Source: Prasinococcaceae sp. CCMP 1430 (taxonomy: Eukaryota > Plantae > Prasinodermophyta). From it: 47,149 bases of DNA. Below, piece by piece: positions 1 to 47,149 of the stretch. Location of the stretch: positions 165,249-212,397 of the forward strand of contig RQSC01000012.1 of assembly GCA_013416795.1 (NCBI GenBank). Direction: 5' to 3'. Position numbers and translations under genes: made by a program. Each line of letters starts with the position of its first letter. Within the stretch, counting starts at the first letter, position 1. The notes beneath the pieces were generated by a model, which was given only the letters and a program-made list of their open reading frames with translations, was not told where the DNA came from and did not search any database.

Positions 1-459
1 GCGCGCGCGCTCGTGCGTGCGCGGGCGGGTGGGGAGGGGGTGGGGGTGGGGGTTAGGTTGGGGTTGGGGCGGGCGCGAGGGGAGAGAGGAAGACAGGAAG
101 GCAGGCAGGCAGGCAGGCAGGGAGGGAGGGAGGGAGGGGGGGGAAGGAGCGCGCCCGAAGCCTCCCTCGCTCCCGGCCCACCTGGGGAGCACGCGCGCCG
201 CGCGCGCCGTGCCGCGCGCCAGCAGTTCGGGCAGCGCGTGGCCCTGCCTCTTTGGCGCTGCGGTGTGTCGTCCGGCGGGCACCCGGGGACTGCGAGGAGA
301 ACCCCGAGGGGAGGTAGTTGCGGGTCGTGCGCATCGCAGTGCTGCGCGCGCCTTGCCCGGCACGCGCGCAGTGGTGCCGGGGGCTCGGCGGCAGCGGCGG
401 CGGCGTGCCTGACGCAGCCGCAGCTTGCCGCAGACCGCCCGCAACGCACCCGCGCCGCG

Positions 460-1986
460 ATGGTACGAGGGGAGTTCTCGCAGGTGCTGTGGCGATGGAA
501 GGGGCTGTTGGCTGCATTCATGTACGGTGCGTGGCGCGACGCGGGCGAATTGCAAGACGAAGCTCTGGCCGCCGCCGCACCGGGGGCGCAGCCGGCACTG
601 CTGCGCTCCGGGGCGTGGCGCAAATCGCGCGCGCGCACCTGCTGACGCCGCGTCCTCTCGCAGGCATGATGTCAATCAGCTGCGTGTTTCTCAACAAGGC
701 GCTCTTCCGCCTGTGGCACTTTAAGTTCCCGGCGACCTTGGTAATGGGACAGACAGCATTCTCGCTGGGGACGATGGTGCTGCTACGGCAGGTGGGCGCA
801 GTGAAGGGCGAGCCGTTTTCATTCCGCACGCTGCGCAAGATCTTCCCGCTGTCGTTCATGTTCCTGCTGAAGATCGTTCTGGACATGAGCGCGCTCGCTC
901 TCATCAACATTCCGATGTATGGCGTGCTCAAGACCACAACGACACCATTTACCATGCTTGTCGACTACGTCCTCACGGGGCGCGTGTCTCCGATGACTGT
1001 GCAGCTGCCCGTGTACGCCACGACGATCGGCGGCGTGATCGCCGGATTCGGCGACCTGACGTACGACCCGCTGGGCTACCTTATGGCCCTCAGCTCCGCG
1101 CTGGCGACGGCGGGGCACGTGGTGGTGGTTGGCAAGCTGGGCGAAGAGCTCAAGATGGACTCGTTCTCACTCCTCATGTACAACTGCATGTGGTCGCTGC
1201 CTTTCTCCCTTGTGCTCATGGTGGCGGTGGGCGAGCACGAGCGCCTGCTGAGCTTCGAGCATCTCTCGGAGGCGGGTTTCGTGGGGCTCTTCGGCATGGC
1301 GTGCGCGTCAGCGTTCCTGCTGAACCTTGCTACGTACACGTGCACCATGCTGAACGACAGCCTCACCACCAGCGTGGTCGGGCGCGCCAAGTCGATCCTA
1401 CAGGGGCTGGCGGGGCTGTTCGCATTCGGGGACGTGCAGTACTCGCTGCAGAACACCCTGGGCGTGATCATCAACTGCGCCGGTGTGGCGTGGTATACGG
1501 CGGTCAAGTACAGGCTATCGGTGGAGAAGGAGCGCGCCGTCAAGCGGGGGAAGGAGGGGCTACTCGGTCACCAAGGCTCGAACGGACACAACCGCGCCCA
1601 CACTCCGCACGTGGCGAGGGACGGGAGCCAAGTGGTGCTCAAGGTGAGTGCGCCGTTGCTGGCCTGCGCGAGGGCTACTCTCTCGAGGTCACGCGCGCCT
1701 CTTCCCTGCCTCGCCGGGCGTCCTCTGCGCACGCAATCTCTCTCGCGAGCCTGCGCTGATCAGCTCGCGCGCGCCGCCCAACCACCTCGCGCCCCCCCCC
1801 ACACACACGGACACGATGGCCCCTCGCCTTACCTCCCGCGGCTTCTGTTAGATTGATTCGGACTACGGCGGCTCGGAGGGCGGAGACGTGGCGGACATCG
1901 AGGCGGGCGTCGAGGTCGGCGGGCGCGCTGGGGACGCGTTCCACCGCAGCGGCACGGCCGTCGGCGAGAACGGCCACCGGCGATGA
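460..1986 (+). CDS. Nucleotide-sugar transporter, SLC35D/UGNT1-like (TPT/DMT superfamily); exons 460-526, 664-1643, 1852-1986
   Basis: Hydrophobic multi-pass protein containing NIPMYGVLKTTTTPFTML, GDLTYDPLGY and LLMYN, typical of SLC35D-type transporters. Intron 527-663 (GTGCGT...GCTGACG...CAG) joins in frame. Intron 1644-1851 (GTGAGT...TAG) gives an acidic tail ending at TGA 1984-1986; this last junction is less certain. Confidence 0.85.
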
Positions 1987-3203
1987 CTGCTGCTGCGCGT
2001 ACAGTACGCGGCGGGGCCGGCGGCCGCGGCGGGGCGGGGCCCGAGGGCGACTTCGCCGAGCTCGCCGAGCTGGGCGGCATGACGCGCCCGGGCGTGCGCC
2101 TGGCGAGCGGCACGCGCGGTCGCGGCATGTTCGCCACGAAGGACTTCCGCTCGCAGCCGTCGGTGGAGGAGAGCGGGTACGTGGGCGTCTCCCCGCCGCC
2201 GCCATTCGTGTCGGTGCCGCTGTCGCGCGCGCTCGCCGTCGCCGAGGACTCTTCCGCGGAGGACGAGGCCGCGGCGCGGCGCATCCGCGCGAGCATGTAC
2301 AAGGCGTGCGGCGCCGCGCCGGGGGCCAAGCTGGAGTCGTTCTTCGCCGCCGGAGACGTCGTGCCGCACGACGCGCGGCTGGGCCTCATGCTGCTCTTCG
2401 CGACCAAGCGCGGCGACGCCTACTGGCGGAGCTACGCGCGCACGACCGTGCCGGCACTGGCGGACGCCGTGCCGCTGCTCGCGTGGAGCGAGGCGGAGCT
2501 CGCCATGCTCGGCGAGCCCAAGCTGGTGGAGGAGGGGAGGCACTATCGGCAGCGGGCGGCGACCACCGCGGCGGAGTGGCGCAAGTCGTTCAACGTGCTC
2601 GCGCTCGGCATGCCACCGCCCAGCGACGAGGAGGCCATGTGGGCGCTGGCGGCGAGCTCCTCGAGGACGTTCTCCACGTGGCGCGCGGCGAAGGACTGGC
2701 CGGAGCTCGCCGTGATGTGCCCCGCGCTCGACCTCGCCAACCATGACGTCGCACCCAACGCCACGTGGGACTTCGACGAGGGCGCGGGCGCCATGTCGCT
2801 CGTCGCGTGCCGCTTCCGCGACGCCGAGCAGGCGCAGCTCCCCGACGGGCTGTGGGCCGCCGCCGGCGACGAGGTGTGCATCAGCTACTCGCCCGAGGCG
2901 GGCAACGAGAAGCTCATCACCCACTACGGCTTCGCCAACGACGCCAACCCCAACGACAGGCTCGCGCCGTCCGACCTCGCGCACGCGGGCGTGGGCGAGC
3001 TGCTGGCGAAGCTCGACGGGGCGAGCTTCCTCGACGCGGCGGGGATCGACGCGGAGGACCTCGAGTGGATCGTGGGCGACACGGAGGTGCGCCCGGCGGC
3101 CGATCGGCGGCGCCTGTGCGCGGCCGCGAGCATCGCGGGCGGCGCGCGGCGGACGCGCGCGGAGGGCGAGGCGACCACGCGCGAGGGGTTGGCGGAGCAG
3201 GCG
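1983..3203 (+). CDS. SET-domain protein-lysine methyltransferase, Rubisco-LSMT-like family (3' end lost in gap)
   Basis: Motifs GRGMFATKD, MCPALDLANHD and GDEVCISYS...NEKLITHYGF. Very high GC3. The frame runs into the N gap at 3204. Confidence 0.85.
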
Positions 3204-3848
3204 NNNNNNNNNNNNNNNNNNNNNNNNNNNNNNNNNNNNNNNNNNNNNNNNNNNNNNNNNNNNNNNNNNNNNNNNNNNNNNNNNNNNNNNNNNNNNNNNN
3301 NNNNNNNNNNNNNNNNNNNNNNNNNNNNNNNNNNNNNNNNNNNNNNNNNNNNNNNNNNNNNNNNNNNNNNNNNNNNNNNNNNNNNNNNNNNNNNNNNNNN
3401 NNNNNNNNNNNNNNNNNNNNNNNNNNNNNNNNNNNNNNNNNNNNNNNNNNNNNNNNNNNNNNNNNNNNNNNNNNNNNNNNNNNNNNNNNNNNNNNNNNNN
3501 NNNNNNNNNNNNNNNNNNNNNNNNNNNNNNNNNNNNNNNNNNNNNNNNNNNNNNNNNNNNNNNNNNNNNNNNNNNNNNNNNNNNNNNNNNNNNNNNNNNN
3601 NNNNNNNNNNNNNNNNNNNNNNNNNNNNNNNNNNNNNNNNNNNNNNNNNNNNNNNNNNNNNNNNNNNNNNNNNNNNNNNNNNNNNNNNNNNNNNNNNNNN
3701 NNNNNNNNNNNNNNNNNNNNNNNNNNNNNNNNNNNNNNNNNNNNNNNNNNNNNNNNNNNNNNNNNNNNNNNNNNNNNNNNNNNNNNNNNNNNNNNNNNNN
3801 NNNNNNNNNNNNNNNNNNNNNNNNNNNNNNNNNNNNNNNNNNNNNNNN
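3204..3848. other. Assembly gap (N run)
   Basis: Run of N bases. Confidence 1.
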
Positions 3849-3967
3849 CCACCCGCGGGCGAGGTCGCCGGGGTCCCGTGCCCCGGGCGCGCCCGCGAGC
3901 GCTGTGGCGCGAGGCGCCCGCGCCCTAACACGCAAAGCCTGCCCGGCAAGGCAGATGGCGACCTGAG

Positions 3968-4014
3968 TGATGGCACTTTCGCATGCATTTGGAATGCATG
4001 CGAAAACGCCATCA
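3968..4014. repeat. Inverted repeat/hairpin: 7-bp outer stem, 2x2 mismatch, 13-bp perfect inner stem, 3-nt loop
   Basis: TGATGGC-ac-TTTCGCATGCATT-tgg-AATGCATGCGAAA-ac-GCCATCA, read directly from the sequence. Confidence 0.9.
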
Positions 4015-4047
4015 GACTTCGGGCTGGCCGGCGAAGGCACGACGGCT

Positions 4048-4080
4048 GGTGGTGGTGGCGGTGGTGGTGGTGGTGGTGGT
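4048..4080 (+). repeat. (GGT)n microsatellite, followed by (GCGCGT)n repeats near 4120-4145
   Basis: Direct reading. Confidence 0.9.
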
Positions 4081-4166
4081 GCCGCCGCCGCTATCGAGGG
4101 CGATGCTGCTGTCACAGCACGCGCGTGCGCGCGTGCGCGTGCGCGAGCGCGGGCGCCGTGCGCTGC

Positions 4167-5090
4167 GTGGGCCACCGCGTGGTGCACGGCGGCCCCTCCT
4201 TCTCCGCCGCGGCGCTGCTCGACGCCGACGCCAAGGAGGCGGTGCGCGCCGCGTGCGACCTCGCGCCGCTGCACAACCCGCCCGCGCTGCTCGGCATCGA
4301 CGTCGCCGAGGCGCTCTTCCCCGGCGCCGCGCAGGTGGGCGTCTTCGACACGGCCTTCCACCAGACCATGGGCCCCGAGGCGTACACCTACGCGCTGCCG
4401 CGCTCCATGCGCGCGGGGGAGGGCGGCGTGCGCCGCTACGGCTTCCACGGCTCCTCGTACGCCTTCGTCGCGCAGGCCGCGGCCAACGCGCTCGGGCGGC
4501 GCCTGGAGGACCTCGGGCTGATCGTCTGCCACCTCGGCAGCGGCGCGTCGATGGCGTGCGTGGAGGGGGGGCGCTGCGTGGACACCACGATGGGCATGAC
4601 GCCGATGGAGGGGCTCGTGATGGGCACGCGGGGGGGGGACGTCGACCCGGGCGCGCTGCTGTACCTCCTCGAGAGCATGGGCGCCGACGAGCTCGGCAAG
4701 GCGCTGAACAAGGAGTCGGGGCTGCTGGGCATGTGCGGCAAGGCGGACATGCGCTCGGTGGTCGAGGGCGTCGCCCGCGGCGACGCCGACTGCAAGCTGG
4801 CCTTCGACGTGTACGTGCACCGCGTGCGCAAGTACCTGGGCGCGTACCTCGTCAAGCTCGGCGGGAAGTGCGACGCTATCGTCTTCACGGGCGGCGTCGG
4901 CGAGAACGCCGCCGCGCTGCGCCAGGCCGTGTGCGCGGGCCTCGAGCCCCTCGGCATCGCCGTCGACGCGGGGAAGAACAGCGCCGCGCAGGGGGTCCTC
5001 GCCGAGCTGCAAACCAGCTTCAGCCGGACCAAGGTCATGACGGTGCCCACCAACGAGGAGCTCAGCATCGCCCTGCAAACCTTCCGCGTG
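4167..5090 (+). CDS. ACK: Acetate kinase, conserved core only (N-terminus unresolved; no stop codon before the gap at 5551)
   Basis: Diagnostic motifs VGHRVVHGG, LAPLHNP, VFDTAFHQTM, RRYGFHGSSY, CHLGSGAS, DTTMGMTPMEGLVMGTRGGDVDPG, LNKESGLLG, FTGGVGEN and TNEELSIA. Confidence 0.95.
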
Positions 5091-5550
5091 GCGGGCTGCG
5101 CGCCCGCGCCCATCCGCGCCGCCCGTGCCGCCGCCAAGGCGCCGGCCGCCGCGCCTCCACGCGACGCCCGCCCGCCCGAGCGCGCGCGCCGCCGCGCCGC
5201 GCTCCGTTGGCCCCCCCAAAAAAACCAACCGAGCGCGCGGCAGCTGCCGGCCGGCCGACCCTGCTCCGCCCGGGTCGAATGCGCATGCGCAACGACACGC
5301 TCCAATTCCGCCGCGGTTCCGCCAATTCGGCGGCGACGGGAAACGCGCGGATCGAATTTCCGGACGGAGGGGACGGGGACGCCGCGCGCTCGGACCGGTC
5401 GGGGGTGTCCTGGGACAAGGGGGCCGCGGCGCGCGCGCGCCGCGCCAACCAGCGGAACGAGCGGCGTTTCCGGCGTCGTTTCGGCTTCCGTTTTCCGGCG
5501 TTTCCGCGCAGCAACGGCGGCGGCGTCACGGCGAGGCGGCGCCGGCCCGG

Positions 5551-6136
5551 NNNNNNNNNNNNNNNNNNNNNNNNNNNNNNNNNNNNNNNNNNNNNNNNNN
5601 NNNNNNNNNNNNNNNNNNNNNNNNNNNNNNNNNNNNNNNNNNNNNNNNNNNNNNNNNNNNNNNNNNNNNNNNNNNNNNNNNNNNNNNNNNNNNNNNNNNN
5701 NNNNNNNNNNNNNNNNNNNNNNNNNNNNNNNNNNNNNNNNNNNNNNNNNNNNNNNNNNNNNNNNNNNNNNNNNNNNNNNNNNNNNNNNNNNNNNNNNNNN
5801 NNNNNNNNNNNNNNNNNNNNNNNNNNNNNNNNNNNNNNNNNNNNNNNNNNNNNNNNNNNNNNNNNNNNNNNNNNNNNNNNNNNNNNNNNNNNNNNNNNNN
5901 NNNNNNNNNNNNNNNNNNNNNNNNNNNNNNNNNNNNNNNNNNNNNNNNNNNNNNNNNNNNNNNNNNNNNNNNNNNNNNNNNNNNNNNNNNNNNNNNNNNN
6001 NNNNNNNNNNNNNNNNNNNNNNNNNNNNNNNNNNNNNNNNNNNNNNNNNNNNNNNNNNNNNNNNNNNNNNNNNNNNNNNNNNNNNNNNNNNNNNNNNNNN
6101 NNNNNNNNNNNNNNNNNNNNNNNNNNNNNNNNNNNN
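5551..6136. other. Assembly gap (N run)
   Basis: Run of N bases. Confidence 1.
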
Positions 6137-7242
6137 GCGCGGCGGGCGCCGCGCCGATGCTGCCCCGCCGCGACGCGCGCAGCAGCAGCGGCAGCCGCAG
6201 CAGCAGCAGCGGCAGCAGCAGCAAGGGGGCGCTGTCCATGGGCAGGACGCGCCGCGCGTCGACGAAGGCCGCGGCCGTGGAGTTCAGCTTCAGCGGAGGC
6301 TCTTCGGCGTCGGGCGTGGCGCTCGCCGACCGCCCGGCGTGGATGAAGCCCTTCACAATCTTCGCGTCGCAGGTCAAGGCGCAGCGCTGGCGCGAGTACT
6401 GGGACCGCGAGTGGAACTCGCGCGACATCACGTACGCCGCGTTCATCGGCGGCATGCACCTGCTGTGCCTGGCCGCGCCCTTCACGTTCAGCTGGGCCAA
6501 CCTCGCGTTTGGCGTGGCCATGTACGTCGTGACGGGCATGCTGGGCATCACGCTGTCGTACCACCGCCAGCTCAGCCACAAATCCTTTACCACTCCCAAG
6601 TGGCTCGAGTACGCGCTGGCGTACTGCGGCGTCCTGTCGATGCAGGGGCCGCCCATCGAGTGGGTCAGCGCGCACCGCTACCACCACCAGTTCTGCGACA
6701 CGCCCAAGGACCCGCACACACCGCACGAGGGCTTCTGGCACTCGCACGCGGGCTGGCTCCTCGACAACGACGTCAATGACGAGCGCTGCGGCATGCGTGG
6801 CAACTGCCAGGACATGACGAGGCAGCCGTTCTACCAGTGGCTCGAGCGCACGTACATCTGGCACCCGATGCTCTTCGGCGCGCTCACGTTCGCCATCGGC
6901 GGCTTCGGCGCGCTGGTGTGGGGCGTGGCGCTGCGCACCGTGTGGGTGTGGCACATCACGTGGGCTGTCAACTCCATCTCGCACGTTTGGGGCAAGCAGG
7001 CGTGGAACACGGGAGACGAGTCGCGCAACAACCTGCTGATCGGCATCCTCGCCTTCGGCGAGGGTTGGCACAACAACCACCACGCGTTCGAGTACTCGGC
7101 GCGCCACGGACTGGAGTGGCAGCAATTTGACATGACGTGGATCTCCATCTGCTTTCTCAAGTTCCTGGGGCTCGCCGACAACATTCGCCTGCCGTCCGAG
7201 GCCGCCATGAACAAGCTGCGGCTGCCGCCGGCGACGGCGTGA
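6137..7242 (+). CDS. Acyl-lipid desaturase, ADS/FAD5 family (plastid delta7/delta9 type); start at ATG 6157 or inside the gap
   Basis: Three His boxes (HRQLSH, HRYHH, HNNHH) plus LGITLSYHR, WAVNS..HVWG and GEGWHNNHHAF. The Ser/Arg/Ala-rich N-terminus resembles a transit peptide. Confidence 0.93.
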
Positions 7243-7474
7243 GGCGGAGCAACCGCGCGCCCCGGGGGGATGGGGGGGTGGGGGGGATGAAAGGGGTGGG
7301 GGGGAAGAAGCTGCGGGCGGGCCCACACGGTGAAAGGGGCGCATATCGAAAGCGGATGAGCAACCCAACGACTGAGGGGGAAGACGAGCTCGCGGCGCAA
7401 TTTTACTGCCGCTGCGCTATCTAGCAGGTTGTGCACATGCCGCGGCGAGCCAAGTGCTAGCACACGAAGCACAA

Positions 7475-7479
7475 TGTAA
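7475..7479 (+). promoter_or_regulatory. TGTAA green-algal polyadenylation signal downstream of the desaturase; also at 12117-12121, 17319-17323, 22521-22525 and 38757-38761
   Basis: TGTAA occurs at, or within about 240 nt after, five + strand stop codons. UGUAA is the established chlorophyte near-upstream element. Confidence 0.6.
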
Positions 7480-7552
7480 AGTTATTTGCGTGTGATGTGA
7501 CAGCCTGAATCCGCAGAGCGCGCTAGTCGCGCGTGGGCGTTCGCTGAGCACG

Positions 7553-9874
7553 CTAGTCGCGCGTGGGCGTGATAGGTTCTAGTGCTGCGGCCAGCAGCTG
7601 CATCTGCTGCTCGTTGCGCTTGAGCATCTCCTCGACGAGTAGCTGCCTGCCCGCGGCCGTGCTCGCACCGCCTGGTAGCGCCGCGTCCCACTGCGCGGAC
7701 GGTATGCTCAGCTGTGGGCTACCACGCTGCGCTTCCGCCAGCGCTGGGGCGGGCCGCCCGACGTCCATGGGAGGCGCAGCGTGCTCCCTGGCAGCCTGCA
7801 CGCTTGCGTGCGGCTGGTCGCCCGTGCTGCCCGCTGCCCGCGTCGACTCTGCGTGCGCATCCCATCTCCTCACGGGGGTCACCGTGGGCGGTGCGGCTCT
7901 TGGCGCCTCTTCGCTTGCAAGCGGCGAAGGCGTCGGTGCGAGCGCTTCTGCGTCGTACCGTCCTGAGAGGGCAAGCGAGCACACAGCGCGTTGCCGCTGG
8001 TTGGCGGCGAGCGTGGCGTCGATGTGCTGCTGTGCGCGCGTGGCCTGCGAGCGTTCCTCGGGCGTCTTGAAGGCCCAGTCGGCGAACTCCAGCGCGTCGC
8101 GCACGTAGCCCTCCGCCCCGATGGGTGCTGCCACGCGGACTGTGGTGCGCGTGCCGTCGGGAAAGATGACGTCTGCCGTGTTGCGCTCGCCGTCCAGCTC
8201 GAGCAGAGTGCGATCGCGAAAGGACACGCGTACCCGGCCGTCCGCGTACGCAGAGAACGCGCCCTGCCGCGGCACCTCAACGCGCGTGACGAGCGTCGTC
8301 GAAACCACGGCCGCCTTGGTCGCGCCTCTGCCCAGCCCCGCGCCTGGCGCGGCCGCAGCGGCAGCCTCAGTCGCGGCCTCGAGCTGCGCTCGTTCGGCGG
8401 CATCCGCGGCCACGGCGGCCGCGCGCAAGGCGACAGCGCGCCTCGCGGCGGCGCCTAGTGGTACCGCAACGGAATCGTGCAAATTCGAGCTCGCGGGGCT
8501 CCTCCCCTCGCCCTCGCCCTCGTCCTTGCCGTGCGCGATCTCATTCGAGTACTCACTGGTAGCAAGACCTGCGCCCGCCACACTTGTGCGTGCGGACGTG
8601 GCCCCGCGCCTCAGGGCATACACGTGCTCAGGCACATTCGCCGCCGCCAGCGTGGTGCTATCCTCGTCGCGGGCGCCTGTAACGTGCCGCACGAGCAGAC
8701 CGCCGGCGGCCGTCTCGAGAAGCGAGCCGTCCGCAGCGAGCGTGCCGCGCACCTCGCCTTCGCCACCGCGCGCGTGACCGCTCCTGCCGTGCGGTGTCGC
8801 CACCCAGTGCAGCGTGCAAGCGGGTGTCCACTCGACGAGCGGCGCGTGGGCGGGGTCGGAGCTGTAGGTCTCCAGCGATGCGCTGCGCCACCACGACGAG
8901 CCGCCCAGGTCTGACCAGCCAGGGACTACCGCGCCCTCACCCGCGCGCGGCACCGCTGGGAGCGCGGTCGAGGAACCGCCCGCGCCAGCTGCTGCGAGGG
9001 TGGCCGCATCCGCGCACGCGGCCGCGCTGGTCGGCGCGCAGCCGCTCGCGCGCGCGTCCAGTGCGAGCCGCACTGCCGGTCGCCAGCGCTCCGGATAGCA
9101 GCCATCCGTTGCCGCGAACACCTGCGACTGCCACACGCACTCGCTCTGCTGCTCCTGCGCGTCGCGCGCGTTGGGTGCTCGCCCAGCGTCGTCCGCGTCG
9201 TCCGCGAGCGCAGGCGGCAGTGCGAGCGGATACGTGACGCAGAAGTGCGCGCCGTGCGCCGAGAGGAGCAAGTGCGCTGAGCCGCACAGCGAGCGCACTG
9301 AGATGGCACCCGTCTCGGCGGACGCGCTCACGTGGCCCACCGCTGCGCCCGCACGCGCCGTGGCGGGCCACGCGACGGCGGGCGGGCGCGCACGAGGCGC
9401 AGAGAATGGCGTACAATAGCCCGCTGCCCGTGCGAGTGCCCCGCTCTCCGCGTACGGAGGCGCGTCGGCGCACGCGCCGCAGTGCATGTTGCGAAAGCGC
9501 AGCACGGCGCCGACGCGCGCGGCGTGCTCGCGCGTGGCGCACGCGCTCAGCTGGCGGCGCAGCTCGCCGCGTTGCGACACCGCCGTGAAGGCTCGACCGC
9601 CGGGCTCCAGCCACAGCGCCGAGCCGTCCGAGAACTGCCCGCGCGCTGCGCCGCAGCGCGTGAGCACGCAGCGCACGAGCGACGGCGCTCCGGCGCGCAT
9701 CTCGGCGGTAGACGCCGTGGCCGCGGCGGCCTTGCCGGGGCGTGCATCGTCCGCGTGTGCGTGCTGCCGCCCTGCGGCCTTGCGCGTTGGCGTGGGCGCC
9801 GAGGGCCGCGCCGCCAGCGCGTCCCCGCCCGCGCCCACCATCCCTTGGTCGACCGCCTCGCAAGGCGCGGACAT
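7553..9874 (-). CDS. C5orf34-like protein (DUF4524 N-terminal and DUF4520 C-terminal type regions)
   Basis: QFSDGSALWLEPGGRAF...VLRFRN, VAWP...GAISVRSLCGSAHLLL and GAFSAYADGRVRVSFRDRTLLEL parallel the two conserved blocks of human C5orf34 as I recall them. The first real ATG is 9874; the ORF upstream of it is (CA)n repeat. Confidence 0.7.
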   Translation of the reverse strand: MSAPCEAVDQGMVGAGGDALAARPSAPTPTRKAAGRQHAHADDARPGKAAAATASTAEMRAGAPSLVRCVLTRCGAARGQFSDGSALWLEPGGRAFTAVSQRGELRRQLSACATREHAARVGAVLRFRNMHCGACADAPPYAESGALARAAGYCTPFSAPRARPPAVAWPATARAGAAVGHVSASAETGAISVRSLCGSAHLLLSAHGAHFCVTYPLALPPALADDADDAGRAPNARDAQEQQSECVWQSQVFAATDGCYPERWRPAVRLALDARASGCAPTSAAACADAATLAAAGAGGSSTALPAVPRAGEGAVVPGWSDLGGSSWWRSASLETYSSDPAHAPLVEWTPACTLHWVATPHGRSGHARGGEGEVRGTLAADGSLLETAAGGLLVRHVTGARDEDSTTLAAANVPEHVYALRRGATSARTSVAGAGLATSEYSNEIAHGKDEGEGEGRSPASSNLHDSVAVPLGAAARRAVALRAAAVAADAAERAQLEAATEAAAAAAPGAGLGRGATKAAVVSTTLVTRVEVPRQGAFSAYADGRVRVSFRDRTLLELDGERNTADVIFPDGTRTTVRVAAPIGAEGYVRDALEFADWAFKTPEERSQATRAQQHIDATLAANQRQRAVCSLALSGRYDAEALAPTPSPLASEEAPRAAPPTVTPVRRWDAHAESTRAAGSTGDQPHASVQAAREHAAPPMDVGRPAPALAEAQRGSPQLSIPSAQWDAALPGGASTAAGRQLLVEEMLKRNEQQMQLLAAALEPITPTRD

Positions 9875-10087
9875 TGCGGCCGCCCCCGCTCCCCGCTCCC
9901 TGTGCCCACGCACGCACGCACCCACGCACACACACACACACACCTACACCCACCCCTCACCCCGCGAGGCTGGCGCGCGCGCGCCCGAAATTCGACAACG
10001 CGCTTTTCCCGCCACCACCACCCCGCGGCGTGGGCAGGGGCATGGACGACCCCGGTCTGCGACGCCCGCTGAGGACCGTCTGATCGG

Positions 10088-12121
10088 ATGTGTATGCTGA
10101 ATCACCGGGGATCTTCGGACGAGCGAAACCCCGGAGTGCAGATGTGTATACGGGGTCAGCGCTGGAATCGCGATGAGGGAGGCCGCCACGACGAATTTGC
10201 TTTGCTTTGCTTTCCCCCCATCAAAAGACACGAACGAACGGCCGCGCGACCACACCTCGCGCCGCCGGCAGACGCGCTGGCGAGGCCGGGGGGGGGGGGG
10301 GACGGCGCGGCGCCGGGGCTGGGCGCACGCGTTGCCATCGACGCGTCCGCGCTCTCGGACGAGGCCGCCGGCTTCGACGCAGCGAGGGTGCTGCTCGGGG
10401 GACTGCTCGCGGACGCAGGCATCGACGCGCCCGTCACGGGCGCCAGCGGCCTGCGCGGCCTGCGCAGGAGACGGCGAGCGCCGCCGTCGGCCGCCTACTC
10501 CAAGCCAGTTGAACTGGAAGGGGGTACTGGAGAAGAGCCGCGGCCGCCGCTGTCCTCTCCCGTGGCGCCGAGCCCGCCGCGAGCGCCGCGCCCGCCGAGC
10601 AGCCGGGGCGCTCGGCCTCATCCCACAAGCCGTGGCAGCCTCGGGAGCGCCCGTGCTACGCGCGCATCGCTCTCGCCCGCTGCGTCCAAGGAAGCCATCA
10701 CAGCGGCTCATCGGCGGCGGGGCCTCGGCAGCCTGGCGGTCCTCCCCCCACACATCCTCGAGCGCGTGCTCTCGAGCCTGCTCCCCCGCAGCCTCACGTG
10801 CGTGGGCTGTGCGTCGCCTGCGCTGCGCGCGGTGGTGCACGACGAGGCGCTCTGGCGTCAGGCGGCGCTCCGCCGCGCGCACTCCGGGATGGCGCCGCCT
10901 TGCACGCGCTACGCGCTCGACGGTTCCGCGCCCGATGTGTGCGTCATCCCCTTCGACTGCAGCACGCTGAGCTGGCGGGTTTGTATGGGTGTGGGAAAGG
11001 GCGCGGGCTTGGGTGCCGGCGGTGCCGACGAGCTTGCGTGCCAGTCGAAGGTGCCCCCCGCTTCGCCCGAGCTGCTGCTCGCCCTGCCTCTGGTGGCGCA
11101 ACGCCGCAGGCTGCGCAGCATTAGCCTTTCGGCGTTGTCGGTGCTGCCAGAGGACGCGCGCGAGGTGCTGCGCCTCGACAGCGGCACCACAAGCGACAAG
11201 TTCGCGCGCGAATGCGACTCCCTGCAGGCGCCAGCGGTGCTCAAGGGCGCGGCCAATATGTGGCCGCTCTGCGGCGTCGAGGCCTCGCAGCTGTGCGAGG
11301 CCTTTCCCGGCGCGCCACTTCGCACGACCGAGGGCGGGCTCTGTATGACAGGCGAGTGCTTCGGCGCGTATCTGAAAGCTAATGAAGGCCTCGAGGCGCT
11401 CGATGCGGAGCCGCTCTGCGTCTGCGATCCGGAACTTGGTGGTGCTCCCATCGCGCCGGAAATCGAGGCCGGCTACGCCGTGCCCAACGCCATTGCTGGC
11501 GGGTGCGTGGGCGGTGATCTGATGGAAGTAGGCAACGTCTTGTGCGGCGACAGGCGGCCCGCGAACAGGTGGCTTCTAGCGGCCCCACCTCGGGCAGGCT
11601 GGCGTTGGCACGCTGGTCCTGCGCTCACGTGCGCGTGGCACGCGCTTGCGTCCGGGAGGCAGCGTTGGGCGCTCTATCCTCCCGGCCAGCTTCCGGAGGG
11701 GGCCGGTGCCGTCTCCGCGGCCAAGGACAACGAGAGCAAGGCTGGAACGGACGACCCTTCAGCGCTCGAGTGGTTTACCCGTGTGTATCCTTCATTGGTG
11801 CCGCATGAGAGACCGCTCGAGTGCGTGCTGGAAGCGGGAGACGTCATATGGTTGCCGGCTGGGTGGTGGCACTGCGCGCTCAACATTGAAGAGACTCTGG
11901 CGGTGCGACACAGCTTGGTCACGGAGGCCAGCCTGATCGCTGCTCAGCGGCAAAGCGTGCGGTATTCATCGGACGAATCGCCTGTGGCCGGCAAGGCGAG
12001 TGGGACGCACCGCTCCGAAAGCTTGTGCGGCCTAGGCGGCGACGCACAGGCGGCTTGGGCTGCAGCAGTGCGCGAGCACCGCCCCCACCTCAGCGGCGCT
12101 ATGGAGGCGCTCGGGCTGTAA
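10088..12121 (+). CDS. F-box plus JmjC/cupin_8 (JMJD6-like) protein; true start uncertain
   Basis: F-box LAVLPPHILERVLSSL...DEALWRQ. JmjC blocks RWLLAAPPRAGWRWHAGPALTCAWHAL.SGRQRWALYPP and ECVLEAGDVIWLPAGWWHCALN. Confidence 0.85.
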   Translation: MCMLNHRGSSDERNPGVQMCIRGQRWNRDEGGRHDEFALLCFPPIKRHERTAARPHLAPPADALARPGGGGDGAAPGLGARVAIDASALSDEAAGFDAARVLLGGLLADAGIDAPVTGASGLRGLRRRRRAPPSAAYSKPVELEGGTGEEPRPPLSSPVAPSPPRAPRPPSSRGARPHPTSRGSLGSARATRASLSPAASKEAITAAHRRRGLGSLAVLPPHILERVLSSLLPRSLTCVGCASPALRAVVHDEALWRQAALRRAHSGMAPPCTRYALDGSAPDVCVIPFDCSTLSWRVCMGVGKGAGLGAGGADELACQSKVPPASPELLLALPLVAQRRRLRSISLSALSVLPEDAREVLRLDSGTTSDKFARECDSLQAPAVLKGAANMWPLCGVEASQLCEAFPGAPLRTTEGGLCMTGECFGAYLKANEGLEALDAEPLCVCDPELGGAPIAPEIEAGYAVPNAIAGGCVGGDLMEVGNVLCGDRRPANRWLLAAPPRAGWRWHAGPALTCAWHALASGRQRWALYPPGQLPEGAGAVSAAKDNESKAGTDDPSALEWFTRVYPSLVPHERPLECVLEAGDVIWLPAGWWHCALNIEETLAVRHSLVTEASLIAAQRQSVRYSSDESPVAGKASGTHRSESLCGLGGDAQAAWAAAVREHRPHLSGAMEALGL

Positions 12122-12421
12122 GTGCGTCTCGCGCGCAACCGACAGGTGTACAGAATCTCGTCTCACAAATCAACAGTCGCTACAGCGACGCGCTGAAGCG
12201 CGCGCGCAGGCGCTGACACTCTCGTCCGCTGTGGGAAGCAGAGAGAGCGGGAGCGGGCCCCGGTGCTTGCTCTGAGGGTGCCGAGTAGAGGTAGGCGAGC
12301 GTCAGCTCCGTTTATTGAAGCGGACGAGGGGTAGCAGCTGTTAGTCGATGCGGGTGCCAGACACTCCTGCGCTGCACCGTCGCCAGCGTCTCCAGGATGA
12401 GCTCATTTCTCCCCCCTCGGC

Positions 12422-13538
12422 CTACTCCGCCTTCGCACCCCCGGCCCTGGCTTTCGGCCGGCGCTTCTTTAGGCGCCCCGATGCGCCCGCCCCGCCCTGC
12501 ACCGCACCCGTGTCACGCTCGTCCTTCGCATGGCCGTCGTCGTCCTCGTAGTCCTCATCTTCGTCGCCATAAACAACCTGAAGGATGCGCGCGCAAGTCT
12601 GAGTCAGCGGCGCGGCGTAGGCGCGCTTGGGCTGCTGTGCAGAGTGGCACGCCCGCGCGTCGGGGGCACGCGCAAAAATGCACCCACAGCACGAACCTCG
12701 GTAACCAGGTCACCGATGTAGTTGATGGTCTCGTTCACCGCGTCGTTGAAAGAGTTCACCTTTGACCGCAGGTCTGCGCTCATCGTGTCGAGCCAGTGGT
12801 CGGACGTCTCGCCCGGGGCCTCGCTGCCCCCAGTGAAGAAGCCGAACCCTGGGAGGATCGGATGCGCCGGCGCCGAGCGCAGGGCGGGCGGGCGTGGCGT
12901 GCCAGCGTGAGGAAGTTGGCGTCAGCGCGTTTGCGTGCGGGTCACAGGCACAGTTTGAACCCCGCTCATCCCAGCGCGCAGCGCGGCAGCGCCTGCGGCA
13001 GCAGCAGTGAGCGCCATCCTGCCTCTGCGCGCGCGCCGGCGCGCACACCCTCCTTCGCTGGCGCGCTCGCAAAAACACGTCCTGCACGGACGCACAAAAG
13101 CGCCACCTCGACTGCTGGGCCGCCTGCGAGACGGCACGTCGCGGCCGCCACTTTCTCCCCTTTCTCGCCTCTCAACTTCCGTGCGCTGCAGCGTGCGCCT
13201 GCCGCGCAAGCCGCCCAGGCGCCCGTCCTCAACAGCTGCACGGGGGGAGTGTGTGTGTAGAGGGGGGGGGCTGAAGAAAAAGCACGCGCGGCAGGCGCAC
13301 CGGCGGCGCGCAACGCACAGTCGTCGTCGTCCTCCTCCTCTCTTCCCCCGCCGCCATTTGCCCTGCCGCTGCCTCCCACCCCGCCCTGGTTCTCCCTGGC
13401 CGCCTTGTTCCCCTTTTGCAGCGCCAGCAGGTTCTCGATCGTGCGCTCCATGTTCTCGTCGTTGGCCTCGTACAGGCTCGCGATCACCGAGCGCTCGATG
13501 TCGGGAAACATGCCGACGAGCGTCTGCACGCCCGACAT
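12422..13538 (-). CDS. Small CUE-domain (ubiquitin-binding) protein; exons 13538-13319, 12848-12697, 12577-12422
   Basis: LVGMFPDIERSVIASLYEANDENMERTIENLL matches the CUE pattern (MFP ... LL). The GT-AG junctions keep frame (DDDD-W-FGFF; LVTE-VVYG). The tail is acidic then basic and ends at TAG 12424-12422. Confidence 0.75.
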
Positions 13539-14520
13539 GGCGGCGGCGCGCCCGCGGCGCGCGCGGCGGCCGTGCGCGTGGTGTCGCGCTCTCGCGTGCC
13601 GGGGCGCCCGCGGAGCAACGCCCCCTGCTCGCGGTGTTGCGGCCCCCAGCTGCGCCGCCCCCTTTCCCCCGCGCTCCCCCGAGCTGCTGATCGCCAAACC
13701 CGGGCGGCAGCGGGGGCGCGCGCGGCGCGGCGCGCGAAAACGACGCGTGTCCAGTCATTTCCTGGACCGCGGCGCGCGGCGCCCCGCCAACACCCCCCCC
13801 CGCCGCGCGCGGCCTGGGGTATTTACTAGTCTACTAGTGAAGCCAAAAGCTGCCAGCCTTTCGCTGCGCGGGCGGGCGCGCGCACAGCGTGTGATGGATG
13901 GGACGGTGCTGTTGACAATCAATTGTTCGCAGCTGCCATCAGTCAGCAGGGCCCTCGTCGGAACCCAAATCATTTTCTTTTTTTTTTCTCACCCCGCCCC
14001 TCCCCCGAATTGAGTGCGGCGCACCTCGCGGGTTCGCGTCGGCCAAATGGGCGCCCGACCGGAAGGGCGCGCGGCGCGCGCGCATGCGGCGCGATGGCCC
14101 GCGCGATGGCATCGCGGGCGATTGGCGGGGCGCGAAAAGCGCATCGCTCGCGCCGAAAACGCGCGCCGAATCCAAATAAATCTAAAAAACGAGTACAGAT
14201 TTTCCCGCACGCGAAATGCTCCTTCGGCGGCGCCGCGCGAGGTCGGCGCGCAGGCGACTCGCGCGGGGACCCGAGAGAGAGAGGGACTTCCGTTTTTTTT
14301 TTTTGCGCGCGCCGCGGCGATGCGAGGGCGGGCGTGCAGGCAGGCTGGGATGAACGGGGGCACAGGGCAGGGGAGGACGCGCGCGCGGCGCCGCCCCCCG
14401 GGGCGGGGACGGGGGCAGACCTCGATACGCTCGTTTCCTCAACCTCTCGCGCGCCCCGCGCGCACGCGCGCCGCCGCTCGCACCCTCCCTCCTGCGGGCG
14501 CCCGCGCGTTTCGGAGGGAG

Positions 14521-17184
14521 ATGGCAGCGGCCGCTGCGGAGACGCTCGGCACCGCCGAGGCGCCCGCGGCGCCCGCACCGGGGACGGGCGGGGATGCGGC
14601 GAAGGGAGGGCAGCCCCAAGAGGTGGGGGCGATCGGTGGCGAGGCGCAGGCGCCGAATGCCGCGGGTGGGGCGCCTGCCGCGGACGCTGCGGGTGGCGCC
14701 GGCGAGGGCGGCGAGCAGAGCCCGCGCCCAGCCGAGGACGGGGGCGGCGCGCAGCGCGCAGCAGCTAACGGTAGCGCCGGCGGAGAGCACCCCGCGGCGC
14801 AGACGGGATCTGGCGAGGCGAAAGGTCCTGGCGTGCCCCTGCCGTGGCCCCTGCTGCGCTCGGGCGGAGGCGGAGGTGGAGAAAAGGCCACCGTGAGCAG
14901 GGCGGCGCTCGCGGTGTTTGCGGAGGGCGATGCAAAATGCGTCCCAGGTGCGGGGCGGACCAGCAACGGCGGCGTAGCAGCCGGGAGCCATCACGGCTGC
15001 AGCAACGGCAAGTTGGCGCACCGGGACGGCCCGGTCTTGGGTGATGGCAGCGACGGCGCGGTCAAAGGCGTGGGCGGCGCCGGCGAGGCCGCCACGGCAC
15101 CCGCGGAGGGGACCAAGGGCCCGGTCGTGTGGGGGGCGCTGCTTGAGGCGGGCGAGGAGGCGAAGATGCTTGCGTCAATGGCGTCCGACGCCGCCAAGAA
15201 AGTCGAGCTCGAGGTCGCCCATGCGAGCGAAGCGAACTTCATGGAGGCGGAGCTGATGCCAGTCCTCGGGCAGTCCCCGCTGTCGGAGCGTCTCGACCTG
15301 GTCGTTTGCGGCGACAGCCAGAGAGTGGTGTTGCGGAGCTGCTTCTCGGCCCATTACGCCCAATGCGAGGCATACCGGCGCGATGCCAGCGCCGCCGCGA
15401 AGCATGCCGAGGGTGCATTGGCTGCGGCGGCTGCGCTCGGAGAGCGCGAGCGTGCGCAGGGCCGCAAGAGTGACCTGGCACAAAAGCGTGGCACCACGCC
15501 CGAGACCGCTGCAGCGGGTGGCAGCAGCAATGGCGACTTTGTCCTTCCCACGCGCGGGGAGTGGCTGCAGGCAATCGACGGTCTTCGAGGGCGGTACTTG
15601 GATGAAGGCAACGGGCTCACGAGCGGCGCTGTTAAGAGGAAGCGCTCGCAAGCGCCGCGGGAGAAGTCACGCCGGAAACGCACAGACGCTATCCTCGCAG
15701 ACATGGGCCGGCAGATTGGGGAGCGTGAGGACGGGGGCGGCGACGCAGGGGCTGGCGGCGGTGGTAGCGGCAGCTCGCAGCGCTCGGAGCTCGATGCCCT
15801 TCTTTCGGCGTACCGAAGCTGCATTCGCCCATCGGCGGGCCGGAGCGGCGGAGCCAAATCACAGCAGGACCACCTCTTCTCGTACCCGACGCAGGAAGAC
15901 TTCGAGGACACCACGCCGCAGACAAGCGGCGGCAGCGTGGACCTTACGCGGGTGCAGAGTGGACTCATGGAGCCCTTCCGCGTCGCGCCGATCGCGACGC
16001 CGAAAGCCTCGTGGCGGAACGCACGGTTTCTGTCGTTCCTTCTTGGATACTTTCCCGGGCTCGAGCAGGCGCAGCTGGCTTTGCAGCAACAGAGGCAGCA
16101 GATGCAGCTTCGGCAAGCTCACGCGCAGGCACAGGCGCAGGCGATGGGTTTGACTCCAGCACAGCAACAACAGCTGGCCCAGACCCAACAGCGGCAGCGA
16201 CAGCAGCAGCAACAGTCCATGACGCAGCAGCAGCAGCCATCCCCTTCACTGCAGCAGCAGCGGCAGCAAGCTGGCACTCAGCAGCCGATGGTATCGGCCC
16301 CGATGACGCAACAGTCCATGGTGCAGGCGGCGATGGAGCAGGCTGCCGCAATGGGACAGCTGCCCATCGGCCAACAGCAGCAGCAGGCACAGCAGCAGCA
16401 GCAGCGGCGGCAGCAATCGCTCGGGCAACAACAGCAGCTTCAGCAGCAGCAGCAGCAGCAGTTGCAGCAGCTCCAGCAGCTCCAGCAGCAGCAGCAGCAG
16501 CAGCAGCGCCAGCCCATGCAGCAAGTTCAGTTGCACCAGCTGACTCCTGCACAGCAGCAGCGACTCCTGCAGCGTATGCAAGCGCAAGGGCTCACCCCAG
16601 CGCAACAAGCGCAGATGCAAGAGCGCATTCGGCGGGCGCAGGAGGCGCGGGCTGCGATGAACCCTTTGCACCGAACCCAGCAAAGCCAGCTTTCACAGAT
16701 GACTCCCGCGCAGCAGCAACAGCTGTTGCAGCAGCAGATGCAGCAGCGTGGCCTGACTCCAGCGCAACAGGCGCACTTTCAGCAGCGTCTGGCGCAGCAG
16801 CAGCAGGCAAGGGCACAGGCACAGGCTCAGGCCCAGCAGCAGCAGGCCCAACAGCAGCAAAAGGGCCAACAGCAGCAGCAGCAGGCCTCGCAGCAGCATC
16901 CTCAGACGCAGGCGCACCAGCAGCAGCAGCAGGCCCTGCAAAAGCAGGCTACCACTTCAAATGCGCGGCCGGAGGGGCACATGCCTATCAGCTCTGGGGC
17001 TATGGCGCAACAGGTGCACCACGCAATCGCACAGGCGCAGGCGCAGGCAATGCAGGCACAGGCAATGCAAGCGCGTGCGCAGGCACGCGCAGGCCAGCAG
17101 CCACAGCAGACGCAGCAGGGCCAACAAGTTCCACCGCAGCAGCAGCCGGCGCAAATGTGGCAGCAGCAACCGCAGAGCAATTAG
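14521..17184 (+). CDS. Uncharacterised protein with an Ala/Gly-rich N-terminus, a central helical region and a very long Gln-rich C-terminus; putative transcriptional co-regulator
   Basis: Long open frame from ATG 14521, CAG/CAA-rich 3' third, TGTAA downstream. No family recognised. Confidence 0.7.
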   Translation: MAAAAAETLGTAEAPAAPAPGTGGDAAKGGQPQEVGAIGGEAQAPNAAGGAPAADAAGGAGEGGEQSPRPAEDGGGAQRAAANGSAGGEHPAAQTGSGEAKGPGVPLPWPLLRSGGGGGGEKATVSRAALAVFAEGDAKCVPGAGRTSNGGVAAGSHHGCSNGKLAHRDGPVLGDGSDGAVKGVGGAGEAATAPAEGTKGPVVWGALLEAGEEAKMLASMASDAAKKVELEVAHASEANFMEAELMPVLGQSPLSERLDLVVCGDSQRVVLRSCFSAHYAQCEAYRRDASAAAKHAEGALAAAAALGERERAQGRKSDLAQKRGTTPETAAAGGSSNGDFVLPTRGEWLQAIDGLRGRYLDEGNGLTSGAVKRKRSQAPREKSRRKRTDAILADMGRQIGEREDGGGDAGAGGGGSGSSQRSELDALLSAYRSCIRPSAGRSGGAKSQQDHLFSYPTQEDFEDTTPQTSGGSVDLTRVQSGLMEPFRVAPIATPKASWRNARFLSFLLGYFPGLEQAQLALQQQRQQMQLRQAHAQAQAQAMGLTPAQQQQLAQTQQRQRQQQQQSMTQQQQPSPSLQQQRQQAGTQQPMVSAPMTQQSMVQAAMEQAAAMGQLPIGQQQQQAQQQQQRRQQSLGQQQQLQQQQQQQLQQLQQLQQQQQQQQRQPMQQVQLHQLTPAQQQRLLQRMQAQGLTPAQQAQMQERIRRAQEARAAMNPLHRTQQSQLSQMTPAQQQQLLQQQMQQRGLTPAQQAHFQQRLAQQQQARAQAQAQAQQQQAQQQQKGQQQQQQASQQHPQTQAHQQQQQALQKQATTSNARPEGHMPISSGAMAQQVHHAIAQAQAQAMQAQAMQARAQARAGQQPQQTQQGQQVPPQQQPAQMWQQQPQSN

Positions 17185-17397
17185 AGCTCGTACGAGCTGA
17201 TTGCAACGCTCCCCCGATTGCAAGGCGTGCGCGCCAAGCGCAGCTGGAGGGTGACGCGATCCCCCTCACGTTTGGTGCGTCGAGTAACAGAACGGCACCA
17301 GCCACCATTGATGACCGTTGTAAGGAGATAGAAGGCCAGCTAGCTAACTAATTTTTAGAGAGAATGGAAACCACTCATCAATGTGTTTACGGCCTGG

Positions 17398-19223
17398 CTA
17401 GCGAGCTACTGCGTCGACACAATCGGCCAGCGGATTTAACAATGTCTCCCGCTCGCTTGGCGCGATACCCAGCTCAGGGTCGTCGTCGCGGAAATAAGAG
17501 ATGGCATCCTCGAAGTCGTCGCCGTCATCGCCACTGCCTGCATCGCCGCCGTCTGCCGAGACGGTCGACACCATCGTCGCGGTGAAGAGCGAGGCCAGCG
17601 CGACCTTTCTGAGCGTACGCGCCTTCCAAACCTGCGCTTCCTCGCTTCGCGGTCGACCGAGCCCGCAGCAGCACCAATGAACCAAGAATCCGTACGTTGG
17701 CCGGTGCCACAGCGTGTCTGCCCTCTGCAGAATGGCCCGCCCTTGAGCCCCGCTGCCGTCGCCGCCCCGGCACAAGTCCTTCAGCAGCGAGTTCACCTCG
17801 ACCGCGTTCTCGCGGCAGCAAAAATGAGCGCCTGATTCGCCGGCGCGCAGGCGCGCCATGTCGTCGCCGTGCAAGTGCACAGGTCAGTCATATGCATCCA
17901 TGCACGTTTGCGCGCGCACCAACACACAAAGCGTCACGCTACGCGCGATCTGGTGCTGAAACGCCATTGCCGCACCTGAGAGAGCGACGAACTTTGCACG
18001 CTTGCCCAGCCTGTGCGCCAGCGCTCTGCCGGCAGCCTCGACGGCCAGCTGATCTTGCACGCCGTGCACCACGAGGATGGGGTACGACGCTTTATGGATC
18101 GCGCGCAACTGCATCGTTGATACGCGGTGCGAAAGCAGATGTGCAATGTCACGCGGACACAGTCAGCACATAGAATTGCACCATTCGTGCGCGCGCGAGA
18201 GAGGCACAGTGCTCGCACCTCGCGCCTGGACATCCTGTGACTGTGCACTGCGTGAAGCTGCCCCTCGAGACCTGCCTGGCATTGCTCGCCGCCGTTCGCA
18301 GATGCCTCTATGTACTCCTCTCGGAGGAGCGACTGCCGGCTCGGGGAAAGCGGCTTTGGCGCCTCTTCGTTCGCTGGCGAATCCGCGTCAGCATGCGGTC
18401 CAGCTCTGCGGTCGTTTGCACCGCCATCATCGCCATCTTCGTGCATCACCTCGTCAGGGTGGTCTACTCGGTGCGTCAGCCAATCGTCAGTGTAGTGTAT
18501 CCACAAATCGAACTTTGCGCGTGCTTTGCGCGCGGGCATAAGCGAGTAGCGCATCATCTTCCCCGCTGCGCCAAGCAGAAAGTCCAGCGGAGGTAAAAAG
18601 AAAGCGGACCCACCGCCGAGGCTGCTAGAGATCGGCATGAGAGATGCCACACGCTCAGCGCCGAGAAGTGCGGCCACCTTGCACGCAATCATGCCTCCCA
18701 TCGAATGGCCCACGATGTGGATTCGCTCGCCGGGTGCATCCCAGCCGGCCGCAGCGAGTGCTGCAATCGCATCCCTCGCCATGAACTCCGTCGAGTAGTC
18801 GCTGGCGCGTGAGGGCGATCCAGAGCGCCCGATGCCGCGATTATCAACAGCAATGCACTGCCGTGCGCTGCTACTGCCGTCGAAGAGCGTGAACTGCGGC
18901 GCCCAGGCCCTGCTGGCCGCGGCGACGCCCATGATGAGCAACACGCGCGCCGGCCGGCTGCGCGTCGCGCCAGTGACCCGAGTGCCTTCGCTTTCGCATT
19001 CTTCGCTTCCACCGTCGGCTCCACCACCGCCGTGCTGTGGTGCAGGTCCGCTCCCGCCGTTCAACGGCCCGCCTGCGTGTGCGTCCCCACCTCCATCGCC
19101 GCCGCCACCACCATTGTCATCCTCCCCGTGCACTTCATAGTAGATCTCGATCGTATCGCTGCCAGCGTCGCCGGCGCCGTCCGCGGCGGCATGCCAGTTG
19201 CGCGGCACGCGTACGAATGGCAT
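17398..19223 (-). CDS. Alpha/beta-fold hydrolase; exons 19223-18219, 18108-17976, 17831-17398
   Basis: LLIMG oxyanion region, DNRGIGRS, nucleophile GHSMGG, acid in VVHGVQD, and catalytic His in SG|AHFCCRE after splicing. Both introns are GT-AG and frame-preserving. Confidence 0.88.
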
Positions 19224-19598
19224 CAGAGCCCGCAAACGAATGGGGTGGGTGGTCGCGATGGGCACGGTTGAGTGGGGAGAGCGAGCACCCGCGGCACCCT
19301 GCCAGCCCGCGGCGCTCGGGGCGCGCCTGACGCGCCGCGTGTGGCAGCAGCTGGTTGCGCGAGATGTGCTGCAACACCCCGGCCCCGACTTTTTTTTTTT
19401 TTTTTACTCGTTCGGCACAGGTTCTGTACCCTGGCTTGCTTCAGGGTACGTTCGCGGCTCCAGGGGCGGTGGGCCACACAGCGCATCCCCTTCTCCACCC
19501 CCCACCTCACCCCGCGCGCGCGCCTTCCCTCGCCTTACACGCACTCGCTCGTTGCGCTGCGCCCTCGCCGCCCTCGAGGCGCGCGAGAGGCGGGCGCG

Positions 19599-22510
19599 AT
19601 GGCCTCTGGCAGCAACAACATCCATGCGCGCCCGCCGCCGGCCAAGGTGAACTTTGGCAAGCCACCGCCTGGCTATGTACCAGGGCTCGGCCGCGGCGCA
19701 GCGGGCTTCACGACGCGCTCGGACATTGGCCCCGCGCGCCAGGCTGCGCCGGGTGACAAGGGCGCGGATGATGACGCGCGAAGGCAGAACCAGGAGTTCG
19801 ACAAGGTGTGCATGCGCGTGTGCGCGCCTGTGCATGTCGGGAGAATGGCCGCGCTATGCGGGCGCGAAGCGACGCAGCGCGCGGCGGTGCGAGGCATGCC
19901 GTGGTTCATACTGACGCGCGCTGTGCCTCCGATCCGCCCGCCTCGTGATCGCCTCGTAATCACGCACACGCCTGCGCCTCTGCGGCGCAGTTCGAGGGTG
20001 GCGATGGCGGCCTGCTTGGGGCTGGCACGTACGACGCCGAGGACGCCGATGCAGATCGAGTGTGGGCAGCAGTGGACGACCGTGTCGACGAGCGGCGCCG
20101 CGACGCGCGCGAGGCTCGCCTAAAGGCCGAGCTCGAGGCGTACCGCCGCGACAATCCCAAGATCACAGAGCAGTTTGCCGACCTCAAGCGTGGCCTCAGC
20201 GCAGTGAGCGAGGCCGAGTGGAGCGCCATCCCCGACATCGGCGACTACTCGATAAAGAAGCAAAAGAGAGAGACGTGGGCGGCCGCGCCGGACTCGCTGC
20301 TCGACCGTGCGCGCCAGGAGACCGAGCAGAGCACGTCGGCGTACGATGGCGGCGGTGAGGGCCTCAAGACTGACCTCACTGCCGTCGGCGAGGGGCGCGG
20401 GACCGTGCTTGGCCTCAAGCTCGACAAGATGAGCGACAGCGTGTCGGGGCAGACGGTGGTTGACCCTAAAGGCTACCTGACAGACCTAAGCTCGATGAAG
20501 GTGACCAGCGACACTGAGGTGGCCGACATCAAGAAGGCACGAGTGCTGCTCAAGTCTGTAACCGCCACAAATCCCAAGCACGCGCCGGGCTGGATCGCCG
20601 CGGCGCGCTTGGAGGAGGTGGCGGGCAAGATGACGACGGCGCGCGCCATCATCCAGAAGGGCTGCGACGAGTGCCCCTCGAGCGAGGACGTGTGGCTTGA
20701 GGCGAGCCGCCTACAAGTTGGCGAGCTCAGCAAGGCTGTGCTCGCGCAGGGCGTGCGTGCGATCCCAACGAGTGTCAAGCTGTGGCTGGCGGCAGCGGAG
20801 CTCGAGCACGAGGTCCCGTCGAAGAAGCGCGTGCTGCGGCGTGCCCTCGAGCAGGTGCCGAGCTCGGTGCGCCTGTGGAAAGAGGCCGTGAGCTTAGAGG
20901 GTGAAGAGGACGCTCGCGTCATGCTCAGCCGCGCAGTTGAGTGCTGCCCGCAGCACGTCGAGCTCTGGCTGGCGCTTGTGCGTCTGGAGTCGTACCGCAA
21001 TGCCAAGAAGGTCTTGAACAAGGCGCGCGAGACGATCCCAACCGAACCTGCCGTATGGTTCACCGCGTGCAAGCTTGAGGAGGCAAATGGCAACGCCGCG
21101 ATGGCGGACAAGATCATTGGGCGTGGGATGCGCTCGCTGCAAGGCCACGGCGTCATCATTGAGCGCGAGGCGTGGATGAAGGAAGCGGAGGCCGCAGAGC
21201 GCGCAGGCAGCCCGGCGACCTGCGGCGCCATCGTGCGCGCCGTCGCCACCGTCGGCGTCGAGGAGCAAGACATGAAGCGCACTTGGATGGCTGACGCCGA
21301 GGAGTGTATCAAACGCGGTAGCGTCGAGACCGCTCGCGCCATCTATGCGCACGCCATCACAGTCTTCCCTGGCAAAAAGGGCGTCTGGTTGCGCGCCGCC
21401 AAGCTCGAGCAATCCCAGGGCGAGCGCGAGCGCCTCGATGCGCTGCTGCGGAGAGCTGTCACCTACTGCCCTCAAGCGGAGGTGCTGTGGCTCATGGGTG
21501 CCAAGGAGCAGTGGCTGGCCGGGAATGTACCCGCGGCCCGCGAGATCCTGCAGGAAGCATTCGTAGCCAACCCAGAAAGCGAGGCCATCTGGCTGGCGGC
21601 GTTCAAGCTCGAGTTCGAGAACGGCGAGCCCGAGCGCGCGCGTATCATCCTGGAGAAAGCACGCGAGAGGCAACCGACAGCGCGCGTGTGGATGAAGAGC
21701 GCAATTGTCGAACGCGAGCTTGGCAACTCCGACGCCGAGCTGGCCCTTCTCAAGGAGGGGCTGGCGAAGTACCCGGCCTTCACCAAGATGTGGGCAATGC
21801 TCGGCCAGCTGCACGAGCGCCTTGGCAACCGCGTGGCCGCGAGGGAGGCGTATCATAAAGGATGCGCGCTGTGCGCCAAGGACGAGAAGGTGCCTATGCT
21901 GTGGTTGGCGCTTGCCAGGCTCGAGGAAGGCGCCGGAAACGCGGGCAAGGCGCGTGCGATGCTCGAGCAGGGGCGTCAGCGCTTCAAGGCTTCGCACAAT
22001 CGCGCGTGTCCGGAGTTGTGGCTCGCCGCCGTCCGCGCGGAGCGCCGCGCGGGCAACGAGCAGGCTGCGTCGGTGCTCCTCGCCAAGGGGCTGCAAGAGG
22101 TCCCCAGCGCCGGCCTCCTATGGGCAGAGTCCATCCGCATGGCGCCGCGGCCGCAGCGCAAGAGCAAGTCTGCAGACGCGCTCAAGAAGGCCGACAACGA
22201 TCCCCACGTGGTCCGTGCGATCGCCGAGCTTTTCCTCTCCGACAGAAAGATCGACAAGGCGCGCAACTGGCTGGAGCGTGCCGTGACGCTCGCGCCGGAC
22301 CTCGGCGATGCCTGGGCGGCGCTTTACAAACTCGAGCTGGAGCATGGCACAGATGAGCGGCAGAGCGCGGTACTTGAGCGCTGCGCCAGGGCGCAGCCCG
22401 TGCATGGCGAGGTGTGGCAGTCGGTAGCGAAGGCGGTCGAGAACGCACACCTTCCTGCGGGGCAGGTGCTGAAAAAAGTGGTCATCGCGATGTCGACAGC
22501 CGCGCAGTGA
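19599..22510 (+). CDS. PRP6: Pre-mRNA splicing factor PRP6 (U5-102K/STA1); exons 19599-19805, 19991-22510
   Basis: [83 protein letters not shown], followed by HAT repeats. Confidence 0.98.
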
Positions 22511-22619
22511 CAGCCGGCCGTGTAACAATTGGCATGTACAGTACACCACGATTATGGTCAGGGAATATGCGCAACGGCGCCGACGTGGGCCATTGATATT
22601 GTGTGTACACGAACACTCG

Positions 22620-24465
22620 CTACTCCTCCGTGAGACAGATCTTGCCATCCATTCCTACTGAGTATACTCGGTTGGAGTGCGGATGGTGGCACATGCTGAT
22701 GACCTCTGCGCCGTGGACATCCTCTGCCACGCCCTCCTCCCGGCCGTCCTTGGCGAAGCATGTAATCGCCTGGGCCTCGCTCGCTGCGTAGACAAACTCG
22801 CCAGACGGGCTCAGGCAGCAAGCAGTGTACACGGGGGCACCATTTGCGTCCGCCTTGGCGTGCTTGTACGAGCGCAGCACTTCGCCCTCGGTTGACATCA
22901 CATGCAGCTCTGGCGAGCGCGTGCAGACCAGCAGGGCACCGTCCTGGCCGGGAACGGGGGCGAGGTCGACGAGCTGCGGCATGACAGCCGCAGTCTCGGC
23001 GGTGGGCGACGGCGGTTTGAAGCTCAACAGGTTGTCGCCTGTCTTGGCATCCCATACCTGTGTTGGACGTCGCAGGTGACGGCACAGACAGTGAGTCAGC
23101 TCGCACGGCCTCGCATGACAAGTATCGCCCCCATCATCGGTATGAGCAAATGCGCGGGCGCAAGCGCGCTCGGCGCCGTGGCGGGCGGACCTTAATACTT
23201 CCGTCGCGGGCGCCCGAGTACACCCGCGACATGTCGGCGCCGTAGACTGCACGAACCACGGAACCATCGTGCCCACGCATCTCTTTGATCATGCGCCCAG
23301 ACTTGAGGCCGTGGACGCGGACGAGGCCATCTGAGCCCGCGCTCAAAACGTGCGAGTTGTCCCGGCTAAACATGACGCTGTTGGTGCTGCCTGCATGTGC
23401 GGCCGTGAATATGCGCAGGAGCTGGCCTGTGCGCACGCGCCAGACCTTGATGACGCCATCTAACGAGCCAGACGCCAGCAGCTCCGAGTCACGGCTGAAC
23501 GCAACGCACAGCACCGAGTCGTCGTGCATCATAAATGCGTCGTCCGCCTGGAACTGCAGGTCTGTGCGCATTTTCCCCGTGGCCACATCGAGCACCTCAA
23601 TGAAACCATCGCTCGTGCCCGCCACCAAGAAGGCGCCGTCAGCCGACACGGCTACGCACTCCGAGTGTGACTTCTTGCTCCCGACGCGAGTGCGTCGAGC
23701 GGGCGCCACGCACGGCCGTTCACCGCGGGCAGCGGCCGCACCTCCCCCCTCGCCCTTGGCAGCCTTGCCCGCAAGCAGGTCGAAGCGGCCGCCAGCGAGC
23801 GGCACCTGGCCAATGTTCTGCTGCCACTTTAGCGCCTGCCCCAAGAGCGCGAGGAGGCGCCCAGGGGGCACATCCGCGGCCTCCTGCAGCAATTTGTCGG
23901 CGGCGCGGCGCCCGCGTCAGCCTCATTGCGGGCAAAGCTTGCGCTGGCAGCGATGGCTGCGCCGCCGCGCTGAGCGCAGGCACGCGCGACGCACCTTCCC
24001 CAGCAGCGCCGCCACAGCCTCCCGCCGCGACTCGCGACCCCCGGCGCCGTACGCCTCCCTGGCGTCGAAGTAAGGGCCGGTGACGATCCTCTCGAGCCGC
24101 GCGTGTTTCTCCGGGTGCGCCTGGCGCATCTCGGCCATCACTGCCGTCTGGCGCAGAAGCGCCTTGGCCGTGTCGGCCTCTCGAGCCTCCGCCATCTCAA
24201 GCGCGACAAGCTCGTAGAGCGCCTCGAGCGTGGATCTCGGGAGTTCCAGCGTGGCTACGGCGGGGAGCACCGCGTCCCACCTGCCACGCCTTGTGTCTGC
24301 GAGCAGTGCCGCGCGGCCGCCCGCCGGCGCGTTGAGGCTCACGCGCGCCTCGCGCGCGAGCGCGACGGCCGTCGCGTCCAGGCCCGACTCGCGGGCCCAC
24401 TGCAGCACGACGCGCACGACGTCCTGCGCGTCGATCTCCACCGGGGCCCCTTCGCCAGAAGCCAT
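22620..24465 (-). CDS. SMU1: SMU1 LisH/CTLH-WD40 spliceosomal protein; exons 24465-23995, 23883-23191, 23057-22620
   Basis: EIDAQDVVRVVLQW, GRWDAVL, LLRQT, YFDAREAY, VPPGRLLALLGQALKWQQ, DGFIEV and MMHDDSVLCVAFSRDSELLASGS, followed by WD40 repeats. Both introns are frame-preserving. Confidence 0.95.
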
Positions 24466-24811
24466 TTCTGTCCGATCCAAACCCCGGCGCACCCCCCTCC
24501 GCACCCCTCCGCGCAGCCGCAACACCGCCGCCGCACGCCCCCGCTGTGGCGCGGGCGCGCGCTCACAGCGAGCAACCTAGCTCGAGGCACTTTTCGCCAC
24601 CAACTGACACAAAAAAGCGTTGGGCGTGTACGTGTGCGCTGCCACACGCCGCCGCCGCCGCGCCAGAGCTAGCGAGCGCACGCACGCGGCCGTGGCCGCG
24701 CGGCTGCGGTCGCCGCGCGCCAGCGCCTAGCGTCCGAGCGTCTCTGCGCCCCTCGCCGCCCCCGGTCTTTTCCCCTGCGGCAAGGCGACGCCGCTCGTAC
24801 ACGTGCGTGCG

Positions 24812-27558
24812 ATGGGCGAGCAGGCAGCAGCCCCGGCTGTTGGGGGCGCGGCGGCGACGGCGTCCACGGCAGCGGCGGCAAAGGCTGCAGCAGCAGCGGC
24901 GGCGGCGGCGGCGGCAGCGGCAGCAGCAGCGGGAGCTGACGACGAGCAGTCTCTCGGCGACGCGCTTCTGCCGACTGTGTGCGCGGCGCTTGCTCGCGGC
25001 GAGGCTGATGCTGGCGCGCTCGCCGACGAGCTGCGCACAGCCGCAGCAGCGCGTGCCGCAGAGATCGAGCAGCTCTGTAGGGAGCACTACGGTGCGTGCG
25101 CCCCCGCGCCGCGCCCAAGCCCCACACCTCTTGCGACCATACCTGATACACCGACCTATCGGGGCGCGTCCGTCCCCCGCTGACGCGGCTGCTGCACGCC
25201 CGCCCCTTGTCCCGCACGTGGTGCGCAGATGAGTTCGTGCTCGCCGTCGATGAGTTGCGATTTGTGCGCGAGGAGGGTGGCGCCCTGCGTGAGCGTGTCG
25301 TTGCACAGGATGACGCTGTGCAAGAGTCGGGTACACGAGTGCTCTCCTCCCTTGAGAGCCTTATATCTACCAGGGAGGGAGCGGAGCGAATGTCAGCGGC
25401 CGCATCTGCCGCCGATGTGTGCCTGGCCGCGCTGGAGTGCTGCAGCGAGGCAAACGCTGCCCACGCGTCGCGCGACTTCTACGGCGCGATCCGAGCGCTC
25501 GGGGAAATCCGAAAGGTGCATATCCCGGCCGTGGGCGTGGCATCTGCGGAGCTGGCGGGCTATCTCGAGCGCTGCGCTCCGCGCTGCGAGGCCCAGATCG
25601 TACGCCAGGTGACACAAGAGCTCAACGCCTGGTTGACCGAGGCCCGCTCGCTGGCGCGCGCAGCGGGAATGGCGGGCATACGCGCCGCGACGGCACGACG
25701 CAGGCGGCTGGCGGAGCTCGCAAAGCAGCAGGACAGGGCGCTGGCGTCCATGCACCGGACTGATGGCGACGGCGGCGGCGTTTTGGAGTTCCCGCTCGGT
25801 GACGAGCGCGATGAGGACGAGGGCCAAGCCAACGAAGCGGGTCTGCAGGAGGACGACGGCGCGGAGGCGATGGACCTGACGCCGCTGCATAGATGTGCGC
25901 ACGTGCAAAGCATGCTGGGTCGCTCGGACGACTTCGCCGCGTACTACGTGGAGAATCGCGCAGCCCAGCTCCGCTCGGACCTTTCGAAGGTGGTGGCCGG
26001 CCTCGGCGACGGCGGTGGCGGCAACGGAAGCGCTGGCGGGGGGGCGTCCGACCCGGGCGTCGCCTTTCTGCAGAGCTATCAGTCTTCGGTCGCGCAGGTA
26101 GTCGGCTTTTTCTTGGTCGAAGCGCGCGTTTTGCGCTCGGGCGTCAATGGCATGAGCGCTGCGGCGACGAGAGCCCTGTGGGGAGAGGCGGCCTTCACGC
26201 TGGCGTCCGCGCTACGCACGAGCGCCGGTGTCATGCGCGACCCCGGGCAGGTACTCGTGGTGCGAGACTTTGTCGCGCTGGCTGCCGACGCTGTCCGCGC
26301 GGTGGGATTCGACGCCCGTTCCCTGGATGCTGCGCTCAATGGCACGCGCGAGATGTACATGAGCCTGCTCGCCAACGACGCGGCCGAGCAGATCCGCTCG
26401 GTTCTCAGCACGGGGAGCCTGGAGCCATTCGAGGTGAGCACCGAGGGCGAGATGGAGCGGCAGGTGGTTGCGTACGGCTTGCACGAGCTCGCGGTGGGCC
26501 AGGCGTCCGAAGCGGGGCGCGGCCAGAGCCCGATTGGCGTGGCTAGCAGCCCTGGCGATGGAAACGCGCCGCCCGCGTCCCCGGCAGCGTCGAGCTCGCC
26601 GCGCCTGCCGTGGCGGGCGCCGTTCAGCGCCTCGGTGCCCCGCGTGTGCCAGTTGACGAGCCGCTTCCTGGGTGACATGGCCCAGTTCCTTGGCACGGTG
26701 TCCATGCCGGCCGCGGAGGCGCGCGCCGCCCTCGCGTCCGGCGTGTCGACGTTGCTGGCGGAGGCGGCGCCAGGCGCCGTGGACGGCGCTCTGTCCGCCG
26801 AGAGCCTGCCCGTCGCGAAGGCCGTGCGGCTCTCCCTTGACGCGGCCGCTCTGAAGACGAGCTGTGCTGCGCTCGAGCGCCGCGCGAAGCACGTCTGCTG
26901 GCAGGAGATGCGCGTAGAGGTCTCCCCCAAGGAACTCTTCGCTCAGGCGACGTTGGCACTCGAGGCTGCGAGCAAGAGGGCCACAGACTGCGCGGCGAAC
27001 ACCATGCTGGTGTTTGTGGAGCGGTACCGAATGGCGAACGCCGGCCGATCGTGGGCGCCGGACGCGCCACCGGCGGTATCGCAGGGGCTGACGGTGCCCT
27101 CCGCCGAGATGGAGGATCTGGCGGAGCAGCTCGCGATGTCCTTCGCCAGCGTGCGCGCGTTCCTCTCGCGCGAGGAGTACGCGCGCCTGTGCGCGCAGCC
27201 GCTGGGCCAGGCCGGCGCCTGGCTCGCGGGCGCGCTCGCGTCCGAGGCGTCGCGCCACTGGAATCCGTGGGGGCTGGCGACGCTCGACGCGGAGCTGCGG
27301 CGGCTGGAGACGGCGGTGCGCTCCGCCGAGCTGCCCGACACGCAGCTGGCGGAGGCCCGCCAGCTCGTGAGCCTGCTGCAGAGCCAGAGCCTAGAGCGGC
27401 TCGACGAGGCCGGCTACCTCCAGCGCCAGTACCCGCGGCTATCCGCGGCGAAAGTGCTGATCGTGCTGGAGAAGTACCGCGAGCCGCCGAATGACCGCAC
27501 CTCGTTCATGCGGCGCAAGGCCGTCGACGCGGCGCTCAAGAAACTCAGGCGGCAATAG
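24812..27558 (+). CDS. SEC15: Exocyst complex component SEC15 (EXOC6); exons 24812-25091, 25229-27558
   Basis: EIEQLCREHY|DEFVLAVDELR, LTPLHRCAHVQSMLG...FAAYYVENRAAQL, VVGFFLVE and APFSASVP. Poly-Ala N-terminus. Confidence 0.9.
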
Positions 27559-28770
27559 CGGCGGCGGCCCGCGCCCGCGCGCCCGCCGCGACTGCCGGTA
27601 GTAGTAGGTAGCTGCTCTCTCTCTCTAGACTAGCTAGCTAGGGCCCCCTGTGAGAAGATCAGTCCGTCCGTGCATAGTGTCCTCACCACGGCTGGCGCCG
27701 ACGTCGAAGCGGCCGGGGTGGTGTGGCGAAACAGCAAGCACGCAACCCACCGCTGGCTCGTCCGGCGGGGGGGCTCGGCACGCACAGCCCGTCGCTCGCC
27801 GCCTCGCTACCCCGCGGCGGCGGCCCTCCCCACTTTGCCCCTTCCCCTCCCCTCCCCCCCTCCCCCCGGTCCCCTGCGCGCCGCGTTTCCGCCATCGCAC
27901 GAGCATGCCATCGCTCGCCATCGAGCGCATGTGCGCGCCGGCGCCGCTCAAGGGGCACTGCGCCGCGTGGCGGGGGCACTTTTCGCGGTTGGGCCGCGGG
28001 CGCCCCGCCGTGCCCGTCTCTCCCGCGCCGGGATTGAGCCGCGCGCGCGGCACGTCGGCGCCCTCCGGTTCGGGCGGGGGAACGGCGCGCCATCCCATCA
28101 CGCCGCACGCGCCTCACATCCACGGCCTCATCTGCGCCGCGCCCTCAGTCAAGTCAGCCCGCGCTCCGCGCTCGCCCCCGCCCCGCTCCCCGTCCGGCGC
28201 CCGGCCACAACCGCCCGCGGACTGTCGGGACCGAAAAGTGCAAACAAGATCCATCCGCCCGCGCGCGCGGATCCCGCTCCGCGGAACCTCGAAACCCATC
28301 AGAACGCATCCGCGCGCGACTGCATGTGAAAGTGTCTGATATTTGTCACCCGCAAAAAAAATCGCGCGGACGCGGGCGAAGCCACGTGCCCTTTTTTGCC
28401 CTTTTTTTCTCGGGGCGCGGCAGTTTCGAGGGGGAGCGGCGCGGAGCGGAGATGTCGAAACGAAGGCGCTCTGAATTTACGGAAGTGAATTCGGATGGTG
28501 CGCGGCGGCGGGCGAACGGCGGCGCCCTCGCGGAAGGGCGCGCGCGCGCCGGGGCGACGCAGCCACACGGCGGCGCGCGGACGCCGGCGGCGCGCGCGCG
28601 CGTGTGGTGGTGGTGGTGGTGGGGTGGGTGGGGCGGAGGAGGAAAGAGAGCGACCGCGCTCCCTCTCACCGCCCTTCCGCTTCTGGCGCGCGCGCTTCGC
28701 CGACCCCTCCGCTCGCACCACGCCGCCGACGCCGACAACGCGCCCGCAAACAAACACTTCCACGCCAAGC

Positions 28771-28793
28771 GGGGGGGGGGGGGGGGGGGGGGG
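28771..28793 (+). repeat. Poly-G tract (23 nt) just upstream of the ZTL-like start codon
   Basis: Direct reading. Confidence 0.9.
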
Positions 28794-28831
28794 AGGGTAA
28801 CCCTTACCGCCGCCCGCGTTTCGGTACCGCC

Positions 28832-31222
28832 ATGCTGCTCCCGGCAGACGCCCAGCAGGCGCTGGGGTGCGCGGTGGGGGGGGGGGCTCTGAAGCTGTCC
28901 GGCCGCGAGGACGCCGCGGGGCGCGCGTCGGAGGAGGCGTCCCTGGAGGAGGCCGCCGCGGCCGCCGCGCTGCGCGCGCCCGGCGATGGGGAGGCCGCGG
29001 CGCAGCCGGCCACGCTGCTGTCGCTCACCGACGCGATCCTGGCCGCGCACGTGCTGCGGCGCTGCCCAATACGCGACGTGTGCGCCATGGCGGGAGTGTG
29101 CCGTCGGCTGCGCCGCACGGTGTTGCAGTCGAGCGGGATGTGGGAGGCGCTCTTCGAGCGTGACTTCGGCACGCACGCCGCCGCGGGCGTGCGAAAGGCG
29201 CTCTCGCAACGCTTCACCTGGCGGCACGCAGCGCGGCAGATGATCGACCTGAGCGGGCTGCACTGGAACAAGCTGCACGCACGGGTTGCGCCCACCATCA
29301 GGCCGCGCTGCAACTTTGCGCTCTGCGCAGTGGGCGAGAAGCTGTACACGTTCGGCGGCGAGGGCGAGGGCATGACGGCGCAGGGCGACGTGTGCATGGT
29401 CGACCTCGCTGCCACCGCGCCGCAGTGGCAGCACGTCGAGACTGTGGGCGAGTCGCCCCCCCCACGGTGGGGGCACACGCTGACGCACGTCGAGGGCGAC
29501 AGCGGCAGCACCCTCGTGGTGTTCGGCGGATGCAATCCCGAGGGAGCGCTCGACGACCTGTGGGTGCTGGAAATCGACGGGGAGCCGATGCCGCGCTGGC
29601 GGCGTGTGTGTGCGGCGCGAGCCAAGGCGCGTGCGCGCACCTGGCACTCGAGCTGCGTGGTGGAGGGCTCGCGTTTGGCAGTGTACGGTGGTGCCACGAT
29701 GGACGGCACCCTGCTCTCCGACCTGGCTGTGATTGATGTGCTCGCCGAGCGTCCCTGCTGGAGGGTCATCGAGGCGGAGAGCGAGGGCAAGCCCTCCGCC
29801 CGCCTTGGCCAGTCCCTCGTGAGCATCGGCGGCGCACGCCTGCACATGTTCGGTGGCCTGGCGTCGGGCTCCAGGCCAGGCGAGAGCAGCCATTCGGACG
29901 AAACGTACGTGATCAATGTTGACGACGACGTGCCCCGATGGGAACGCGTGGGAACCGCCGGGCCGAGCAGCTCGAACGACAGCGTCGGTAGGAGCGACGC
30001 CGCGCAAGTCAAGCCCTTGGGAGATCGCGAGCATCGGCCCACGCCGAGGTACGATCACGCGTGCCTCGGCCTGCCGGGCGGTCGTGTGCTGATCTTCGGA
30101 GGGCTCGGACAGCTCGGGTTGCAGTCGCCAATGCAGATCTTTGCCATCACGCCGAACTCGGCAGCACCGCACTGGCGCAGATTGTGTCCGCGTGGCACGC
30201 CGCCGGAAAATGCTTGGGGCCACTCCACTCACCTCACGCGCGGGCTGAACGTCGTGATGATTGGTGGCGGCGCTTCGGATGGCTCCGACTGGGACTTGGG
30301 CACGATTCACGAGCTCAGGCTCGTCTGTGCAGAGCCCGAGGCGCGTTCTGATGCCGCCACGCGCGTGCGCCCAGCGGTGCGCAAGTCTCCAAAGCAGTGG
30401 CGCGCGTTGCATGCCGAGGTCCCGGTCATCCGCAGCGACGGCGATGGTAGCGGCGGCAACGAGAGTGGCGGAGAGACCAGCAGCGGTGCTGGGGGTAGCG
30501 GCGATGACGACAATGTGCTGCCCGAGAGTGTGCCCGGCGCTGGCATGCGCAAGCTCGACTGGACCAGCCCTCAGCGACAGGGGGAGGCCTGCGCACGCGG
30601 CGCCGCCGCCGCCAACACGTGCACGGATGAGCCGGACTTTGGAGGCCAGGTCCGGAGCACGCAGTACTACGCCGCTGCCGGGACGGGCCACCCGTCGAGG
30701 GCACTCTTGAATCGTGCGCGGGCCGGTGTGGGCGGAGAAGAGTCGCGGAAGTACTATGGCTCTGAAGAATCGTCAAGTGGGGAAGAGACCCCGCCGGGCG
30801 CCGTGGCTGTGAAGTCGATTGGTCGAGATGGAGGTGGGTCGATGGGGGACGCTGCAGCCCAGGCTCCTCTACTGTCTGAGAGTCCTGCGGGCCACAAGCG
30901 CGTGCGCGAGTGGTCAAGTCGCGAGGCGACCTCGGGCAGCAACGACATGAGCACGAGCGACGGGCTGAGCATGAGCACAAGCGAGCCCTTCAGCTCGGGG
31001 TCGGGCTCGACCTCAGTCCGTGAGACGTCTTCGGGGTCGGGATCCGGATCGGGGTCTGGCTCCAACGACAGCAGCTCCTCTTCTCCAGGAGAGTCGTCCG
31101 GTCCGGATGACGTCGCCGAGGAGCCCAAGGGCAGTCCCTCCGCCTCGCACTCATCAGGCGCGCCTCCCTGCAAACCGCTCGTGGTGTTGGCCACGGCTCA
31201 TGCCCCAAAGCCGCGCGAGTGA
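28832..31222 (+). CDS. ZEITLUPE/FKF1/LKP2 (ADAGIO)-like F-box plus six Kelch repeats, lacking the LOV domain, with a Ser/Gly-rich C-terminal extension
   Basis: F-box LLSLTDAILAAHVL...RDVCAMAGVCRRL. Kelch blocks RCNFALCAVG..LYTFGGEG, PPPRWGHTL, LVVFGGC, RTWHSSCVVEG, ARLGQSL..GG..MFGGLASG, PTPRYDHA..LPGGRVLIFGG, PP.NAWGHST and WDLGTIHELRL are collinear with the ZTL family as recalled. Confidence 0.85.
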   Translation: MLLPADAQQALGCAVGGGALKLSGREDAAGRASEEASLEEAAAAAALRAPGDGEAAAQPATLLSLTDAILAAHVLRRCPIRDVCAMAGVCRRLRRTVLQSSGMWEALFERDFGTHAAAGVRKALSQRFTWRHAARQMIDLSGLHWNKLHARVAPTIRPRCNFALCAVGEKLYTFGGEGEGMTAQGDVCMVDLAATAPQWQHVETVGESPPPRWGHTLTHVEGDSGSTLVVFGGCNPEGALDDLWVLEIDGEPMPRWRRVCAARAKARARTWHSSCVVEGSRLAVYGGATMDGTLLSDLAVIDVLAERPCWRVIEAESEGKPSARLGQSLVSIGGARLHMFGGLASGSRPGESSHSDETYVINVDDDVPRWERVGTAGPSSSNDSVGRSDAAQVKPLGDREHRPTPRYDHACLGLPGGRVLIFGGLGQLGLQSPMQIFAITPNSAAPHWRRLCPRGTPPENAWGHSTHLTRGLNVVMIGGGASDGSDWDLGTIHELRLVCAEPEARSDAATRVRPAVRKSPKQWRALHAEVPVIRSDGDGSGGNESGGETSSGAGGSGDDDNVLPESVPGAGMRKLDWTSPQRQGEACARGAAAANTCTDEPDFGGQVRSTQYYAAAGTGHPSRALLNRARAGVGGEESRKYYGSEESSSGEETPPGAVAVKSIGRDGGGSMGDAAAQAPLLSESPAGHKRVREWSSREATSGSNDMSTSDGLSMSTSEPFSSGSGSTSVRETSSGSGSGSGSGSNDSSSSSPGESSGPDDVAEEPKGSPSASHSSGAPPCKPLVVLATAHAPKPRE

Positions 31223-31525
31223 GCGTTGCGACAGTAACCGTGCCTTGAGCGTCTCCGGAGACGTCGTTCGCGCCCCGATGGCCACAGGCGCTGAGCGTGC
31301 CCAGCCGGTGCCGCGGCGCCCATGGCTCGCGTGTGCGCCTCACTTCCAGTTCGAGGGTTACGGTTAGGTTTGGTTCGAAAAGGGTTCCAGACACCAGCCG
31401 CACTCATGCCGCGCGCGCGCTTGCGGCGCGCACACGCATAGGTGGGACAGAGCGCGCCGCGCGCACGCGTTGCCTGCTGCGGGCGCCCTACCTCGCTCTA
31501 GCGCGCCCTCGTGAAAGTGCTCGTA

Positions 31526-32351
31526 ATGGCGGGTCCCGCACCCGGTGGCGTGCAGTCGATGAGCGCGCGCCAGCTCGTCGACGCGCTCGGGCTGGTGCCG
31601 CACCCCGAGGGCGGTTTCTTCCTAGAGACGTGGCGCACGGGATGCACGCCGATGACGACGATGGGGCAGAGCGATCCGGCGGCAGACGGCACCGTATCCA
31701 CTGCACGTGGCCAGCGACGTCCGGATGGCGACGGCCGACGCAACGCGCTCACTTCAATCTACTGGATGCCCACGCGAGCGTCTCCCAGGCTGCCGCTCGG
31801 TGTCAACCTCAGCGACCACGTCCACTACTATCACTGCGGCGCGCCGTTTGAGTACACCCTGTACGACCCCGCGACTGGCGAGATGCACGTCGAGGTCCTC
31901 GGCCCCGATGTGCTTGCCGGTCACAGGCTGCAGGTGTGCGTGAAAGGAGGCACGTGGAAGTGCGGCAGGCTGCTGTGCGGCGACGCTCCGGTGGGCGCCG
32001 CAGGTGGCGGCGGCGACCCGCGAGATCACTGCCTGCTCGGCGAGGCCGTCGCGCCGGGCTTCGATTTTCATGACTTCGCGTGGGTCACCAGACAAGAGGT
32101 CGACGTTCTTAAGGATGAAGCTGCGAAGGTAAGCGCATGGGAGAGAGAGAGCGCGGCCCGGCGTCCGTGGCAGGGCTGTTTGGCAGGAACTGACGCACTG
32201 GTCGCTCGCTCCTGTGATGTCTCTGCAGGCAGCACTGGCGCCATACGTCCACGAACGCATCGACGAGCTCGCCGACGCGAAGGCGACCATTGCGGACGCC
32301 GAGGCTCACTACGCAGAGGATACGGAAGCAGAGGCGAAGCGGCGTCTATAG
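31526..32351 (+). CDS. DUF985/Cupin_5 protein (yeast YML079W/Cff1-like); exons 31526-32128, 32229-32351
   Basis: LGLVPHPEGGFFLETWR, TSIYW, LGPD...G...Q..V.GG.W and LLGEAVAPGFDFHDF. Intron GTAAGC...ACTGACG...CAG. Confidence 0.9.
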
Positions 32352-32414
32352 TGCGTAAGGACTGCCCAAGATACATATGCTACAACGGTGCGCGCGTGCG
32401 TCCCGCGCACAAGC

Positions 32415-33473
32415 TCACTTGCGCTGGCCGGCGCGGAGCTCGAGGTCGCTGGCCAACCCTGATAGCAACGCAACGTAGCTGGTGCACCCAGAGCGCGATC
32501 CTCGCTCACCGCCTTCCTCAGCGAAGCGCTCCGGCGACTGCGGCGCGGCGCCAAGCAGCCGCAAGACTGCGCTGTTGGCCAGGGCCTCGTCGCTCAATAT
32601 GTCGCCCACCGTGAGCGCTTTCGTGCTCACGCCTGAGCCAGTGTCGTATACTTCGAAGCTGGCGTCAGTGACGAGCATCTCGCCCCCACTGGCGTCGGCG
32701 AGATCGCTCTCGCACAGCGCAGCAACTAAATCAGCGACATCTGCGCGCGACACCCGGCCTGCGGCGCCATCGGCCTGACGCACGGTGAGCGCGCCCACGC
32801 CCTTGCGCGCGCCGTCGACAAGTCCACTTGGGCGAATGACAGTGTAGCACACGTTGTCCGGCGCGGATGCGTACGCGGCACGCACGCCCTCCTCACCGCT
32901 CACTTTGCTATCCATTCGCCGCCCAAAGAGGTTCAGGAAGCGGTATGCCTGCGAGGCTGGCTCGGTCACGCCAGCGCCCGATATCAGCACGAAGCGATTC
33001 ACACCAGCCGCGACGCACGCGCGTGCGGCGGCTCCAGCGGCCACTGCGTCCACCGCCGTAGCGTCGCCCGCCGCTCCTGCAGTCGCGGCGAACACGCAAG
33101 CCGTCGCTCCCTCGATGGCACGGGCGACTTCATCGCGCCGAGTCACGTCGGCTTTCGTCGCTGTGATAAGCTCCCCGACTGCGGGATGAGCGCTCGAAGC
33201 GATAGGCAGTGTGCCGTCACGCGTGCACGCGCGCACGCGCACGCCGCACGCGGCTGCGGCGCAACACACGAGCCAGCCCGTACGGCCACCCGCGCCGAGC
33301 ACGACCACCAGTCCCCCATGGCCGTGCGACGGCGCGGACGCGTCGCCGGCTACAGCCGCGCGGAGTGGCAGGCGCGACGCACAGCCGCCGCCGCGACGGC
33401 GTGCGGGCGCGAGCCGTCGCACACCATCCTCCCCTTCCCGTGCGAGCGCAGCTCGCCTAACCACGCACGCCAT
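32415..33473 (-). CDS. Atypical SDR / NAD(P)-binding Rossmann protein (NAD_binding_10), probably plastid-targeted
   Basis: VVVLGAGGRTG, ADVT, RFVLISGAGV, SKVSGEEGVR, YTVIRPSGL and GRVSRADVA. Arg/Ala-rich transit-like N-terminus. Confidence 0.85.
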   Translation of the reverse strand: MACVVRRAALAREGEDGVRRLAPARRRGGGCASRLPLRAAVAGDASAPSHGHGGLVVVLGAGGRTGWLVCCAAAACGVRVRACTRDGTLPIASSAHPAVGELITATKADVTRRDEVARAIEGATACVFAATAGAAGDATAVDAVAAGAAARACVAAGVNRFVLISGAGVTEPASQAYRFLNLFGRRMDSKVSGEEGVRAAYASAPDNVCYTVIRPSGLVDGARKGVGALTVRQADGAAGRVSRADVADLVAALCESDLADASGGEMLVTDASFEVYDTGSGVSTKALTVGDILSDEALANSAVLRLLGAAPQSPERFAEEGGERGSRSGCTSYVALLSGLASDLELRAGQRK

Positions 33474-33669
33474 CGCTCGATCCCCAGCCCGTCGCCCGCG
33501 CGCGCGTGTGGATGTGGCGCGTCCGGGAGGGCGGCGCACGCGCGTGCGTGCCGACGGCGCACAGATCCCGCAAACGGGGAGCGCTGTTCCGCGAGTGCGC
33601 TGACAGATTGGGCGCCACACCGCGCACGCGCGCGCGCGCGCGCGGTAGTGTGCACGACAGGTGGAGCGG

Positions 33670-35181
33670 ATGATGCAGCGCAAACAACTGCCTGTTGGCG
33701 GCGCGGCGCTGCCCGCGGCGGCCGTGGCGGTCCTCTTCGCGGCGCTTTCAGTGGGCGCGGCGAGCGCCGCCATGGCCACCGCAGGAGCGGCGTCAACACC
33801 CGCTCCTCTGCCCACTCCACTGCTCTCCGTGGAGTTCTCCCCGCGGGCGCGTGGACGAGCAGAGAGCTCGAGAGGAGGGGACGGTGGCGCCGAGCTGACA
33901 AACCTTCTGGCTACTCGCAGTGCGACTGCGGCCCTCGGCCGTGCACCTCCGGTGCCGACAGCCGTGCGCGTGGCGGTGCTCTGTGCGGGCCACCTTCGCA
34001 GCGCAGGAAGCACCGCGCACTCGCTGGGTGCAAACCTGCTCGCTCCACTGATGACCGCAGGGCAGATACGCGCAGCAGAGGCTAGGCAGTTCGAGCGACT
34101 TGGCGGAGCCAGCGGTGGGCTCTCTAATAGCGTGGGTGAGGCGGCCGCAGCTGTCGTAATGGCGGGGCGAGGCAGCGGCGGTCCGACAGACAGCAAGGGC
34201 AGGGGTTCCCGAGGCACGTCGTTCAGTTTTAGAATAATGCGACGCATCATGGCGGGTGAGGTAGCGCTCGCAACAGGTGCGAGCGACAACGGTAGACAAT
34301 CCGGCGAGCGCCTCGACGACACGCATGCTCGCATTGAGGTTGATCTGCACGTCGTGACGCATGCGGCGCTGTCGAGCGACAAGCCCGAGGCGGCGCGGCG
34401 AGCGGCGAGCGAGGGAGGGGCGTTTTACGGCGAGGGGGTGGATATGCCGACCGTGACCGCCGACCTCGCTCGTGATGCCGCAGACTTTGCCGTTGATCTC
34501 TACCGCTCGATACCTGGCGGATCAGCGGCGCTCGCGTCGGTGACCGTGCTCAATTCAACAGCGCTCTCCAGCGCGGCGGCGGCCGCCGCTGCGCCATACG
34601 TGCATGCCCGACGTGGTAGCTGGCGGTACGGTCCCAAGGCTGCCGCCCGCGTGACGGAGGTGGCTCTGCTTGCAAGGCTCGCGTTTGAGCGCCTGCGATG
34701 GTATGAGAGGAGCTTCTTCGGTGCCGAGCAGCGATATGACTACGTGCTGAAGATACGCCCCGACATCGCTGTGCTACGCCCTGTGCCGTCGCTCACGTCG
34801 CTACTTCCACCGCTGCTGCCGCCCCGCGAACCGACGCTCGCTGGCGAATCCAAGATCGCGGGACCTCTCGTTTCGTCCATGAGCGACTACCAGCGGCGCC
34901 TAGGCTTCAACTTCAGCGACCATCTGACCTTTGGGTCGCGCAGCGCGGTGGAGGCCTTTTCGCGCTTCTTCGATGCCTTGCCAGCGCTGGACGAGCGCGG
35001 CGTCGACGTGTCTTGCATTGAGGATGCATGGCCGGCGTACCTGCGTACAGAGGCGGGGCTAGCGTTCTTGCCATCGCTGAACATCAGCTACAAGATCGAC
35101 CGCGCGCTACCGGCTGGCGGTATTGCCGGCGCCCGAGAGGCTTGGGTGAGGCAGCTAAGGCAGCAGCGAGACGGGGAATAG
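33670..35181 (+). CDS. Uncharacterised membrane-anchored or secreted protein, putative glycosyltransferase-like
   Basis: N-terminal hydrophobic segment (AAAVAVLFAALSVGAASAA) and motifs VAVLCAGHLR, YDYVLKIRPD and FSDHLTFGS. Confidence 0.55.
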   Translation: MMQRKQLPVGGAALPAAAVAVLFAALSVGAASAAMATAGAASTPAPLPTPLLSVEFSPRARGRAESSRGGDGGAELTNLLATRSATAALGRAPPVPTAVRVAVLCAGHLRSAGSTAHSLGANLLAPLMTAGQIRAAEARQFERLGGASGGLSNSVGEAAAAVVMAGRGSGGPTDSKGRGSRGTSFSFRIMRRIMAGEVALATGASDNGRQSGERLDDTHARIEVDLHVVTHAALSSDKPEAARRAASEGGAFYGEGVDMPTVTADLARDAADFAVDLYRSIPGGSAALASVTVLNSTALSSAAAAAAAPYVHARRGSWRYGPKAAARVTEVALLARLAFERLRWYERSFFGAEQRYDYVLKIRPDIAVLRPVPSLTSLLPPLLPPREPTLAGESKIAGPLVSSMSDYQRRLGFNFSDHLTFGSRSAVEAFSRFFDALPALDERGVDVSCIEDAWPAYLRTEAGLAFLPSLNISYKIDRALPAGGIAGAREAWVRQLRQQRDGE

Positions 35182-35334
35182 AGCAGCATCGATTGCAGCC
35201 GGAACCGTAGCGCCAAGGCGGGGTAGCCTCCAGGCATCGAGGTGACTCGTATGTGTTATCTTGCGACACAATCCTTAGGCGCAGGTGCAACGGCTTCGCT
35301 TCGTCTAGGCGCGTGTCCCCAGCGGCGCGTGCGC

Positions 35335-36375
35335 TTACTTGCCCAGCTTTGCCATGAGTGCCGCGACGGTGTTCTGCAGCCCCATCAGCTTCTCCAGCGC
35401 GGCCGCCTTGAGGCCCTCTCCGAGCCCGTCGACGCCGTCGGCGTTTGCGAGGTCGATCTCGACGCCGTCGTCTGTGCGTAGCGTAATTGCGGGCTCCTCC
35501 TCCACTTCCATAATGGGCTCGGGACGGCCGCGGCGGTTGCGGCGCGTGCGCGCCACGGTGCCAACGCGCGCTTTGACCATGGTCTTGGCACAAGTCTCCA
35601 TCCCACCCTGGGCAAATTATTGCGGGCGCGCGGGTGCAGATGTCAGGCAGCGAAGCGTCAGTGCGCATGGCGTATGATGGGCACGGGAGAGGGGGGCTGA
35701 GAAACGGGGGATCTGGCGTGCGCGGCAGCAATGATCGCTGGCATCGGCCGCTTAGCGCACCATCGTCTTCATGCCCACAGCCGGGGTCACACCCCCCTCC
35801 AAGAAAACGCCGAGTGGCGAGCCATTCGCGCTGACGAGTTCCTCTCCTTGCCTGGGCATCCGCGACACTGTCCCCGGAGCTGCTCCCTTGGCGCCCTGCG
35901 CGCTCGGTGTGCAAGGCACCTTGTCGGCAGGCTCGCACTCGCTGTCAGCCGACGCGTCTGCCTTGCGCTTCTTGCCACTTCCACTCGCCTGCTGGCCCGA
36001 GCCCGCCGCCGTCGCCGCCGCGATGCGCCTGTCGATGTCCGAGAGCATCGCCGCGTCGATGCTCTCACCGAACTCCTTGCGGAACTCGGCGAGTGGCATC
36101 GATCGCACCTTCTTTGGCAGCTTCATTAGCTGCACGCGGTACTCTGCGCGCAGAGCGACGACGGCGTCCTCAGCGACCTCCATGAGCTTCGCACACCGTG
36201 ACTCCACCTGCGCCTCAAGCTCCTCCGTGAGGGAGCGAACCTTGGCCGCGCGCGACTCCGCCGCCGCTACGGAAACGCCCGCGGCGGTCCTCTTCGACGG
36301 CGCCGTCTCGACCGCCCTCTGTTGCACGCTCACCTCGCCGAGCGGCCGCCGCCGCGTGCTCGCAGCGCGCGCCAT
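35335..36375 (-). CDS. Borealin (CDCA8/BORR), chromosomal passenger complex subunit; exons 36375-35761, 35607-35335
   Basis: N-terminal helix LEAQVESRC...LMKLPKKVRSMPLAEF (Borealin_N pattern), SANGSPL (compare human SGNGSPL) and a C-terminal helical hairpin. Intron GTGCGC...CAG keeps frame. Confidence 0.8.
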
Positions 36376-36752
36376 ATCGCGCCGACTTCCCCTTCCCCCC
36401 AGCGCCCCGACGTGCACGTGAACCTCGAGCGCCGCACCCCCAGCTTCCCCGCCGCCCCGCTTTCCCCTTCCTATGAGTCCCTTGGACGCGCAAGACCCCA
36501 CGCGCCCGCCCTGCCCGCGCCCTCACGCCACGCCTCCCCTCCCCGCCGCCAGCACGCGCGTCGCGCGCTGTGTGGCGCCGCGCCCCTCGCGCCGCGCACG
36601 ACGCCGACGCCACAGACCGACGCCGCCGACAGCCCGTACGGCGCTCTCAATCCGTGGTGTGCACTCCCCACGGGCGACGCTTTCCGCCCTCGATTTCCCA
36701 CGTCAAAACGCACGCGACGCGCGCGGGGCGTCGTGCGGGCGCCCGCGCGCGC

Positions 36753-36783
36753 CCCAACGGCTCCAACGGCTACGAAAACGGCC
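36753..36783 (+). promoter_or_regulatory. Cluster of three MSA-like (MYB3R) elements in the Borealin/coiled-coil bidirectional promoter
   Basis: CCCAACGGCTC, TCCAACGGCTA (a perfect YCYAACGGYYA match) and AAAACGGCC lie within 31 bp. Two further AACGG cores are at 36935 and 36947. Confidence 0.65.
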
Positions 36784-37261
36784 TCAACGTTCGGAACCGC
36801 GGCAAATGTGCGCGCGCGCCGCGCGGGGCGGAAGGCGTTCCGATATCTGGCGCGCCGGAGCATCGCGCGCCGAAATCGCTTTGCGTGAAACGAACCGCCG
36901 CTGGAAGAGGGGCGCCGGCCCGGCCGATGGAAGAAACGGACGCGGGAACGGGCGCGGCGCCCGCAGCGGCAACACCCGCGGAAAACGCGGAAGGAGTGCG
37001 CGCGAAATATGCGGGAGAGCGAGGGGCGCAGAGGTGCGCGGCGATGGGCAAAATCGACGGTGGGACGCGACGAAATGCGAGGCGAGGCGGGACGCCGGTG
37101 CGATGCCGGTGGCCTCGCACGCGCAGCCGGCCCCGCCGGCGGGCGGAGGCGCCACACGCGGCACGCGAGCGGCGGCGCGGCGTGCCCGGCCCGGTGGCGC
37201 GCTCGAGGTGGAGGAGGAGGCAAGTGGGAGGAGGCATTGATTGGGTCGCGGCGTCGGCGCG

Positions 37262-38752
37262 ATGGCTCCCGCGGTGGCCGCCGCGCACATCAGCGTCGAC
37301 TTCAGCTCGGACGACTTCTTCTCGGACGGATGGGGTGCGAAGACGCCCGCGGGCAGGGGCGCGGGCGGCAAGAAGGGGGCGGGCACGCCCAGGCGGGCGC
37401 TCGCACCGATAAACGGGGGCAGGCAGCAGGCGGGGGCGCAGCCGAGCAAGCAGCAGGGGCGTGGCTCGCTCGGAGGCGGGCAGCCGCAGAAGCAGCAGCC
37501 GGGCGGTGCGGACGCTCAAGCGAGCGCGGGCGCGGATGCCACCGCGCCGGCGGATGAGGACGCCTCAGACTGGTCCTGGGTCAGCCCCACCAAGATGGTC
37601 ACTGCTGTTGCCGAGTACATCGAGACGGTCGACGTCACGCCGACGAGCCCCACCGAGCGCATGATGGTGGGCAAGGGCTCCAAAACGCGCCAGGGCAGAC
37701 GGTCGAGGAGGTCGACCTCCCCGGGCGTCATCGGCGGCAGCTTCGGCCTGCTAGGCACGATGGTGAACGGGCTGGGCAACGCGGTGATACGAGGAAGCGT
37801 GAACGTGGCGCGGGGCATTGAAGTCGCACTCAATGACCTGGAGAGTGCCGCATCTGAGCTGGCGGGCGCGGCAGACTCGCCGTCGAAGCTGGGCGCATCG
37901 GCACAGGCGTCGGCCTACCAGAAGCACAAGCGCTGGCAGCAGCAGCAGCAGCAGCAGAGGCAGAAATCTCAGAAGGAGGTGGCCCGCTCAAGGCTCGCAG
38001 CGCCGGGGTGCGAGGTTCCAGCCTCCCGTGATGCAGAGGATCCGAGTGAGGCGCCGTTGCGGGTGCCGGTGGCTGCGCCGCTTGCCAGGCAGACCAAGTC
38101 CAAGCCGGTGAAGCTGCGCGGTGCTTTGAAGGCCGCGCGGAGCCCTCAGGGGATGCAGACCACGCCGCAAGGGGACGCCTCGAAGCCGCAGACGTCTGCG
38201 GCGGCGGCGGCGACCAAAGCAGCACAGGTGGCAGCCAGGGGCGAGGCTGAGGTCGAAAAGGCGGCGGAAGCATCCCTCGAGAGCTCCGATGCCGAGGCCG
38301 TGCGCGCCGAGCTCGAGGACGCTCGGAAGGAGATCTCAGCCTTGCGTGCGCAGAACGATGACCTCAAGGCCTCGTTGGAGCATGAGCGCGAGGCTACGGA
38401 CCCGCTGGCAGACATGCTGCGCATGCAGACCGAAGCGCTCATGAAGGAGCGCGCGACGCTTCGACGCGACAACGAGAGCCTCGCGCGTGACAACGACCAG
38501 CTTCACGAGCTCGTTGAGTTCCTTGACAGTTCGCTCAGGCAGGCACTCGCAGCACAGGCGCACATGCAACAGGCGGCAAGCAGCGGCGATGACTTCAAGG
38601 TGCCCCTTTCTGCCATGCCTGAGAGCCCGCACGAGGGTGAGGACATGCCGCCCACGCCCGTGGTGAATCCCTACGAGACTGTGGTCGAAGCCAGCGACGA
38701 CGAGCAGTGCGCAGACGTGCATGGTGCTGATGTCGCCGAGGCTACACCCTGA
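37262..38752 (+). CDS. Uncharacterised protein with a disordered N-terminus and C-terminal coiled coil
   Basis: Intronless ORF with heptad region ELEDARKEISALRAQNDDLK...MLRMQTEALMKERATLRRDNESLARDNDQLHELVEF. TGTAA lies immediately after the stop codon. Confidence 0.75.
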   Translation: MAPAVAAAHISVDFSSDDFFSDGWGAKTPAGRGAGGKKGAGTPRRALAPINGGRQQAGAQPSKQQGRGSLGGGQPQKQQPGGADAQASAGADATAPADEDASDWSWVSPTKMVTAVAEYIETVDVTPTSPTERMMVGKGSKTRQGRRSRRSTSPGVIGGSFGLLGTMVNGLGNAVIRGSVNVARGIEVALNDLESAASELAGAADSPSKLGASAQASAYQKHKRWQQQQQQQRQKSQKEVARSRLAAPGCEVPASRDAEDPSEAPLRVPVAAPLARQTKSKPVKLRGALKAARSPQGMQTTPQGDASKPQTSAAAAATKAAQVAARGEAEVEKAAEASLESSDAEAVRAELEDARKEISALRAQNDDLKASLEHEREATDPLADMLRMQTEALMKERATLRRDNESLARDNDQLHELVEFLDSSLRQALAAQAHMQQAASSGDDFKVPLSAMPESPHEGEDMPPTPVVNPYETVVEASDDEQCADVHGADVAEATP

Positions 38753-38867
38753 GCCATGTAAACCACATGAATACACCCTGCACCCACGGCGGCCGTGCAC
38801 GCCCAGACAGGGAGATGAGCGCCACGCTCGCACGTGTACCCATGATGTGATTAGCCAATCTCAAATA

Positions 38868-40268
38868 TTACTCACGGAGTGCCGTCAAGTCTTGCGGCCG
38901 CACTACGTCCGCATCGTCATCGAGCTGGATGCCCTTGAGAGCGAGGAGCTCATGAAAGACCTCCGTGCCCCGCTCGGCGCAGTACTCTGCGTGCATGGAT
39001 ACGTGCGCGCACGCGCGTGCACGCATATCGACGTCAGGTACAGTCAGAACGGAAGAGGCAGAGCACACCAGAGTGAGCATCGAGGCGCTCAGAGCGCGCG
39101 AGCACGCACCGTGATCGAACACGAAATCCGGATACTCGACGTCATGCAGGTAAAGCCCGTGCGCTGGCGCTGATTTGGGAGCCATGCCTCTGTCCTTAGC
39201 TTCAAGCAGCCGCGTGATCTCCTCGCTTGCGCTCTTGCCATCACCCACGCGAATGATGGCACCCACCATGTTGCGGACTGCGCGCGGTGCAAGAGGTCAG
39301 CAATTTGCCGGCCAGGAGCGCCGCGTCGATGCGCACATGGGCGCGCGCTAGCGCACGCGCACAAGTCGTCCCGCTCATCGCTCACCTTGCCTGTACAGAA
39401 AGCCCGGACCGCGCACGGCGATGACAATCCCTGTACGGGTCTCTTCAACCCAGCACCGGGACACCGTACGGACGGGGTTGGGCTGTTTGCTGCGGTCGCG
39501 TGTGCGGTTGGCAAACGAGGAGAAGTCATGCGTGCCCTCGAAGAGCGCGCACGCCTCCGCCACGCGCGCTACGTCGAGCGGCCTGTGCAAGAAAAGCGCG
39601 TGTGAGCGCCGCAGCGGGTCGGCATGGGGCCCGAAGTCGATCTCGTAGCGGTACTCCTTGGTGAGCGCCGATCGCCGCGCGTGAAACTGGGGGGGCACCT
39701 CGAGTGCGTCGTGGCAGCGCACGTCGGCATCCAGCAGGCCGTTGAGCCCGCCGAGCAGCTTGGCGCCGCCGCCACGCAGCGGCTGCTCCGTCCAGAAGTG
39801 CACCCACTGCGCGCGCGCATGAACTCCCGAGTCGGTGCGCCCGACGCCCGCCACGCCAAGCACGGCACGGTCGGCGCCGGTCAGGCGCGGTAGCACGCGC
39901 TCCACTTCGCCCTGTACTGTGCGTGGCGCGCCGAGGCCGCGCATGCGCCGGCGCCCCACGCCGATTCCTCCATCGCTGCCGCTGCCGCCCTCGCTCTCGC
40001 TTGCACTGTCGGAGTCGCTGCCGCCCTGCCGTCGCTGCAGCTGGAAGCCTGCAAAGCCCGAGCCGTCGTAGGACAGCTTCACGGCATATTTGTGCCTACG
40101 CCGGGCGGAGATGGCGTCCGCTTCCACTCGTGCACTGCTTTGGCTCTCGCCCGCGGCGTCGGCTGCGCCCGCGCCCGCGCCTTGGCCCTCGCCGTTTGAC
40201 GCCGCGCGCGCCCTGCCTTGCGCTCGTGCGCGCCTCGCGGGCCTCGCGAGCCGCACCGCCGCGCGCAT
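38868..40268 (-). CDS. truA: tRNA pseudouridine(38-40) synthase TruA family, organelle-targeted; exons 40268-39386, 39277-39110, 38986-38868
   Basis: KLSYDGSGFAGFQ, TVQGEVE, GRTDSGVHARAQ (catalytic Asp), FHARRSA..KEYRY, GTHDFSSF, GFLYRQ|VRNMVG and APAHGLYL. Confidence 0.93.
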
Positions 40269-40552
40269 CGGCGGCGCCCCGGCGCGCCCGCGCGCTGTCC
40301 AAAGGGAGGCCACCGCCCCGCCGGGCAAGTTGGAGAGGGCGAGGGGAGAGAGAGAGAGAGAGGCACCGCGCGCGCGCGCCGTGGTGCCGAGGTGCCGCCC
40401 GCGCCGCGCCGCGGGCAGCACACCCCGACGCCGGCGCAGCCCATCCTAGGTGCGGCGCACCGAGGCCAGCGAGGGTTTGGGGTTCAGGTTCGGGATTTGC
40501 TACGCCCGGAAAATGCACCCAGCAGATGAGGAGCCCGTCCTGTCCTGTGTCA

Positions 40553-40609
40553 TTTAGGGTTATTCTGAATGCAGTCAATGTTTCACATGTGATCATGAAT
40601 ATAGGGTTT
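40553..40609. promoter_or_regulatory. Telo-box-like motifs (TTTAGGGTT 40553-40561; TAGGGTTT 40602-40609) in the AT-rich core of the TruA/HIS6 divergent promoter
   Basis: Reverse complement of the plant telo-box AAACCCTA, read directly. Confidence 0.55.
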
Positions 40610-40757
40610 CGTCCTATCTTCACGCTCCAAGGCGGCGGCCAGGCGCGGGAGGCGCGCCTCAGCGCAGGCGGAGGAGGGCGGCCACACAGCGCACCCGCGC
40701 GGCGCGGGGCGTGAGGCGTGAGGGGGGGGTTGAGAGGGCGAGTAGAGGGAAGGGGCG

Positions 40758-42033
40758 ATGAAGCTGTCGGCGGCTGTACACGCGGAAGCGGGAGCGGCAG
40801 CAGGCGGCGGGGCGCCCCGCCGCGCGCCGCCGCGTGCGCGGGCGGCGCGCTTCCGGCCATGCATCGACATCCATAAGGGGAAGGTGCGCAGCGCGCGGGG
40901 GCGCAAGCGTACCGCGGTCGCAGACGCGCGGCCCGCCCGCTGACGCGCGCGGCGGCGGCACGCGTGGCGCGACCGTAGGTGAAGCAGATCGTCGGCTCGA
41001 CGCTCACGGACGTCGCGGGCGGCGCCGCAAAGGTGCGCGACTGCGCGCAGGCGCTCCCGCGCGCAGGCGCCAGCTCGGCCACGCGCAGCAACCCCCTCGC
41101 CCCTGTATGCGCTAATGAAGGGCGCGCACTGGCTGTCCCGCCGCGCGCGCGTAGGAGAGCGCGCCGGTGACGAACTTCGAGACGGCGCGCTCGGCCGCCG
41201 AGTTCGCCAGGCAATACGCCGCCGATGAGCTGCTTGGCGGGCACGTCATCATGCTTGGCGCCGACGATGCCTCCATCGAGGCGGCCTCGGGCGCGCTGGC
41301 CGCCTACCCGGGCGGGCTGCAGATCGGTGGCGGCGTGAATGTTGAAAACGCGGCCTCGTATCTGGACGCCGGCGCCTCGCATGTCATCGTGACCAGCTAC
41401 GTCTTCCGCGACGGTGCGCTCGATCGCGAACGGCTGGACGGCCTCGTGAGCGCCATCGGGAAGGACAGGCTGGTGCTCGACCTGTCGTGCCGCAAGAAGG
41501 ACGACGGCGAGTACTACGTGGTCACCGACCGCTGGCAGAAGGTGCGCCCGCCCGCCGGCTGTGCGAGCGCCTCGCGCCTGCGCTCGCGCCGAGCAGGATG
41601 AGCGCAGGCGCTCGCGTGCTCACTGCGTGTGCGTCGGCGCCCCTGTGGTATCGCTCATGGCTGATGCGCGTGCACACCCCGCGTCCTTGGGACGGCGCGC
41701 GCACGCGTCGCGCTTCCACAGTTCAGCGACCTGCGCGTGAACGCAGAGACGCTCGAGAGGCTGTCTGACAGCTGCGATGAGTTTCTGGTCCACGCAGTGG
41801 ACGTGGAGGGCAAAAAGCTGGGCATGGATGGCGAGCTGGTGCGCCGGCTGGGTGAGTGGAGCCCCATACCGGTGACGTACGCTGGTGGCGCGGGCTGCGT
41901 GGCCGACCTGGAGGCAGTGGCGGCCGACGGCGGTGGCAGGGTCGATGTCACGGTTGGCTCGGCCCTCGACATTTTCGGCGGAGAGCTACCGTATGAGCGG
42001 GTGGTGCAATGGCACAACGAGCAGGCGGCGTGA
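40758..42033 (+). CDS. HIS6: ProFAR (BBMII) isomerase, eukaryotic HIS6/HISN3 type; exons 40758-40883, 40979-41032, 41155-41541, 41722-42033
   Basis: [11 protein letters not shown]|[55 protein letters not shown]|[19 protein letters not shown] and [12 protein letters not shown]. Confidence 0.97.
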
Positions 42034-42169
42034 CGCGAGTAATACATCCGCGAATGCAGTGCGCGCCATCGAGCGCGCGGACACCCCATCCCAAAATTAC
42101 TCCCCGCCCACGCGCGCAGGGCGCCAAGCGAGGCCGGCAGCCGGAGCGCGCGCTCGCACGCGCGAGCTG

Positions 42170-42391
42170 CTACCTGCGCCCGCACTGCAGCAGCGAGCCG
42201 GCGCCGAGCATGACGCCGAAGACGGCCGCGCTGCCCACGGCGTTGCGACCAATGTGGCGAATCTTGAGCAGGCCCGGCACCTCGTTGACGAAGGCCTCGT
42301 ACGTGCCGTACACGGTGCCGAATGAGCAGCCCACCACGCCGCCGAGGAAGGCGCCATACTTCACTCTTTGCGCGCAGTGGTCATCGAGCAT
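42170..42391 (-). CDS. Mgr2/Romo1 family mitochondrial TIM23-associated small protein (73 aa); probable 5'-UTR intron of about 42397-42821
   Basis: GAFLGGVVG...G.VYGTYEA...VPGLLKIRHIG...GSAAVFG..LGAGSLLQCG matches the plant Mgr2/Romo1 pattern. Confidence 0.92.
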   Translation of the reverse strand: MLDDHCAQRVKYGAFLGGVVGCSFGTVYGTYEAFVNEVPGLLKIRHIGRNAVGSAAVFGVMLGAGSLLQCGRR

Positions 42392-42853
42392 GGCTGCTCA
42401 CTTCGCCGCCGCGGAGCGTAGCGTCACCAACGTACGCAGCACACAAGCGCCGGCGTTCGTGCGCGCGCGGCCAATCGCAGAGGTGGACACGCGCACAGAC
42501 ACGGCGGGGCACCGATTCGCGGCGGCAGGTGCGGCGAACGCGCGCGTCAGCGCCAGCAGCGAGCGGGCAGGAAGCACGGGAACACACGCGCGGCGGGGCG
42601 CCTCCACCTCGCCACCCTAACACGCCAGCAGAGAGCGGGGCGCGGCGGCCCGGGGCGCGGCGTTCGGCGGCGGCGGCGCGGGCCCTTCCCCCAGCCTCCC
42701 TCCTCCCCTCGCGCGCGCTCCGCACCGCACCTCCCGCCCACGTGCGCGGCAGCGGCGGCGGCAGCAGCGCGCGCTGTGGCCGCGGTGCCGCGCGCAGCAG
42801 ACGCAGCGTGTGCGCACGCACGCGGAGATCGCATCGCCTTTTAAGGTTTTTAC

Positions 42854-42863
42854 TTTAGGGTTT
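42854..42863. promoter_or_regulatory. Perfect telo-box (TTTAGGGTTT) upstream of the inferred Mgr2 5'-UTR exon
   Basis: Direct reading; it lies in a short AT-rich patch. Confidence 0.55.
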
Positions 42864-43065
42864 GTACCAATCATGCGCGCCGCTTCTCAAGCGCCGTGGC
42901 AACGTTCCCGACTCGTGCCGTGACGGCACGGCGCGGTGCCGTACGTGCACGTCCTCGGCCGTCGCGCAGCCCTCGCGGAGCGAAGCGGGCGCATGCTGCG
43001 CATGGCGTGCTGTGCTCGAGCGATGGCGTGAGTGGCCAATGCTCTCAGGTTGTCGCCTGTCCGTC

Positions 43066-43162
43066 GTGTGTGGGTGTGTGGGTGTGGGTGATGCGTGTGT
43101 GCGTGACACAGACGCAGAAAGGCGACAGCGACGTGTGTGTGTGTGTATGTGTGTGTGTGTGT
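43066..43162. repeat. Compound (GT)n microsatellite region in the Mgr2/GSIII divergent interval
   Basis: Direct reading. Confidence 0.85.
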
Positions 43163-43599
43163 GCAACATGTGTGAGCGCGCCGGCGTGTGCCATGGCGTA
43201 CCATCTGATGGTACACACCTGAGCACTTCTGCGCGTGCGCGGACGAGCTGTGTTTATGTGTGGGACCCCGGCGCGGACAGTGGGACCGTCGCGCGCGCCG
43301 GCGCTGCGCGCAGCCAAAAAAAAAACATCCGCTGCGCCCGCCGAAAAGGGCGCGGGCGCCCCTCGTTCCGAGTGCGCGCGAATGCGCGCGGCGCCCGAAA
43401 GCTGCGGTGCGCTGCCGCGGGGCGATTCCGGGGAAAAATCCGATCGGAGCCCGATCGGACGGACGCGCGGGAAAAAAACGTGCGGGGTTCCGCGCGGGGC
43501 GCCAGAGCGCGCGGGAGAGGCGGGGTCCAGCTGGCCTCGTACGCGCACCCTCCGCCGACGGCGCGACCGATCGGAGCACCACAGAGCCCGCGGATCGCC

Positions 43600-46152
43600 A
43601 TGATGAGGGCTGCCGCCGCATCCGCGCGAGCGCCGAGCGCGCGCGCCCGCGACGGCCTCGAGGCGCGCGGCTGTGCGCGCGGTCGCGCAGCCGCCCAAGC
43701 AGCGCCCGCCCGCCGACCGCACCGTGCAGGTAAGCGCCGCGGGGGCGCCTGCGCGCTGCGCATGTGTGCGATGCGGGCCGTGAGCTGACCGGGCCCTTCT
43801 GGATACTTGTGCCCTAGTCACAGGCTGCAACGAAGCCCTACGGCGGCGCGCAGATCGAGGACTACGGAAAGTACGTCTTCAGGGGCGCCGTCGCCGACTC
43901 GTACCTCGAGCCTTTCGGCCTCACCTCCGAGGACCTGAGTAGCCTCGACTGGACCTTCGACGAGGACAAGGTGTGCGGACGCCGCGCTCGCGCGCGATGG
44001 CGCCAGCTCTGGCCTGCCAGCCGTGGCCTGCCAGCCGGCGGCCACGCCGGCCAGGCGCCAGCGGACGCGTCACGCTCATATGTGTCTGCAATGTGTGACC
44101 AGCTGACTGATGCTCTCTTCGTGCCATGTCCCTCGCGTCGTGCTCGTGTTGGCGCCCGTCGCGGCGTAGGCGGAGCTTGTCGCGACGGCGATGCGCGACT
44201 GGGCCGTCGACTGTGGGGCCACATCGTACGCGCACTGGTTCCAGCCGATGGGCGCCGGCGGTGTTCGTCACGGGCAGGCTGCCTGCGTGCAGACCTCAAT
44301 GCTCAGCTTCGGCGCGGACGGGCGTCCCAGCTATGAGTTCTCCGCCGACGACCTTCTCACCGGCGAGACGGACGGATCGAGCTACCCCAACGGCGGCATG
44401 CGCGCGACGCACACCGCGGGTGGCTATTTGGCGGTCGATCCGCTCAGCCCCCCTTTCGTGCTGGGCGATGTCATGTTTATCCCGGCGGCTTTCATCGCGT
44501 ACACCGGCCAGGCCCTCGACGAGAAGACGCCGCTGCACCGCTCGGCCGAGGCACTCTCGGATCAGGGCACGCGCCTGCTGAACCTGCTCGGCGTTGAGTG
44601 CACGGGCATTGTCGCGAACATCGGCCTCGAGCAGGAGATCTTCCTCGTGCCTCGCGACGCCTACTACACGCGACCTGACCTGCAGTTCGTTGGTCGCACG
44701 CTCATTGGCAAGGCGCCCGCGCGCGGCCAGGAGATGTCCGATCACTACATGGCGCCGCTCACGTCGGCCACCGCGGCTCTGGCGTGCATGCAGGCAATTC
44801 AGGAGGAGTGCTTCAAGCTGGGCATTCCGCTGAAGACGCGCCACCGTGAGGTCGCCCCCAACCAGTACGAGTTCGCGCCGCTCTTCGGCGACTGCCGCGT
44901 GCAGACCGACCAGAACCTGCTTGTGATGCAGATCATCGAGGAGACGGCCGCAAAGTACAACCTGGCGGCGCTGCTTCACGAGAAGCCCTTCGCAGGGGTC
45001 AACGGCTCGGGCAAGCACAACAACTGGAGCTTCGCCACCGTGGAGGGCCTGCAGCTGCTCAACCCGAAGCAGGTCTTGAAGACAACGGGCAACCCAGACC
45101 TCTTTCCGGCCATCATGGCGGCCGTCGTGCGCGGCGTCGACCTCTACGGTGACCTCCTGCGCCTGTCCATTGCCTCACCGGGCAACGACTTCCGCCTGGG
45201 CGCCATGGAGGCGCCGCCGGCCGTGATGTCGACCTACCTCGGCAGCAGCCTGACCGAGTACCTCGAGAGCTACGTCGCCGGCGAGGACGTCGAGGGCTAC
45301 TCGCCCACCAAGATGAGGCTGCCCTTCGGCGTGAAGTCGCTGCGTCCCATGGATATCCCCTCCGAGGACCGCAACCGCACGTCGCCCCTCCCGTACGGAG
45401 GCAACCGCTTCGAATTCCGCGCCGCGGGATCGAGCCAGAACGTGTCCATGATCAACACGGTGCTTAACACGATCACCGCAGAGGGGATGAAGGTCATCGC
45501 CGACAGGGTCGAGGCTGGTGAGGACCTCAAGGCCGTTACGCAGGACCTGCTCAAGACACACATGAAGTGCGTGTTTAACGGCGATGGCTACGACCCCGCC
45601 TGGCCGGACAAGGCGGTCGAGCTCGGCATCTTCCGCATCGATTCTGGCGTGGACGCCGTCGCCGAGCTCACGGCCGACAAGAACATCAAGCTGTTCGGCG
45701 AGATGGGCGTCCTCAACGAGGAGGAATGCGAGGCTCGCAAGAACGTCATGTTTGACCACTACGTGGGCATCGTCGAGATGGAGGTGCTGTGCTTGAAAGA
45801 CATGATCCAGCAGCACATCCTCCCTTCCTGCGAGGCGAGCGACTCCTGTGACGTTGAGACCCTCCAGAGGCTGCAGAAGGCCGCCACGACTCTCGTCGAA
45901 AAGGCGGTAGAGGTTGAGGAGGCCGCGAGCCCCGAGGAGGCGGCCAAGCTCGCGCACACGCTGCGTTTCGGCACGATGGAGCATGTTCGCGCGCTGTGCG
46001 ACGAGACTGAGGCGAGCTGCAAGGCTGACCTGTGGACGATGGCCACGTACAAGGATCTGCTCTTCCTGGACACGCACACGCATCTCAGGGAGGAGCTCGC
46101 CTTCGGCGCCGCTACCTCCGACTCAAACTCCCCGGGTTTTGGCGGTTTTTAG
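43600..46152 (+). CDS. Glutamine synthetase type III with putative transit peptide; exons 43600-43729 (apparent frameshift), 43824-43970, 44170-46152
   Basis: GATSYAHWFQPM, GETDGSSYPNGGMRATHTAGGY, GLEQEIFL, GQEMSDHY, LKTRHREVAPNQYEFAP, LHEKPFAGVNGSGKHNNWS, FRLGAMEAPPAVMS and DRNRTSPLPYGGNRFEFRAAGSSQ are diagnostic of GSIII. Confidence 0.96.
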
Positions 46153-46380
46153 GCGGCCTCGCTGGTGCGAGCCGATGGCTGCGTTGACGACGCACCCACG
46201 CGCGTTCGACAGCGGATCCGCCGCCTAGCGCGCGCGCGCGCTCGACGCTCGCATACCTAGCCCGTTGTAGCGCCACGCCGCGTGGCAAGAAGTCGCCGCG
46301 CTGCGCAGACGCGAATGGCCTTTCCTTGTCGTAAAACGGGATCGCTTGTTCGTGCGCACCGCTTCGCGCTCGGCGCCCCC

Positions 46381-47092
46381 TCACCTACCGGCCGCGAGTA
46401 GCTCCTCCGCCTCGCCCGCAAGCTTAAAGACGAACTCCGGGTTGTACAGCGTGTGTTCCGCGTCCCAAGGTTGCTCGAGCGCGATCTGCCGATTGACATT
46501 GGCGCCGACAATGAGCCCCAGGCGCGTGATGACGCTGTAGCTCTTGGTGTAAGGGCCTTTGTTGAAGTGGTAGTTCAGATCGTAGTCTGCTTTCATTCGT
46601 TCGAATGTCTCCATGTCGTTGCTCTCGCCTTTTACGAGCGCCTACGCGGCATGGGCGCGCGCGCGAAGGAGGGAGAGAAAGTGTCGAGTCAGCGGCCTCG
46701 TACTCGATCGGGGACAGTGCGCGAGCACGAACGCCACGCATGCGCACCTTGATCAGGGCAACGAACTCTGCCGAGTCGGCTTGGTACTCATCGAGCGTGT
46801 GGAATGGCACGCGGGCGGTCTGCTCGTTGCATTCCCGCTGGATGGGTATGCACGGCAGAGGCTTGTCGATTTTGCCCGCCGAGAAGAGCGACGCATGCGC
46901 TGGAGGTGCCGCAACCGCGCCGGCTCCTCCCGCGGCAATCGCAATCACGCCGGCGAGCGCCAGGCGGCGCCCCTGCGCCTGCTCGCCATCTGTCACACGA
47001 TTCTCATTCGCCCCCCTCGGGTGTTCCTTTGCATGGCATTGCGCCCTCCGTGGCTGGCAGGACGTCCGGGCCGGCCTGCCGCCGCGGCGCAT
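46381..47092 (-). CDS. Thylakoid-lumen protein with a twin-arginine signal, divergent Psb27-like four-helix candidate; exons 47092-46748, 46641-46381; start may lie outside the window
   Basis: RR-LALAGVIAIAAGGAGAVAAPPAHA|S (Tat signal with A-x-A cleavage site). The mature part begins DEYQADS and ends EAEELLAAGR*, echoing the Psb27 termini. The intron is frame-preserving. Confidence 0.5.
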
Positions 47093-47149
47093 GCGGTCGC
47101 CGCGCTCGAGTCCGCGCTGCTGCTGACCCGCCGCCTCCCACTCGGGCGA

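What the first reader, a model, noticed from the sequence alone, without database searches (positions are those of the whole stretch)
28832..31222. ZEITLUPE/FKF1-type F-box-Kelch protein with no LOV photosensor in an early-branching green alga
Seen: the F-box and all six Kelch repeats (29015-30322) follow the ZTL/FKF1/LKP2 family motif by motif, down to the terminal W..L..IHEL.L. Only about 61 aa precede the F-box, and I find no LOV signature (GxNCRFLQ) upstream as far as the SEC15 stop. A roughly 300-aa Ser/Gly/acidic tail replaces the usual short C-terminus. Established: plant ZTL proteins are LOV-F-box-Kelch blue-light-regulated SCF receptors of the circadian clock, and model chlorophytes (Chlamydomonas, Ostreococcus) are generally described as lacking them. 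Inference: this could be the ancestral, light-independent substrate receptor before LOV fusion, or a secondary LOV loss. It may define an undescribed algal clock or proteolysis module, possibly regulated through the phosphorylatable tail or a separate LOV protein.
Basis: partly seen in the sequence, partly recalled or inferred. Interest (0 to 1): 0.82.

Follow-up and report, generated by a model that had tools for sequence, protein, structure and literature searches.

The report
ZEITLUPE-type F-box-Kelch protein without LOV
A marine green picoalga (probably Prasinoderma) has an intact gene for the protein-degradation half of the plant clock photoreceptor ZEITLUPE but not its blue-light sensor, so this module can exist without its own light sensing, though the data cannot say whether that state is original or a later loss.

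Summary
A single intron-free ORF (28832-31222, +) encodes 796 aa. It has a 61-aa disordered N-terminus, an F-box, a ZTL-type linker, six Kelch blades ending in IHELRL, and a 298-aa Ser/Gly/Ala-rich tail. The best hits for the F-box-Kelch part are streptophyte ZTL/FKF1 proteins (E 1e-84, 37-41% identity, 98% coverage). In a tree it falls inside the ZTL clade with 100/100 support against other F-box-Kelch proteins. No LOV is detectable in the 1.27-kb upstream spacer or anywhere else in the 47-kb window.

The interpretation needs correcting. LOV-F-box-Kelch proteins do exist in Chlorophyta (Pseudoscourfieldia/Pycnococcus, Tetraselmis, Cymbomonas, Pterosperma), so the fusion predates the chlorophyte-streptophyte split. 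A second LOV-less lineage also exists: Chloropicophyceae, where NCBI already names the Chloropicon primus protein "adagio-like". Long unconserved C-terminal tails are common in prasinophyte ZTLs.

The window protein is the most divergent member of the set and its position within the clade is unresolved. Whether it is ancestral or a secondary loss stays open, and I lean slightly to loss.

It most likely works as a light-blind SCF substrate receptor that recruits targets through its Kelch propeller. A clock role is speculative, because the known ZTL substrates bind the LOV domain. Verdict: a new variant of a known kind, of moderate interest.

The parts
28832..31222 (+). Complete intron-free gene, 796 codons plus stop: a LOV-less ZTL-clade F-box-Kelch protein
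   Evidence: ORF and translation. The codon-position GC shift starts at the ATG. Homology to ZTL/FKF1.
28832..29014 (+). N-terminal 61 aa, Ala/Gly/Glu-rich and predicted disordered. This is where ZTL proteins carry about 190-250 aa including LOV.
   Evidence: AF2 pLDDT is below 50 for residues 1-55. No PAS or LOV hit. Other family members have 189-451 aa before the F-box.
29015..29260 (+). F-box (aa 62 to about 105) and the ZTL-type helical linker (to about aa 143)
   Evidence: Pfam F-box E 0.008. Collinear with ZTL F-boxes: L.L.D..L....L.R..P.RDV......VCRRL, then W..(L/V)....(F/W)G and W...AR.(L/M)..L....W.K. AF2 helices span 67-139. Best PDB match is FBXO42, aligned over 469 columns that include the F-box.
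29261..30322 (+). Six-bladed Kelch beta-propeller (aa 144-497) ending in DWDLGTIHELRL, with a lineage-specific disordered insert at aa 376-397
   Evidence: Pfam Kelch families E 3e-49. GG doublets at 175/176, 232/233, 286/287, 341/342, 423/424 and 478/479, and 42 columns invariant across 26 family members. AF2 pLDDT is mostly above 90. dN/dS is about 0.2 over the last blade against a marine relative.
30326..31219 (+). 298-aa Ser/Gly/Ala-rich, mildly acidic C-terminal tail, with an (SG)5 run at aa 734-743 and a SSSSS run at aa 747-751
   Evidence: Composition, and open-by-chance p 0.001-0.005. GC3 is 0.74 against 0.84 in the core. No similarity to the tails of other algal ZTLs.
27559..28831 (.). 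Spacer between the Sec15 stop and the start codon. It has no coding signal, no LOV, and a 23-nt G run at 28771-28793.
   Evidence: The sequence itself. Flat codon-position GC. tblastn and Pfam both negative.

Best explanation
The gene encodes a divergent member of the ZEITLUPE/FKF1/LKP2 (ADAGIO) F-box-Kelch clade that has no LOV photosensor.

Inferred mechanism. The F-box docks the protein onto SKP1 in an SCF (SKP1-CUL1-F-box) ubiquitin ligase. The six-bladed Kelch propeller recruits the protein or proteins to be ubiquitylated, as the FKF1 Kelch domain does with CDF/Dof factors. Because there is no flavin-binding LOV, the receptor has no blue-light sensing of its own. It also lacks the surface that ZTL uses for GIGANTEA, TOC1 and PRR5. 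Any control must therefore come from expression, from the disordered tail, or from partner proteins.

Shown here: the architecture, clade membership, absence of LOV in the locus, an intact fold, and purifying selection on the last blade.

Inferred only: SKP1 binding, substrate recruitment by Kelch, and any physiological role.

Evolution. The LOV-F-box-Kelch fusion predates the chlorophyte-streptophyte split. The host appears to be a Prasinoderma-like alga, a lineage sister to both groups. Its LOV-less state is therefore either a secondary loss (about 55-60%) or the pre-fusion state (about 30%). The confidence given is for the core statement (a LOV-less ZTL-clade F-box-Kelch receptor), not for the polarity.
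For: - Homology: E 1e-84, 37-41% identity and 98% coverage to ZTL/FKF1. The collinear alignment includes the F-box, the linker and the terminal HEL motif.
- Exhaustive HMMER search: the ZTL representative scores 3.5e-79, against 2.5e-28 for the best F-box-Kelch protein outside the clade that aligns over the F-box and blades (P0193).
- Tree: the clade including the window has 100/100 support against outgroup F-box-Kelch proteins.
- No LOV.
- Fold: AF2 pLDDT 80, pTM 0.79, a helical F-box plus a six-blade propeller. The best solved match is the SCF receptor FBXO42.
- Function retained: all 42 family-invariant columns are kept. dN/dS is about 0.2 against a marine relative that is 72% identical over the last blade.
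- LOV-bearing forms in Chlorophyta and a LOV-less Chloropicophyceae clade.
- Domain roles in Arabidopsis: PMC7968664.
- Host: 70% GC, intron-poor, 98-99% identical to Tara Oceans contigs, and a PRP6 gene about equally distant from streptophytes and chlorophytes.
Against: - The Pfam F-box match is below the gathering score, and SKP1 binding is untested.
- The protein has replaced 14 of 81 family-conserved residues, the most in the set. These include both arginines of the blade-4 GPLRLRS motif, so partner specificity may have changed or been lost.
- No transcript evidence was available, so a distant or trans-spliced LOV exon cannot be formally excluded.
- Polarity is undecided. Simple parsimony on the species tree favours the pre-fusion reading (one gain, against a gain plus a loss).
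- The host identification is inferred, not proven.
Confidence: 0.8

Rival explanations
1. Pre-fusion ancestor. The lineage split from other green plants before a LOV domain was joined to this F-box-Kelch gene, so the protein preserves the original, light-independent receptor.
For: - If the host is Prasinodermophyta (sister to Chlorophyta plus Streptophyta, PMC7455551), one gain on the Chlorophyta+Streptophyta stem explains the data without any loss.
- The AU test does not reject the window protein as sister to all other clade members (p 0.28).
- The outgroup F-box-Kelch proteins lack LOV.
- Tajima-type tests against the outgroups show the window lineage is not faster than chlorophyte LOV-bearing lineages. 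Part of the long branch may therefore belong to the stem of the others.
Against: - The best tree places it weakly with streptophytes (90/75 and 88/72), not at the base.
- LOV loss demonstrably happens in this family, in Chloropicophyceae. Loss of the whole gene is common too, for example in Chlamydomonas, Ostreococcus and most mosses.
- The Chlorophyta+Streptophyta stem is short compared with the stem of the family, so a gain landing exactly there is unlikely a priori.
- A gene tree cannot distinguish this reading from an early loss.
Confidence: 0.3
2. Gene-model artefact. A LOV exon exists but lies outside the ORF, either far upstream, on another contig, or trans-spliced, so the real protein is an ordinary ZTL.
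For: In another alga the gene caller missed upstream LOV exons split by introns (P0131 on L011). Several apparently LOV-less database hits were only N-terminal truncations.
Against: - In L011 tblastn found the split LOV exons easily (E 1e-9 and 1e-5). The same kind of search finds nothing in the whole 47-kb window.
- The upstream spacer is only 1.27 kb, has no assembly gap, ends at a same-strand Sec15 gene, and shows no codon periodicity.
- The ATG at 28832 coincides with the start of strong GC3 bias, and genes in this window are largely intron-free.
Confidence: 0.05
3. Decaying or neofunctionalised relic. After losing LOV the protein no longer acts as an SCF receptor of the ZTL type. The propeller has drifted to an unrelated binding role or is becoming non-functional.
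For: It has the lowest retention of family-conserved sites (67 of 81), loss of the RLR motif in blade 4, a 22-aa disordered insert, a sub-threshold Pfam F-box, and a 2.0 substitutions-per-site branch.
Against: - The ORF is fully open over 796 codons.
- All 42 invariant structural columns are kept.
- The fold is predicted with confidence.
- dN/dS is about 0.2 against a related species, and the long stem is shared with that relative. The divergence is therefore old and has been followed by conservation.
Confidence: 0.07

Closest known systems
Arabidopsis ZEITLUPE / FKF1 / LKP2 (ADAGIO 1-3) and their streptophyte orthologues, e.g. Klebsormidium ZTL and Marchantia MpFKF
   Same: The F-box, the F-box-to-Kelch linker, six Kelch blades and the terminal W.L.ELHEL motif are all collinear. 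Identity is 37-41% over about 440 aa. These are the best hits in the searches of 5.8 and 1.84 billion proteins.
   Different: - No LOV domain: 61 aa precede the F-box, against 190-250 aa.
- A 298-aa tail, against 4-48 aa.
- 14 of 81 family-conserved residues are replaced.
- It cannot sense blue light by itself, and it lacks the LOV surface used for GI, TOC1 and PRR5.
Chlorophyte LOV-F-box-Kelch proteins: Pseudoscourfieldia marina / Pycnococcus provasolii 'adagio-like protein 1' (XRB08336.1, AML77552.1), Tetraselmis, Cymbomonas tetramitiformis KAK3275099.1, Pterosperma
   Same: They belong to the same clade, come from marine prasinophyte-grade algae, and have long, unconserved, low-complexity C-terminal tails of 133-321 aa in most members.
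   Different: They keep a LOV domain with the NCRFLQ cysteine motif. Identity to the window protein is only 28-32%.
Chloropicon primus 'adagio-like protein' QDZ24255.1 and its Chloropicophyceae relatives (P0127, P0134, P0135, P0140)
   Same: They are LOV-less members of the ZTL clade on a long stem (1.13). An AU test does not reject joining them with the window protein (p 0.13).
   Different: They form a separate, well-supported clade at about 30% identity. They have long low-complexity N-termini (89-358 aa) and almost no C-terminal tail. They also keep the blade-4 GP(V)RAR motif that the window protein lost.
Human FBXO42 (F-box plus Kelch SCF substrate receptor, PDB 9o04)
   Same: It is the best structural match to the AF2 model (E 6e-19, 469 aligned columns covering the F-box and the propeller). 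It is an example of a light-independent F-box-Kelch receptor.
   Different: Only 17% identity. It is a different family and not an orthologue.

Membership tests
ZTL/FKF1/LKP2 LOV-F-box-Kelch photoreceptor family | N-terminal LOV (PAS) domain with the flavin-binding GxNCRFLQ cysteine motif | tested here: not met
   No motif in six frames of the window. No tblastn hit with seven ZTL N-termini. No PAS Pfam hit in the protein or in upstream ORFs.
ZTL/FKF1/LKP2 LOV-F-box-Kelch photoreceptor family | Central F-box of the ZTL type, followed by the conserved linker | tested here: met
   Pfam F-box E 0.008, which is below the cutoff. It is nevertheless collinear with ZTL F-boxes and linker, is helical in the AF2 model, and aligns structurally with the FBXO42 F-box plus Kelch.
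ZTL/FKF1/LKP2 LOV-F-box-Kelch photoreceptor family | Six C-terminal Kelch repeats forming one propeller that ends in the (L/I)HEL motif | tested here: met
   Pfam Kelch E 3e-49. Six GG doublets and 42 invariant columns. AF2 propeller at aa 144-496. IHELRL at aa 492-497.
ZTL/FKF1/LKP2 LOV-F-box-Kelch photoreceptor family | Phylogenetic placement inside the clade rather than with other F-box-Kelch proteins | tested here: met
   100/100 support for the clade against outgroups P0193 and P0237. The position within the clade is unresolved. Only two outgroup sequences were used.
ZTL/FKF1/LKP2 LOV-F-box-Kelch photoreceptor family | Blue-light-dependent binding of GIGANTEA and degradation of TOC1/PRR5 or CDFs | not testable with these tools
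   This needs biochemistry. In Arabidopsis, GI, TOC1 and PRR5 bind through LOV (PMC7968664), which is absent here.
SCF F-box substrate receptors in general | F-box that binds SKP1, plus a separate substrate-binding domain | tested here: inconclusive
   The architecture and fold fit. SKP1 binding was not tested, and the Pfam F-box score is below threshold.

The most novel reading that the evidence does not exclude
The protein preserves the pre-fusion state of the ZEITLUPE family: a light-independent F-box-Kelch receptor that existed in the first green plants before LOV was added. A variant of this idea is that it still receives light input in trans. Its Kelch domain could bind a separate LOV protein, as the Arabidopsis ZTL Kelch domain binds the ZTL LOV domain in yeast two-hybrid assays. 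Unchecked scan notes list stand-alone LOV proteins in this genome.
Probability: 0.3. Interest if true: 0.72.

Novelty: new variant of a known kind. Interest (0 to 1): 0.5.

Why it matters
ZTL/FKF1 proteins are the only known photoreceptors that are themselves ubiquitin-ligase receptors, and their origin is usually placed in charophytes.

This locus, together with the chlorophyte proteins found here, moves the origin of the F-box-Kelch core to the base of green plants. It also moves the origin of the LOV fusion to at least the chlorophyte-streptophyte ancestor.

Two natural LOV-less versions now exist for comparison: this one and the Chloropicophyceae clade. They would allow a direct test of what the Kelch propeller does on its own, which is still unclear even in Arabidopsis. 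They would also show whether light input can be supplied in trans.

The finding is not a new mechanism. It is a domain-architecture variant whose function is inferred, not shown.

Tried and rejected
- Database hits that looked LOV-less (P0020, P0022, P0086, P0104, P0119, P0131) turned out to be N-terminally truncated models that still carry half a LOV domain, or have upstream LOV exons.
- The look-up of encoding contigs found no record for my exact gene model.
- A scan of metagenome contigs for close relatives found nothing. Only two short fragments exist. L006 is 98.9% identical over 359 nt but has unmatched flanks, so it is probably chimeric. L005 is 72% identical at the amino-acid level over the last blade.
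- Syntenic Tara contigs (L007, 98.2% over 14.2 kb) stop about 300 bp after Sec15 and do not reach the gene. Contigs from the species with 79% PRP6 identity end too early.
- I tested whether the two LOV-less lineages changed the same LOV-era conserved sites. There was no significant excess (7/17/12/69, one-sided Fisher p 0.10). The first count (p 0.016) was inflated by LOV columns misaligned to the window's N-terminus.
- Adding the relative's fragment did not change the placement.
- The tail has no similarity to other algal ZTL tails (E above 1).
- No solved ZTL Kelch structure exists. The best PDB sequence hit is the BSU1 Kelch domain at 3e-17.
- Suetsugu and Wada 2013 is not held in the library. 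No paper found discusses LOV-less ZTL homologues in algae.
Full report
**What is there**

Window 28604-31222 (+) is one open reading frame. Its first in-frame ATG is at 28832. Third-position GC is 0.7-0.8 and no higher than the other codon positions upstream of that ATG. It rises to 0.98 in the first full block after it and stays near 0.84 through the conserved part, as it does in the neighbouring Sec15 gene.

The 1.27 kb between the Sec15 stop (27558) and the ATG has no codon periodicity. It contains low-complexity runs, including 23 consecutive G at 28771-28793. I therefore take 28832-31222 as the gene. It has 796 codons and no intron is needed.

**Domains**

- Pfam gives strong Kelch matches (PF24681, E 3e-49) and a weak F-box (E 0.008, aa 72-98), with nothing else.
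- An AlphaFold2 model of aa 1-520, built on a 26-sequence family alignment, has mean pLDDT 80 and pTM 0.79.
- In that model residues 1-55 are disordered, 67-139 are helical (F-box plus linker), and 144-496 form a beta-propeller. One disordered insert lies at 376-397.
- Six GG doublets mark six blades.
- The best solved structural match is human FBXO42, an F-box-Kelch SCF receptor. It aligns over 469 columns that include the F-box.
- No ZTL Kelch structure is in the PDB.

**Is it ZTL-type?**

Yes.

- The F-box-Kelch part (aa 55-500) finds streptophyte ZTL/FKF1/adagio proteins as its 120 best hits. These score E 1e-84 to 2e-73 with 35-41% identity and 96-100% coverage.
- Against Klebsormidium ZTL it aligns aa 39-501 to 185-618 at 38% identity.
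- In an exhaustive HMMER pass over 1.84 billion representatives, the ZTL representative scores 3.5e-79. The best F-box-Kelch protein outside the clade that aligns across the F-box and blades scores 2.5e-28.
- The alignment shows every family motif in order: the F-box, the W..(V)...WG and W..(L)AR.(L)..L....W.K linker, PRCNF..CAVG, FGGEG, P.RWGHT, VVFGGC, R.WHSSC, the PRxDH motif (PRLDH in the family, PRYDH in the window), LIFGG, AWGHST, and the final W.L..(L/I)HEL.L.
- An IQ-TREE analysis (LG+C20, 413 columns, 33 rows) unites the window protein with all ZTL-type proteins at 100/100 against two LOV-less F-box-Kelch outgroups.

**Is LOV really absent?**

- No NCRF-type motif occurs in any of the six frames of the 47-kb window.
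- tblastn with the first 230 residues of seven ZTLs gives nothing below E 0.2, and nothing sensible upstream of the gene.
- Every + strand ORF between Sec15 and the gene is blank for PAS/LOV in Pfam, even at E 10.
- As a positive control, the same tblastn approach readily found intron-split LOV exons upstream of another alga's mis-called gene (E 1e-9 and 1e-5).
- The only assembly gaps in the window are at 3204-3848 and 5551-6136, far from the gene.
- A missed exon remains formally possible without RNA data, but I rate it at about 5%.

**Host**

- The window is about 70% GC with long intron-free genes.
- A Tara Oceans scaffold is 98.2% identical over 14.2 kb of the window.
- The PRP6 gene in the window has a 99% and a 79% environmental relative. 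After those it is about equally similar (62-67%) to streptophyte and chlorophyte PRP6.
- The scan's own tally of 536 windows implies roughly 25 Mb.
- These features match Prasinoderma coloniale (25.3 Mb, 69.8% GC, sister to Chlorophyta plus Streptophyta; PMC7455551).
- An earlier follow-up note reached the same guess.
- This identification is an inference, not proof.

**What the wider family looks like**

Pfam scans and cluster look-ups of the distant hits show full LOV-F-box-Kelch proteins in several Chlorophyta:

- Pseudoscourfieldia marina / Pycnococcus provasolii, named "adagio-like protein 1"
- Tetraselmis
- Cymbomonas tetramitiformis
- Pterosperma

Coesel et al. 2021 had already reported ZEITLUPE transcripts from several chlorophyte orders (PMC8017926). 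Linde et al. 2017 placed the family's first appearance in charophytes and listed none in Chlamydomonas or Ostreococcus (PMC5638080). The LOV fusion therefore predates the chlorophyte-streptophyte split.

A second LOV-less lineage also exists. Chloropicon primus QDZ24255.1 ("adagio-like protein") and four environmental relatives have an F-box and Kelch repeats but no PAS hit. They form a 100/100 clade on a 1.13 stem. I found no paper that discusses LOV-less members.

**Position and rate**

- Within the clade the window protein sits on a 2.0 substitutions-per-site branch. It attaches weakly to the slowly evolving streptophyte group (90/75, or 88/72 after adding a relative's fragment).
- AU tests reject neither a basal position (p 0.28) nor a union with the Chloropicophyceae (p 0.13).
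- Mean identities: window to streptophytes 39%, window to chlorophyte LOV-bearing forms 33%, Chloropicophyceae to streptophytes 40%.
- Relative-rate counts against the outgroups show the window lineage is faster than streptophyte lineages but not faster than chlorophyte ones.
- It keeps all 42 invariant columns, but only 67 of the 81 positions that are at least 90% conserved in the other members. That is the lowest value in the set. The changes include both arginines of the blade-4 GPLRLRS motif.

**Is it functional?**

A 530-bp Tara contig from a related species encodes the last blade at 72% amino-acid identity, with dN/dS of about 0.19-0.24. dS is about 1.2, which is near saturation. In the tree the long stem is shared by both species. 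The divergence is therefore old and was followed by purifying selection.

**The tail**

- It is 298 aa, with S 18%, G 14%, A 12%, 39 acidic and 29 basic residues, and an (SG)5 run.
- Five other reading frames of the same DNA carry 2-9 stops each. Staying open by chance has p about 0.005, or 0.001 from base composition alone.
- Its codon bias is weaker than in the core (GC3 0.74).
- Prasinophyte ZTLs commonly have tails of 133-321 aa, but none resembles this one.
- In the relative's contig the frame stops 30 aa after HELRLV.
- The tail is probably translated, but it is lineage-specific and unlikely to carry a conserved function.

**How it probably works**

By architecture and fold it is an SCF substrate receptor. 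The F-box would bind SKP1 and the Kelch propeller would bind the substrate.

Arabidopsis work shows that TOC1, PRR5, CHE and GI bind the LOV domain of ZTL. It also shows that the FKF1 Kelch domain binds CDF (Dof) factors, and that the ZTL Kelch domain binds the LOV domain of family members (PMC7968664).

A LOV-less member therefore cannot use the canonical clock-substrate interface. If it is conserved in function at all, it would act through Kelch-mediated recognition. P. coloniale does have Dof factors. A clock role, phospho-regulation of the tail, and pairing with a separate LOV protein are all speculation.

**Ancestral or lost?**

If the host is a prasinodermophyte, both readings predict the same basal gene-tree position, so the tree cannot decide.

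- Parsimony favours a single gain after the split.
- Against that, LOV loss and whole-gene loss are frequent in this family, and the relevant stem is short.
- My estimates are loss about 55-60%, pre-fusion about 30%, and the remainder artefact or other.

**Verdict**

This is a new architectural variant of a known family. A similar variant is already present, and annotated, in another algal class. Interest is moderate.

Noticed in passing
P0158, P0127, P0134, P0135, P0140 (not in the window): Chloropicophyceae (Chloropicon primus QDZ24255.1 'adagio-like protein' and four marine metagenome relatives) form a well-supported LOV-less branch of the ZTL clade. They have long low-complexity N-termini and no C-terminal tail. 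I found no paper discussing them.
   Followed up: partly
P0273/P0128, P0130, P0142, P0144, P0126, P0129; L011:2265-5274: Full LOV-F-box-Kelch proteins occur in several prasinophyte-grade Chlorophyta, which is earlier than the 'first in charophytes' statement in the clock literature. P0131 on L011 has intron-split LOV exons that the gene caller missed. P0126 has DCRFLQ in place of NCRFLQ.
   Followed up: partly
L005:1-530: A Tara contig from a relative encodes the last Kelch blade at 72% identity. It is preceded by about 100 nt of AT-rich repeated sequence (an intron or a chimera), and its frame stops 30 aa after HELRLV. The long tail may therefore be absent in that species.
   Followed up: partly
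window 28771-28793 and 28604-28628: A run of 23 G about 40 nt upstream of the start codon, and a (GTG)n/GGTGG stretch further upstream. These could be 5'-UTR or promoter low complexity, or an assembly-prone homopolymer.
   Followed up: no
window 10088-12118 (+): An ORF combining an F-box-like domain (aa 217-260) with a JmjC/cupin_8 domain (aa 495-608). This is a second F-box protein in the window.
   Followed up: no
window 13697-27860; L007: Tara Oceans scaffold TARA_SAMEA2622637_METAG-scaffold_2191 is 98.2% identical over 14.2 kb and has the same gene order (hydrolase, PRP6, WD40, Sec15). The organism or a conspecific is therefore present in open-ocean metagenomes.
   Followed up: yes
window about 19600-22507; L007:5986-8897: The PRP6 gene is called as two overlapping ORFs, a PRP1_N piece followed by the main body. 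This suggests a short intron or a frameshift near its 5' end.
   Followed up: no
window 3204-3848 and 5551-6136: Two assembly gaps (runs of N). They inflate several long ORFs listed across 1863-7368.
   Followed up: no
window 44191-46149 (+): A type III glutamine synthetase (GSIII_N, Gln-synt_C and the C-terminal domain), a form better known from bacteria and some protists.
   Followed up: no
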